Source of the DNA: Candidatus Hydrogenedentota bacterium
GTDB taxonomy: Bacteria; Hydrogenedentota; Hydrogenedentia; Hydrogenedentales; SLHB01
DNA: 32,000 nt
Direction: 5' to 3'
NCBI GenBank assembly: GCA_045863335.1
Contig: BTVY01000036.1
Span: 39,152 to 71,151, forward strand
Shown here: positions 1 through 32,000 of the stretch, piece by piece
Layout of the letters: each line of letters opens with the position of its first letter
How positions within the stretch are numbered: position 1 is the first letter of the stretch
Notes under the pieces: generated by a model
Databases searched by the model: none
What the model was told of the DNA's origin: nothing
What the model saw: the letters and a program-made list of their open reading frames with translations, nothing else
Program-made: the position numbers and the translations under genes

Positions 1-1
1 C

Positions 2-1840
2 CGCCACATCCGCGAAGGATCGAACCGAGATCTGTTGATCGATAAACGCCTGATCCCGCAAGAGACGAATTAGGCCCCTCTCGCGACCCTGGTCCACGTG
101 CCAAATACCAAAGCATGGCTCCAGAATCTCGCGGCTTAGAAGCGGAGAAAGAGGATCCTGTTGATTGGACGGGACGGGCTCGCGAGAACCACCACGCATC
201 AGCCCACCGACCGGTTGCGTCCGCCCCATGGACTCGCGTGGAGCCCTGTTTTGGCGGTCGGAAACCGTCGGATTGGGAGTGCGTTCGCCCAAGTACACAT
301 CGATGGAGGGGAGAAGTCGCCGCAACCCGCTCGTTTCAGATCGTGCTCTCGAAACGGTACGCAGTTCCATCCATGTGGACTCGGGCTTGTCGGGATCAGT
401 CAACGCCAGGGTCAGGCCATTCTTTTTGTCAACCAGACTGTCCCACGTGCACGAGTATAGGCCGGGGTCTGCTGCATGCTCGGCAACGAATTGACCGCGA
501 ATACGTGCCCGCGGCGAGGCGAGTTCAGAGACGCCGGCAGCGCGATCGGGCAGCGCGACACCAAATTGCGCGTACTCCAGCGCGCCTGCCGCATCGAGCT
601 TGTCAAAAAGACCATCACCAAGTAATGGCCACCGGGTGTACAACTCCTCCGCCTCCGCTTTGAGCACCGAGTATTTCGCTAGCGTGTCCTCGTCCATCGC
701 GTGACGGAGGGACACGCGGCTAGCCATTGCGGGGTCGTATTCTTCGCGATCGTCATCTTCAGGAAAGTAAGGTGTATCCGTTGCCGCTTCAGAATCTGGC
801 TCCCGATGCGAATCGAGCTTTCCGAAGGCGGCATTGGCGTGTCGCAATCGTTCGGCGTCGAACTGGTACCGCGCCGCCAGCCGGTGGAGGTAGGCACGAA
901 GTATCACAGGATCGTGGGATGTGGCCAGGGCGGCCGGTCCGGTTCTCATGCAGTCGATAGCACGGCCGAGCAAGTTACCGATATCGGCAAGGTCATCGGA
1001 GTCGGCGTATTGTTGCAGGATTGGAAGTACCTGCTCTATACACTCGAACAACGAAAGTGCACCTTTCGTGGTAGAAGCCGTGCAGGTGCCGTCAAAATCA
1101 CGATTGAACGCCAGCGCGGCAGCGTGAATATCTTCAAAATGGGGGATTTCTTCCCATTGAAGTCCTGCTTCAATGGCGGCCACCATGAGCGTAAGCCAGC
1201 CGAAACCGAGCGACACGCTCAGGGGCGATCGACTGCACCCGGCACTGGTCGCGATTTGAAGACGGCACCGTCCGGAACTTTGTACATTCTTATAGGAAAA
1301 CAGGCTTTGAAGGGTTCGGCATTCGACGTGGGCTGACCAGCACGGCTCCAGCGAACCGAAACGAAGTGCGCCGGCGCCGTGGAAGGGCAATCCGATTACA
1401 TACAGGGTCCGGAGGTTTTCCGAAATCATGGGCAGGTGTGGCGAGCGAAGGTCGATATTGAAATGCGTGCCGAACGTTTTTCCGGTTGCGTAGCAGGCGC
1501 CCCCGCACGACATCTCGAGAGTCAAGCGCGGGTCGCTTGTACGTAGCATTCCATCGACTGTCTCGTAGACCCACTGCCTCAATCGGAGATGCTCCGTAAC
1601 CGCACCGCGGTTGGAGTGGGTCTCGGCGGTCCGAAGTTCGATCTTCTCACAGTCCCAGCCAACCGAAGCGCCGGACGGAAGGAAGCAGCCGTTGCCTCGC
1701 AGGGCCGGCAGGTTCGGCGTGCTGTCCATCAATCGCCCCACCAGCTCTTGCACGCACAAGGATGGAACCAGGCGGTGACCCTGGCTATGCACGGTCACCA
1801 CCTGTTCCTGCTCTGTACCGCGGTACCGCAATTGCGACAC
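2..1840 (-). CDS. PafA/Dop-family Pup ligase/depupylase-like protein (glutamine-synthetase-like fold); 3' end runs off the left edge of the window
   Basis: Absent from the ORF track because no stop lies inside the window. I read all plus-strand triplets starting at 2,5,8... and found no tta/cta/tca until tta at 1853-1855, so about 613 minus-strand codons are open. GTG start at 1840 is preceded by AGAGGGA. The translation (VSQLRYRGTEQEQVV.. GNGCFLPSGASVGWDCEKIELRTAE.. GKTFGTHFNIDL.. GLPFHGAGAL.. RCRLQIATSAG.. SPRARIRGQFV) lines up in order with mycobacterial PafA motifs recalled from memory (GIETEFG; FLxNGARLYLDxGSHPEYATxE; GNSYGCHENY; QLICGAG; RRLHVIVGDS; TTRARLRGEF). Confidence 0.7.
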   Translation of the reverse strand, partial: MSQLRYRGTEQEQVVTVHSQGHRLVPSLCVQELVGRLMDSTPNLPALRGNGCFLPSGASVGWDCEKIELRTAETHSNRGAVTEHLRLRQWVYETVDGMLRTSDPRLTLEMSCGGACYATGKTFGTHFNIDLRSPHLPMISENLRTLYVIGLPFHGAGALRFGSLEPCWSAHVECRTLQSLFSYKNVQSSGRCRLQIATSAGCSRSPLSVSLGFGWLTLMVAAIEAGLQWEEIPHFEDIHAAALAFNRDFDGTCTASTTKGALSLFECIEQVLPILQQYADSDDLADIGNLLGRAIDCMRTGPAALATSHDPVILRAYLHRLAARYQFDAERLRHANAAFGKLDSHREPDSEAATDTPYFPEDDDREEYDPAMASRVSLRHAMDEDTLAKYSVLKAEAEELYTRWPLLGDGLFDKLDAAGALEYAQFGVALPDRAAGVSELASPRARIRGQFVAEHAADPGLYSCTWDSLVDKKNGLTLALTDPDKPESTWMELRTVSRARSETSGLRRLLPSIDVYLGERTPNPTVSDRQNRAPRESMGRTQPVGGLMRGGSREPVPSNQQDPLSPLLSREILEPCFGIWHVDQGRERGLIRLLRDQAFIDQQISVRSFADVA

Positions 1841-1852
1841 GTCGGTTCCCTC

Positions 1853-2053
1853 TTACTCGCCGCCGGAGTAACGACGGCTCTGAACGAATTCCCTGCTCTT
1901 GCCCGACATCGATTCGTCGACGACATCCATGCCCTTTTTCAGCAGATCTTCCGTTCGCGCATTGTTTGGATTGATCTCGGCGCCGAGGTCCACCGATTCC
2001 GTACCTCCTGTCGACTGTTGCATGCAGTTTGGTTCCATCAGGGTTTTGCTCAT
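1853..2053 (-). CDS. pup: Pup/UBact-family prokaryotic ubiquitin-like small protein (66 aa, C-terminal GGE)
   Basis: Internal ATG at 2053 of track ORF 1853..2107, with a strong RBS (AAGGAG, 6-nt spacer). Sequence MSKTLMEPNCMQQSTGGTESVDLGAEINPNNARTEDLLKKGMDVVDESMSGKSREFVQSRRYSGGE is small and polar, probably disordered. Its C-terminal half resembles Pup (..DDLLDEIDDVLEENAEDFVRAYVQKGGQ), and it ends in Gly-Gly-Glu. It lies directly upstream of a PafA/Dop-like gene. Confidence 0.7.
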   Translation of the reverse strand: MSKTLMEPNCMQQSTGGTESVDLGAEINPNNARTEDLLKKGMDVVDESMSGKSREFVQSRRYSGGE

Positions 2054-2244
2054 AGATAACTCCTTTTCCTTTGGATCGGCCGGCGCGCGTCCGTTGGTCC
2101 GCCACAACCGGTAGCGGCGGCTACGCCCGGCGAAGAAATGAGCAATCGCTGTGCCAGCATGGCATCGGGCTGAAGTTGTTGGAAATACTCCCGAGCGGGC
2201 TGCAGGCGGGACGGCGGATGGTTGAGTTTTGCTCGGTGAGTTAC

Positions 2245-2259
2245 TGGCATGCAGCCTGC
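2245..2259 (+). promoter_or_regulatory. Candidate sigma-54 (-24/-12) promoter upstream of the AAA+ regulator gene
   Basis: cTGGCATgcagcCTGCc matches TGGCAC-N5-TTGC with correct GG/GC spacing and two mismatches. It sits 66 nt upstream of the ATG at 2325. Motif match only. Confidence 0.3.
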
Positions 2260-2324
2260 CATTCCGTTGATTTAATTGGGATCTGCCGCTAGTATTGGGA
2301 AACTCAACTGGCTGCGGGGGCAGT

Positions 2325-3998
2325 ATGGAATACGCCGTTCTGGAATGCCGGCAAGAAGGACGAGAGCGCGTCTACCGTGCGACGCACGTAGATGCCGCCC
2401 ACGTCTTGCAGTGCGCGCGTGAGGGCCGCTTGAGCCTTTTTTACATCAGTGAGTCTCACGCTTCCGATCTTCAGAATACGGTACCGAAAATCCGGGACAT
2501 GGGCCGGAAACTTGCCGGAAAAGAATTGTCGCGGTATCTGGCCAAACTTGCGGAAAACGAAGTCGGAATTCTGAAAGGCGCGTACGACAGCACGCGGCAA
2601 CTGAAGCGGAGCGTGAGTGACGCGGTCAGGAAGTGCCACGAGCAACAACACGCGATCGTAGCCTTCATCACGCTGAAGCCGGCGCTGTTCGCTCAGGCGT
2701 GGAAAAAGGAAACCGCCAACGCCTCTCGCGACGACCGCATCGAAGCACGGGACTTGGAGTCTCCGGTTGAACGGACACTGCGCACCTTGGGCGAGATGGA
2801 CGTTCCGGAGAGTCTTGTCAAAGCGTATATTGGCAATTCGCCGTCAATCCGGCTGGTCCGCCAACTCATTCTCCGCGCAAGCGAACATGCCTACCCGGTG
2901 CTGATCCAGGGTGAATCGGGAACCGGCAAAGAGATAATCGCGCGCAGCATTCATGACTTGAGCCGTGACCACGGCCGCGGCCCGGAATTCCGGCCCATCA
3001 ATTGCAGCGCCATTTCCCCGTTCCTGTTGGAGTCAGAGTTGTTCGGGCATCTCAAAGACTCCTCGGATCGCGCGACCAAAGACCGCGACGGGCTATGGAA
3101 ATCCGCCAATAATGGCACGATCTTTCTCGATGAAATCGGGGACCTCAACCTGGACCAACAAGCAAAGATACTGCGGGTTCTAGACACGAACGCGGTGAAG
3201 CCGGTCGGCTCTGACGAGGAAGTTCCGGTGCGCGCCCGCGTGATCAGCGCGACCAATCGTGACCTCTATAGCATGATCCGCGACGGCCGTTTCCGGGAAG
3301 ACCTGTTCTTCCGTCTGAGCGTAATCCCCATTCAAACCCCGCCGTTGCGGGAACATCCCGAAGATATCCCGGTCATTGCACGTTGGCTGTGGACGGACAT
3401 CGCCGGGAAATCGGCGCCTTCGCTTTCGGGTGACATTCTGGCCTGCCTCAGCGAATACACGTGGCCAGGAAACGTGCGAGAACTAAAATCCATTCTGTCT
3501 TCGCTACGCGGATATTTCGGCGTCCGCGCCCGGACCCGGGATCAGTTTGAGACGGTCATGTTTCTCAAAGGGAAGCCTGCAGCCATTGCGACTCCCCCCA
3601 CCGCGCGACAATCGGCAACCCGCTCACGGGCCGAATCGTTCCAACATCTCCAACGGGTCGACGGCGTGCTGCGGGGCATCGAAGTCTTTCTGAAAGCGTT
3701 AAACGGCCGCCGCGCGATTCGGGATACGATGGACGCGCAAACCGCGCTCGGCGAGCGGCACCGCGAGCTGGCACATCTGTGTCAGAAACCTTTGCTGTTC
3801 GTGTCGCCCAAGACGTTTGACGCGGTTTACGGCGCCTGCGGGAAGATCGCGTATCTTTTGGATTCCCTGCAGACCGATTCTACGTCGTCGCCGCGACTTG
3901 CAACGCGGCAACTGGCCAAGGAAGTTCAAACTACGCGCGCCAAGGTGCAAAAACAGATTGACGGGCTCATGCCGAAACCGCGAAACCAGCGGAGCTAG
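2325..3998 (+). CDS. NtrC-family (bacterial enhancer-binding protein type) AAA+ ATPase/regulator with degenerate GAFTGA loop
   Basis: ATG at 2325 (GGGGG 5 nt upstream) inside track ORF 2295..3998. Motifs: VLIQGESGTGKE (Walker A), GTIFLDEIGDL (Walker B), GRFREDLFFRLSV, PPLREHPEDIP. The position of GAFTGA reads DSSDRA (3057-3074). A possible C-terminal HTH is ATRQLAKEVQTTRAKVQKQI. The N-terminal ~190 aa has no motif I recognise. Confidence 0.85.
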   Translation: MEYAVLECRQEGRERVYRATHVDAAHVLQCAREGRLSLFYISESHASDLQNTVPKIRDMGRKLAGKELSRYLAKLAENEVGILKGAYDSTRQLKRSVSDAVRKCHEQQHAIVAFITLKPALFAQAWKKETANASRDDRIEARDLESPVERTLRTLGEMDVPESLVKAYIGNSPSIRLVRQLILRASEHAYPVLIQGESGTGKEIIARSIHDLSRDHGRGPEFRPINCSAISPFLLESELFGHLKDSSDRATKDRDGLWKSANNGTIFLDEIGDLNLDQQAKILRVLDTNAVKPVGSDEEVPVRARVISATNRDLYSMIRDGRFREDLFFRLSVIPIQTPPLREHPEDIPVIARWLWTDIAGKSAPSLSGDILACLSEYTWPGNVRELKSILSSLRGYFGVRARTRDQFETVMFLKGKPAAIATPPTARQSATRSRAESFQHLQRVDGVLRGIEVFLKALNGRRAIRDTMDAQTALGERHRELAHLCQKPLLFVSPKTFDAVYGACGKIAYLLDSLQTDSTSSPRLATRQLAKEVQTTRAKVQKQIDGLMPKPRNQRS

Positions 3999-4028
3999 GA
4001 ACTGAGGGGATAGCTGGGGTCGGCGTTT

Positions 4029-4048
4029 GGAGTTCCGGCTTCAGCCGG
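4029..4048 (-). repeat. REP-like hairpin motif, copy 1 (inverted orientation)
   Basis: ggagttCCGGCttcaGCCGG is the reverse complement of CCGGCtgaaGCCGGaactcc. It has the same hairpin-plus-AACTCC architecture as copies 2 and 3. Confidence 0.5.
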
Positions 4049-4080
4049 TTTGTATTCCCGAGCTTCACGCGCGCACGGGA

Positions 4081-4100
4081 CCGCGTGAACGCGGAACTCC
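4081..4100 (+). repeat. REP-like hairpin motif, copy 2
   Basis: CCGCGtgaaCGCGGaactcc: 5-bp stem, 4-nt loop, then the AACTCC tail. It lies 25 nt upstream of the transposase ATG. Confidence 0.5.
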
Positions 4101-4125
4101 GAACGCGGTCCGGGTAGTTTGACCC

Positions 4126-4747
4126 ATGTCACAGCCGGAATACTGTTGGCGTCGGCTCACGACCAAACAGCGCGAGGAGCTGCTGGCCTGGCGCAAGGAA
4201 CGCGGGCATCCGTGGCACTCGCCGCCGCATCGTCCGAATTCCGGCCATGATCGCTTCCACGTCACCGCCGCGTGCTATGAGCATCGGGCTTTCATCGGCC
4301 ACAGCCCAGAGCGCATGGACACGTTTTCACGCAATTTGCTGGCCGTGTTCGCGTCGCACGCCAGCCAGACGTTCGCATGGTGTGTGCCTGCCAAATCATT
4401 ATCACGCGCTGGTCGAAGCGGCGGACGTACTCAGTCTGTTGCGTGCGTTGGGAAAACTGCACGGGCGCACGTCGTATACCTGGAACGGCGAAGAGAATTC
4501 GCGGGGGCGCAAAGTCTTCTTCCGCGCTGCCGAGCGCGCGATGCGTTCGGATCGGCACTATTGGGCCACGCTGAATTACGTTCATCACAACCCGGTACAT
4601 CACCACTACGTTGAGCGCTGGACAGACTGGCCGTGGAGTAGCGCGCGGGAGTATCTCGCGCAGACCGATCCTGAAGAAGCTAAGCGAACCTGGCGCGAAT
4701 ACCCGCTCGGCGATTACGGCAAGGGATGGGATGACGCGGAGATGTAG
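4126..4747 (+). pseudogene. RAYT/IS200-like Y1 (HUH) transposase, interrupted by a +1 frameshift
   Basis: Track ORFs 4126..4614 and 4247..4747 (different frames) together give one protein. Frame 1 reads ..WHSPPHRPNSGHDRFHVTAACYEHRAFIG..ASQTFAWCV. Frame 2 continues LPNHYHALVE (HUH), GRTSYTWNGEENSRGRKVF, DRHYWATLNYVHHNPV (Tyr region), WPWSS. The frame switch is needed near 4384-4390 (tgtgtg-c-ctgcca). A sequencing error cannot be excluded. Confidence 0.75.
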
Positions 4748-4771
4748 TGTGGAGCATTCGTGCGACCCGAG

Positions 4772-4791
4772 CCGCCTAAAGGCGGAACTCC
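4772..4791 (+). repeat. REP-like hairpin motif, copy 3
   Basis: CCGCCtaaaGGCGGaactcc lies 25 nt downstream of the transposase stop and has the same architecture as copy 2. Confidence 0.5.
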
Positions 4792-4890
4792 AAGCAATTC
4801 TTATTTGCACTACTTGACCCGCAGTCCATACCATTGCCTCGACGTGGGGTGGGTGTCGCGACTGCGGCTCGACAAGTGTGAGGGATCGAG

Positions 4891-6768
4891 ATGGCTGTGG
4901 AATCCGGGGACAGCAAGGCGACTGATTTATCCTCTTTCGCGCTTTTACCCAACGCAATTCCATATGAACTTCGCATCGGTGTAACCGGCCACCGGAAGCT
5001 TGCGGACCTAGATGCAGTGCGCCGGGCGGTGGATAGGTCGTTGGACCACATCCAACACGTCCTGGAGTCTGCGGCGGCGCAGCCCCACGGGGCGGAAGCG
5101 GGCGGACAGACGTGGAGCAAATGGTTTGACCAGGCTTTGCTGGCGGCGTTGCGGATGGTGTGGCGAGAGGTTCCGCCTTCGCCGGCAGTCGTGGATCCCT
5201 CCATGCGGACGCCGTTGCGGTGGTGCGCGGTGTCGGCGCTGGCGCAGGGGGCGGATGCCATCGTGGCGGAGGCGGTGCTGGCGCGGGCGGAATCGCGGTT
5301 GCGGGCGATCCTTCCGTTTGACGCCGACGAATACGGCACGGATTTCACGAGCCCGGAACATCTCGATACCTTTCATCGTTTGCTCGCGCGCGATCCCGGT
5401 GCGCGTGTGGTCGGTACGGTTGATGGTACGAAAGCGACCCGCAACCGCCTGTACCGCGAAGCGGGGGAGGCGGTGATTCACGGGTGCGACATCCTGATTG
5501 CGATCTGGGACGGCGAACCGGCGAAGGGCGAAGGCGGCACTGGGGACATCGTCCAGCATGCCTTGGAACATGGCCGGTTGACACTCTGGGTTAATGCGAA
5601 GAACCCAGACTCGCCGGTTAAACGGCTCGTGCCGCGCAGCGAGATCGAACGCGAGTCGGCAAAACCGATCCCGTGGACGACCGCCGAAGTCCCCGCGACA
5701 GCCAAAGCGTTGAGCCTTGGGTTCCACCAGATCTCCGCGTACAACCGGGACCTGGCGGTCGGCACGGACGCAGTCGCGGAGACGTTTGCGAAAAAACGCA
5801 CTACGATGCTGGAGGCGGCCCGGAAAAGCAACCTGCCCGAAACGGCGCTCGGGGAAGGGACCTGGACCGCGCTGGCCCAGTATTGTCGTGCCGATCAACT
5901 CGCCCTGCGCTACCAATCGCTTCACCTCCGTAGTGCGAAGGGGCTGTACCAACTCGCCGCGTTCGGCGTCACCGTCTCCGTAATTCAAGTCCTGTTCTTT
6001 CCCGCCTGGTACGGACTCGTCGCGCTGGAAGTCGCCGCCATGCTGGCCGTACTCATCATCCTGCGCATCTCGCGAAAGGAAAACTGGCACGAGAAGTGGC
6101 TGCACGACCGCCACTTTGCCGAGCGCTTGCGCGGCCGGATGTATCTCGACCTGCTTGGCGAAGACTCCGCGCCAGGCGACGCGCGGGCGGCTGCATCGCT
6201 GGCATTCTATAGCCGGCCCGCGGACTGGGTGACGCTGGCTTTTGCGAATCTGGAACCGCCGTCGACTCGGCCCGCTCAGAGCGGTGCGGAATGGATCGCA
6301 CTCCGCGATTTCATTTACGCAAACTGGGTCAACGCCCAGGCGAAGTACCACATCGACAATGCGGAACGGAAGGTGGGGCCGCCAAAACGCACCCACTGGA
6401 TCGGGGCGGGGTTATTCACCGCGACGCTGTTGGCAGCGCTGTTGCACGCCATCGGCGTGGGTCACGGCTCCCACGGAGACCACCACGGCATCTCCACCGT
6501 CACGGCGCTCCTATTTGCGACGACCGTGCTGCTTCCCCTCTGGGGCGCAACCTTGCACGCCATCGACACCCTGCACGATTGGCACCGCATCGCCAGCCGT
6601 TCCGAACGCATGGGCCGCCAGCTCCAGAACGTCGCTGAGGGTCTCAAGAATGCCGCGACTCCAGAAGAAATTCGGCGCCAGGTCCGCACGGCCTACGAGA
6701 TCATGGCCACCGAAAACCAGGAATGGGCCGCGTCGCTGGCCTTCCGTGGACCGACTTTGCCTGCGTAG
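4891..6768 (+). CDS. SLOG-like Rossmannoid domain fused to two SLATT-like 2-TM modules (4 TM helices)
   Basis: ATG with GAGGGA RBS. The N-domain has YpsA/LOG-type signatures: RIGVTGHR, SALAQGADAIVAEAVL, RAILPF, DILIAIWDGEPAKGEGGTGDIV. TM pair 1 (LYQLAAFGVTVSVIQVLFF / WYGLVALEVAAMLAVLIIL) is followed by ENWHEKWLHDRHFAERLRGRMYL. TM pair 2 (WIGAGLFTATLLAALLHAIGV / TALLFATTVLLPLWGATLHAI) is followed by LHDWHRIASRSERMGRQL. The domain names are assigned from remembered family patterns, not from a search. Confidence 0.6.
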   Translation: MAVESGDSKATDLSSFALLPNAIPYELRIGVTGHRKLADLDAVRRAVDRSLDHIQHVLESAAAQPHGAEAGGQTWSKWFDQALLAALRMVWREVPPSPAVVDPSMRTPLRWCAVSALAQGADAIVAEAVLARAESRLRAILPFDADEYGTDFTSPEHLDTFHRLLARDPGARVVGTVDGTKATRNRLYREAGEAVIHGCDILIAIWDGEPAKGEGGTGDIVQHALEHGRLTLWVNAKNPDSPVKRLVPRSEIERESAKPIPWTTAEVPATAKALSLGFHQISAYNRDLAVGTDAVAETFAKKRTTMLEAARKSNLPETALGEGTWTALAQYCRADQLALRYQSLHLRSAKGLYQLAAFGVTVSVIQVLFFPAWYGLVALEVAAMLAVLIILRISRKENWHEKWLHDRHFAERLRGRMYLDLLGEDSAPGDARAAASLAFYSRPADWVTLAFANLEPPSTRPAQSGAEWIALRDFIYANWVNAQAKYHIDNAERKVGPPKRTHWIGAGLFTATLLAALLHAIGVGHGSHGDHHGISTVTALLFATTVLLPLWGATLHAIDTLHDWHRIASRSERMGRQLQNVAEGLKNAATPEEIRRQVRTAYEIMATENQEWAASLAFRGPTLPA

Positions 6769-6842
6769 CCCGCGTATTCTGGGCGACTATCGCGCCGCAG
6801 CGAAGCGTCGAGCGGAATGCCCGGCGAAATTCGATTTCGAGA

Positions 6843-6851
6843 TGCTATAAT
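6843..6851 (+). promoter_or_regulatory. Candidate extended -10 promoter element (TGcTATAAT) for the ribokinase-like/AAA+/RyR gene
   Basis: tgcTATAAT lies 48 nt upstream of the ATG at 6899. The -35 is poor (cggcga). Motif only. Confidence 0.35.
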
Positions 6852-6898
6852 GGCCGACCGGGGTCACGAACAGCGTTTTGGGACGGTGGGGATTCATC

Positions 6899-9421
6899 AT
6901 GGGCGTGAAGAAGATCGCAGTGCTTGGTGATGTCTGCGCGGACGTTCTGGAGGTATCAACGCCCTCCCGCAAACGGACGCTGAGCGAAACGGTATCGAAC
7001 TGGCGTCTCTATCCGGAAACATACCTCCACATGCTCCCCGGTGGCGCGTTGTTGCTGGCGGAGTTCATTCAAGCAGCGTGTGACGGTGAGGTTGTCGGCT
7101 TGGACGGTGTCGACCTCGACAAGCCTCAGCACGACCGTATCCTCCAATCCCACCTGAAACTCGGCACCTTCCCAAAGACTCTCGGCAGCAAAGAAACCAC
7201 GTTGCGGCTTCGACGGTACGCGGGATTCTCCGGCTCCGAAAATGCGCCACTGCTACCGTGTATCGCAAGCGCTAAGGACGTCTCGCTCCTCGTGCTGGAC
7301 GATCCGGGCAATGGATTCCGGTACGAGCCGTCTGCATGGCAAGCTGCCTTACGCACTTTGCCGAAAAGATCCCCGATTATCCTCAACATGTGCCGTCCAC
7401 TCATGAAGGGGCAATTGTGGGACTACCTTGCCAAGTCGTACCGCGACAATCTGCTGCTCGTCTTGAGCGCGGACGATCTACGGACGGTAGGCGTGCAGAT
7501 CAGCAAGCGCCTATCCTGGGAGCGTACGTCGAAAGATCTCGTTTGGCAGCTGGAGAACAACGTATTGCTTCGTCCGCTTCGTCGATGCGGTCATGTGATT
7601 GTGCGATTTGGCATTGACGCCGCCATATACACGCGAAACACAGGAAAGACGTCGCTGTCCCAACTGTGTTTTGATCCGTCCTCCGTGGAAGACGGCTTTG
7701 CGGAAACAATGCCCGGCACCATGCCGGGATTGACCTATGCCTTGGTCGCATCGCTCGCCGCTGCGATAGACCGGACCGGCAATTTCGAGGAACTGACAAG
7801 CGGAATTCACGCCGGAATTCGTAGTGCGCGCGCTTTGCTCCGTACCGGATTCAAAGTCGAGAACGCGGCCCCCCGTTATCCCATTCCGGAGATCTTTTCA
7901 CCAACCGACTCGGACAAAACCCGTCTCGGTTGTGTCGAAATCAGTCTTACCAAGTCCGGAAAGGATGCCGATCCGGGGTTCTGGCGGATACTGGACCAAC
8001 TCAGCGAAAAACGATTGGAGGAAATGGCCTTCCGAATCGTTCGCCAAGGCGTGGAGAGGTCGCTCGGCGAGGTACCGTCCGGCCGGTTCCGCCATCTTCA
8101 TACGGTCGACCGGGCCGAGATTGAGCACTTTCGCGCGATTCAGAATCTGATGCGGGAGTATGTAAGCCGCGAAAAAACCAAGCGCCCTCTTTGCATTGCG
8201 GTATTTGGGCCTCCCGGTGCTGGGAAGTCTTTTGGGGTCGCGGAAGTCGCAGAAACGGTGGCACCGGGCAAGGTCCGAATGATCGAGTTCAATGTCTCTC
8301 AATTCGATTCCCCGGACGATCTCATCGACGCGCTGCACAAAGTCCGAGATTCCGTTCTCGAAGGGCAAATTCCGTTAGTGTTCTTCGACGAGTTCGATTC
8401 CGGCTACGGCGGAAAACTGGGGTGGCTGAAGTACTTCCTCGCGCCCATGCAAGACGGTAAGTTCAGGGACGGCGAATCGATTCACCCCATTGGCAAATCC
8501 ATCTTCGTGTTCGCCGGAGGCACTCGCGACTCGTTCGAGGCATTCTCCGCGGATGGGGTCCCAGGAACGGCCGAAAGTGCGGGGTGGTTCCGCGATGCTA
8601 AAGGTACCGACTTCGTGAGCCGCCTGCGCGGTTTCGTGGACGTGCTCGGCCCAAATCCGCGCGACGAGAAGGATAAGGTGTTTATCGTTCGACGCGCCAT
8701 GTTGCTTCGATCCCTCTTGGAACGCCTCACACCCCAGTTGGTCGACGACGAAGATTATGCGCGTGTTGATCCGGGCGTGCTGCGCGCACTCATCCACGTG
8801 CCAGATTACCGCCACGGCATACGCTCCATGGAAGCGATACTGGATATGAGTTCCTTGTCGAACGCCCTGTCCTTCGAGCAGGCGGCGCTTCCTCCAGCAA
8901 ACCAACTACGACTCCATGTGGACCCGGAGATCTTCGAACGATTGGTACTTCAGGACGCTTCGTTTGGCGCCGTCCGGGAGCAGCTCGCACAGGCAATTCA
9001 TGAACGCTTTGTCCGAGATCAGGCCGGAAACCGGCCACAGAGTGACGAGGCCATGCAACCGTGGGATGAATTGCTGGAGACCTACAAGGAAGCCAACCGG
9101 CGCCAAGCGGACCACATCCCGGAGAAGCTGAAAGCCATTTCCTGCAGTTTCACTCCTTTCACTCAACAACCAGTTTCCCCCATTAACTTCTCGAAAAAAG
9201 AGATCGAGATAATGGCGCGAATGGAACACGACCGGTGGGTACGAGAACGCCTGGAGGAAGGGTATACCCCAGGTCCCAGAAATCCGATCAAGAAAACCAG
9301 TCCATATTTGGGATCGTGGGAGACACTGGACGACAAGGTGAAGGAATTTGATCGCAATACAGTTCGGGCCATTCCGGATCTGATGACCAGCGTAGGTTTC
9401 CGGATCTATCGGTTGAGCTGA
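6899..9421 (+). CDS. Three-domain protein: ribokinase/PfkB-like N-domain, classical AAA+ ATPase, C-terminal RyR domain
   Basis: ATG at 6899 (GGTGGGGA RBS) inside track ORF 6878..9421. The N-domain has KIAVLGDVCADV, GGALLLAEFI, LLLVLSADDLRTVG and GHVIVRFGIDAAIY in PfkB-like order, but the GAGD anion-hole position reads PGTMPGLTYAL. AAA+ motifs: IAVFGPPGAGKSFG, PLVFFDEFD, IFVFAGGT, DFVSRLRGFVDV. C-terminus: NRRQADHIPEKLKA .. ARMEHDRWVRERLEEGYTPG..TSPYLGSWETLDDKVKEFDRNTVRAIPDL, a bacterial RyR-domain pattern. Confidence 0.7.
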   Translation: MGVKKIAVLGDVCADVLEVSTPSRKRTLSETVSNWRLYPETYLHMLPGGALLLAEFIQAACDGEVVGLDGVDLDKPQHDRILQSHLKLGTFPKTLGSKETTLRLRRYAGFSGSENAPLLPCIASAKDVSLLVLDDPGNGFRYEPSAWQAALRTLPKRSPIILNMCRPLMKGQLWDYLAKSYRDNLLLVLSADDLRTVGVQISKRLSWERTSKDLVWQLENNVLLRPLRRCGHVIVRFGIDAAIYTRNTGKTSLSQLCFDPSSVEDGFAETMPGTMPGLTYALVASLAAAIDRTGNFEELTSGIHAGIRSARALLRTGFKVENAAPRYPIPEIFSPTDSDKTRLGCVEISLTKSGKDADPGFWRILDQLSEKRLEEMAFRIVRQGVERSLGEVPSGRFRHLHTVDRAEIEHFRAIQNLMREYVSREKTKRPLCIAVFGPPGAGKSFGVAEVAETVAPGKVRMIEFNVSQFDSPDDLIDALHKVRDSVLEGQIPLVFFDEFDSGYGGKLGWLKYFLAPMQDGKFRDGESIHPIGKSIFVFAGGTRDSFEAFSADGVPGTAESAGWFRDAKGTDFVSRLRGFVDVLGPNPRDEKDKVFIVRRAMLLRSLLERLTPQLVDDEDYARVDPGVLRALIHVPDYRHGIRSMEAILDMSSLSNALSFEQAALPPANQLRLHVDPEIFERLVLQDASFGAVREQLAQAIHERFVRDQAGNRPQSDEAMQPWDELLETYKEANRRQADHIPEKLKAISCSFTPFTQQPVSPINFSKKEIEIMARMEHDRWVRERLEEGYTPGPRNPIKKTSPYLGSWETLDDKVKEFDRNTVRAIPDLMTSVGFRIYRLS

Positions 9422-9428
9422 TCTGCAA

Positions 9429-11150
9429 TCAGGATTGCTGCATTCCCGCCACTACCAACCGCGGTATGTTACGGACCGCGCTCCGATCGTACTCCTTGAT
9501 GGCGTCCGGCAGTTCGTCATAGGGAACGAGATACGGTGTTTGCCGCCGGCCCACGTCTTTTTCTCCCAACGTCCAACCCGCCAGAAACCGCTCCGCGTTC
9601 CAGCGTGCGTGCTCCATACGCGCAAGTGTTTCCACCCGATCCTCGGGAATCTCCGGCGTCTCCTCCAGTTCCGCGATTGTTCGCACGCGGTACCCCAATG
9701 CGCGAAGCTTCACGGGGATGTGGTCGGCCTGTTGCCGATTGGAGTCCTTGAATTCCGGCGACAACCGATCCCAATCTTCTGTTGATGGACTCTTCTGGCC
9801 GCCGCGCTCCCGCTGTTTGGCCACGTAGTCCTCGTGGATCAGGCGGGCCAGCTTGTCCAGCCCGTCACCCTCCACCATTTCCCAAGAACACGACGAACGC
9901 ATCGATCCGAAGCAGTACATGTTCTGCCCATTCGTGGACGGGGAGAACAAAGCCGCGAGCCCGGAATCCTGGTTTATCCGCACGAACACCGGTACGCTGT
10001 CTCGTTCGACATGACGGCGCACGCTCAGTGCGTACTGCGCGTTTCGCGAATCGTTGTCAAAGCAGATGGCAACACTGCAGATTTCGGCGGGGTCCTGCGC
10101 GATCTCGGCGATACGGCGAAGCGTAAGTGAATCGTCGCATTCGGCGTGGACAAACTCGATATCGCAGACATTGTCCAGCTGGGGGTACCTGACATATAGC
10201 CCCCGCCTTCTCGCCTCCGCCGAATGGTCGACAACCGTGACAGCCAGCCGTTTCCCGTTGGCAACGTGGCCGATCTTTGCTGCTTGAATGAGTAGACTCT
10301 CACCCATCTGCCCCAAACCAAATAAAACCAATCGGATTCGCCGGGGGTCATCCGGGCCAATGTATTCGCGATCCAGGGGATGATCGCGCAATAGAAGGCG
10401 TGAAGCGTTTTCGTAGGAGTTGAAGACCGACACGTTGAACTTCTGTCCGGTCTCGCGGAGCATCGGGTGATCTTTGAACAAAGCCGCAAACGTGAAGTCC
10501 ATCACCTGGACTAGACAACAAAGACGGTGACGGTTGGCGTGCGTTTGGCTCTCATCGAGTATTTCCTTCGTGCGAAGCGCGATCTCGATATTGACCCCGT
10601 CGTTTCCGCAAACCGCTATGGCCGTGCGCGCCCGTTCCACATGCGCCCGGCGAAGGATCGCCTGATGCGTTGCGTCTCCCGTCACCAAGAGAATCCCGGA
10701 GTCCCGCGCGACCGTAAGGCCATCGGCATGAGGATTGGATTCGATGATCGCCACTTTGTGCCCCCGGCTTCTGCATTCCTCCGCCAACTGCAAGCCCCTG
10801 CGCCCGAGTCCGCAGATCACCACATGATTCCGGGCGAGCGCGAGTTGAAGTCCACGCCAGCGATTCCGGATGAATTCAACGAAGATCCGCAGAACCGCCG
10901 ACGCCGCAGTCAACGGCGCAAGAATCCGCGCCACTTCCAGTTGCCACGGAACCGGACCTTCCACGCCTCCGGATTCCATGGTAAAGAGCTGCCAGTCCAG
11001 GTAAACGACATCAAGCACGGTGAGGTTGTATCCCTTCAATTCACCGTGCCGGACAAATCCAACATATCCGAGTACCAACGAGGCTGCTGCAGCGACCGCG
11101 ATCACAATCCATCCACGGCTGACCCTCCACAGGCTTCGAAGTAGATTCAT
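9429..11150 (-). CDS. Membrane protein: 2 TM helices, two TrkA-N/RCK-type Rossmann domains, C-terminal RyR domain
   Basis: Probable start is ATG at 11150 (MNLLRSLWRVSRGWIVIAVAAAASLVLGYVGF; GGTGGAG RBS). The 96 upstream codons of track ORF 9429..11438 are Arg-rich nonsense. The second hydrophobic segment is LEVARILAPLTAASAVLRIFV. Rossmann motifs: HVVICGLGRRGLQLAEE..KVAIIE and IRLVLFGLGQMGESL. C-terminus: NRQQADHIPVKLRA .. ARMEHARWNAERFLAGWTLG..QTPYLVPYDELPDAIKEYDRSAVRNIPRL. Confidence 0.75.
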   Translation of the reverse strand: MNLLRSLWRVSRGWIVIAVAAAASLVLGYVGFVRHGELKGYNLTVLDVVYLDWQLFTMESGGVEGPVPWQLEVARILAPLTAASAVLRIFVEFIRNRWRGLQLALARNHVVICGLGRRGLQLAEECRSRGHKVAIIESNPHADGLTVARDSGILLVTGDATHQAILRRAHVERARTAIAVCGNDGVNIEIALRTKEILDESQTHANRHRLCCLVQVMDFTFAALFKDHPMLRETGQKFNVSVFNSYENASRLLLRDHPLDREYIGPDDPRRIRLVLFGLGQMGESLLIQAAKIGHVANGKRLAVTVVDHSAEARRRGLYVRYPQLDNVCDIEFVHAECDDSLTLRRIAEIAQDPAEICSVAICFDNDSRNAQYALSVRRHVERDSVPVFVRINQDSGLAALFSPSTNGQNMYCFGSMRSSCSWEMVEGDGLDKLARLIHEDYVAKQRERGGQKSPSTEDWDRLSPEFKDSNRQQADHIPVKLRALGYRVRTIAELEETPEIPEDRVETLARMEHARWNAERFLAGWTLGEKDVGRRQTPYLVPYDELPDAIKEYDRSAVRNIPRLVVAGMQQS

Positions 11151-11363
11151 GACACAACTCCACCGTGATGCCCTGAGCATCATTTCCCCGATTTCCCCTG
11201 ATGCGCCAATCTCGCGTGTGGCCACGGGACTATACCATAGACCAGCATTCGCTACAGTCCCGTCTCTTCGACGGTTCCTGGCCCGGCCAATTCCAAACTT
11301 TCGACGATTCGGCAGCGAATCAGATGCCGTATTGATTCTGCTGCGTCTTTGCCGTACCTCGCG

Positions 11364-11369
11364 TATAAT
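11364..11369 (+). promoter_or_regulatory. Candidate -10 box (TATAAT) for the lipoprotein gene
   Basis: Perfect TATAAT 86 nt upstream of the ATG at 11456. There is no convincing -35. Confidence 0.25.
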
Positions 11370-11455
11370 GCCTCTGGGCACGAACGAAGCTGGGGCTAGG
11401 GCCGCTCCCCGTACCGGGGTGCGCGGGTCAGACGTCAATGCTTGGGGGATCCGTC

Positions 11456-12460
11456 ATGCGGAAACTCTCGGAATACGTACTTGGCAGGGAACTACAGTTC
11501 GGTACCGTTTCATCCAGGACACGGCTGCAGCGCTTTCGATCTGTTGCCGGCCGATTCTTGCTCGCTCTCGCAGCCACGAGCATACTGAGTTGCGCACCTG
11601 CCAGCGATGGTTACTCGGTGAGTCAACTCCAAACCAGCGCCGGAACCGAATACCGCATGGAGTGGACGGAAGACGGCGAAACGCGCCACTTCATGACCCT
11701 GATCGAATCCGGTGGCGCCTTGGCGCTACGCCCCCACCCCGGGGTCGACCCGAATGGCTGGGGATCGAGTTGGTACCCGCAGCCCTTCCTGGCGGGGGCG
11801 GTGCTCAGTCACAGTGGCGTGGACTCGGCCATCGCAACAGCGGACGGAATTGAAGTTGCTCTATCCGGAGACGTATCAAGCGACGCCAACGGCACCTACG
11901 GCGCATGGTCGCTCGACATGGTCTTTACCTACGACGCGGTCGCAAAGAAGGTAGCAGGGGACGGCGTACTTTCCATCGCGCTGGATGGACCGATCGGTGC
12001 CGGTACCGGCGATTTGAATCTTTACAGAATCGCGTCGAACTACCTGGACGACGTCCCCTTGCTCAGCGGCGGCATGGGCGATACCGGGGATATGGACTAC
12101 GCGGCGGTCGTCGCCAACGGCTTCAACTTCGACTGGTACCCGCCAATCCAACCGGCCCACTTCCCCTCGGACATGACCGACACCCTTTCCATTGACGTCA
12201 AAGGCCAATACAACGAGGTCGATTCCGCCACGCAGGGCCACGCGCCAATTGCTGCCGCCTATAAGCCCTCATTGAAAGTCGTGCTGAGCACGGACCAGTC
12301 GATCCTCACCTTCGGCGGGTTCTACGACACAAGCGTCGCACAAGACTTCTGGGAAGACAACGTCGGCATCACACCGCTCCTGCGCGTCGGCACAGGTGGA
12401 ACCAATTTCGATTTCGACGTGGACTTCGAATCGATCGCCCTGGCAGGCGACGGGGCGTGA
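11456..12460 (+). CDS. Putative secreted lipoprotein, function unknown
   Basis: ATG at 11456 (GGGGGA RBS) is preferred over 11438. Hydrophobic stretch FLLALAATSILSC with a lipobox-like L-S-C. The mature part is Gly/Asp/Ser-rich and beta-rich looking. No family recognised. Confidence 0.55.
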   Translation: MRKLSEYVLGRELQFGTVSSRTRLQRFRSVAGRFLLALAATSILSCAPASDGYSVSQLQTSAGTEYRMEWTEDGETRHFMTLIESGGALALRPHPGVDPNGWGSSWYPQPFLAGAVLSHSGVDSAIATADGIEVALSGDVSSDANGTYGAWSLDMVFTYDAVAKKVAGDGVLSIALDGPIGAGTGDLNLYRIASNYLDDVPLLSGGMGDTGDMDYAAVVANGFNFDWYPPIQPAHFPSDMTDTLSIDVKGQYNEVDSATQGHAPIAAAYKPSLKVVLSTDQSILTFGGFYDTSVAQDFWEDNVGITPLLRVGTGGTNFDFDVDFESIALAGDGA

Positions 12461-12598
12461 TTAGCTATGATCGAAATACAGGCTGCAGACGAGTGGGTCT
12501 TGGCCTTCGAGGGATCTGTTGCTGTGCTCAATCGAGCGATTCGGTGGGGATGACGTGATCGACCAGCTTACTTGCCCGCAAGTGGACTCCAGGAAAGG

Positions 12599-15500
12599 AT
12601 GACCGAGGTGAAACCCCGCGTTGCCATGATCAGCAGTACGATGCTTGACCTCCCAAATCATCGCAAGAAAGTTAAGGACGCATGCCTAAGTCGCAATATA
12701 CTTCCTATGATGATGGAGAACCTTCCGTCCAGTGATGTCGAAGCGGTTCAGGTGTCTCAAGAGATGGTTGAGCAAGCCAACGTATACATCGGTGTATTCG
12801 CGCACCGTTACGGTCACGTCCCAGATGGATACGACGTTTCAATTACCGAGTTGGAGTTTGATCGCGCACTCGAGCGGAAGATTCCTATCCTGGTTTTTAT
12901 TATGCACGAGAAATACCGGATCCTCCCCGGTACGGTTGAATCGGGTGCAAAGTCCAAACTCGATTCACTGAAGAAACGCGCCTGTGATGGCCGAGTCTGC
13001 AGAACATTCAAGTCGCCCGAGAGCCTAAAAGCAGAGGTCATCAACGCTCTCGCGGACTTGGAACGGAGGGAGACGACGGCAGGACTGCCAATAGCATCCG
13101 AGTGTTATCCCTTCGAGTTGCTATCGCCCGATTGCCGACTGGTACGAGCGCCTGACTCATCGCCAGACAATCCTTTTCCTTCTTGGCAAGAGTACGTCGA
13201 GCAAAAGGTCCCCAAACTGAAAGCAGATGAAATCATACAGGAGCGTCTGAGGTTGCACGGTTGGGCGTCTGTCCTGGATGCCGCCTCTGTTGGAAAGACT
13301 ACGTTGTCGCTTCGGTTAGCGAGCGCTCCCGAGCGGCGGGATAACCCATCCTACTATTTCGACCTTGCCTCCATCGCGGCAATGGACGAGGGCTCTTATC
13401 CGTTGGCTGCATTACGACGGCTTGCCCAACCGGGAACATTCCTAATTCTTGACAATATCCATCATCAGCCAGAACTTGCGCGCGAGCTCTGGACCCTATG
13501 GCGTGCACTAGCTAAGGGAAGCCAATTGCTATTGTTGGCTACGGACATTTTTCGTCCGGTTTTGACCGCGCCCGTCCAGGACCTTGCTTTCTTCAAGAGT
13601 CATTCGGAAAACCCGTCCATAGCACTCCGTCCAGAACCTGAAGACCTATGGCACATTGTCCAGTATCTGCACGAACGGTTGGCCGGAAAAAGTCATGGCG
13701 CATTGCCCAATCCACCCGCGCATGTTCTTACTCGATGGCATCGCGACTTCAGGTGTGCTCTCGGCGCTTTTTGCATCTGGGCCATTGCCGGAATGAGCGA
13801 ATTCAGGCAAGGGTGCTGGAACGTGTCTTTGGAAGCTACCGCTGAATGGGTGCGGAGAAAGTGGCTCAGTGGACTACCCAAATTAGAACGGGAGAACCTC
13901 GAATGCCTCGCGGTATTCGGCGCACAGGAATTTGAGATACAGGTGCCAAGTAACGCGCTGCCTCATCCCCGCAAGTTGGAAAAGCTATTCGCGCGCGATT
14001 TGGTATCGCGCACCCAACGGGGCGGACTCAACCCGTACAACAGCTACGCCCTGCGTGAACCAAGCTGGGGCCAATTGATTATTGCCGCACTCGACGCGCC
14101 GCCTGATGAAGAAGCTGTAATCTTTGACGCGGCGTTACGCGACCCGATCACTGCGTCGATTTTAACTTCGCGGTTGCGGAGCTTGGGCCGTATAGAGTAC
14201 ACAGCGCGTTTGTGGGAACATTTAGCAAAGCAGCCAATTCTCTTCGCGACTCGGGCGACAAAGGTCAAGCTCGAACTCTGGATCCACTTGCTTCGTGCGG
14301 CAAGGGATCAGGATAAAGCGGAACTTGCCGAGCGGCTATGGAACGCATGGGAATCCGAGCCAGAAGCGCTGCTTAAACGAGCTTGGGAGGCGCAACTACA
14401 TTCCTTAGCAGCCTTCGTCGATTCGGCGGAGAAACACGGGCGCGAAACACTCGCCACATTGCTATGGGAGAAGCTGGAGGAGCGTCGTGACGAGTTGTGT
14501 GAACGAGCCATGGAAACCTCACTTGAACAATCAGCGATCTTCCTGGCGATGGCCCGGAAACACGGACACGCAACACTCGCCGTGGCGTTGTGGGACGCGG
14601 TGGAGAAACAGCCCAACGAACTGGCGAAACGAGCCGTGGAAACCTCCCTTGCGTCTACGGCTCGCTTCCTGGCGACGGCCATGGCGCATGAGCGCTTCAC
14701 ACTGGTCGCAACATTGTGGGACAAGCTGGAGGAGTTGGAGAAGGACGACGATGAATTGTCCAAACGAGTCATGGAATCCCCCCTCGACGCTACGGCTCGC
14801 TTCCTGGCGACGGCCATGGCGCATGAGCGCTTCACACTGGTCGCAACATTGTGGGACAAGCTGGAGGAGTTGGAGAAGGACGACGATGAATTGTCCAAAC
14901 GAGTCATGGAATCCCCCCTCGACGCTGCGGCTCACTTCCTGGCGATGGTCGCGAAAGGACGCGCAACACTGGCTACAACGTTGTGGGACAAGTTGGAGAA
15001 ACAGCCCGACGCGTTGGCGCAAAGAGCCTTGGAAACTTCGCTGGAAAAGTTGGCTGGTTTCCTGGCGACGGCCAAAGATCAAGAACGCGCAACCTTGGTC
15101 GCAACGTTGTGGAACAAACTGGAGAAACATGCCGATGCGTTGGCTGATCGAGCTTTGGAAATTTCTCTCGAACATCTGGCCTATTTCCTGGCGACGGCTA
15201 GGAACCACGAGCGCGCAACACTGGTCGAAACGTTGTGGGACAAGCTGGAGAAACAGCCCGACGCGTTGGCGCAAAGAGCCTTGGAAACTTCGCTGGAAAA
15301 GTTGGCTGGTTTCCTGGCGACGGCCAAAGATCAAGAACGCGCAACCTTGGTCGAAACGTTGTGCCGGAGTCTGGAGGAGCAACCAGCAAAACTTGCAAGC
15401 AGAGCAAGAGAAATGAATACCGCCAGTCTCGCGGGATTCCTTATCAATGCGCCGGAGACTCTTGCAAAGTGCGCTATCACAGGATTCACACAAGCCGATT

Positions 15501-16321
15501 GGCAGATTCACGTTGATAGCGGTCGCCCGCTTGTCGGCGCCGCGGCCTTGGCGCAACGTTTTGGCGAGTTAGGTCGCGCTGATCTCCAGGATACAATCGC
15601 GGAGAGCCTTCTGCGGCGCGCCAACTGGCGCGACTTTGGGTGGGTCGATGCGGGGATACCGAGGGTGGCATGGTTACTGGCTAACATTCCGAGCACAGCG
15701 ACTGAAGCTGTACCCCATTTCATCGACGCCATCTGCACAAGGAATTGGTTGAGACGTCAATACAAATATGGAGCGACTGGGCCGATTGCTGGCGGCCTCA
15801 GGGAACTGGCGATGCATCAGCCGCCTGAGATTTGTCAGAGGTTTCATGATTGGAGTTTGGGCCTTCGTTTGAAGCAGGAACTCGAAGAGTTTGCCAATAC
15901 CACTCCGGAGAAGCGGCACCTTACCGTGCAACTTCTGGGTTCCAGCCAACTCGCCGGCTTCCGAATACCACGGGAGTGGCTGCACGGTTTACCCATGGAC
16001 ACTATGGGGCAGCTACCGCTCGCTGCTCTGCCGCATCGTCCCGACGCAATGAAAGTCGAAGACTGGCAATTCAATCTCTGGCTCGGGTTGCGTGTCGTTG
16101 CGTCTTTTGGTTACGCATCCCTTCTAGTCTCCCCTGACGTCGTCGCTGAAACGCTCCGGCTTTGGCAGCTGAATTTGGCAGAGACTTCCGCCACACCGAC
16201 GGCAACTGCCAATAGGGTGAACGCGAGCATGGTTGCGTGGCTCGAAGAATGCGTTGCAACAAGAGATGGAGAACTTGCTCCAAACCAACAGCGGCTGTGG
16301 GAGCTATCAGGCTTCCCGTAG
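12599..16321 (+). CDS. STAND-type P-loop NTPase with N-terminal DUF4062 domain and C-terminal alpha-helical repeat array
   Basis: ATG at 12599 inside track ORF 12572 (TTG)..16321. The N-terminus is a very good DUF4062 pattern: RVAMISSTMLDLPNHRKKVKDACL..PMMMENLP..VYIGVFAHRYGHVP..SITELEFDRALERKIPILVFI. P-loop: LDAASVGKTTLSLRLA. Walker B-like: FLILDNIHH. About 10 repeats of 42-45 aa follow (..FLATA...ER.TLV.TLWDKLE.....L..RA.E.SL..). Confidence 0.8.
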   Translation: MTEVKPRVAMISSTMLDLPNHRKKVKDACLSRNILPMMMENLPSSDVEAVQVSQEMVEQANVYIGVFAHRYGHVPDGYDVSITELEFDRALERKIPILVFIMHEKYRILPGTVESGAKSKLDSLKKRACDGRVCRTFKSPESLKAEVINALADLERRETTAGLPIASECYPFELLSPDCRLVRAPDSSPDNPFPSWQEYVEQKVPKLKADEIIQERLRLHGWASVLDAASVGKTTLSLRLASAPERRDNPSYYFDLASIAAMDEGSYPLAALRRLAQPGTFLILDNIHHQPELARELWTLWRALAKGSQLLLLATDIFRPVLTAPVQDLAFFKSHSENPSIALRPEPEDLWHIVQYLHERLAGKSHGALPNPPAHVLTRWHRDFRCALGAFCIWAIAGMSEFRQGCWNVSLEATAEWVRRKWLSGLPKLERENLECLAVFGAQEFEIQVPSNALPHPRKLEKLFARDLVSRTQRGGLNPYNSYALREPSWGQLIIAALDAPPDEEAVIFDAALRDPITASILTSRLRSLGRIEYTARLWEHLAKQPILFATRATKVKLELWIHLLRAARDQDKAELAERLWNAWESEPEALLKRAWEAQLHSLAAFVDSAEKHGRETLATLLWEKLEERRDELCERAMETSLEQSAIFLAMARKHGHATLAVALWDAVEKQPNELAKRAVETSLASTARFLATAMAHERFTLVATLWDKLEELEKDDDELSKRVMESPLDATARFLATAMAHERFTLVATLWDKLEELEKDDDELSKRVMESPLDAAAHFLAMVAKGRATLATTLWDKLEKQPDALAQRALETSLEKLAGFLATAKDQERATLVATLWNKLEKHADALADRALEISLEHLAYFLATARNHERATLVETLWDKLEKQPDALAQRALETSLEKLAGFLATAKDQERATLVETLCRSLEEQPAKLASRAREMNTASLAGFLINAPETLAKCAITGFTQADWQIHVDSGRPLVGAAALAQRFGELGRADLQDTIAESLLRRANWRDFGWVDAGIPRVAWLLANIPSTATEAVPHFIDAICTRNWLRRQYKYGATGPIAGGLRELAMHQPPEICQRFHDWSLGLRLKQELEEFANTTPEKRHLTVQLLGSSQLAGFRIPREWLHGLPMDTMGQLPLAALPHRPDAMKVEDWQFNLWLGLRVVASFGYASLLVSPDVVAETLRLWQLNLAETSATPTATANRVNASMVAWLEECVATRDGELAPNQQRLWELSGFP
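14200..15440 (+). repeat. Intragenic tandem array of ~126-135 bp (42-45 codon) units, with near-identical and identical copies
   Basis: 14655-14791 is identical to 14790-14926 (135-bp period, perfect). 14977-15111 matches 15229-15363 at a 252-nt offset with 2 mismatches (14993/15245 and 15102/15354). The other units are diverged at DNA level but share the LW.KLE / FLA.A pattern. Confidence 0.95.
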
Positions 16322-16402
16322 CGCCAAGATCCGCCGTTTATCGCTTCACTTCATTTGGCGAAAGTATGCAATCCGGAGGATTGACAGGATCGAGAGGGAA
16401 CC

Positions 16403-17119
16403 ATGGCCCGTAGTTCCACGAGACATACGATTCTGCCTATGCTCTCACATCGGTTCGTGCTGCGGAGGCATACGGAGTATGTCCTGAGTCTGGCGATGTC
16501 GGGGGATGGGCGGCGTTTGGTGAGCGGGGCGATGGACGAGACGGTGCGAGTTTGGGACGCCGGCACCGGCCGGAAGGTGGTGGTGCTTCGTAGTCAGTTG
16601 GTGTTATGCGTTGCGATTTCGCCGGATGGGCGGCGCATCTTCATCGGCAGTAAGGCGGGAACGATCCGCGTGCGGGACGCGGAAACGGGCGAACGGCTCG
16701 CGACGATGCGGGGGCATCGCACTGGTATCTACAACATGTTCTTCCAGAACGGAGACCGGGAGCTGGTGACGTGGGACGTAAATGACGAATCGCGGGTTTG
16801 GGATGCCGCGACCGGCGAATGCCTGGCGTCGGGGCAGCTTCCCGGCACGATGTGGGTCGGCCCGAATGTGCCAGAGGATTGCCCCTATCAATTTACCGAT
16901 CGCGGACAACCCACTGTCATTAGTGACGCCGCCACGGGCGAACCCATAGCCGTGGTCGACCAATCCTTCTCGAGTATTGCCGCCTCGAATACCGGCCGCT
17001 GGGCGGGATCGAACGGTTCGGAGATCTACGTCTTCGACATGGCTGACATCGGCGCGTGCGGCGAGGCTGCGCCGCGAACGTCTGTTCTCCGAGTTCGGCA
17101 TTGGTTACCGAGGCGATGA
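16403..17119 (+). CDS. Short stand-alone WD40-repeat protein (about 4-5 blades)
   Basis: ATG with GAGAGGGAA RBS, 81 nt after the STAND gene. Repeats: HTEYVLSLAMSGDGRRLVSGAMDETVRVWDAGTG, VLCVAISPDGRRIFIGSKAGTIRVRDAETG, GHRTGIYNMFFQ..DRELVTWDVNDESRVWDAATG. Confidence 0.8.
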   Translation: MARSSTRHTILPMLSHRFVLRRHTEYVLSLAMSGDGRRLVSGAMDETVRVWDAGTGRKVVVLRSQLVLCVAISPDGRRIFIGSKAGTIRVRDAETGERLATMRGHRTGIYNMFFQNGDRELVTWDVNDESRVWDAATGECLASGQLPGTMWVGPNVPEDCPYQFTDRGQPTVISDAATGEPIAVVDQSFSSIAASNTGRWAGSNGSEIYVFDMADIGACGEAAPRTSVLRVRHWLPRR

Positions 17120-17438
17120 CGACAGCGTTGGCCAATTTCTTCGGCCAGTTCGCGCGTTGTCGCGTGCAGCCGGGGATTCGTGGGGCGTCGCACAACTGCC
17201 TTCTGGACTTTCCTGCGGGAGGACAAATACGTATACTGTTTGAGCCAGGGACGCGTAAGCGCCGATGCGGTGCGCGCCAGGGTGGCGCTTGGCTCTGATT
17301 CGGGAACACGGACGGCGGAGTTGGACAAACTGGCTGTGGATTCAGTCTGGATTTGCGTACATGCTGGGCCGGGTGTTGCCCATGCCCGTCGGCCCTGATT
17401 TGTTGTGGTCGCGTCCAGCGTCTGCCCTTGCCTGTGCG

Positions 17439-17469
17439 TTGGGACAACAGAACGTCCTCATGCTATACT
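17439..17469 (+). promoter_or_regulatory. Candidate sigma-70-type promoter (TTGGGA-N19-TGcTATACT)
   Basis: TTGGGA at 17439-17444 and extended -10 tgcTATACT at 17461-17469, about 165 nt upstream of the bactofilin ORF. The 19-nt spacer is long. Confidence 0.3.
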
Positions 17470-17633
17470 CGGTTTACCGGAAGTTAGTCACGCGGGAGGA
17501 GAGCAGGGAGTACCCTGCAAATCCCCCCGGGCGCGTCGAAAGCAACGTGTAAGTCTGCGTGAGTCCTTTACTTGTGGCGCGAATCGCCGGCGTGTGCAGC
17601 CGATTTCGCTAACCGACTTGGATACTTTTAAAC

Positions 17634-18380
17634 GTGCTAGACCGGTCCAAACCCAATCGCAATCCCAATCCCTCGACCCCGCAACCGAAGCCTGCTCCGC
17701 CGCCGCAACAGATCCCAGACACCTATGAGGCCTTGGAAGAGGCCGGCAAGAGCGGGGGCCTATTCGGCCGCATGAATCAGGCATTCCAGGAGGCGCTGCA
17801 CACCAGTCGCGGTCCTGGGCGCACGCGCGACGCGGTGGAAGAAGCGGGGGACAGCCCCTCGATAACGGCCGACGACCTGGCCATTCGTCGCGCGCGCAAT
17901 GTGAAACTCCAGCGCATGGTCGTGCCGGAAGGCGTGATCATTGAAGGCAATATGACCAGCGGTTCCGAGACGGAAATCGCGGGGAAGATCGAAGGCAACG
18001 TCACCGTCGAGGGGCGGCTCTACCTGGCGCCCAGCGCACTGGTGTCCGGGAACGTCCGAGCCACGTCATGTCGCGTGGACGGGTTGGTCGAAGGACGTGT
18101 CGAGTGCACTCAGGAACTCGAGTTGGGGAAGACCGGCCGTCTGAGCGCGGACGCCTTGGGCGGCAAGGAAGTGATCATTGGGGGTCAGATATTCGGAGAT
18201 GTGTCCACGGGAGGGGTCGCGCGGCTCCTCGCCACGGCAAAGGTGAACGGCAATATTCGCACGCGGCGCGTTGTTATTGAGGAAGGCGCGTTGTTCAACG
18301 GGTCCTGCACCATGCGGACCCCGGCGCAGCGTAGCGAGAAACAACCGGAAAAGCCGCAGCATGATAGCGCGGGAAGTTGA
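17634..18380 (+). CDS. Bactofilin (DUF583) cytoskeletal protein with Pro-rich N-terminal tail
   Basis: The repetitive beta-helix pattern is typical of bactofilins: IIEGNMTSGSETEIAGKIEGNVTVEGRLYLAPSALVSGNVRATSCRVDGLVEGRVECTQELELGKTGRLSADALGGKEVIIGGQIFGDVST..ARLLATAKVNGNIRTRRVVIEEGALFNGSCTM. The start is uncertain (GTG 17634 or ATG about 17772). Confidence 0.85.
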   Translation: MLDRSKPNRNPNPSTPQPKPAPPPQQIPDTYEALEEAGKSGGLFGRMNQAFQEALHTSRGPGRTRDAVEEAGDSPSITADDLAIRRARNVKLQRMVVPEGVIIEGNMTSGSETEIAGKIEGNVTVEGRLYLAPSALVSGNVRATSCRVDGLVEGRVECTQELELGKTGRLSADALGGKEVIIGGQIFGDVSTGGVARLLATAKVNGNIRTRRVVIEEGALFNGSCTMRTPAQRSEKQPEKPQHDSAGS

Positions 18381-18393
18381 GGAGTAACAAGCC

Positions 18394-19125
18394 GTGCCTG
18401 TCCCGATGTATTTCGATTGGACCCTGATTCTGCTTATCCCCGGCGTCATCCTGTCGCTCTGGGCCCAGTTCAAAGTGAAGTCTACGTACGAGAAGTATTC
18501 GCAGGTCGCCACGCGTTCCGGACTGACCGGCGCGCAGGTGGCGCAGTTGGTCATGGAAAACGCCGAGGTGAAAACCTCCGGCGGCACCCTTCAGCCGGCC
18601 TACGCGACCGGTATTTCGTGCCCGATTAATATGGTCCCCGGACAATTGACGGACCACTACGATCCGCGCAACCGGACCTTGAACCTGTCCGAGGGCGTGT
18701 ACCACGGGCGCAGTGTCGCGGCCCTGGGCGTAGCGGCCCACGAAGTGGGCCATGCGATCCAGCATGCCAACGCGTATTCCGCGCTCATGTGGCGCAACGC
18801 CATTTATCCCATGACCAGCATCAGTTCAACGCTGTCGTGGCCTTTGCTGATCGGCGGACTGTTTTTCGGCATTTCGCCGCTGCTCCACATCGGCATCGCG
18901 CTCTTTTCCGTGGCAGTGTTGTTCACCGTGATCACCTTGCCGGTCGAGTTCGACGCGAGCAAACGGGCCATTCGGGCCCTCGCCCATGGCGGGTATCTGA
19001 CGGACGATGAAATCGTCGGCGCGCGGAGGGTGTTGAACGCAGCCGCATGGACCTACGTCGCTGCCGCGGCCATGGCCGTGTTGCAGTTGCTTCGTCTCAT
19101 TCTGATTGCGCGGGGCCGCGATTAG
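18394..19125 (+). CDS. YugP-like membrane zinc metallopeptidase (Zn_peptidase_2 family)
   Basis: MYFDWTLILLIPGVILSLWAQFKVKSTYEKYS N-terminus, HExxH (AAHEVGHAIQH), C-terminal TM helices and VEFDASKRA. GTG at 18394 has GAGGAG 9 nt upstream; ATG at 18406 is the alternative start. Confidence 0.85.
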   Translation: MPVPMYFDWTLILLIPGVILSLWAQFKVKSTYEKYSQVATRSGLTGAQVAQLVMENAEVKTSGGTLQPAYATGISCPINMVPGQLTDHYDPRNRTLNLSEGVYHGRSVAALGVAAHEVGHAIQHANAYSALMWRNAIYPMTSISSTLSWPLLIGGLFFGISPLLHIGIALFSVAVLFTVITLPVEFDASKRAIRALAHGGYLTDDEIVGARRVLNAAAWTYVAAAAMAVLQLLRLILIARGRD

Positions 19126-19200
19126 TTCCTTCGTGCGAATCGTACCGAAGCGGGTACATTGATACAGCTTAGTTGGGTTTTCCGGAGGCAGTGAGCAGTC

Positions 19201-20310
19201 ATGTCCGGCATCGGCGCCGCAATAGCAATCGCGCTGATTTCGTTGGCGCCGGATACCGCGCTTCGCGAAATGCGCGGCGAAGGACACGCCGCCGGGTTGG
19301 GCCCGGCTGCCCGCGCGGAAGCCATTCGCAACGCCCAGACCGCGATCGTCATCCAACGCCTGGAAGCGCTGGCGCCCACGCGCGACTTCACCGTATTCGC
19401 TCCCGTGATCGAGGGTTCTGAGCGATTCGTTCCGAGCTATCGCGTCCTGAGCGAGGAAGCAACGGATGCCACAACCCACGTCGAGATCGCCGGCGAGTTG
19501 CTTGACGCGCAACTGAAGCATGACGCCGCGAGACTGATTCTCGACAGCCACGTGGACAAGCCAAGAGTCATACTCCTTATCAGCGAGCGTATCTCGCCTG
19601 GCACGCCCCGCTCGTTCCGAGAGGAAGGCGTTGCGGAAGCGGCCCTTGCGGAGAAGCTTTCGGAAGCGAAGTTTGACGTGATCGATTCACGTGACCTCAT
19701 TGCCGTCCAAACGGAGGACGAGTTACAGCAGTTCGTCGGCGGTAGCCCAAACCTGGCGAGCCAACTCGCGCGACGGGAACTTGCCGATGTGGCCATACTC
19801 GGTTCGGCCGTCTCCTTCATGGAGGCCAGCGATTCGCGCGACGCGGGCCTGCACCGGCACCGCGCGGAACTGGACCTTCGCGTCATTCGCGCCGCAGACG
19901 GCATCGTACTGGAAGAGTCTAAAGCCGAAGCGGAATTGATCAGCGTCGACCCGCAACAAGGCGGCGAGCTGTCGGTCCGGGACGCATGCGACAAGGCTGT
20001 GAACGCCATCATCGATGCGGCCGCCCTCGGACTTCTGGGTGGCGCTCCCCGCGGTCAGATCTACCTCACGATCGAGGGCCTGTCCGGCAACACGCAACTC
20101 GACCAAATCCTCGAACACATCAAGGGCGTGCCCGGGGTGGAATCGGTGGAGGAAATGTACACGTCAGCGGAAATGGCGCGCATGGCGATCGCCTATTCCG
20201 GTCCCATGGGACCCTTCGTAGACGCGCTTTCCGCCGACCGTTACGATGGCTACACGTTGCACACCGAAAGCGTCGTCAACCGCGACATGACGGTTAGCGT
20301 TCGTCAGTAA
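19201..20310 (+). CDS. Hypothetical protein (possible exported protein), no family recognised
   Basis: Long ORF with protein-like composition and GGAGG 12 nt upstream of the ATG. Hydrophobic N-terminus MSGIGAAIAIALISLAP. Confidence 0.5.
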   Translation: MSGIGAAIAIALISLAPDTALREMRGEGHAAGLGPAARAEAIRNAQTAIVIQRLEALAPTRDFTVFAPVIEGSERFVPSYRVLSEEATDATTHVEIAGELLDAQLKHDAARLILDSHVDKPRVILLISERISPGTPRSFREEGVAEAALAEKLSEAKFDVIDSRDLIAVQTEDELQQFVGGSPNLASQLARRELADVAILGSAVSFMEASDSRDAGLHRHRAELDLRVIRAADGIVLEESKAEAELISVDPQQGGELSVRDACDKAVNAIIDAAALGLLGGAPRGQIYLTIEGLSGNTQLDQILEHIKGVPGVESVEEMYTSAEMARMAIAYSGPMGPFVDALSADRYDGYTLHTESVVNRDMTVSVRQ

Positions 20311-20359
20311 TCCTCCACCCCAAGAGCGGGATTTCCCCGGCGACCTCTAATGCGTTGCG

Positions 20360-20776
20360 TCAATCTCCCGTTACCGTGACTACGACTCGACGGTTGCGCG
20401 GTTTCACGTCGCATTCCAGATGGAAGATCTGTTGCCATGTCCCCAATACCATCTGCCCATTGCGAATTGGAATCGTGACCGACGGCCCTGCCAGACTCGA
20501 CTGGAGATGGCTGTGGCCGTTGCCGTCGTGCCACGCGTGTTCGTGACCGTAATCGCGGCTTGGTGGTATCAGGCGATCTAACATCTCCGGGTAGTCGCCT
20601 TGAAGGCCCGGCTCAAATTCGATGGTGCCGATGGTCGCCGTGCTTCCGATATTGAATACATGCACAAACCCGGTCTGAACGTGAGAGCGGGACACGATGT
20701 TCTCCACTTGCGCCGTGATGTCGTGCATCACGCCGTGTCCGCTTGTACGGATTGACAGGTCGTCCTGAAAGGTCAA
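20360..20776 (-). CDS. yjbQ: YjbQ/UPF0047 family protein (secondary thiamine-phosphate synthase-like)
   Basis: Only the last 138 codons of track ORF 20360..21178 look real. TTG start at 20776 is preceded by AGGAGG plus 7 nt. Family pattern: ..HDITAQVENIV..GFVHVFNIGSTATIGTIEFEPGLQGD..LIPP..YGHEHAWHDGNGHSHLQSSLAGPSVTIPIRNGQMVLGTWQQIFHLECD..PRNRRVVVTVTG. Confidence 0.85.
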   Translation of the reverse strand: MTFQDDLSIRTSGHGVMHDITAQVENIVSRSHVQTGFVHVFNIGSTATIGTIEFEPGLQGDYPEMLDRLIPPSRDYGHEHAWHDGNGHSHLQSSLAGPSVTIPIRNGQMVLGTWQQIFHLECDVKPRNRRVVVTVTGD

Positions 20777-21046
20777 TGTGACACCTCCTGCGTATGACGC
20801 AATGCGCCACCCGCTTCGGAAACGGCACCGCGCCCGCACCGAGCGCCGCCGGCATCTATCCAGCATAGAAAGCAGTCGCGGCTGGTTCAACAGAAAACAA
20901 TGCGGAGCAGAAGTCCAAACGCAGCTATCGTAGCGTCCTGCCTTCCTTGGCGGGCGAAAAGACCCGTCGAGAATCCATGGATTCGGGTCTCGCCCGGCGT
21001 GGAAGCCGGGCGCTACACGACTTGTGCACGAAGCCGAGCCTTCAAC

Positions 21047-21075
21047 TTGGGATACGCTTCGTGGGTCGCTATACT
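21047..21075 (+). promoter_or_regulatory. Candidate sigma-70-type promoter TTGGGA-N17-TATACT, which would make the radical SAM mRNA leaderless or nearly so
   Basis: TTGGGA at 21047-21052 and TATACT at 21070-21075. The ATG at 21084 begins 9 nt after the -10 and has no SD-like sequence in between. Confidence 0.4.
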
Positions 21076-21083
21076 CCCACGCC

Positions 21084-21866
21084 ATGACCGAGAATGGACC
21101 GAAACCTTCGTCCCCGCCCGCGATCGCGGTGGTTTTTCTGCATGCGGCGTGCAACATGACCTGCACGTTTTGCGGCACGGAAAACAGCGTCGACGGCCTG
21201 ACGCCCGATCAGGCGCGCGACACGCTGCGCGTGATTCTGCAGCGCGGCTTTTCCAATGTCGTGCTCGGCGGTGGCGAACCCTTCGTGTGGAAGCACGATG
21301 TAGTGGCATTGGCACGCGAAGCGAAGGGGATGGGGCTGTTCGTGCAAATCGGCACCAACGGAATCGATCTGCCCCACGGGTTTGAGGCGTTGGCGTGTGT
21401 CGATCGCTTCGTCCTTCCACTCGACGGGTACGATGCCGAATCGCACAACGCGGTGCGCATCGCGCGCGACGGCCATTTCCAACTAATCTTGAACCGGTTG
21501 GAGGCCCTGCGCTCGGCCGGGAAATCCGTCACGGTCTCCACGGTAGTTACATCGCGAAACATCGGCGCACTCAATCGAATAGCCCGACAACTCGCGGAGT
21601 ATGCCGAACGCGGTGGCCAGCTCCACGCCTGGCACCTCTACAAGTTCCTGCCCATCGGCCGCGGCGGCCGCGAGTACGCCGACGAACTTGCGATCTCCGA
21701 CGCGGAGTTTATCGACGCATGTACTTCCGTCAAAGCCGCGCATCCGGCGCTGACCATCTACCGCCGCAACGACATGCGCTTCTCCAGGCACGTAGACTTC
21801 TTCTGGTACGAAGGCGGCAAACCTCAAATCGGCAGCGAAGTCTGGGGACAGGGGACGGTCCTGTAA
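21084..21866 (+). CDS. Radical SAM enzyme, subfamily not assignable
   Basis: MTENG.. start inside track ORF 21024..21866. CxxxCxxC cluster motif (AACNMTCTFCG), GGGEPF SAM-binding motif, no SPASM-type C-terminal Cys cluster. Confidence 0.8.
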   Translation: MTENGPKPSSPPAIAVVFLHAACNMTCTFCGTENSVDGLTPDQARDTLRVILQRGFSNVVLGGGEPFVWKHDVVALAREAKGMGLFVQIGTNGIDLPHGFEALACVDRFVLPLDGYDAESHNAVRIARDGHFQLILNRLEALRSAGKSVTVSTVVTSRNIGALNRIARQLAEYAERGGQLHAWHLYKFLPIGRGGREYADELAISDAEFIDACTSVKAAHPALTIYRRNDMRFSRHVDFFWYEGGKPQIGSEVWGQGTVL

Positions 21867-21965
21867 CGCCGCTTCCGGACTGCACCCTTCGGCTCAAACC
21901 TAAACCTGAGTTCCTAGGTCTCAATTCACAATTCATAATTCATAATCCGTCCTCCCTCTTGCAAT

Positions 21966-21986
21966 CTGTATCAAAGTATGATACAG
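21966..21986. promoter_or_regulatory. Perfect palindrome, candidate GntR-type operator
   Basis: CTGTATCA-aagta-TGATACAG: 8-bp arms, 5-nt spacer, with a GT..AC core as in many GntR boxes. It ends 8 nt before the GntR ATG. Confidence 0.45.
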
Positions 21987-21994
21987 TGACCTTG

Positions 21995-22393
21995 ATGATC
22001 ACCATCGACCTCGAAAGTCCCGTTCCCCTGGAGGAACAGCTTACCCAGGAAATCCGCCGGGCTTTGGCCCGTGGCGAGATTGTGCCGGGGGACAACATGC
22101 CCTCCGTTCGGCAGTTGGCCGGTGACCTCGGTATCCACTGGAACACCGTCGCCCGCGCGTACCGGCGGCTCCGCGACGAGGGACTCCTCGTGGTCGGGCG
22201 CGGCCGCGGCGTGTACGTGCGCGAATCGAACCGCCGGCCAGGCAAACCGGCCCCGGAACTTCGGGAGAAGGTCCGGTCTATTCTGCGCGACGCCGTAACC
22301 GAGGCGCGGTTGTCGGGACTCGAATTGGATGCATTCAAAGATCTCGTTTCCCGTGAACTTGAATTCTGGGAAGAAGGGAGGAGTGGCTCATGA
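21995..22393 (+). CDS. Short GntR-family (YtrA/YhcF-like) transcriptional regulator
   Basis: The last 133 codons of track ORF 21395..22393. PLEEQLTQEIRRALARGEIVPGDNMPSVRQLAGDLGIHWNTVARAYRRLRDEGLLVVGRGRGVYV is a classical GntR winged HTH. The short C-terminal helical part fits the YtrA subfamily. Confidence 0.85.
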   Translation: MITIDLESPVPLEEQLTQEIRRALARGEIVPGDNMPSVRQLAGDLGIHWNTVARAYRRLRDEGLLVVGRGRGVYVRESNRRPGKPAPELREKVRSILRDAVTEARLSGLELDAFKDLVSRELEFWEEGRSGS

Positions 22394-23277
22394 CGTCCTT
22401 TATCACGTTGACTTTTCTTGTCGTGATGCTCGGAATTCACGTGCCCGCCGCGTGGTGGTGGCAACGGCGAATGCTTGGCGGCGTGGATGCGGCCACCCGT
22501 GATGCGGTCCAGCACGACCTGCGGGGTTACTGGGTCCGCCTCATCCTCGCGCAGGCCGTTGTGATTCTCGGGATTGGCGTATGGATCGCGCTGCACCCGG
22601 AAATAATCTGGAACTTCCAGATTCAGGCATCGAGCGGACGTATCGGATTCTACGCGTTTCATGGACTGTGGTGGCCCTTTGTCTTTCCGTTGATCCTGCG
22701 TCTCGACAAGTCGCTTCGGGCCCACGGCGTGCTTACAGGCCCCACGCAGCCAGGTCCGGTGCGCACGGCAAGCCTGAGAGCGCGGAAGGTCAGCGAGTAT
22801 CTGCCCAGTTGGAGCACGCCGCTGGAAGTCGCGATCGTCATTATCGGGATGACCGTCGTGGCCGCTCGTGCAATCACAGCGCCGGATCCGAATCCCGCCT
22901 TGCTTTGGAGCGCGGGGATGTTCGCATTCTGGGCCGTCGTATTTGTCGTCGGGTACGCGTTCTGGATTCGCACGGAGGTTCAACAGTCCTACTCCTGGCT
23001 TGCAGAGACCGCGACGGAGGAGGAAATTGAGGCGCACCGCAGGTTTCGAGTGCGCGGCATCTTTGCTATGCAGATTGCGGGTGCTGCCACGTTCTTCGCC
23101 GCGTCCGCCATGGTGATTGAAGTCGCCCGGGGGACGATTTCCGGCTCGACCGTCGGACTGATCGGTGGCATCGGAGGCGCTGTGCTCGGAATTGGCGGCG
23201 GCGTTCTTGGGACTCTCGCCAGCCTTCGCGCCGCCAAGTTGCAGCGCGCGCAGCAGTACCGGGAGCAGGGGCACTGA
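22390..23277 (+). CDS. Polytopic membrane protein (about 7 TM), co-operonic with the GntR regulator
   Basis: ATGA start/stop overlap with the GntR gene. Several hydrophobic helices and a Gly-rich last helix (GLIGGIGGAVLGIGGGVLGTLASL). No family recognised. Confidence 0.6.
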   Translation: MTSFITLTFLVVMLGIHVPAAWWWQRRMLGGVDAATRDAVQHDLRGYWVRLILAQAVVILGIGVWIALHPEIIWNFQIQASSGRIGFYAFHGLWWPFVFPLILRLDKSLRAHGVLTGPTQPGPVRTASLRARKVSEYLPSWSTPLEVAIVIIGMTVVAARAITAPDPNPALLWSAGMFAFWAVVFVVGYAFWIRTEVQQSYSWLAETATEEEIEAHRRFRVRGIFAMQIAGAATFFAASAMVIEVARGTISGSTVGLIGGIGGAVLGIGGGVLGTLASLRAAKLQRAQQYREQGH

Positions 23278-23832
23278 GGCTGGAGACCGGAGGCGGGAGG
23301 CTGGAGGGAATTCCGGCGGCGCATTGCGCCTTCGTTACAGATTCGGAAGCAATACGGCTTTTTGGCGGTGGTTCGACTTGTGTCGAACTTGGTGATGAGG
23401 TGCACCCCCCTTTCGATTTTCTCGTGACGATTCAAGGGGGTGATCCCTGGGTGGCATGTCTTGTTCGTCATTGGCTGCGTTTCCCTTACTGGTATGGACG
23501 GCAAGGACTTGTCTGCGTCTGGCCCTGAATCGGCAGAGCGACGAGATCCGGGTGCACCCCCCCGTGAAATTTGACGAAACAAGGGAGGTGGGGGTGCACG
23601 AGAAATCGGGATTACGTTCAATGTGTTTTTCCATCGGGAGAGTTCTCCTTATTGGTATAGGGCGTGGCGTTGCAGTTTGGAAATTATGAATTACGAATTA
23701 AGAATTAAGAATTGGGGGGCGCGGCCGGGACATGAGCAACGCTTTTCCGGTTTAACTCTCCTCCAGTGGCGTGGAAAGTTCCAGGTTCTGCGAGTTGGCT
23801 CTTCTAAACTATGGCGCGTGCGCGGAAGGATC

Positions 23833-24091
23833 AATCCGCAATCCGAAATCCGCAATCCGAAATCCGCAATCCGCAATCCGAAATCCGCAATCCGCAATCC
23901 GAAATCCGCAATCCGAAATCCGCAATCTTCTTCCTCCAATCTTCTTCCTCCAATCTTCTTCCTCCAATCTTCTTCCTCCAATCTTCTTCCTCCAGCCTTC
24001 TTCCTCCAGCCTTCTTCCTCCAGCCTTCTTCCTCCAGTCTCCAGCCTCCAGTCTCCAGCCTCCAGTCTCCAGCCTCCAGTCTCCAGCCTGC
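23833..24091. repeat. Compound tandem repeat: 13 heptamers AATCCG[C/A], then 12 fourteen-mers in three variants
   Basis: 23833-23923 holds 13 x AATCCGC/AATCCGA (order C A C A C C A C C A C A C). 23924-23993 holds 5 x AATCTTCTTCCTCC. 23994-24035 holds 3 x AGCCTTCTTCCTCC. 24036-24091 holds 4 x AGTCTCCAGCCTCC (the last unit ends ..CCTGC). A 14-nt period is not a multiple of 3, and all six frames are open only because of low complexity. Confidence 0.95.
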
Positions 24092-24153
24092 TTTTGCTCT
24101 CCGCGCGAAAACCTGCGAAAATAGGGGGCGAAGGTACAGCATCGGAAATCATC

Positions 24154-25134
24154 ATGCGTATTGGTCCCATTGAACTGAACAGACCCCTCGCGCTCGCGCC
24201 CATGGAGGACGTGACGGACATCCCGTTCCGGCTCGTCTGCAAGGAGCTGGGCGCGGACCTCTTGTATACGGAGTTCGCGAGCAGCGAAGGCCTGATCCGC
24301 GACGCGCGCCGGTCGTTGCAGAAGATCCGCGTCGTGGAAGAAGAGCGGCCCGTCGCCGTGCAGATTTTCGGTGGCCTGGAGACCTCGATGGAATCCGCGG
24401 CGGCCGTGGCGGAGCAGGCCAGGCCCGACTTCATCGACATCAATTGCGGCTGCTGGGTAAAGAAGGTCGCGTTGCGCGAGGCGGGCGCTGGTCTGCTGAA
24501 AGACATCCCCAAGTTCAAGGCGATTGTGGAATCGGTAATTCGCGGCACCTCGCTCCCGGTCACCGTGAAGACGCGGCTCGGCTGGGACGCGAAGAGCATC
24601 GTGATCGTCGATGTGGCGCGGATGCTGGAAGACATCGGCGTGAAGGCCCTGGCGTTGCACTGCCGCACACGGGATCAGGGTCACCGCGGCGACGCGGACT
24701 GGTCGTGGCTGGAGAAGCTGAAAGGCGCCGTCTCGATTCCCATCATCGGCAACGGCGACCTCGCCACGCCGGAGGACGTGAAGCGCATGTTCGAAACCGG
24801 GTGCGACGGCGTCATGATTGGACGCGGCGCAATCCAGAACCCGTGGATCTTTAATCAGTCCAAACATTACCTCGCCACGGGCGAGCATCTACCACCGCCG
24901 ACCCTCGCCGAGCGCGTGGCGACCTGCGTGAAGCACCTGCGCCACAGCGTGGAGTACAAGGGCGAACGGAAGGGCGTCATCGAGTTCCGGAAGTATTACT
25001 CTGGGTATCTGAAGGGACAGCCGGGCGTATCGAAGTTACGGCAGGAACTGATGACATTTCACGAAATGGACCCCGCCATCGCGCGGCTGCAACGGTACGT
25101 GGATGAAGTGGGGGAGCGCATCTGTGTCGCGTGA
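24154..25134 (+). CDS. dus: tRNA-dihydrouridine synthase (Dus family, FMN TIM barrel)
   Basis: MRIGPIELNRPLALAPMEDVTDIPFRLVCKELGADLLYTEF.., IDINCGC, VTVKTRLGW, LALHCRTR, IGNGD, GVMIGRGAIQNPWIF. The upstream 177 codons of track ORF 23623..25134 are repeat DNA. Confidence 0.9.
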   Translation: MRIGPIELNRPLALAPMEDVTDIPFRLVCKELGADLLYTEFASSEGLIRDARRSLQKIRVVEEERPVAVQIFGGLETSMESAAAVAEQARPDFIDINCGCWVKKVALREAGAGLLKDIPKFKAIVESVIRGTSLPVTVKTRLGWDAKSIVIVDVARMLEDIGVKALALHCRTRDQGHRGDADWSWLEKLKGAVSIPIIGNGDLATPEDVKRMFETGCDGVMIGRGAIQNPWIFNQSKHYLATGEHLPPPTLAERVATCVKHLRHSVEYKGERKGVIEFRKYYSGYLKGQPGVSKLRQELMTFHEMDPAIARLQRYVDEVGERICVA

Positions 25135-25272
25135 AGGGGGCAAGGAAGGACCTAAGAAACGAAAAGGACCTACGAAGCGGCGCGCGGTGACGCAGAAGAT
25201 CGAGTGGATCGGGATTCTTCGCGATTCGGGTTTCCGGAGTTCCTCCATGTTAAGCCGGGTGCCGGTACTCAT

Positions 25273-25444
25273 CCGGAAGAACATCCCCCTTGATCCCCCT
25301 TCAAAGGGGGAAATGGTCCCGACTGTTGAAGGAGAACGCATCGTCTCACGCGCCAAGTGCGGCCTTCGGTTTGCCTGCTGCACAACACAACGTGTTGTGC
25401 GGAATTCCCCCTTTGAAGGGGGATCAAGGGGGATGTTCTTCCGG
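25273..25444. repeat. MITE-like palindromic element: perfect 38-bp terminal inverted repeats flanking a 96-nt core
   Basis: 25273-25310 (ccggaagaacatcccccttgatcccccttcaaaggggg) is the exact reverse complement of 25407-25444. The core holds a further hairpin, GCACAACAC-aac-GTGTTGTGC (25380-25400). The element is intergenic between dus and araD. Confidence 0.6.
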
Positions 25445-25487
25445 CCATTCTCCAACGCGTCGATATTCCTGAGCGAGATGGATGCCC

Positions 25488-26183
25488 ATGCTTGATCGAC
25501 TGAAGGCCGATGTCCTCAAGGCCAACCTGGCGCTGGTGCGGCAGGGGTTGGTTCTCATGACCTGGGGCAACGCGAGCGGCATCGACCGGGACTCGGGGCA
25601 CGTCGTGATAAAACCCAGCGGCGTGGCTTACGAGGTCATGACGCCCGAGGACATGGCGGTGGTCGATCTCGATGGCAAGGCCGTCGAGGGGAAACTGAAG
25701 CCGTCCGTCGACACGCCGACGCATCTCGCGTTGTATCGCGCCTTCCCCGAGATCGGCGGCGTGGTGCATACGCACTCGCATTACGCCACCTGCTGGGCCC
25801 AGGCTTGCCGGCCCATCCCGTGTTTCGGAACGACCCACGCCGATCATTTTCACGGCGAGGTCCCGGTCACCGATGCGATGACCGCGGACGAGGTGGGGGA
25901 AGATTACGAAGCGCACATCGGCGACGTGATCGTCCGGGCCTTTCGGGATCGCGATCCCATGCGCTGTCCCGGAGTGCTCGTCGCGAACCATGCGCCGTTT
26001 GTGTGGGGAAAAGACGTCGCGACCGCGGCAGAGTCCGCATTCGTCCTCGAAGAAGTCGCCCGAATGGCCCTGCACACTCTGGCGCTGTCACCCGGGCAAC
26101 GGCCGATTGCGGCCCACCTCCTCGACAAACATTTCATGCGCAAACATGGTGCGGGCGCGTATTACGGGCAGGGAAGCGAATAG
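25488..26183 (+). CDS. araD: L-ribulose-5-phosphate 4-epimerase (class II aldolase/adducin family)
   Basis: Near-colinear with E. coli AraD as I remember it: MLDRLKADVLKANLAL..LMTWGNASGIDR..VVIKPSGV.., KPSVDTPTHLALYRAFPEIGGVVHTHS..AT.WAQA..IP.FGTTHADHF.G.., LLDKHFMRKHGAGAYYGQ. Confidence 0.9.
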   Translation: MLDRLKADVLKANLALVRQGLVLMTWGNASGIDRDSGHVVIKPSGVAYEVMTPEDMAVVDLDGKAVEGKLKPSVDTPTHLALYRAFPEIGGVVHTHSHYATCWAQACRPIPCFGTTHADHFHGEVPVTDAMTADEVGEDYEAHIGDVIVRAFRDRDPMRCPGVLVANHAPFVWGKDVATAAESAFVLEEVARMALHTLALSPGQRPIAAHLLDKHFMRKHGAGAYYGQGSE

Positions 26184-26412
26184 CGCGTACTCTTCAAAGG
26201 GGACTACGCTTCGAATGCAGTCTGCGTCGTGACTCAAGCGAAGGTCCCGCTACGCCCACACCGTCATTCTCGCGAAAGGGGAAGATGGAATTGGTGCCTT
26301 GGCGCGCCATAGCAGAGAATTCTCATCGCTTCGTAAGCGGGAATCCATCTTCGTCTATCGCCCACCACTCTGCAATTGTACAGAACGGCCCAGTCCGTGC
26401 AAGAATCACCCC

Positions 26413-27150
26413 ATGGCCATCAATTACGACACCCTCGCCAGCACTTACGACAAACACCGGCGCGGCGGCGGCCCCTACATCAACCGCCTGCTTGAGCTGG
26501 CCATCGAATCCAACGCACAGCGCATCCTCGAACTCGGCGCTGGCACCGGCAATAATACGGAAGCCTTCCTCCAACGGCACTCCTGGCCCCGTTTTTTCGC
26601 GCTCGAACGTTCCCTTCGCATGCTCGAGAAGGGTAGGGGAAAACCCCTACCCGCTCACTGGCTCCAAGGCGACGCGGAACATCTCCCTTTCGCGAGCGCC
26701 TCGCAGGATTTCATTTTCTCCGTCTACATGCTCCACCACATCCGGCGCCTCGATGGACTGATGACCGAGTGCCATAGAGTCCTGCATTCTGGATGTGCCG
26801 CTTTCGTCACGACCACCCACGACTTCATCCGCCAACACCCCATGAACGCCTATTTCCCCAGTTTCTCGCATGTCGATACGAGCCGCTTTCAAAACCTTCC
26901 GGAAGTCGAGGCATCCATGCGCGCCGCTGGATTCCAATACGTCCAGACTGCGATCTGCCGCGCCGCACCTGCGCCCATCGACGCACAGTATGTGGAGAAG
27001 GTCGCAGGACAGTTCATCAGCACTTATGCACTCATTCCCAAGGGCGAATTCGCGTCAGGCCTTGCCCGTCTTCAAGCCGATGTCGCGGAACGCGGTAAAT
27101 TGCCCACGCCGATTGTCTGGGAATCTGCTATCATATGGGGAAGGAAGTGA
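26413..27150 (+). CDS. Class I SAM-dependent methyltransferase
   Basis: ATG at 26413 (MAINYD..). Motif I ILELGAGTGNNTE; post-I and motif II LQGDAEHLPFASASQDFIFSVYMLHHI. Substrate unknown. Confidence 0.8.
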   Translation: MAINYDTLASTYDKHRRGGGPYINRLLELAIESNAQRILELGAGTGNNTEAFLQRHSWPRFFALERSLRMLEKGRGKPLPAHWLQGDAEHLPFASASQDFIFSVYMLHHIRRLDGLMTECHRVLHSGCAAFVTTTHDFIRQHPMNAYFPSFSHVDTSRFQNLPEVEASMRAAGFQYVQTAICRAAPAPIDAQYVEKVAGQFISTYALIPKGEFASGLARLQADVAERGKLPTPIVWESAIIWGRK

Positions 27151-27305
27151 GTTTCCGGGTGTACGGATTGGGAATCACCGCAGAACGGGTTTTGGATACG
27201 GGAATCAAAGATACTCCAACGAGTACTTGTCCCTGCTGTTCCTGAAGTCTCTGATGTCCCTCGCCCACAGTCGGTGTCTGGAAGGTCAGCAAAAAAGTTA
27301 CCACC

Positions 27306-28364
27306 ATGTCCAAGAAGATTATCAAGAAGAGCAAACCCGTGCGGCGTCGTCAGTGGGACCCCGCTGACGCCGATACCCTAGCCCGCGAGTCGCGCGCCCG
27401 CCGCGAGGATCGCGGAGCCGTTCGCGTAACTCCGATGGAAGATCGCGAGTACTTCACGGACTGTACGCCGAACGCGCTCGTGATTACTCCCTACGGCGCA
27501 TTGGCGTTTGTCCTGCGCATCGACACCGAATACCTTTGCCGGGTGGACGACGCGTTAATGGATGGCAAGACCTCCGTTCTCGCCCCCGGCGATGAAGTGT
27601 ACGTCGAAGAAGACGGCGAAGACCTCGTAATCCGCGCGGTGCGCCCCAGGCGCAGCAAATTGAGCCGTCCCGCCGTTGGTCGCAACGGCGAGCAGGTGAT
27701 CGCTGCAAATATCGATTGCGTCGTTGTTGTGGCATCCGTGGCCAAGCCCGCGTTCAATCCCGGGCTCATCGATCGCTACCTCGTCGCTGCGCAGGCCGGT
27801 GGCGCCAGGCCCCTTCTCGTAATCAACAAGATGGATCTCGGCGACCGCGAACCCGAAGGCGTTCAGCCCTATCGCGATCTTGGCCTCGACGTATTCAATA
27901 CGAGCTGCGCGTTTCACATGGGCATGGACCGACTAAGCGCGGCATTGGCGGGACACGTCAGCGTACTGACTGGACACAGCGGCGTCGGCAAGTCGTCGTT
28001 GATCAACGCCCTCGAACCGGCCATTCGCATCGACACCCAAGAGATCAGCGAGAGCACCCAGAAAGGCCGCCACACGACTACGTATTCCAAACTCTACACG
28101 CTCGATAACGGCGCGACCATCATCGACACGCCGGGCATCAAGCAACTCGGCCTCTGGGGCGTGTCCCCCGAAGAACTTGATTACTACTTCCACGAAATCG
28201 CCGAGTGCGCCGGCGATTGCCGCTTCCGCAACTGCACCCACATCCACGAACCCCACTGTGCCGTCAAGTCCGCCGTCGAATCCGGCGCTATCTCAAAAGC
28301 CCGCTACAACTCTTACGCCCGTGTCCGCCAAACCCTCGTCGAAGAAACCGCGCCGGAGTATTGA
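27306..28364 (+). CDS. rsgA: Ribosome small-subunit-dependent GTPase A (RsgA/YjeQ)
   Basis: Circularly permuted GTPase order: NKMDL (G4), then GHSGVGKSSLINAL (G1), then DTPG (G3). OB-fold N-domain. C-terminal zinc knuckle CRFRNCTHIHEPHCAV. Confidence 0.92.
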   Translation: MSKKIIKKSKPVRRRQWDPADADTLARESRARREDRGAVRVTPMEDREYFTDCTPNALVITPYGALAFVLRIDTEYLCRVDDALMDGKTSVLAPGDEVYVEEDGEDLVIRAVRPRRSKLSRPAVGRNGEQVIAANIDCVVVVASVAKPAFNPGLIDRYLVAAQAGGARPLLVINKMDLGDREPEGVQPYRDLGLDVFNTSCAFHMGMDRLSAALAGHVSVLTGHSGVGKSSLINALEPAIRIDTQEISESTQKGRHTTTYSKLYTLDNGATIIDTPGIKQLGLWGVSPEELDYYFHEIAECAGDCRFRNCTHIHEPHCAVKSAVESGAISKARYNSYARVRQTLVEETAPEY

Positions 28365-28421
28365 CACAGACGAATGGAATGTTAACCAGCCTTGGCGGGT
28401 TGTTTCATCCATTCCGCTCGT

Positions 28422-29381
28422 CTATTCGGCGTACAGTCCTCGCCAGAGCGTTCCGACCTTGAAGGTGCGGTGGCTCTCTCTTGAGTACCCCTCGACCCAG
28501 CCTTTCGGGAAAAAGCCTTCCTTGCGCACGAGATAGAAATAGAACCGGCCATCGTTCATGTAAACTGGCGCCCACGCCGGGTTTTCCACCGATCCGAAAA
28601 GGGCGAGGTGCGCCGGGTCATTCCGAACGCGTCCATACCTGCCAACGGGGGTATACCTCCCATGAGTGAATGTCGGTGTCTTTAGGTCGGTCCAGGTAAT
28701 CGTACCGGTCGCCGGATTGAACGCGCCGATATCCCGATCGTAATTCTTTCGCGGCGGGCCGTTCGCACAAATATGGAGCAATTCTCCGCGCTGGTCCCAG
28801 CGCATGAATTCCTCCCGGTGTCCCTGGTAGAGGTTCGGCCTCTTCCCGAGTTGCACTTCGGGCAATGGCGTAGAGGAGATTGGGTCGCCATCGCGATCGA
28901 TAAAGACGAGATCCTCGCCCAGAAAGAGTGAGATGAACTCGCCGGTCGGGTGCCACGTCGGCATATGGATCGGCCGGTCCGTACCGCTGGTGAGAATCAC
29001 TGTGTCTTCCCAACTATCCAAATCGATCCGATGCAGACTGTAGCTCTCGTCAGACTCTGCGATGTCTTGCGTTCGCGGGTTATATCCATGGACCGCGGGG
29101 AGGACTAGGGTCGTCGAGTCTGGAGATACGGTTGGCTCGTAGTACCTGAACGCGTACAGCCAAGGTTGTTCAACGCTGCGCTTTGAGCGGTCGAAGACCC
29201 GAAGGAGTCTACCGGTTCCGCTGAATACGAACACTTCCGACGGGCTACACGCCGCGACCCGGATCTTGCTTCGTTCGCTCCATTCACGGCCGCACCCGGC
29301 TGCGAGCAAGACGAAAACTACCAAGCGCGCGGCAGTTCCCCCTCCCCCGCGAAGAGACATTGCATTCGGTCGCACCATCAT
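28422..29381 (-). CDS. Putative lipoprotein, possibly beta-propeller (TolB-like) fold
   Basis: Signal peptide with lipobox VVFVLLAAGC. The body has repeated short beta-strand/turn segments (..VFVFSGTG.., ..LVLPAVHG.., ..ISLFLGEDLVFIDRDG..). No specific family recognised. Confidence 0.5.
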   Translation of the reverse strand: MMVRPNAMSLRGGGGTAARLVVFVLLAAGCGREWSERSKIRVAACSPSEVFVFSGTGRLLRVFDRSKRSVEQPWLYAFRYYEPTVSPDSTTLVLPAVHGYNPRTQDIAESDESYSLHRIDLDSWEDTVILTSGTDRPIHMPTWHPTGEFISLFLGEDLVFIDRDGDPISSTPLPEVQLGKRPNLYQGHREEFMRWDQRGELLHICANGPPRKNYDRDIGAFNPATGTITWTDLKTPTFTHGRYTPVGRYGRVRNDPAHLALFGSVENPAWAPVYMNDGRFYFYLVRKEGFFPKGWVEGYSRESHRTFKVGTLWRGLYAE

Positions 29382-29467
29382 TGATTCCCCTTACCTAGGG
29401 TAGCAGGTTTCGTGCAAAAATGCGATGCCCTTCAGTGCTGAAGTAACGGAGAGAGGTCCTCCGCGTG

Positions 29468-29497
29468 TTGACAGCGTCCGGCCGCGTGCTCTGTAAT
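29468..29497 (+). promoter_or_regulatory. Candidate sigma-70 promoter TTGACA-N18-TGTAAT for the sulfatase gene
   Basis: Perfect -35 TTGACA at 29468-29473 and -10-like TGTAAT at 29492-29497, 43 nt upstream of the ATG at 29541. Confidence 0.45.
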
Positions 29498-29540
29498 ACA
29501 GGGAACGCGGCCGCGCGAAGTAAAAGTGGAGATTCAGTTT

Positions 29541-30995
29541 ATGCCTGTTTCACGACGCTCGTTCTTGCAGTCCAGCGCGTGTGCCCTGGGCGCCGTGCTT
29601 GGGCAGAAGGTCTTCGGCGCCTCGTTGGAACCGAAGGCGCGTCCCAACATCGTATACATCATCGCGGACGACATGGGGTGGACCGGGCCCGCCTGCTATG
29701 GGAGCGATCTCCATGAGACTCCTAACATTGACCGCCTCGCGGCGGAAGGGGTCCGCTTCGATCAGGCCTACGCGGCAAGCCCCGTGTGTACGCCGACCCG
29801 CGCCTCGCTCATGACCGGCAAGCATCCCGCGCGCCTGAATATGACCATTTGGCATGAGGCCGCGGTGGAACGCCTTCACAGCAAAGGCGAAAAGCCTCTC
29901 GCGCCGCCCATCACGGAACCGTCGCTCGCGCTCGAATACGTCACCATCGCCGAAGTTCTCCGCGATGCGGGGTACCAGACCGCCCACGTCGGCAAGTGGC
30001 ACTTGGGCGACGCCGAGCACTATCCCGAAACGCAAGGTTTCGACGCCAACATCGGCGCCACGCTCTGGGGCGCGCCCTTCACGTATTGGTATCCCTACCA
30101 CGGGGAACGCGTCACCGGCAATGGGAAGCGCGAGCATCGTTACGTGCCGGGCCTTCCCTTTGGCAAGGAAGGCGAATACCTCACCGACCGGTTGACGGAC
30201 GAGGCCATCGCATTGCTGGACCGCATGCACGGCCAGCCCTTTTTTCTGCACATGTCCTACCACAGTCCCCACACGCCCATCGAAGGCAAGCCGGAGTTGG
30301 TCGCGTACTACGAGAAGAAGATCAGGGAAGGCATGGACCACACGAACGCCCGCTACGCGGCCATGGTCCACTCCCTGGACCAGAACATCGGCCGTCTACT
30401 CGCGAAGCTGGACGAACTCGGTGTCGCCGACAACACTTTGGTCCTCTTCTTCTCCGACAACGGCGGATTCGACCAGGTCCGCGACGAGGAGCAGGTCACC
30501 AGCAACGAACCGTTGCGATCCGGCAAGGGTTCACTCTACGAAGGCGGAATTCGCGTTCCCGCCATCATCCGATGGCCGGGGGTGTCTCAGGCGGGCGCCG
30601 TATGCGAAGAACCAATTATTTCGACGGACTTCTATCCGACGGTGCTCGACGCTCTTGGATTGGATGCGGACGACGCCGGTTGCGGTGAATTGGACGGGGT
30701 CAGCTTGCGCCCAATCCTGCAAGATCCGGCAGCATCGCTCGACCGCGAATCGTTGTGCTTTCACTACCCCCATTATTACTTCACGACCACCCCCGCCACC
30801 GCAATTCGCCACGGCGATTGGAAGCTCATTGAGTACTACGAAGACGGCCGTCTTGAACTCTATAATTTGCGCGACGACCGGTCCGAGGGGAAGGATATGG
30901 CAACCGACAGACCGGAAATCGTCAAGGACCTGCACGAACGGCTAAGCCGATGGCGCAAACAAGTCAATGCGCAACTCCCTGAGGCCAACGCTTAG
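29541..30995 (+). CDS. Formylglycine-dependent sulfatase (arylsulfatase A family) with Tat signal peptide
   Basis: MPVSRRSFLQSSACALGAV (twin-arginine motif), NIVYIIADDMGW, CTPTRASLMTGK (C-x-P-x-R formylglycine motif), GKWHLG, FFSDNGG. Confidence 0.9.
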   Translation: MPVSRRSFLQSSACALGAVLGQKVFGASLEPKARPNIVYIIADDMGWTGPACYGSDLHETPNIDRLAAEGVRFDQAYAASPVCTPTRASLMTGKHPARLNMTIWHEAAVERLHSKGEKPLAPPITEPSLALEYVTIAEVLRDAGYQTAHVGKWHLGDAEHYPETQGFDANIGATLWGAPFTYWYPYHGERVTGNGKREHRYVPGLPFGKEGEYLTDRLTDEAIALLDRMHGQPFFLHMSYHSPHTPIEGKPELVAYYEKKIREGMDHTNARYAAMVHSLDQNIGRLLAKLDELGVADNTLVLFFSDNGGFDQVRDEEQVTSNEPLRSGKGSLYEGGIRVPAIIRWPGVSQAGAVCEEPIISTDFYPTVLDALGLDADDAGCGELDGVSLRPILQDPAASLDRESLCFHYPHYYFTTTPATAIRHGDWKLIEYYEDGRLELYNLRDDRSEGKDMATDRPEIVKDLHERLSRWRKQVNAQLPEANA

Positions 30996-31035
30996 GCGGG
31001 CTGGGATGCGCATCACAGAGAGAACGAGACATCAA

Positions 31036-32000
31036 TCAGTCAGGGTTTGCAATCACGGGTTGCGCCGTCCCGCCGCTCCAGGCTTCGTGAATCGCATTGA
31101 ATTCCTTTTCGATACTCGATAGCACTTCGATCAGTTGCGGGTCGAAATGCGTGCCGGCGTCGTTGACCATGATCCCCATGCTCTTCTCGTGGGAAAACCC
31201 TTCCTTGTAGCACCGCTTGGACCGCAATGCGTCGTACACATCCGCAATCGCCATGATACGTCCCGGCAGCGGAATGGCCTCGGCCTTCAATCCCAACGGA
31301 TACCCCATGCCATTCCACTTCTCGTGGTGCGAAGACGCTATAGCGATTCCCATGGCGAGGAACGCGTTGTCCGGATACTGCGCGCTGACACGCCGGAGTG
31401 TTTCAGCGCCAAATTCCGCGTGCCGCTTCATCGTCTCGAACTCTTCATCCGTGAGTTTGCCCGGCTTCCGCAGTATGGCGTCGGAAATCGCGACTTTGCC
31501 GATATCGTGCAACGGCGCCGCCTGGTAGATCGTCTCGACGTAGCTTGCATCGACTTCCCCAGGATACAACTTTCGCTTCAGCAAATGGGAGGCGAGGATC
31601 TTGCAGTACTCACGCGTTCGTTCGATGTGTTGCCCCGTGTCGTCGTCCCGTGCCTCCGCCAGCTTCGACATGGCCACGATGGTTGCCAGTTGGGCCCGGG
31701 ACACGCGCTCCTTCTCCCGCAGCACTTCCCGCATCTTCTCCTCAATCAGCGTGTACAGTTGCTGGTTGTGCAATTGCAGCTGCAATTGAAGAGCCCGCAA
31801 CTGCAAATGAGTCCGCACCCGCGCCTGAACTTCCGCGAATTGAAACGGCTTTGTCACATAGTCGACGCCACCGAGTTCGAATCCCTTCACGATGTCCTGC
31901 ACGTCGCTCATTCCGCTGATGAAGATTATCGGAATTTCGGCCAACTGGGAATCGTGCTTCAGCCGTTCGCATACCTCGTATCCGGACATGCCCGGCATGT
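31036..32000 (-). CDS. Response regulator receiver plus HD-GYP domain protein (RpfG-like c-di-GMP phosphodiesterase); 5' end beyond the window
   Basis: REC C-terminal half: MPGMSGYEVCERLK..IPIIFISG..GGVDYVTKPF. HD-GYP motifs: PLHDIGKVAISDAILRKPGKLTDEEFETMKRH, SHHEKWNGMGYPLGL, IADVYDALRSKRCYK. Confidence 0.88.
   Translation of the reverse strand, partial: MPGMSGYEVCERLKHDSQLAEIPIIFISGMSDVQDIVKGFELGGVDYVTKPFQFAEVQARVRTHLQLRALQLQLQLHNQQLYTLIEEKMREVLREKERVSRAQLATIVAMSKLAEARDDDTGQHIERTREYCKILASHLLKRKLYPGEVDASYVETIYQAAPLHDIGKVAISDAILRKPGKLTDEEFETMKRHAEFGAETLRRVSAQYPDNAFLAMGIAIASSHHEKWNGMGYPLGLKAEAIPLPGRIMAIADVYDALRSKRCYKEGFSHEKSMGIMVNDAGTHFDPQLIEVLSSIEKEFNAIHEAWSGGTAQPVIANPD

Follow-up and report, generated by a model that had tools for sequence, protein, structure and literature searches.

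In a Hydrogenedentota genome, the three adjacent genes a, b and c and a neighbouring gene for a TIR-like, NAD-cleaving sensor resemble a bacterial signalling system of the immune type, whose RyR and SLOG domains would detect a signal derived from ADP-ribose and affect the membrane. At a probability of roughly 0.6, the block represents the receptor/effector half of a Thoeris-like conflict system signalling through an NAD+-derived nucleotide, with the other half located just downstream. Domain content, conserved gene linkage and domain fusions are seen directly. The window is the whole 32,000-nucleotide stretch of DNA analysed, and its relevant features are as follows.

4891–6768, + strand: gene a (625 aa), a YpsA-like SLOG sensor with two SLATT-like 2TM modules (ORF, family profile matches, fold match)
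4960–5628, + strand: SLOG domain of a, residues ~24–246, motifs GVTGHR, S-LA-GAD and GGT (alignment, AF2 model, Foldseek)
5881–6150, + strand: SLATT-like module 1 of a, hydrophobic stretch 351–395 followed by a conserved WHEKWLHDR-AE-LR helix (Pfam SLATT_3/DUF4231, hydropathy)
6328–6735, + strand: SLATT-like module 2 of a, TM 503–524 and 533–558 followed by a C-terminal amphipathic helix (SLATT_1 matches)
6899–9421, + strand: gene b (840 aa, cytoplasmic), PfkB-fold domain, AAA+ ATPase and tandem RyR module (ORF, Pfam)
6899–7933, + strand: PfkB/ribokinase-fold domain of b, residues 1–345 (AF2 model, Foldseek)
8081–8968, + strand: AAA+ ATPase of b, Walker A GPPGAGKS (437–444) and Walker B FFDEFD (495–500) (Pfam, motifs)
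8975–9412, + strand: tandem RyR (Repeat12-type) module of b (Pfam RyR, profile against structures)
9062–9773, no strand: inverted DNA repeat, arms 9062–9129 and 9706–9773 (68 nt, 71% complementary)
9429–11183, − strand: gene c, 2TM, TrkA_N/RCK, second Rossmann-like domain and tandem RyR (ORF, Pfam, homologues)
9447–9863, − strand: tandem RyR module of c (Pfam RyR, 1e-13)
10536–10823, − strand: TrkA_N/RCK Rossmann domain of c (Pfam, 5e-22)
10869–11126, − strand: membrane part of c, TM1, conserved Y..QLF.LESG, TM2 with W.L.VAR.LAP (hydropathy, 30-homologue alignment)
11438–12460, + strand: gene d, 340-aa protein with a lipoprotein-like N-terminus (ORF)
12572–16321, + strand: gene e (1249 aa), DUF4062 (TIR-like NADase), STAND P-loop NTPase and helical repeats (Pfam, Walker A, repeats)
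16403–17119, + strand: gene f, small WD40-repeat protein directly 3' of e (Pfam WD40, 8.4e-18)

The three adjacent reading frames exist as an earlier note on this DNA had described them, and its assignments of SLOG, SLATT, PfkB-like, AAA+, TrkA_N and RyR domains are backed by profile and fold searches. Gene a, a predicted signal-gated membrane effector, belongs to a family of about 60 or more homologues. The AlphaFold model of its residues 1–260 (pLDDT 89.5) has YpsA as its best PDB match in Foldseek (2nx2, E-value 1.8e-6, probability 1.0), followed by the SLOG domain of ThsA with 3'cADPR bound (7uxs, probability 0.99); LOG proteins and the Moco carrier protein are further matches. An alignment of 30 homologues shows residues T32, G33, H34, R35, A118, G120, D122, G216 and T217 of the SLOG domain, and W403, R407, E411 and R414 of the first SLATT-like module, to be invariant. 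The hydrophobic stretches in a hydropathy scan (351–395, whose length fits two helices, 503–524 and 533–558) are read as four TM helices. Profile matches of the window protein were sub-threshold only, to SLATT_3 (residues 331–413, E-value 7e-4 when the C-terminal half was searched), DUF4231 (0.019), SLATT_1 (0.039) and the SLOG family YAcAr (0.068); NCBIfam SLATT_1 matched residues 529–615 at 5.6e-4. Among the 30 aligned homologues, 15 match DUF4231, 13 match SLATT_3 and nine match SLATT_1 (best 2.3e-8), and at the family level the SLATT assignment holds.

Gene b encodes a protein 100% identical to one from a Ca. Hydrogenedentota MAG, and its AAA+-RyR part found 2127 clusters (50% identity) at E ≤ 1e-30. 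A sequence search with the N-terminal 385 residues gave no match; the AF2 model of the N-terminal region (pLDDT 86.9) matched only the PfkB/ribokinase family within the Foldseek top 50, HldA being the best (4e8y, 1.8e-9) and pseudouridine kinase, ribokinase and ketohexokinase being others. By manual comparison only, DPxxxEDGF in this head resembles the PfkB signature DTxxxGDxF, and NxxE is absent. The AAA+ domain scores 25.7 bits against Pfam AAA (cutoff 21.2), and K443, D497 and E498 are invariant in the homologue alignment. The RyR module scores 43.2 bits (cutoff 27.4; 4.9e-11), and its profile matches RyR Repeat12 structures at 1e-26. Its second repeat retains the ligand-contact positions H777 (20/20), W/F/Y780 (20/20) and D818 (19/20).

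Gene c is one of about 225 or more homologues with a common architecture. The earlier note had placed it at 9429–11150; the gene is present, but ATG 11183 is more likely its start than ATG 11150 (584 versus 573 aa), because a purine-rich GGGGAA lies upstream. The two TM helices (hydrophobic residues 9–34 and 73–94), one clear TrkA_N domain and the RyR module described for c were recovered, but the second TrkA-N is weak (E-value 0.078), with a GxGxxG-like GLGQMGES present. The predicted topology of the membrane part is pore-loop-like; alignment and profile search revealed neither TVGYG or another potassium-type selectivity filter nor channel sequence similarity in this part. The TrkA_N/RCK domain (Pfam, 78.9 bits) has an intact GxGxxG (G114 and G116 27/27, G119 26/27) and an acidic residue after strand β2 (E/D137 26/27). 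The RyR module (Pfam, 51.8 bits; 2.3e-31 against RyR structures) keeps H514 (25/27), W517 (26/27) and D555 (26/27) at the ligand-contact positions.

That b and c share the same RyR module is visible even in the DNA, where the 68-nt inverted repeat arises because homologous RyR-coding segments are located in convergent genes. The view that bacterial RyR domains have no known function is outdated, since in two 2026 preprints the RyR domains of phages were found to bind 2'/3'cADPR and cADPR, or to cleave them, via His, Trp, His and Asp (PMC13232231; 10.64898/2026.06.04.730250). In most b and c proteins, Ser or Thr takes the place of the phosphate-contacting histidine of RyDEP (H100). Phage contigs carry stand-alone SLOG or RyR pieces only, never a full a, b or c, a pattern that would fit decoy copies of host receptor domains.

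The STAND NTPase gene had been taken as a boundary of the block; instead, e and f keep turning up as partners of a, b and c and probably supply the signal. In e, the DUF4062 domain covers residues 19–99 (12626–12868; Pfam, 7.6e-18), its Walker A reads SVGKTT, and its repeats include seven 126-nt units (14441–15381). DUF4062 hydrolyses NAD+ to ADPR and protects against phage (10.64898/2026.05.01.722283). Gene e is probably the infection sensor and NAD+-cleaving signal source of the same system, to which e and f are assigned because TIR or DUF4062 genes recur at a and b loci and because fusions exist. WD40 partners recur beside DUF4062-STAND genes in related loci, cluster C1 being found in 14 b loci, and f has a tblastn match to the WD40 partner at locus L007. 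It is doubtful that d belongs to the system; it has no Pfam or NCBIfam match, and the only homologue among 80 b loci is in L057, ~10 kb from b. A proposed upstream RAYT gene was not confirmed, as ORF 4126–4614 has no match in Pfam or NCBIfam, though REP-like inverted repeats flank it.

The co-occurrence of the three genes elsewhere, an expectation of the earlier note, is clear: they adjoin one another in every pairing across ~160 loci from many unrelated bacterial and archaeal phyla, an association that exceeds chance by far. Seen from b (79 genome loci), an a-type SLOG gene is present in 17 and a c-type 2TM-TrkA gene in 11, with a DUF4062 gene within 10 kb in 18 and a TIR gene in 12. Seen from a (80 metagenome loci), b and c are each adjacent in ~14, and a TIR or DUF4062 gene is present in 31. 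The Bacillota serve as an internal control, with a TIR or DUF4062 gene in 0 of 37 b loci, compared to 26 of 44 outside this phylum. Pfam-typed partners at a loci comprise TIR_2 with a PD40 propeller, ThsB_TIR, TIR_2 with a PQQ propeller, DUF4062 with AAA_16, and SIR2_2+TIR_2 with nSTAND1-TPR. Spacing is tight, with 3–22 nt from b to a or to a stand-alone SLOG gene and 4-nt gaps from a to c (~14 metagenome loci). All three genes occur together in L113, L120 and L148, and b, SLOG and c in L058 and L074. The same layout is found again in distant genomes, namely Gimesia algae (b, a, then a convergent DUF4062-STAND-TPR gene), L084 (TIR, b and a in one locus) and L113 (a DUF4062 gene alongside b, a and c). 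Additionally, three DUF4062-NPHP3-TPR genes flank one c homologue. Covalent fusions are of the types TIR_2-AAA-RyR (L001, P0397, P0406), TIR_2-PfkB-AAA-RyR (P0349), PfkB-AAA-RyR-TIR_2 (P0366) and PfkB-AAA-RyR-SLOG (L124, P0414, P0448, P0450). Further ADPR-themed neighbours in related loci are RelA_SpoT-LSDAT(SLOG)-RyR and NUDIX, the latter a domain of ADPR-binding and ADPR-cleaving proteins such as NUDT9/TRPM2. Neither b nor c strictly requires partners in cis, since b is without them in all ~37 Bacillota loci and c is alone in Archangium and on one metagenome contig.

The mechanism that we infer at each of its steps borrows the biochemistry of DUF4062, RyR and SLOG from published relatives. 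Protein e, perhaps together with f, would detect the invader and oligomerise via its NTPase, which would switch on the TIR-like NADase head to make ADP-ribose, or an isomer or derivative of it, from NAD+. This nucleotide would be sensed by a, b and c. The YpsA-type SLOG domain of a may bind it, as ThsA does 3'cADPR, so that the SLATT membrane modules open or assemble. In c, the tandem RyR would bind the signal and the RCK Rossmann domain probably reads NAD(H), both gating the 2TM pore-like module. In b, the signal on the RyR module would drive the AAA+ ring, and the PfkB-fold head may bind or modify a ribose-containing ligand as an effector, amplifier or signal-processing step. Membrane potential would be lost, and the infected cell would stop growing or die. 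Weighing against this reading are the loci in which b or c stands alone, the plain ADPR made by known DUF4062 enzymes, the Ser or Thr in place of H100 of RyDEP, a membrane part of c that lacks a potassium-type filter, the housekeeping genes in the flanks of the window, the absence of a PADLOC match and the failure of tested "SLOG and 4TM" candidates to protect.

An unlikely alternative is that defence has two layers, in which e itself kills by NAD+ depletion, as Swarozyc does, and a, b and c form an independent, membrane-level arrest that answers bulk ADPR build-up or NAD+ loss from any source, be it stress, a phage enzyme or some other NADase defence. The DUF4062 enzymes that have been characterised, Swarozyc and TEP1, indeed deplete NAD+ and yield plain ADPR, with no dedicated second messenger known (10.64898/2026.05.01.722283). 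Linear ADPR sits in the RyDEP pocket, RyR Repeat12 binds adenine nucleotides, and the intact dinucleotide-binding motif in the RCK domain of c could read NAD(H). Moreover, b and c are also found without a TIR or DUF4062 gene nearby, and one b homologue on a Methylobacterium plasmid is near a 2082-aa SIR2 protein. However, TIR and b occur covalently fused and the genes are closely spaced in operons, which points to a dedicated partnership, and Thoeris SLOG effectors answer specific cADPR isomers rather than bulk ADPR.

It is distinctly unlikely that b, and perhaps stand-alone SLOG proteins with it, regulates the system by setting the activation threshold and preventing autoimmunity, leaving a and c as the killing modules. 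The signal might be cleared by a RyDEP-type His/Asp dyad glycosidase, held by an internal sponge, or, as a TIR product, converted by the PfkB-like head. The RyDEP dyad positions (His, Asp) are kept in b, but the majority of phage RyR proteins carrying these residues bind without catalysis. In favour of a regulator, b is the most widespread component and has fusions with SLOG and, at one end or the other, with TIR; ribose-type hydroxyls are the usual target of the PfkB fold, and NUDIX genes recur in related loci. A solitary b in ~37 Bacillota genomes would nevertheless be unexpected for a regulator. We consider it very improbable that the genes form a physiological NAD(H)/ADPR-responsive circuit for ion flux and metabolism (stress or dormancy control), in which c would work as a cation channel gated by redox state or nucleotides, b as a kinase-like ATPase of metabolism and a as a membrane protein under nucleotide control. 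TrkA_N/RCK domains do regulate K+ transport in ordinary physiology, YpsA itself acts in cell-division control, solitary b and c lie among housekeeping genes, and such genes make up the flanks of the window, with no recognisable defence island there. A search for defence systems with PADLOC (2023) gave no match for a, b or c. Against such a circuit, no TrkH/Ktr potassium-transport synteny was found in any c context examined, phages carry stand-alone copies of both sensor domains, the distribution is patchy across phyla, archaea included, and linkage to the conflict hallmarks TIR, DUF4062-STAND, SIR2-TIR, nSTAND-TPR, propeller sensors and SLATT is strong and repeated.

The domains and linkage support the earlier reading of a nucleotide-sensing membrane-effector system, which had then been matched to no named defence system; the block is relatable to Thoeris. 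Of the outcomes that the note had named as refuting, none was seen in the profile searches, the co-occurrence of the genes or the synteny of c. The SLOG domain of ThsA binds 3'cADPR, and the type VII combination of TIR and SLATT uses cADPR (10.64898/2025.12.03.692087). Gene a fits a predicted "SLOG and 4TM" class of Thoeris effectors; the two candidates of this class that were tested in E. coli gave no protection. Host proteins with RyR sensors, such as b and c, appear to be as yet undescribed in such signalling systems. The block is best read, with a function that we infer by analogy, as a probable Thoeris-like system with three receptor/effector proteins.

Genes a, b and c, which the earlier note had picked out as one block, are all present in the window as open reading frames (ORFs) with the domain order described there, and three further genes lie downstream of them:

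4891-6768, plus strand: gene a, 625 aa, predicted SLOG domain followed by two SLATT-like two-helix modules
6899-9421, plus strand: gene b, 840 aa, predicted PfkB-like fold, AAA+ ATPase and tandem RyR module
9429 to 11150 or 11183, minus strand: gene c, convergent to b, two predicted transmembrane helices, TrkA_N/RCK, second Rossmann-like region and tandem RyR module
11438-12460, plus strand: gene d, 340 aa
12572-16321, plus strand: gene e, DUF4062, P-loop and repeats
16403-17119, plus strand: gene f, WD40 protein

For c, the ATG at 11183 is the likelier start compared with 11150, because a purine-rich stretch precedes that codon. The window derives from a Candidatus Hydrogenedentota metagenome-assembled genome (MAG), and one protein of this MAG is 100% identical to the product of b. 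Homology between the RyR modules of b and c shows even in the DNA, where their coding parts form a 68-nt inverted repeat. Gene a (window 5001-7000) has a G+C content of 63-65%, above the 55-59% of b, c and e, and this composition probably gave rise to the long antisense ORF at 5008-6396 (462 aa) as a side effect. Upstream of the block, 22-nt REP-like inverted repeats (4027-4048 and 4772-4793, 86% complementary) flank an ORF at 4126-4614 (162 aa); the RAYT identity that the earlier note gave this ORF finds no support, with no match in Pfam or NCBIfam. A sigma-54 activator is encoded at 2295-3998, and its AAA domain matches the RtcR/PspF 'CARF_AAA_HTH' models of PADLOC (7e-77); this match mainly spans the sigma-54 ATPase part and does not thereby establish a CARF sensor. 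The product of d, between c and e, has a lipoprotein-like N-terminus and matches no family.

Gene a and the N-terminal domain of b required family-level scans and structure prediction beyond the direct Pfam, NCBIfam and PADLOC scans, all of which returned nothing above threshold for either. Direct scans of a yield only sub-threshold matches, namely to SLATT_3 (17-20 bits, cutoff 26.3), DUF4231, SLATT_1 (E = 0.039) and, as the SLOG family, YAcAr (E = 0.068; 13.4 bits, cutoff 28.2), and no curated SLOG model is reached above threshold. A homologue search recovered a coherent family of proteins of 550-640 aa, including a Gimesia homologue that carries the name of a SLATT-domain protein in UniRef. 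Alignment of 30 homologues shows complete or almost complete conservation of the motifs GVTGHR, S-LA-GAD and GGT and of the helix WHEKWLHDR-AE-LR. At E<=0.01, DUF4231 is matched by 15 of these 30 proteins, SLATT_3 by 13 and SLATT_1 by nine (best 2.3e-8), and YAcAr is matched by one (0.005). The AlphaFold (AF2) model of residues 1-260 (pLDDT 89.5) has Bacillus subtilis YpsA (2nx2) as its top PDB match in Foldseek (E = 1.8e-6, probability 1.0, target TM 0.68), followed by the 3'cADPR-bound SLOG domain of ThsA (7uxs), LOG enzymes and the Moco carrier protein (MCP); the model points to a Rossmannoid SLOG fold of the YpsA-like clade. The a-family profile gave zero matches against PDB sequences. Hydrophobic stretches found by a hydropathy scan at residues 351-395 (two-helix length), 503-524 and 533-558 are read as four predicted transmembrane helices. 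The family scans and the fold match therefore agree with the initial description of a as a YpsA-type SLOG domain with two SLATT-like modules of two transmembrane helices each. One homologue (L112, 6315-9542) has an N-terminal extension of 515 aa that matches nothing in Pfam.

The product of b is more readily classified in its C-terminal half. The AAA domain (Pfam, 25.7 bits, cutoff 21.2) has Walker A (GPPGAGKS) and Walker B (FFDEFD) motifs that are invariant among 20 homologues, and two RyR half-repeats in tandem form the C-terminus (PF02026, 43.2 bits, cutoff 27.4), where the family profile matches structures of ryanodine receptor Repeat12 at 1e-26. The first 385 residues have no sequence-level relative in domain scans or in a profile search of PDB sequences. 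The model of this domain (pLDDT 86.9) has PfkB/ribokinase-family kinases as all of its 50 best PDB matches (E = 1.8e-9 to 1.9e-7, probability 1.0), which suggests a ribokinase-like fold. A GG motif (G48 G49) is invariant. By manual comparison, 'DPxxxEDGF' can be superimposed on 'DTxxxGDxF', the signature of PfkB; E264 is invariant, and D265 is present in most members. Because of this fit, the idea that the catalytic Asp was lost was dropped. Manual comparison of the family alignment also finds 'ADDL' in place of NxxE. An hhalign comparison with an E. coli ribokinase sequence produced no alignment. The AAA+-RyR part of b defines 2127 clusters (50% identity) at E<=1e-30, and the family is found in cultured strains of Clostridium, Gimesia and others, and is therefore open to direct testing.

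Gene c combines a TrkA_N domain (Pfam, 78.9 bits, 5e-22) with an RyR module (PF02026, 51.8 bits, cutoff 27.4; 1e-13), and its RyR profile matches RyR repeats in the PDB at 2.3e-31. The earlier note had assigned it two TrkA-N/RCK domains; the first is secure, and the second, Rossmann-like region is weak (0.078). The GxGxxG motif and the acidic residue after β2 are conserved in the RCK domain. The segment between the two membrane helices carries a conserved 'Y..QLF.LESG', and the predicted topology is pore-loop-like. The membrane part has no TVGYG K+ filter, and in a search of the PDB with the family profile the RCK and RyR parts alone find matches, with no channel homology for the membrane part. 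Placement of c in ordinary K+-transport synteny, which the earlier note had named as the observation that would speak against a link to its neighbours, was rejected on the absence of TrkH/Ktr transporter genes near c in all seven contexts examined, and the linkage idea stands.

According to two 2026 preprints, phage proteins with RyR domains are nanomolar binders of 2'cADPR, 3'cADPR and cADPR, and one of these proteins cleaves cADPR-type signals; binding involves two His residues, a Trp and an Asp, conserved across PF02026 (PMC13232231; 10.64898/2026.06.04.730250). With residue equivalence to RyDEP/RyR Tad inferred from the published motif descriptions, the ligand His is found in 20/20 b and 25/27 c sequences, the aromatic residue in 20/20 and 27/27, and the Asp in 19/20 and 26/27. 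The second His, which contacts phosphate, is replaced by Ser in 15/20 b sequences; at this position 20/27 c sequences have Ser or Thr and 7/27 have His.

The system probably extends beyond the a-b-c block to genes e and f. As a preprint of May 2026 shows, DUF4062 is a TIR-like NADase that produces ADPR and nicotinamide, acts in bacterial defence as Swarozyc and is active in human TEP1 (10.64898/2026.05.01.722283). The DUF4062 domain of e is unambiguous (Pfam, 64.9 bits, cutoff 24.7; 7.6e-18). Its 'SITELEF' (E93/E95) aligns with a conserved T-E-x-E of 16 relatives, and from position only this region may correspond to catalytic E97 of KpSwz. A Walker A motif ('SVGKTT'), a weak AAA_14 match and seven helical repeats of 42 aa follow, and the repeats are the putative sensor part of a DUF4062-STAND protein; PADLOC gave no Avs match for e. 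At the DNA level the repeats appear at 14441-15381 as seven tandem 126-nt units, 60-92% identical, and their products draw spurious matches to 'addiction module' and HEAT models. Gene f encodes a WD40 protein. In related loci, the DUF4062-type partners match NACHT, AAA_16 and HTH_NWD1, and DUF4062-NACHT-HTH_NWD1 proteins are found together with large WD40 proteins.

A scan of 185,579 species genomes identified at least 444 relatives of b in bacteria and archaea, and the best 80 of these at least 444 loci were analysed with 10-kb flanks. Neighbours were typed from crude ORF calls by all-against-all clustering and with HMMs made for the families of a, b, c and DUF4062. Among these best 80 loci, an a-type SLOG gene is present in 17, as full-length SLOG-SLATT in nine and as a stand-alone SLOG gene (~195 aa) beginning 3-22 nt past b in eight; c-type 2TM-TrkA genes are found in 11, DUF4062 genes in 18 and TIR genes in 12. 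Gene d has a single homologue in the 80 loci, on a Verrucomicrobiota contig (L057), about 10 kb from b. Within 10 kb of b, TIR or DUF4062 genes are present in 26/44 non-Bacillota loci and in 0/~37 Bacillota loci, and no conserved neighbour of b was found within the 10-kb flanks of the latter. In these Bacillota (L010-L046: Clostridium, Desulfosporosinus, Pelotomaculum and others), the b homologues are full length, ~40% identical and solitary; their neighbours differ by species, and TIR, DUF4062, SLOG and c-type genes are absent within 10 kb. Plasmid carriage is rare (3/72,556 records). On plasmid pA of Methylobacterium sp. FF17 (L165), an IS element separates a b homologue from the gene of a 2082-aa SIR2-family protein, which is a further NADase-type neighbour of b.

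For the view from a, 80 metagenome loci were analysed. Gene b adjoins a in about 14 of the 80, c follows a with 4-nt spacing in about 14, and a TIR or DUF4062 gene is present in 31. Recurrent partners of a by Pfam are TIR_2 with a PD40 propeller, TIR_2/ThsB_TIR, TIR_2 with a PQQ propeller, DUF4062 with AAA_16, and SIR2_2+TIR_2 with nSTAND1-TPR; canonical TIR_2/ThsB_TIR genes often adjoin relatives of a and b, and near a there are often several of them. Single contexts also show the arrangement of the window again. In Gimesia algae, b and a are followed by a convergent DUF4062-STAND-TPR gene; in L084, a TIR gene occurs with b and a; and L113 has b, a, c and DUF4062 together. A second Hydrogenedentes genome has c in convergent orientation to an a homologue. 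Three DUF4062-NPHP3-TPR genes flank one c homologue, and another (the P0206 context) occurs with RelA_SpoT-RyR, NUDIX and DUF4062-NACHT genes. A protein combining RelA_SpoT, LSDAT_prok (the SLOG type of TRPM channels) and RyR, and small NUDIX proteins, are found across related loci (L061, 3465-6014; L012, 512-967; the P0206 context). Therefore SLOG, RyR and Nudix, the three ADPR-linked modules of animal TRPM2/RyR channels, meet in one prokaryotic neighbourhood.

Covalent fusions repeat these associations. The top 149 representatives for the AAA+-RyR region of b include three PfkB-AAA-RyR-SLOG proteins, two TIR-AAA-RyR, one TIR-PfkB-AAA-RyR and one PfkB-AAA-RyR-TIR; L001 and L124 provide additional examples. 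Pfam confirms TIR_2 and RyR in the four TIR fusions; in the SLOG fusions P0414 and P0450 it gives RyR and AAA only, and the SLOG call comes from our own HMM of the N-terminal domain of a. These fusions tie the b chassis functionally to TIR NADases and SLOG domains. Chance juxtaposition or mere co-location in a defence island was rejected on the basis of the operonic spacing and the covalent fusions.

The 2.9 million viral contigs searched contain one partial match to b, stand-alone SLOG pieces and RyR fragments; full-length a, b or c is absent from them, and c has no match at all. A phage origin of a, b and c was rejected on this result (one partial b, no c). Stand-alone SLOG domains akin to a residues ~113-235 occur on 21 viral contigs (IMG/VR, L171-L191) and may serve phages as sponges or decoys for these signals. 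Such stand-alone SLOG and RyR pieces would be expected if phages copied receptor domains from their hosts as decoys.

Domain content, linkage and fusions are observed directly; the ligand, the direction of signalling and the outcome are inferred. The reading that we favour, with a probability of roughly 0.6, is a Thoeris-like system. In such a system e, with f, would sense infection and cleave NAD+; an ADPR-type product would be perceived by a through its SLOG domain and by b and c through their RyR modules; a and c would act on the membrane; and b would be an AAA+ effector, an amplifier or a signal-processing enzyme. Doubt arises because the known DUF4062 enzymes kill through NAD+ depletion. 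A two-layer model, in which a, b and c answer bulk ADPR or NAD+ loss, is unlikely. That b and c can occur singly, as b does in Bacillota, also weighs on the Thoeris-like reading. It is quite improbable that b is a regulator that clears the signal, and more improbable still that the genes form a non-defence circuit of NAD(H)/ADPR physiology. Further doubt on the Thoeris-like reading comes from the negative results with related 'SLOG and 4TM' candidates and from the missing channel homology of c.

A broader joint reading is tentative and has well under an even chance. In it, b and c would encode the first receptors on the host side that are based on the Repeat12 domain of ryanodine receptors. 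The product of c would be a membrane pore under joint gating, in which RyR responds to the ADPR-type product of a TIR-like NADase and RCK to NAD(H); this pore would be a prokaryotic forerunner of signalling in which cADPR or ADPR opens a cation channel (RyR, TRPM2). That of b would be an AAA+ machine whose PfkB-like head converts the TIR product into a new second messenger, for example by phosphorylation of a ribose hydroxyl, or else amplifies NAD+ cleavage. Finally, DUF4062-NACHT-WD40, TIR, SLOG (including TRPM-type LSDAT), RyR and Nudix co-occur in these loci, and on this reading the eukaryotic ADPR-calcium toolkit would descend from such bacterial conflict systems.

Gene a is a new member of the predicted 'SLOG and 4TM' effector class, and the system would be one of TIR/NADase signalling with an undescribed, putative host-side RyR receptor domain and two undescribed effector architectures. 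RyR proteins were shown in 2026 to bind TIR-made cADPR signals, solely as phage counter-defence, and a literature search found no paper on host RyR-domain proteins in such systems. The loci hint at what phage RyR proteins may imitate, namely host receptors wired to a membrane module and an AAA+ machine. If this is true, TIR/NADase immunity gains a new sensor domain and two new effector types, and DUF4062 NADases (human TEP1, NWD1, NPHP3) are linked to downstream receptors for the first time. It would also provide a small bacterial model in which to ask whether, and in what way, ADPR/cADPR acts on ryanodine receptors via Repeat12, an old unsettled question of animal physiology.

Several known systems resemble parts of this one. 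In the work of Burroughs et al. (2015), as cited in PMC9503650 and PMC6459960, SLOG is a predicted sensor and SLATT a predicted membrane effector regulated by ADPR derivatives, a pairing that a would share; the later papers from that group that were read make no mention of RyR, PfkB-AAA+ or TrkA partners. Gene c resembles MthK, GsuK, Kch and TrkA in its two transmembrane helices, short linker and TrkA_N/RCK domain with GxGxxG, and GsuK also in the second Rossmann-like domain after RCK. It differs from RCK-regulated channels in lacking TVGYG, similarity in the membrane part and a TrkH/KtrB neighbour, and in its appended RyR module. Phage RyR proteins share PF02026 and the conserved His, aromatic and Asp contact positions with b and c. 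They are small dimeric sponges or glycosidases that block immunity, whereas b and c are large host proteins in which a tandem, pseudo-dimeric module is fused to AAA+/PfkB or membrane/RCK parts and the phosphate-contacting His is mostly Ser or Thr.

In comparison with the Swarozyc/DUF4062 NADases and human NWD1/NWD2/TEP1/NPHP3, the shared features of e are an initial DUF4062 and a Glu-bearing 'TELE' near the position of catalytic E97. The DUF4062-NACHT-HTH_NWD1 and WD40 partners of related loci have the same layout as human NWD1/TEP1. Swarozyc is a single protein whose auxiliary domain binds the phage portal and which kills via NAD+ depletion (10.64898/2026.05.01.722283); in the window, in contrast, DUF4062 precedes a putative STAND NTPase, and the separate membrane proteins linked to it carry SLOG and RyR domains, which suggests signalling.

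Thoeris systems, which combine a ThsB TIR protein with a ligand-sensing effector, are a further comparison. Type I uses the SIR2-SLOG protein ThsA, whose SLOG domain binds 3'cADPR; type VII pairs TIR with the SLATT protein ThsH and uses cADPR as signal; type X pairs TIR with an ion channel and is a validated defence; and two representatives of the 'SLOG and 4TM' candidate class gave no protection in E. coli (10.64898/2025.12.03.692087). As in Thoeris, the gene for a probable NAD+-cleaving, TIR-like enzyme would accompany effectors that sense nucleotides. Gene a has a SLOG domain of YpsA/ThsA type with predicted SLATT-type transmembrane helices as output, and the 'SLOG and 4TM' candidates have the same architecture as a. 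The window differs in having DUF4062 fused to a putative STAND NTPase instead of a Pfam TIR, three receptor proteins where Thoeris has one, and the AAA+/PfkB protein of b, which has no counterpart. Moreover, b and c would sense through RyR modules, a sensor domain listed for no Thoeris type; RyR, PF02026 and TrkA were not found in the text or tables of that paper (10.64898/2025.12.03.692087). By analogy, a with its SLOG domain and b and c with their RyR modules would correspond to the effector of a Thoeris-type system, which carries a domain that binds the TIR product.

Follow-up and report, generated by a model that had tools for sequence, protein, structure and literature searches.

Two genes lying tail to tail in the window (the whole 32,000-nt stretch of DNA analysed here) share a C-terminal module, a nucleotide-binding domain of the ryanodine-receptor (RyR) type: gene A, composed of a ribokinase-like fold, an AAA+ ATPase and the C-terminal module, and gene B, composed of a GsuK-like 2TM pore, two RCK/TrkA-N-type domains and the C-terminal module. 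The initial annotation had observed this common module, and it is real. We believe, with a probability of about 0.55, that the module is a shared receptor for an ADPR-like signal, controlling several effectors of an uncharacterised conflict-type (probably anti-phage) gene neighbourhood. The genes and their domains are:

6899 to 9421, plus strand: gene A, 840 aa; the reading frame opens at 6878 (6878 to 9421, 847 aa), and homologs start at M8, that is, at 6899
6899 to 7978, plus strand: ribokinase/PfkB-like fold of A, residues ~1–360, from Foldseek
8096 to 8968, plus strand: AAA+ ATPase region of A, with Walker A GPPGAGKS and Walker B VFFDEFD; Pfam core at 8201–8404
8987 to 9418, plus strand: RyR module of A, ~144 aa in two half-repeats; Pfam RyR covers 9203–9406 only
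9429 to 11150, minus strand: gene B, 573 aa; the reading frame spans 9429 to 11438 (669 aa), and homologs and the called gene of locus L083 (573 aa) start at M97, that is, at 11150
10836 to 11147, minus strand: TM1, pore-helix-like segment, loop and TM2 of B (model helices 2–39, 45–57 and 69–105)
10536 to 10823, minus strand: TrkA_N (RCK) domain of B, Pfam 78.2 bits (cut-off 23.8)
9861 to 10340, minus strand: second Rossmann/RCK-like domain of B, residues ~271–430, from the secondary structure of the model and the tandem-RCK GsuK/TrkA alignment
9432 to 9863, minus strand: RyR module of B; Pfam RyR covers 9450–9644 only

The identity of the two modules, put by eye at ~35–40%, was borne out by BLASTP of the last 140 residues (48/131, 37%, E 1e-29). 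The span of 9053–9782 given for the pair was too short, the module being ~65–80 nt longer on each side, and the first helix (IHE.[YF]) was absent from that description. A second BLASTP HSP (25%, E 2e-5) runs crosswise, matching the N-terminal half of one module to the C-terminal half of its counterpart, and so points to a duplication within the module. Pfam RyR (PF02026) scores 43.1 bits in A and 51.2 bits in B against a cut-off of 27.4, with the match limited to the second half of each module, the first half-repeat being too diverged for Pfam. Sequence matches of the modules in the PDB are the repeats of RyR1–3 and a Bacteroides thetaiotaomicron RyR protein; in Foldseek, ~160–190 columns map onto the whole human RyR3 Repeat12 (R12) domain, including its ATP and ADP complexes. 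The “bipartite” motif is thus one complete, self-contained RyR/R12-type domain of two half-repeats, a clamshell of ~140 aa. Both models match the two-repeat, nucleotide-binding clamshell of animal R12 (human RyR3 848–1055, with ATP, ADP or dantrolene), although the animal domain is longer, at ~200 aa.

On profile scores, the A and B modules form one distinct subfamily of PF02026. In cross-family HMM comparisons, a profile made from A alone gives B modules a median of 141 bits and a B-only profile gives A modules 158 bits, whereas generic RyR/RyDEP-like proteins reach 34–41 bits (maximum 52) against the same profiles. A sharp score gap is also seen around the subfamily, and the similarity of A and B goes beyond generic RyR likeness, as the initial annotation had supposed. 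The subfamily is matched by 2563 representative proteins at E<=1e-30. Elsewhere the module is fused to RelA_SpoT plus LSDAT_prok, to a DSP phosphatase or to TIR plus AAA; TrkA_N proteins with 2–6 copies exist, a sigma-54 activator carrying the module adjoins a B homolog in L087, and stand-alone copies occur as well, two of them immediately following A (loci L028 and L033) and 50–60% identical to A's own module. The two window modules have no particular in-genome kinship, their identity in this comparison (35%) falling at the 53rd percentile of A/B pairs drawn from different genomes.

Viral RyR-domain proteins act on 2'cADPR and 3'cADPR, which they either cleave or sequester (Lopez Rivera et al., bioRxiv 2026, PMC13232231): phage RyDEP, a homodimer via helices a1 and a4, binds and cleaves 2'/3'cADPR through H75, W78, H100 and D117, and others bind these signals at nanomolar affinity. 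All 138 aa of RyDEP (L084, 4664–5080) are collinear with the two modules, the alignment to each running the full length, and the protein belongs to the same domain family; W78, P101, L109 and D117 are invariant between it and the two window modules. Family-wide, H75 has its counterpart in 98% of A proteins and likewise in 98% of B proteins, W78 in 72–80%, and D117 in 87% (A) and 66% (B). At the position of H100, A carries Ser and B carries Thr, with variation throughout both families. The earlier proposal of a common ligand fits the collinearity with RyDEP, the retention of its ligand residues and the many output domains to which the module is attached in linked genes; the replacement of H100 speaks against it. 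Unlike RyDEP, the window modules are host-encoded and C-terminal on large proteins (an ATPase and a channel), and RyDEP scores only 25–36 bits against the A and B profiles, where A and B modules score 141–189; their likely role is that of a receptor rather than of counter-defence.

The two proteins carrying the module are quite different. At least 353 full-length homologs of A (~850 aa) all have the C-terminal RyR domain. The N-terminal fold in the AlphaFold model (pLDDT 75.8) is matched by Foldseek to HldA, ribokinase, nucleoside kinase and pseudouridine kinase (E 2e-7 to 1e-5, TM(target) 0.5–0.63); no Pfam family is found there even at E 5, and no kinase GAGD motif can be made out. The ATPase region has Pfam AAA at 25.7 bits (cut-off 21.2) and invariant Walker motif columns. 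Homologs of B have 560–630 aa, and its model (pLDDT 88.6) is closest in Foldseek to GsuK (E 7e-10), followed by the TrkA ring and MthK, with which it shares TM1, pore helix and TM2 followed by two RCK (TrkA_N) domains. It differs from these transport proteins in the additional RyR module, in its conflict-type gene neighbours and in the filter-equivalent loop, which is QLFTMESGG (family pattern QLF(T/S/V)(L/M)ESG) and not TVGYG, so that K+ selectivity should not be assumed. B also resembles the animal RyR in having an R12-type module on an ion-channel-type protein, but it has a GsuK-type pore, 2TM and gated by RCK domains, where the RyR/IP3R channels have six TM segments.

Around A and B lie four further genes of interest, while the right half of the window contains housekeeping genes:

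2295 to 3998, plus strand: sigma-54-dependent activator (Pfam Sigma54_activat, 3.9e-54), possibly linked to the A/B cluster
4891 to 6768, plus strand: SLOG-like/SLATT-like gene upstream of A, 625 aa, with a SLOG-like N-terminus (GVTGHR ... GGTGD) and a SLATT-like membrane half
12572 to 16321, plus strand: DUF4062 (TIR-like class; Pfam 7.6e-18) with a STAND-type NTPase and helical repeats, a candidate sensor or signal generator
16403 to 17119, plus strand: WD40-repeat reading frame, 238 aa (Pfam WD40)

The label of the 625-aa gene is a likeness drawn from the motifs and from weak Pfam/NCBIfam matches, to SLATT_3 (5.8e-4) and SLATT_1 (5.6e-4) on the membrane side and to the SLOG class by YAcAr (0.045) and, in family members, YpsA (0.0028) and Nuc_deoxyrib_tr (0.015). 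We compared ~160 related loci, being the best 80 of 336 A relatives and the best 80 of 454 B relatives and thus not a random sample. Neighbours were assigned from crude ORF calls, with BLASTP (E<=1e-3) to a small set of exemplar domains. Counted in this way, those of A in its 80 loci plus the window are SLOG-like genes with or without SLATT (22/81, the commonest), TIR (17), DUF4062 (14, that is, DUF4062-STAND genes in 13 loci besides the window), B-type (12) and WD40 (11), and those of B in its 80 loci are A (17–18), TIR (16), WD40 (11), and RelA, SLOG and DUF4062-STAND (10 each). RelA/SpoT-SLOG-RyR genes recur among the neighbours, a SLOG-like domain is fused to A in L073, sigma-54 activators lie near A in L005, L067 and L074, and L087 has NUDIX, isochorismatase and TIR genes beside its B homolog. 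In seven loci a Pfam-confirmed TIR_2 gene directly follows the B homolog, which is the Thoeris layout. This comparison suggests that the module is the common receptor of an undescribed TIR/SLOG-linked defence-type cluster.

Such a cluster would work as follows. A linked TIR, DUF4062 or SLOG-type enzyme would make an adenine-ribose nucleotide signal (ADPR/cADPR-like), which the RyR module would bind, one receptor type thus being attached to different outputs. In B, binding would open the GsuK-like RCK-gated pore, giving an ion leak or depolarisation; in A, the module would control the ribokinase-like AAA+ ATPase; elsewhere it would serve RelA/SpoT-SLOG proteins, TIR-AAA proteins, a phosphatase and a sigma-54 activator, besides occurring in stand-alone copies. 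The upstream SLOG-like/SLATT protein may be a further membrane effector or a signal processor. Against this reading, PADLOC reports nothing in the window for either gene or for their SLOG-SLATT neighbour, and A has no recognised partner in ~20 Clostridia-type loci. Burroughs and colleagues reportedly described “NTP-dependent conflict systems” of the SLOG-SLATT and STAND/WD40/TPR kinds in 2015. The neighbourhood resembles these systems (Burroughs et al. 2015; Kaur et al. 2020, PMC7159879) in its SLOG-like, SLATT, TIR-class, STAND NTPase and WD40/TPR-repeat components, and neither RyR nor TrkA is mentioned by Kaur et al. Thoeris with TIR plus SLATT (type VII, canonical cADPR) and with TIR plus an ion channel (type X) are experimentally verified defences (bioRxiv 10.64898/2025.12.03.692087), in a paper that, with its supplements, does not mention the RyR domain. 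The likeness to Thoeris lies in TIR genes directly beside B homologs and near A, in SLATT-like and channel-like effectors and in a plausible ADPR-type signal; the difference is that no Pfam TIR gene is found in the window, only DUF4062, and that the neighbourhood is a multi-gene one with AAA+ ATPase, STAND and WD40 genes.

Could the modules serve instead as protein–protein interaction domains, as the initial annotation proposed with its hetero-association? The module of A would then pair with B's, or with a stand-alone copy, and so recruit the ATPase to the channel. Homodimers are indeed formed by RyDEP and by the B. thetaiotaomicron protein, two or more RyR-module genes lie together in about one-fifth of A loci, and stand-alone copies follow A in L028 and L033. 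Each module, however, already contains two half-repeats and maps onto the whole R12 domain, so hetero-association is not needed to complete the fold; A lacks B in ~85% of its loci, and B lacks A in ~75%. We consider such pairing unlikely, the unexceptional identity of same-locus modules adding a point that does not bear directly on binding. It is similarly improbable that the modules are themselves enzymes, built-in erasers or threshold setters that hydrolyse cADPR-type signals as RyDEP does. Both window proteins, like most members of the families, retain the catalytic dyad (H75, D117), yet none of eight other phage homologs tested cleaved the signals (six bound them) despite good conservation (PMC13232231), the H100 equivalent is replaced, and attachment to a channel, an ATPase and a sigma-54 activator is what marks a regulatory sensor domain. 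Very unlikely, in our view, is ordinary physiology, B being a K+ channel with a housekeeping role, under the control of ATP, ADP or NAD, and A an unrelated ATPase, with no function in common behind their adjacency and shared domain. GsuK, MthK and TrkA are indeed nucleotide- or ion-regulated transport proteins, R12 of RyR3 binds ATP and ADP, and housekeeping genes fill half of the window; against this, the linkage of A, B, SLOG-like, TIR, DUF4062-STAND and WD40 genes recurs across many phyla of Bacteria and Archaea, in patchy, variable genomic contexts, and B has no TVGYG filter.

The junction itself offers a further explanation, namely that expression of A and B is coupled through overlapping mRNA 3' ends, whether antisense pairing or transcriptional interference is the means. 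As the initial annotation read it, the genes converge, from TGA at 9419–9421 to tca, the complement of TGA, at 9429–9431:

9422 to 9428, between the stop codons: 7-nt spacer (tctgcaa), of equal length but other sequence in L081, an 85%-identical relative
9425 to 9438: palindrome GCAATCagGATTGC (GCAATC-ag-GATTGC), judged a chance feature

The palindrome is present, but it is not the notable feature it was taken for, since such repeats are common by chance (2.2 per kb in the window for 6+6 inverted repeats with a gap of 0–4 nt; nine 6-nt inverted repeats within 9300–9560) and it is not kept in L081. As a hairpin it fails, the 2-nt loop being too short to form one. No terminator-like site was found at the junction, and it is reasonable to infer that the 3' ends of the two mRNAs overlap; a 173-nt metatranscriptome contig (9324–9495, depth 2.6) crosses both stops, strandless and very thin as RNA evidence, the sole run that covers the locus fully resembling DNA (flat depth, 185-kb contigs). 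Even with the 7-nt spacing kept in L081 and a second convergent pair in L163 (12-nt spacer), a regulatory role for the junction has little probability, because pairs in other lineages are mostly co-directional (A→SLOG→B, the commonest, or B→A) and sometimes divergent. Every orientation occurs; the convergent one, seen only in the window's lineage and in L163, is lineage-specific and not a conserved design, and it is, like the palindrome, incidental. In the close relative L082, A is absent and B converges on the SLOG-SLATT gene.

Gene A, which encodes a ribokinase-like fold, an AAA+ ATPase and a C-terminal RyR module, and gene B, which encodes a 2TM pore, two RCK domains and a C-terminal RyR module, converge exactly as the initial annotation read them: the TGA of A at 9419–9421 is followed by tctgcaa and then by tca at 9429–9431. 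The start of A is set at 6899 because its homologs begin at M8, and that of B at 11150 because M97 is the start both of its homologs and of the gene call made on a second assembly of this sequence. The two modules lie where they had been placed, with a true extent slightly wider than first given.

Genes A and B and their RyR modules
6878–9421, plus strand, ORF of A, 847 aa; gene 6899–9421, 840 aa
8987–9418, plus strand, RyR module of A, full extent (residues ~697–840)
9429–11438, minus strand, ORF of B, 669 aa; gene 9429–11150, 573 aa
9432–9863, minus strand, RyR module of B, full extent (residues ~430–573)

The likeness of the two C-termini, estimated at about 35–40% identity when the convergent pair was first noticed, is borne out: BLASTP aligns the last 140 aa of A and B over 131 aa, of which 37% are identical (E 1e-29). 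The "bipartite" pattern is an internal duplication, for BLASTP also aligns the first half-repeat of one module to the second of the other (25%, E 2e-5). Pfam RyR (PF02026) scores 43.1 bits on A and 51.2 bits on B, both above the gathering cut-off of 27.4, and in A and B alike the match covers the second half-repeat only. In the PDB sequence search, the modules match the RyR repeats of animal RyR1–3 and the Bacteroides RyR-like protein (3NRT); in Foldseek searches with AlphaFold models, they align over about 160–190 columns to whole R12 domains (6uhi, 6uhh, 9l9b), with TM(target) of 0.5–0.65. In human RyR3, each covers the entire Repeat12 domain with its two repeats, also in the ATP and ADP complexes, and each has the Repeat12-type build of two homologous half-repeats in one globular domain.

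Whether the likeness goes beyond that of any two RyR domains depends on the level at which it is read. A profile built from A modules only scores a median of 141 bits on B modules (145 on the window B), and the reverse profile scores 158 bits on A modules (170 on the window A), while generic RyR and RyDEP-like proteins reach 34–41 bits on the same profiles, with a maximum of 52. At the family level, then, the special likeness stands; for the window pair itself it does not, since its 35% identity in the multiple alignment falls at the 53rd percentile of cross-genome A/B pairs. Same-locus pairs in other genomes are likewise no closer than cross-genome pairs, which rules out that the modules were recently duplicated or homogenised by gene conversion. 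By sequence comparison, the modules of A and B are old members of a single, distinct RyR subfamily. In the module-profile database search, 39 of the top 40 matches score at least 125 bits, the exception being an 84-aa fragment at 100 bits, and the next matches score at most 76; the subfamily is large: of 1.84 billion proteins, 2563 representatives match at E ≤ 1e-30.

[quoted passage not shown] RyDEP (MN234187 gene 78, 138 aa) aligns over its full length with each of the two modules, which makes either of them a complete RyDEP-like unit. W78, P101, L109 and D117 are invariant in this three-way alignment, the H75 equivalent is retained in both window proteins, and the H100 equivalent is serine in A and threonine in B. 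Most of the pocket is kept through 195 A modules and 50 B modules: the H75 equivalent is kept in 98% of either family, that of W78 in 72% of A (the remainder mostly other aromatics) and 80% of B, and that of D117 in 87% and 66%, respectively; the H100 position is variable in both. A tblastn search of phage genomes with the module gave only two matches, both weak.

The module sits at the end of two very different proteins. The N-terminal ≈360 aa of A (AlphaFold model, pLDDT 75.8) have a ribokinase/PfkB-like fold, matching HldA, ribokinase and nucleoside kinases (E about 1e-7); this likeness is at fold level only, with no Pfam or NCBIfam family match, and the kinase GAGD anion-hole motif is not evident by eye, the corresponding stretch reading PGTMPGLTYAL, without an aspartate. 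The AAA+ core follows, with a partial PF00004 match (25.7 bits against a cut-off of 21.2) and Walker columns that are invariant in the family (GPPGxGKS for Walker A, VFFDEFD for Walker B), and the RyR module closes the chain. B (pLDDT 88.6) runs from TM1 through a pore-helix-like segment, a loop and TM2 into two RCK/TrkA_N-type domains (Pfam TrkA_N, 78.2 bits) and then the module. Its best structural match is GsuK (E 7e-10), an NAD/ADP-binding channel with the same layout of 2TM pore and RCK, followed by the TrkA ring and MthK (E 4e-7). The filter-equivalent loop of B reads QLFTMESGG (family consensus QLF.lesg...gp), not the K+ selectivity filter TVGYG. "Channel-like" is a fair description of B, and any K+ selectivity would be putative. 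Proteins of the "TrkA_N + RyR" type already carry an automatic annotation.

The gene upstream of A (4891–6768, plus strand, 625 aa) joins a SLOG-like N-terminus to a SLATT-like membrane half. Its two SLATT matches, SLATT_3 (20.6 bits, below the cut-off of 26.3) and SLATT_1 of NCBIfam (19.9 bits, below 41), are weak and consistent, and they fall on separate parts of the C-terminal half. The SLOG-class matches are all weak as well (YAcAr 0.045; in family members, YpsA 0.0028 and Nuc_deoxyrib_tr 0.015), with conserved GxTGHR ... GGT motifs. hhalign finds no match between the SLOG-like region and the LSDAT_prok-type region, nor does a PDB profile search with the SLOG-like family. For A, B and the SLOG–SLATT gene, PADLOC returns nothing and NCBIfam no useful name. 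At one locus (L073, 3288–6635), a single reading frame of 1115 aa joins an A homolog to the SLOG-like domain, or else this is an assembly or stop-codon artefact.

We examined the surroundings of the best 80 of 336 A relatives, spread across many phyla of bacteria and several archaea, together with the window, and of the best 80 of 454 B relatives, which lie at metagenome loci, many of them short. Neighbours were labelled from crude ORF calls by BLASTP to domain exemplars, themselves checked with Pfam.

Genes near A (81 loci: best 80 of 336 relatives, plus the window)
SLOG-like gene, short or fused to a SLATT-like half: 22/81
TIR gene: 17/81
DUF4062 gene, usually DUF4062-STAND: 14/81
B-type gene: 12/81
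WD40 gene: 11/81
RelA/SpoT gene: 4/81
sigma-54 activator: 4/81

Genes near B (80 loci: best 80 of 454 relatives)
A: 17–18/80
TIR: 16/80
WD40: 11/80
RelA-RyR: 10/80
SLOG-like: 10/80
DUF4062-STAND: 10/80

Both families are thus linked to TIR, DUF4062 and SLOG-like genes, the last, some with a SLATT-like half, usually only 0–20 nt from A. At L007–L027, in Clostridia and relatives, A homologs lie among variable neighbours with no recognised SLOG, TIR or B partner. At seven loci (L094, L106, L112, L140, L141, L154 and L161), a Pfam-confirmed TIR_2 gene lies directly downstream of a B homolog, with spacers of −4 to about 240 nt, an arrangement like the paired genes of Thoeris; the window itself lacks a Pfam TIR gene and has no PADLOC match. 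Other carriers of the module are RelA_SpoT+TPR+LSDAT_prok-SLOG proteins, a DSP phosphatase, a TIR+AAA paralogue of A and stand-alone proteins of about 160 aa, one of them at L033. Some RelA_SpoT proteins bear a RyR module at both ends, and some TrkA_N channel-like proteins (P0285, P0286, P0288 and others in the database), of up to 1298 aa, bear two to six in tandem. At locus L087, a sigma-54-dependent activator with a C-terminal RyR module (1934–4009) stands directly upstream of a B homolog, whose neighbours include TIR_2, NUDIX and isochorismatase (nicotinamidase-class) genes.

The linkage of A and B is conserved, and their orientation is free. The convergent pair with its 7-nt spacer is kept at L081, and L083 is the window sequence again, from another run; A is absent at L082 and L085, where B (84% and 57% identical, respectively) instead faces a SLOG-like gene tail to tail. 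At more distant loci, A and B are co-directional or divergent, the commonest joint layout being co-directional A→SLOG→B (L037, L048, L080, L115, L134, L153, L157 and others). A distantly related second convergent B/A pair, with a 12-nt spacer, lies at L163 (7941–12593). The weight that the initial annotation put on the mirror arrangement was misplaced, as was its stress on the palindrome at 9425–9438: inverted repeats of the 6+6 kind occur 2.2 times per kb in the window, which makes one here a chance-level feature, and this one, with a 2-nt loop and no T-run, is absent from L081, an 85%-identical relative, though the 7-nt spacing is retained there. We accordingly rejected it as a terminator or operator. 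No terminator was found at the A/B junction, so the transcripts probably extend into each other's gene. The RNA evidence for this consists of a single unstranded contig of 173 nt (depth 2.6) from a metatranscriptome run, X26, that spans the junction; the RNA-labelled run X1, with even, full coverage and contigs of 185 kb, is probably DNA.

The earlier idea of a common ligand fits this evidence. We favour, with a probability of roughly 0.55, a reading in which the module acts as receptor of an ADPR/cADPR-like signal: the signal would come from a linked enzyme of the TIR or SLOG class, its binding to the module would shut the clamshell, as the R12 structures, open and closed, illustrate, and closure would gate the B pore and switch the ATPase A, with the SLOG-like/SLATT protein as a parallel membrane effector or signal processor. 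Four other readings, which are not mutually exclusive, compete with it. RyDEP cleaves what it binds, and the A and B modules could be glycosidases of the same kind, erasing the signal rather than receiving it; the catalytic dyad of RyDEP (H75, D117) is kept in both, H100 is replaced in both, and we consider such a role improbable. We think it similarly doubtful that the A and B modules dimerise with each other: B is missing from about 85% of the A loci, and A from about 75% of the B loci.

Still less probable, in our view, is that A and B are ordinary nucleotide-regulated ATPase and transport genes. Against it stands the recurrent linkage of A, B, SLOG-like, TIR, DUF4062-STAND and WD40 genes. 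The same low standing goes to the overlap of the A and B 3′ ends being itself regulatory, for which one may cite the probable read-through of the junction, set beside co-directional and divergent pairs elsewhere. Returning to the receptor reading, a wider form of it is tentative at best: across bacteria and archaea, R12-type RyR domains might be immune receptors of TIR- or SLOG-derived, ADPR/cADPR-like nucleotide signals, directly gating the RCK-type channel of B (a prokaryotic counterpart of cADPR-to-ryanodine-receptor signalling) and also acting, within a single system of several effectors, on the AAA+ ATPase, on RelA/SpoT enzymes and on a sigma-54 activator, with the phage RyDEP sponges and glycosidases a captured host receptor.

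Thoeris types with TIR+SLATT and TIR+ion channel (bioRxiv 10.64898/2025.12.03.692087), SLOG/SLATT and STAND/WD40 conflict systems (PMC7159879) and RyR domains as cADPR binders (PMC13232231) are already known. In the literature covered, which is incomplete and does not include Burroughs et al. 2015, we found no published description of host-encoded RyR modules within such systems, or of the A family. What appears new, on the comparisons made here, is the shared sensor domain and the effector classes within nucleotide-signal conflict systems: the window locus and about 160 relatives suggest that a host-side RyR domain is a receptor common to several effectors, the proposed ones being channel, ATPase, RelA/SpoT, phosphatase and transcription-activator proteins encoded in linkage with TIR, DUF4062-STAND and SLOG-like genes. 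If so, nucleotide-signalling immunity would gain effector classes and a sensor domain that are new to it, the origin of phage RyDEP could be explained, and a RyR module on a 2TM channel would offer a simple bacterial model for how cADPR and adenine nucleotides act on ryanodine receptors, a matter of long debate.

Finally, the island in the window fits the neighbourhood pattern end to end, with, in order of start, the sigma-54 activator (2295), the SLOG-like/SLATT gene (4891), A, B, DUF4062-STAND (12572) and WD40 (16403); the remainder of the window is housekeeping. The only perfect sigma-54 −24/−12 box, TGGCACAGCGATTGC, lies at 2142–2156 on the minus strand, 140 nt upstream of the activator (2295–3998) and facing away from it, with no minus-strand ORF of at least 150 aa to its left; no sigma-54 promoter was found in front of the SLOG–SLATT gene, A or B. 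An ORF of 340 aa with a lipoprotein-like N-terminus (11438–12460), divergent from B, has no Pfam match and no relative among the 80 A loci, and so probably lies outside the system. Sludge or bioreactor samples contain the organism of the window; in several metagenome runs, a further contig of 671 or 967 nt has just the 19-nt stretches 8871–8889 and 9327–9345 of A in common with it, which suggests a diverged second copy or a strain variant in the same communities. The WD40 ORF (16403–17119) is, at 238 aa, possibly a truncated remnant, its counterparts in related loci having 700–1200 aa. DUF4062-STAND contains tandem coding repeats at 14627–15363 (135 nt ×2.4 at 95% identity and 126 nt ×3.2 at 77%), recently expanded helical repeats of 42–45 aa in the presumed sensor region.

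Follow-up and report, generated by a model that had tools for sequence, protein, structure and literature searches.

A DUF4062-headed STAND-like protein of Candidatus Hydrogenedentota as a predicted antiviral sensor on a chassis with exchangeable N-termini

What is the task of a 1240-residue bacterial protein that joins a DUF4062 domain to a P-loop NTPase and a long repeat array, and do its gene neighbours share in it? The question arises from a window of 32,000 nucleotides of a Candidatus Hydrogenedentota genome, in which the initial annotation had proposed, at 12599-17119, an NLR-like immune sensor with DUF4062 as its effector and an adjacent WD40 gene. All elements described for this segment, namely DUF4062, P-loop, helical region, repeats, C-terminal region and WD40 protein, were found at the positions given for them (Table 1), well beyond what chance would give, and the NLR-like layout of N-terminal effector, STAND-like NTPase and repeat sensor is supported by a modelled NTPase module and its fold matches. 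In our assessment it is reasonably likely that the gene product is an antiviral STAND sensor of the Avs/NLR-like kind, self-contained in a single chain and with a predicted NAD+-destroying effector. The ATG of the gene is preceded by AGGAAAGG; the ORF list also offers an in-frame TTG start at 12572. The annotation of a Candidatus Hydrogenedentota MAG includes the identical protein (P0001).

Table 1. Features of the locus, in window coordinates.
Feature	Position	Strand	Basis
847-aa protein with an AAA ATPase and, at its C-terminus, a RyR domain; gene converges on that of TrkA-RyR	6878..9421	+	Pfam AAA, RyR
TrkA_N (RCK)-RyR protein, two TM, channel-like; possible signal-gated effector	9429..11438	-	TrkA_N E 8e-22, RyR E 1.5e-13
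340-aa predicted lipoprotein gene; left-hand flank, itself conserved, of the site where STAND genes vary	11438..12460	+	orthologues in L019, L020
1240-aa DUF4062-NTPase-repeat gene	12599..16321	+	ORF list, sequence, identical P0001
DUF4062 TIR-like NADase domain and trailing helix, aa 7-161; predicted effector	12617..13081	+	Pfam PF13271, 10wc_A, similarity to P0025-27
Glu84 codon, counterpart of KpSwz catalytic Glu97	12848..12850	+	alignment with 10wc_A
Junction/linker, aa ~160-204	13076..13210	+	BLAST boundaries
P-loop nucleotide-binding domain, aa ~205-345	13211..13633	+	AF2 strands, motif conservation, sub-threshold Pfam AAA_14/nSTAND5/nSTAND3
Helical and winged-helix domains, aa ~346-500, completing a NOD-like module	13634..14098	+	AF2 model, Foldseek
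ARM-like three-helix repeats in tandem, ten units of 42-45 aa, aa 538-963; predicted ligand-binding solenoid	14210..15487	+	repeat alignment, TRF, AF2, fold matches
Helical C-terminal region, aa 964-1240, conserved, family-specific, extending the solenoid	15488..16318	+	alignments A2 and A3, AF2, identity to SIR2-class members
238-aa WD40 gene	16403..17119	+	Pfam WD40 E 8e-18, orthologue contexts

The DUF4062 domain and the NTPase module

The N-terminal domain matches PF13271 over residues 10-90 (E 7.4e-18; score 65 bits, cut-off 24.7), and the sole PDB sequence match is the DUF4062 structure of KpSwz (10wc_A, E 2.5e-10, aa 9-148). The initial view that no biochemical activity is established for DUF4062 is outdated, as two preprints of 2026 show that it is an NADase of TIR-like type with a role in phage defence (bioRxiv 10.64898/2026.05.01.722283; 10.64898/2026.06.25.731849). 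The KpSwz and TEP1 domains are Glu-dependent NADases, and hydrolysis of NAD+ that yields ADP-ribose plus nicotinamide has been demonstrated for these two only, while no such activity was seen in vitro for full-length NWD1, NWD2 and NPHP3, in which DUF4062 stands beside NACHT. KpSwz confers abortive defence, and its E97, equivalent to E1008 of TEP1 and E87 of Eva01 as the catalytic glutamate, is needed for both NADase activity and defence. In our alignment, E84 pairs with chain position 82 of 10wc_A, which is residue 97 of the 16-C construct and thus KpSwz E97; the catalytic column is kept in 17 of 18 aligned DUF4062 domains. This part shares 47-53% identity with the N-terminal regions of DUF4062-STAND-TPR proteins (P0025-27).

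For the NTPase we applied the STAND criteria of Leipe et al. (2004). The Walker A motif AASVGKTT (aa 228-235, nt 13280-13303) and the Walker B motif FLILD (aa 281-285; aa 281-286 correspond to nt 13439-13456) are in place, and the G-K-[TS] of the former and the Asp of the latter are invariant in 108/108 family members. The position following the Walker B Asp is an Asn, without a second acidic residue. In the sensor-1 strand LLLLATD (aa 310-316), the 'TT/SR' arginine, which senses the ATP γ-phosphate in Avs5, Apaf-1 and ZAR1, is absent, its surroundings reading A314-T315-D316. Of 100 family members, about 75 have an Arg at either 315 or 316; an Asp at the sensor-1 position is shared with seven other members, and one aligned SIR2 member has a Leu. 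Because of Asp316 and of the Asn after the Walker B Asp, nucleotide control may differ or be impaired in this protein.

The AF2 model of residues 160-620 (pLDDT 86, pTM 0.81) shows a P-loop domain with a helical and a winged-helix domain after it, comprising, in the numbering of the model, helices at 188-283 and a helix/β-hairpin/helix at 302-338. The best PDB folds found for the module by Foldseek are SAMD9 (E 8e-7), the SIR2-STAND protein EfAvs5 (9jap, E 4e-6), the AVAST5 filament (9nc9, TM 0.42) and NLRC4, with NRC1 also among the matches. SAMD9, EfAvs5 and AVAST5 lie within the top eight folds and FtsH, Cdc6/Orc1 and MuB come next, within tenfold to hundredfold in E-value; at TM-scores of 0.27-0.42 the generic AAA+ proteins FtsH and Cdc6/Orc1 score in the same range as the STAND folds. 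At the level of sequence profiles, no Pfam STAND model (NACHT, NB-ARC, nSTAND1-6) reaches its curated cut-off. Sub-threshold signals in the family are those of nSTAND_NTPase5 (12/24 and 17/40 members; at best E 7e-7 and 26 bits, where 34 is the cut-off) and nSTAND3 (2/24 and 5/40); the 1240-aa protein itself yields in Pfam an AAA_14 match as its only sub-threshold NTPase signal (E 2e-3) and no match to NACHT or NPHP3_N. The proposed STAND type is supported by the Walker motifs and the modelled NBD-HD-WHD architecture, and the missing sensor-1 arginine speaks against it.

A chassis family with interchangeable heads

Residues ~160-1240 form what we call the chassis, as they recur in a large STAND-like family of at least 620 clusters at 50% identity in a profile search, a family that has no matching model in Pfam or PADLOC. 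Consulting PADLOC, as had been proposed for recognising a defence system, gave no match for the 1240-aa protein and no model for the NTPase or the sensor of it or of eight relatives; the SIR2 part of relatives weakly matches the models of ThsA, LmuA and Dsr1. Among the 110 members with an intact N-terminus, 62 carry SIR2, 35 an unclassified module of ~155 residues and three DUF4062, while PNP_UDP_1 and SLFN_AlbA_2 occur once each and a handful of N-termini fall outside any class; TIR_2 and EAD1 each match somewhere in one chassis member. Judged by sequence comparison, the N-terminal module of the family is therefore a swappable one.

The protein studied here records such an exchange. Over residues 160-1240 it shares 36-46% identity with 23 proteins bearing SIR2_2 in the place of DUF4062, and over residues ~160-204 homology to the DUF4062 donors gives way to homology to the SIR2-type chassis: DUF4062 matches stop at q147-175, and in the SIR2 proteins the counterpart of q160-171 is s280-296. 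No SIR2 domain (PF13289) was found in the 1240-aa protein. Since its NTPase nests in the SIR2 clade, with a median identity of 41% against 26% for the class with the unclassified module and 25% for another DUF4062 member, we conclude that DUF4062 took the place of SIR2, itself an NADase. This exchange on one common chassis supports the assignment of DUF4062 as the effector, and provides independent comparative support for the NADase claim of 2026. What is new here is the large chassis family with its interchangeable heads and this DUF4062 variant, the kind of system being already known. Its members are candidates for defence screens, and the 35 with the ~155-aa head may hide a new effector.

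The sensor half, in all ~700 residues and α-helical in the AF2 model, varies in repeat number within the family. Homologues carry 3-11 repeat units, compared with ten units here, and the array has undergone recent internal duplications: pairwise identity reaches 98% at the protein level (u7 vs u9) and 98%, 89% and 83% at the DNA level for the youngest pairs, and at 14627-15363 Tandem Repeats Finder reports arrays with periods of 135 and 126 nt. The solenoid is modelled with a pLDDT of 91 and has solenoid folds among its structural matches. The 277 residues that follow are 34-43% identical to those of SIR2-class members.

Weighing against an antiviral STAND sensor are the missing PADLOC match, the lack of a Pfam STAND model at cut-off, the low TM-scores, Asp316 and the Asn after the Walker B Asp, the inactivity of full-length NWD1, NWD2 and NPHP3 in vitro and the lack of recognisable defence islands around the SIR2 homologues.

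The chassis gene is patchily distributed over at least eight phyla or classes and always stands alone among unrelated neighbours, so that the homologues are not part of conserved housekeeping operons. As the SIR2 homologues lie mostly amid ordinary metabolic genes, and no defence database matches, one might consider a regulatory STAND ATPase outside immunity, for instance a MalT-type regulator of metabolism or transcription that would turn over NAD+ for housekeeping control. However, we found no DNA-binding or regulatory output domain and no conserved operon partner, the heads (SIR2, TIR-like, PNP, AlbA, EAD1) are typical of conflict systems, and the patchy occurrence and the replacement at a variable site fit such a role poorly, making it exceedingly improbable.

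A variable site and its neighbours

Does the WD40 gene belong to the system, as the initial annotation had it? In a two-gene system, the 238-aa protein would act in trans as a sensor or adaptor, in a split version of the eukaryotic DUF4062-NACHT-WD40 layout of NWD1 and TEP1. The arrangement lends itself to this idea, as the gene lies on the same strand, has its own ribosome-binding site and is separated by a gap of 81 nt (16322-16402) in which no terminator-like site was found; moreover, its orthologues directly follow a DUF4062 protein in L018 and a DUF4062 remnant in the relative L017, and in relatives a DUF4062-NACHT gene overlaps a WD40 gene at the same site, as an NWD1/TEP1-like split set. 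However, a WD40 gene accompanies chassis homologues in none of 14 loci, including one with another DUF4062 version (L014), and its conservation downstream of homologues thus did not materialise. Where WD40 orthologues do have DUF4062 proteins beside them, these belong to the NWD type and show no BLAST similarity to the 1240-aa protein, the synteny with L017 begins at the WD40 gene (from 16448) and leaves out the STAND gene, and the 1240-aa protein already has its long sensor built in. We consider action in trans very improbable indeed; the WD40 gene is probably, as its orthologues suggest, the leftover of an NWD1-like DUF4062-NACHT plus WD40 set and no partner of the 1240-aa protein.

The site itself is variable. 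In L019 and L020, orthologues of the upstream lipoprotein gene (69-77% identity) stand ahead of different STAND genes, relatives whose flanks are 73-90% identical in nucleotide sequence have other STAND genes at the same site, and duplicated and truncated WD40 and DUF4062 fragments are found there in relatives. This documents a chromosomal site at which unrelated NLR-like genes replace one another among close relatives. The exact combination of DUF4062 and chassis was found in one genome only, with no other contig on record. Together with the recombination-prone site and the replacement of the sensor-1 Arg by Asp, this could point to a non-working recombinant, a recent chimera with a damaged nucleotide switch that is retained only through its youth. 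We deem this very unlikely, given that the frame is intact across 3.7 kb in a genome of 55-58% GC, that all other catalytic and structural motifs are retained, that other family members likewise depart from Arg at this position, and that both AF2 models are confident.

Upstream of the lipoprotein gene lie two genes with RyR domains. The RyR domain of the TrkA-RyR protein matches the ryanodine receptor R12 (6uhi, E 1e-22), and its two TM segments were assigned from hydrophobic stretches. The convergent AAA-RyR/TrkA-RyR pair recurs in L033, with related pairs in L023, L030 and L038. In phage proteins, RyR (PF02026) domains are known to bind ADPR-type ligands as well as to bind or cleave 2'/3' cADPR, and the roles known so far for RyR domains are those of phage counter-defence sponges or glycosidases only, not of host effectors. 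Could an activated DUF4062 domain, in the manner of Thoeris, produce ADP-ribose or an ADPR-derived signal that is sensed by the upstream RyR proteins, which would be the real executioners, for instance by membrane depolarisation? Beyond the ligands of the phage domains, gene neighbourhoods speak for it: at least seven other independent loci have RyR genes next to genes for DUF4062, TIR or SIR2 proteins. A TrkA-RyR homologue is followed, 150 nt downstream on the same strand, by a DUF4062 ORF (L028), and stands beside a 2110-aa DUF4062-AAA_16-WD40 protein (L045-47), a TIR-FGE-sulfatase protein (L023) and an nSTAND1-WD40 protein (L037); L030 has two DUF4062-STAND-WD40 proteins and three RyR proteins. 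On plasmids, TrkA_N-like, RyR and DUF4062 genes form a same-strand cassette within a defence island in Arcobacter (CP146529.1), and RyR proteins are paired with a giant SIR2 protein in Methylobacterium and with a TIR protein in Priestia. Two of the pairings, those of L028 and of the Arcobacter plasmid, are operon-like. Finally, both RyR genes are missing from syntenic relatives that lack this STAND gene.

On the other hand, the genes share no operon, as the TrkA-RyR gene is divergent from the STAND gene with the conserved lipoprotein gene in between, and no RyR gene was found in the 248 kb that surround 20 chassis or WD40 homologue loci. The DUF4062 enzymes tested yield ADPR and nicotinamide only and no cyclic products, the second ligand-binding His of RyDEP is replaced by Thr or Ser in these RyR domains, and accidental adjacency is likelier in STAND-rich genomes. 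We therefore think it rather unlikely that the RyR proteins are the executioners here, and equally doubtful that, more generally, host RyR proteins are receivers of an NAD+-derived signal from TIR-like (DUF4062/TIR) STAND sensors, of which the window would hold a pair of producer and receivers. If true, such pairing would constitute a new class of Thoeris-like defence. The neighbourhood in any case yields a testable idea, that RyR domains serve also as host-side signal receivers beyond cADPR-type binding in phage counter-defence, which has a bearing on how cADPR and ryanodine-receptor signalling arose.

A proposed mechanism and its precedents

Returning to the self-contained sensor, we envisage a resting state in which the α-solenoid of ARM-like repeats and family-specific tail would keep the NTPase module closed. 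Binding of a phage protein to the solenoid would release it, the ATP-bound P-loop, helical and winged-helix module would oligomerise and gather the N-terminal TIR-like domains, and the ensuing depletion of NAD+ would halt phage replication via abortive infection. Our analysis shows the domain anatomy, the kept catalytic and nucleotide-binding residues, the common chassis with its exchangeable heads, the turnover of repeats and the variable site. In this scheme we infer that a ligand triggers oligomerisation, what kind of trigger it is and that the 1240-aa protein has a defence phenotype, and we borrow from the literature the NADase chemistry of DUF4062 and the precedent of Avs5.

Among known systems, that precedent has the same layout. 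Avs5 (AVAST type 5; EfAvs5, PaAvs5) likewise unites an N-terminal NADase, an NBD-HD-WHD module and a C-terminal α-helical repeat sensor in one polypeptide, it is among the best folds of the NTPase module, most chassis relatives carry the Pfam SIR2_2 domain that Avs5 also has, and the family shows a weak signal of nSTAND3, the Pfam family of Avs5. Avs5 depletes NAD+ upon sensing a phage protein, for which Walker A/B and the sensor are needed, as shown for EfAvs5 and PaAvs5 only. However, the effector here is DUF4062 rather than SIR2, the NTPase has no above-threshold link in Pfam or PADLOC, the 'TTR' Arg is missing, and regular 42-aa three-helix repeats and a conserved tail make up a much longer sensor, whereas that of EfAvs5 is unusually short. 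The human antiviral STAND proteins SAMD9 and SAMD9L provide the best Foldseek matches of the NTPase module, and SAMD9 also joins a P-loop NTPase and helical repeats to a SIR2-like region, a resemblance shared by PaAvs5, but sequence identity is only ~10% and TM-scores are low, and SAMD9 has additional SAM, AlbA and OB modules and another effector.

On the side of the effector, Swarozyc (KpSwz) and Evangelion (Eva01) have the homologous TIR-like domain with its catalytic Glu, so that NAD+ depletion and abortive infection would be the expected output. Yet they are single-gene proteins of ~300 residues with a short auxiliary region and no NTPase, and KpSwz is activated by assembly on the phage portal, where the 1240-aa protein would use its STAND NTPase and repeat sensor. 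TEP1, NWD1, NWD2, NPHP3 and the bacterial TEP1-like DUF4062-NACHT-WD40 proteins, genes for which occupy the same site in relatives, also place DUF4062 N-terminal to a STAND NTPase; they differ in the DUF4062 subtype, in having a Pfam NACHT and in sensing by WD40 instead of ARM-like repeats, and a TROVE domain is absent here. Thoeris, lastly, resembles this locus in that a gene for a TIR-like NAD+-processing enzyme lies near genes for proteins with RyR, a domain now known to bind ADPR-derived signals, but a signalling molecule made by DUF4062 would be hypothetical and the RyR and STAND genes here do not form one operon.

The main protein and its DUF4062 head

What kind of protein does the main gene of the window encode? 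Our analysis indicates that it is probably an Avs-like NADase sensor, in which a DUF4062 head is carried by a hitherto undescribed family of chassis, the chassis being residues ~160-1240. A protein of identical sequence is annotated as AMXMBFR82_38280 in a metagenome-assembled genome of Candidatus Hydrogenedentota; a look-up of the exact protein on other contigs returned no record, and scanning it and its neighbors with PADLOC and NCBIfam gave nothing usable. The GC content of the window is 55-63%, and no terminator-like site is found in the gap between the main and the WD40 ORF. The observation made in the initial annotation is confirmed as a whole, as the DUF4062 domain, both Walker motifs, the ten repeats and the tail are all real.

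Features of the window and of the main protein
Feature	Position	Strand	Remarks
AAA-RyR gene	6878-9421	+	N-terminal half of no known function, AAA ATPase, C-terminal RyR
TrkA-RyR gene	9429-11438	-	two predicted TM helices, TrkA_N/RCK, C-terminal RyR
340-aa lipoprotein gene	11438-12460		conserved, on the side of the variable site opposite the bactofilin gene; followed by differing genes in relatives
Main ORF, 1240 aa	ATG 12599 to 16321	+	AGGAAAGG precedes the ATG; in-frame TTG at 12572
DUF4062 (PF13271)	aa 10-90 of main protein		Pfam E 7.4e-18
Walker A, SVGKTT	aa 230-235 of main protein
Walker B, FLILD	aa 281-285 of main protein
Ten repeats	aa 538-963 of main protein		42-45 aa each
277-aa tail	after the repeats of main protein
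WD40 ORF, 238 aa	16403-17119		81 nt past main ORF; own ribosome-binding site
Bactofilin and Zn_peptidase_2 genes	17634-19125	+	conserved right flank; then 368-369-aa gene, UPF0047/YjbQ gene

DUF4062 has been characterized as a TIR-like NADase with ADP-ribose and nicotinamide as products (Osinski et al., bioRxiv 10.64898/2026.05.01.722283). KpSwz (Swarozyc) from Klebsiella confers protection by abortive infection, for which Glu97 is required, and TEP1, a human DUF4062-NACHT-WD40 protein, is an active NADase; NWD1, NWD2 and NPHP3 are inactive as NADases in vitro. A further preprint describes the Evangelion family, consisting of DUF4062 and an auxiliary region, and also mentions bacterial TEP1-like proteins (bioRxiv 10.64898/2026.06.25.731849). 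The DUF4062 domain of KpSwz (10wc_A) is the only solved structure matched by sequence to the main protein (E 2.5e-10), and in this alignment Glu84 pairs with the catalytic glutamate, in a column that is conserved in 17 of 18 aligned DUF4062 domains. With the NADase chemistry published and the catalytic residue aligned with a conserved Glu84, the earlier remark that the activity of DUF4062 is not established is thus out of date.

A chassis family with exchangeable heads

A homology search found 23 proteins with 36-46% identity to the chassis, all of which begin with a SIR2_2 domain of ~290 residues where the main protein has DUF4062. Scored against 1.84 billion representatives, a chassis profile has 620 protein matches at E <= 1e-3, of which 292 reach E <= 1e-30. 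Clustering of the N-termini of 110 proteins among the matches listed, with the boundary kept, yielded 62 SIR2 heads, 35 copies of a ~155-residue module without known function (motif GWPDA...D.VEAT), three DUF4062 heads (the main protein, P0071 and P0125), one PNP_UDP_1 head, one SLFN_AlbA_2 head and eight other, unclassified N-termini. TIR_2 and EAD1 were matched by one member each among 40 Pfam-scanned chassis proteins, their position in the protein not being given. The ~155-residue module stands in the effector position in about a third of the family (P0083, P0086, P0091 and 32 others), with the consensus ...GWPDA....DG..D.VEAT...; Pfam gives no match for it, and it could represent a nuclease-like or a new effector domain.

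The nucleotide-binding, helical and winged-helix domains of the main protein (NBD-HD-WHD, residues ~205-500) are nearest to those of the SIR2 members, with a median identity of 41% and a maximum of 51%, as compared to 26% for the class with the ~155-residue module and 25% for P0125. In the main protein, DUF4062 has therefore taken the place of SIR2. Given the distance to P0125, whose own nearest relatives bear other heads, DUF4062 has joined the chassis more than once. That one NADase was traded for another while the sensor stayed unchanged argues strongly for the head as the effector. Human FAM118B is a filament-forming sirtuin that has recently been tied to bacterial antiphage sirtuins. It is the protein to which the SIR2 heads of P0002-P0024 are most similar (PDB 9r3e, E 2e-30), and in a family-profile sequence search of the PDB this SIR2 part of the relatives was matched, the NTPase and the sensor finding no match.

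To which class does the NTPase belong? No Pfam STAND model reaches its cutoff; nSTAND_NTPase5 is matched below threshold in 12 of 24 and 17 of 40 family members, and nSTAND3, the Avs5 family, likewise below threshold in two of 24 and five of 40. A confident AF2 model of residues 160-620, built on the family alignment (pLDDT 86.4, pTM 0.81), starts with a P-loop domain of five strands, to which a helical domain, a winged helix containing a β-hairpin and, finally, helical repeats are joined. In a Foldseek search of the PDB with this model, SAMD9 came first (E 8e-7), followed by the SIR2-STAND protein EfAvs5 (9jap, 4e-6), the AVAST5 filament (9nc9, TM 0.42) and NLRC4, and then by FtsH, Cdc6/Orc1 and the NB-ARC domain of NRC1; PaAvs5 has likewise been reported to be SAMD9-like. 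From the predicted fold we regard the core as STAND-like, with Avs5 and SAMD9 probably its nearest counterparts, and do not assign it to a named STAND family. Two positions depart from the STAND pattern. An asparagine directly follows the Walker B aspartate in 98 of 108 family members. In the 'TT/SR' motif, ~75% of the family have the arginine that touches the γ-phosphate in Avs5, Apaf-1 and ZAR1, but the main protein has Asp316.

The remainder of the chassis, residues 600-1240, was modeled confidently by AF2 as an all-helical structure (pLDDT 91.2) in which each 42-residue unit forms three ARM-like helices and the solenoid runs on through the tail. Fold searches with the sensor returned generic solenoids alone (exportins, β-catenin and designed ARM proteins, E ~1e-3) and so pointed to no ligand. 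At the DNA level, repeat units 7 and 9 of the main gene are 98% identical, units 5 and 6 89% and units 4 and 5 83%, and the homologs have between three and 11 units. Such repeat turnover is what one would predict for a recognition surface exposed to shifting selection.

The mechanism we propose is based on analogy with Avs5 and with DUF4062 enzymes, our observations here being confined to the anatomy and the comparative pattern. Binding of a phage protein by the solenoid would lead the NTPase module to open and to oligomerize in the ATP-bound state, whereupon the DUF4062 domains would be brought to high concentration, become activated and destroy NAD+. Concentration-dependent activation is documented for the DUF4062 domain of TEP1.

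RyR-domain neighbors

Upstream of the main gene, an AAA-RyR and a TrkA-RyR gene are arranged convergently. Just upstream of the former, a 625-aa ORF (4891-6768, + strand) has neither a Pfam match nor a counterpart in syntenic relatives, and may be part of the same variable block. Phage proteins with an RyR domain have been shown to bind 2'/3' cADPR or to cleave it (RyDEP, PMC13232231; RyR Tad, 10.64898/2026.06.04.730250); in the literature searched, nothing was found on host RyR-domain proteins in defense, and RyR is not mentioned in either DUF4062 preprint.

Relatives of the TrkA-RyR protein were found at 34 loci on metagenome contigs, and those with enough flank show a pattern that recurs. 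A DUF4062 ORF lies on the same strand 150 nt downstream of the TrkA-RyR homolog in L028, two DUF4062-STAND-WD40 giants enclose three RyR proteins in L030, and a 2110-aa DUF4062-AAA_16-WD40 gene is located at 2 kb in L045-47. The TrkA-RyR homolog adjoins a TIR-FGE-sulfatase gene in L023 and shares an array with an nSTAND1-WD40 gene in L037; L033 has the same convergent pair as the window. Several seemingly conserved neighbor clusters at RyR loci were discarded as antisense ORFs of RyR genes in GC-rich DNA. RyR genes were also inspected in four plasmid records. An Arcobacter plasmid (CP146529.1) harbors an operon-like, same-strand cassette of TrkA_N-like, RyR and DUF4062 genes inside a defense island, an RyR protein is paired with a SIR2 giant on a Methylobacterium plasmid, and on a Priestia plasmid 1.3 kb separate a TIR protein from an RyR gene; the fourth, from Fulvitalea, has no comparable pairing with DUF4062, TIR or SIR2.

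FGE-sulfatase (SUMF1-like) domains also occur in fusions, with TIR and two such domains in L023 (11107-13461, - strand) and as DUF4062-NACHT-FGE-sulfatase in P0028, and SUMF1 genes lie near the RyR gene of the Fulvitalea plasmid; this domain may be a sensor module.

We nevertheless consider a functional link of the RyR genes with the main gene improbable. Within the window they do not form one operon, 248 kb around chassis and WD40 homologs are devoid of RyR genes, chance adjacency is inflated by STAND-rich genomes, and ADPR is the sole product of the DUF4062 enzymes tested. The association is still of more interest than any other lead in the window; the interest of the main gene, moderate by itself, is raised by it as well as by the chassis family and the replacement site.

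The WD40 gene and a variable site

Homologs of the chassis occur, among others, in Acidobacteriota, Xanthomonas, Methylobacter, Chlorobiaceae, Alphaproteobacteria, Planctomycetes, Verrucomicrobiota and Hydrogenedentota, and in the loci examined they are always lone genes amid unrelated neighbors. That the WD40 protein acts in trans with the main protein is unlikely, as adjacency and nothing else speaks for it; relatives of the WD40 protein were found near chassis homologs in none of 14 loci, ruling out the downstream conservation that the initial annotation had put forward for checking. The interpretation in that annotation is supported in part: it stands as regards an NLR-like sensor and the domain assigned as effector, and a WD40 partner is unsupported.

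The WD40 protein has close orthologs of its own, with 70-88% identity. Locus L017 (GCA_964632865.1) is syntenic with window positions 16448-21854 at 86-90% nucleotide identity, comprising the WD40, bactofilin, Zn peptidase, 368-369-aa and YjbQ genes. This synteny extends no further than the WD40 start; ahead of that point, L017 has the C-terminal motif of another protein instead of the STAND gene; in L018 that protein is whole, a 304-aa NWD-type DUF4062 protein 33 nt ahead of the WD40 ortholog. That the last kilobase before the L017 WD40 gene is the tail of a STAND homolog was ruled out, as tblastn gave no match and the NWD-type motif lies there. Likewise, a 95-aa ORF (17265-17552) is unsupported as a conserved WD40 partner; Pfam gave no match, and the sole counterpart of the ORF is the syntenic spacer ahead of the L017 bactofilin gene.

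Beyond the lipoprotein gene, L020 has an 841-aa DUF4062-NACHT/nSTAND1/WHD_NWD1 gene overlapping a 1096-aa WD40 gene, and L019 has its 816-aa ortholog, a 646-aa WD40-like protein and two small WD40 genes with 88-90% DNA identity to that of the window. The right-flank genes are ordinary chromosomal ones. As differing NLR-like genes lie between conserved flanks, the interval from lipoprotein to bactofilin is a variable slot in which such genes replace one another. Capture of the head in place from a resident NWD-type gene was ruled out, since the DUF4062 domains of that type in L018, L019 and L020 have no BLAST similarity to that of the main protein, the closest heads being those of the DUF4062-STAND-TPR proteins P0025-27 (47-53% identity over residues 1-165).

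In relatives, the small WD40 genes occur in two copies per locus, some truncated (L015/L019 6602-8705; L017 1061-2755), and a ~46-aa motif (RRDIxFIDRHxTTLFQCMW) recurs at the start of WD40 segments. These copies and the motif suggest that NWD-like genes recombine often.

In this genome, the DUF4062-chassis gene has taken over from the NWD1-like split system, of which the small WD40 gene is most simply explained as a leftover. The system carried by the relatives, a DUF4062-NACHT/WHD_NWD1 gene of 816-841 aa together with large WD40 genes, amounts to the NWD1/TEP1 layout in a split, bacterial form.
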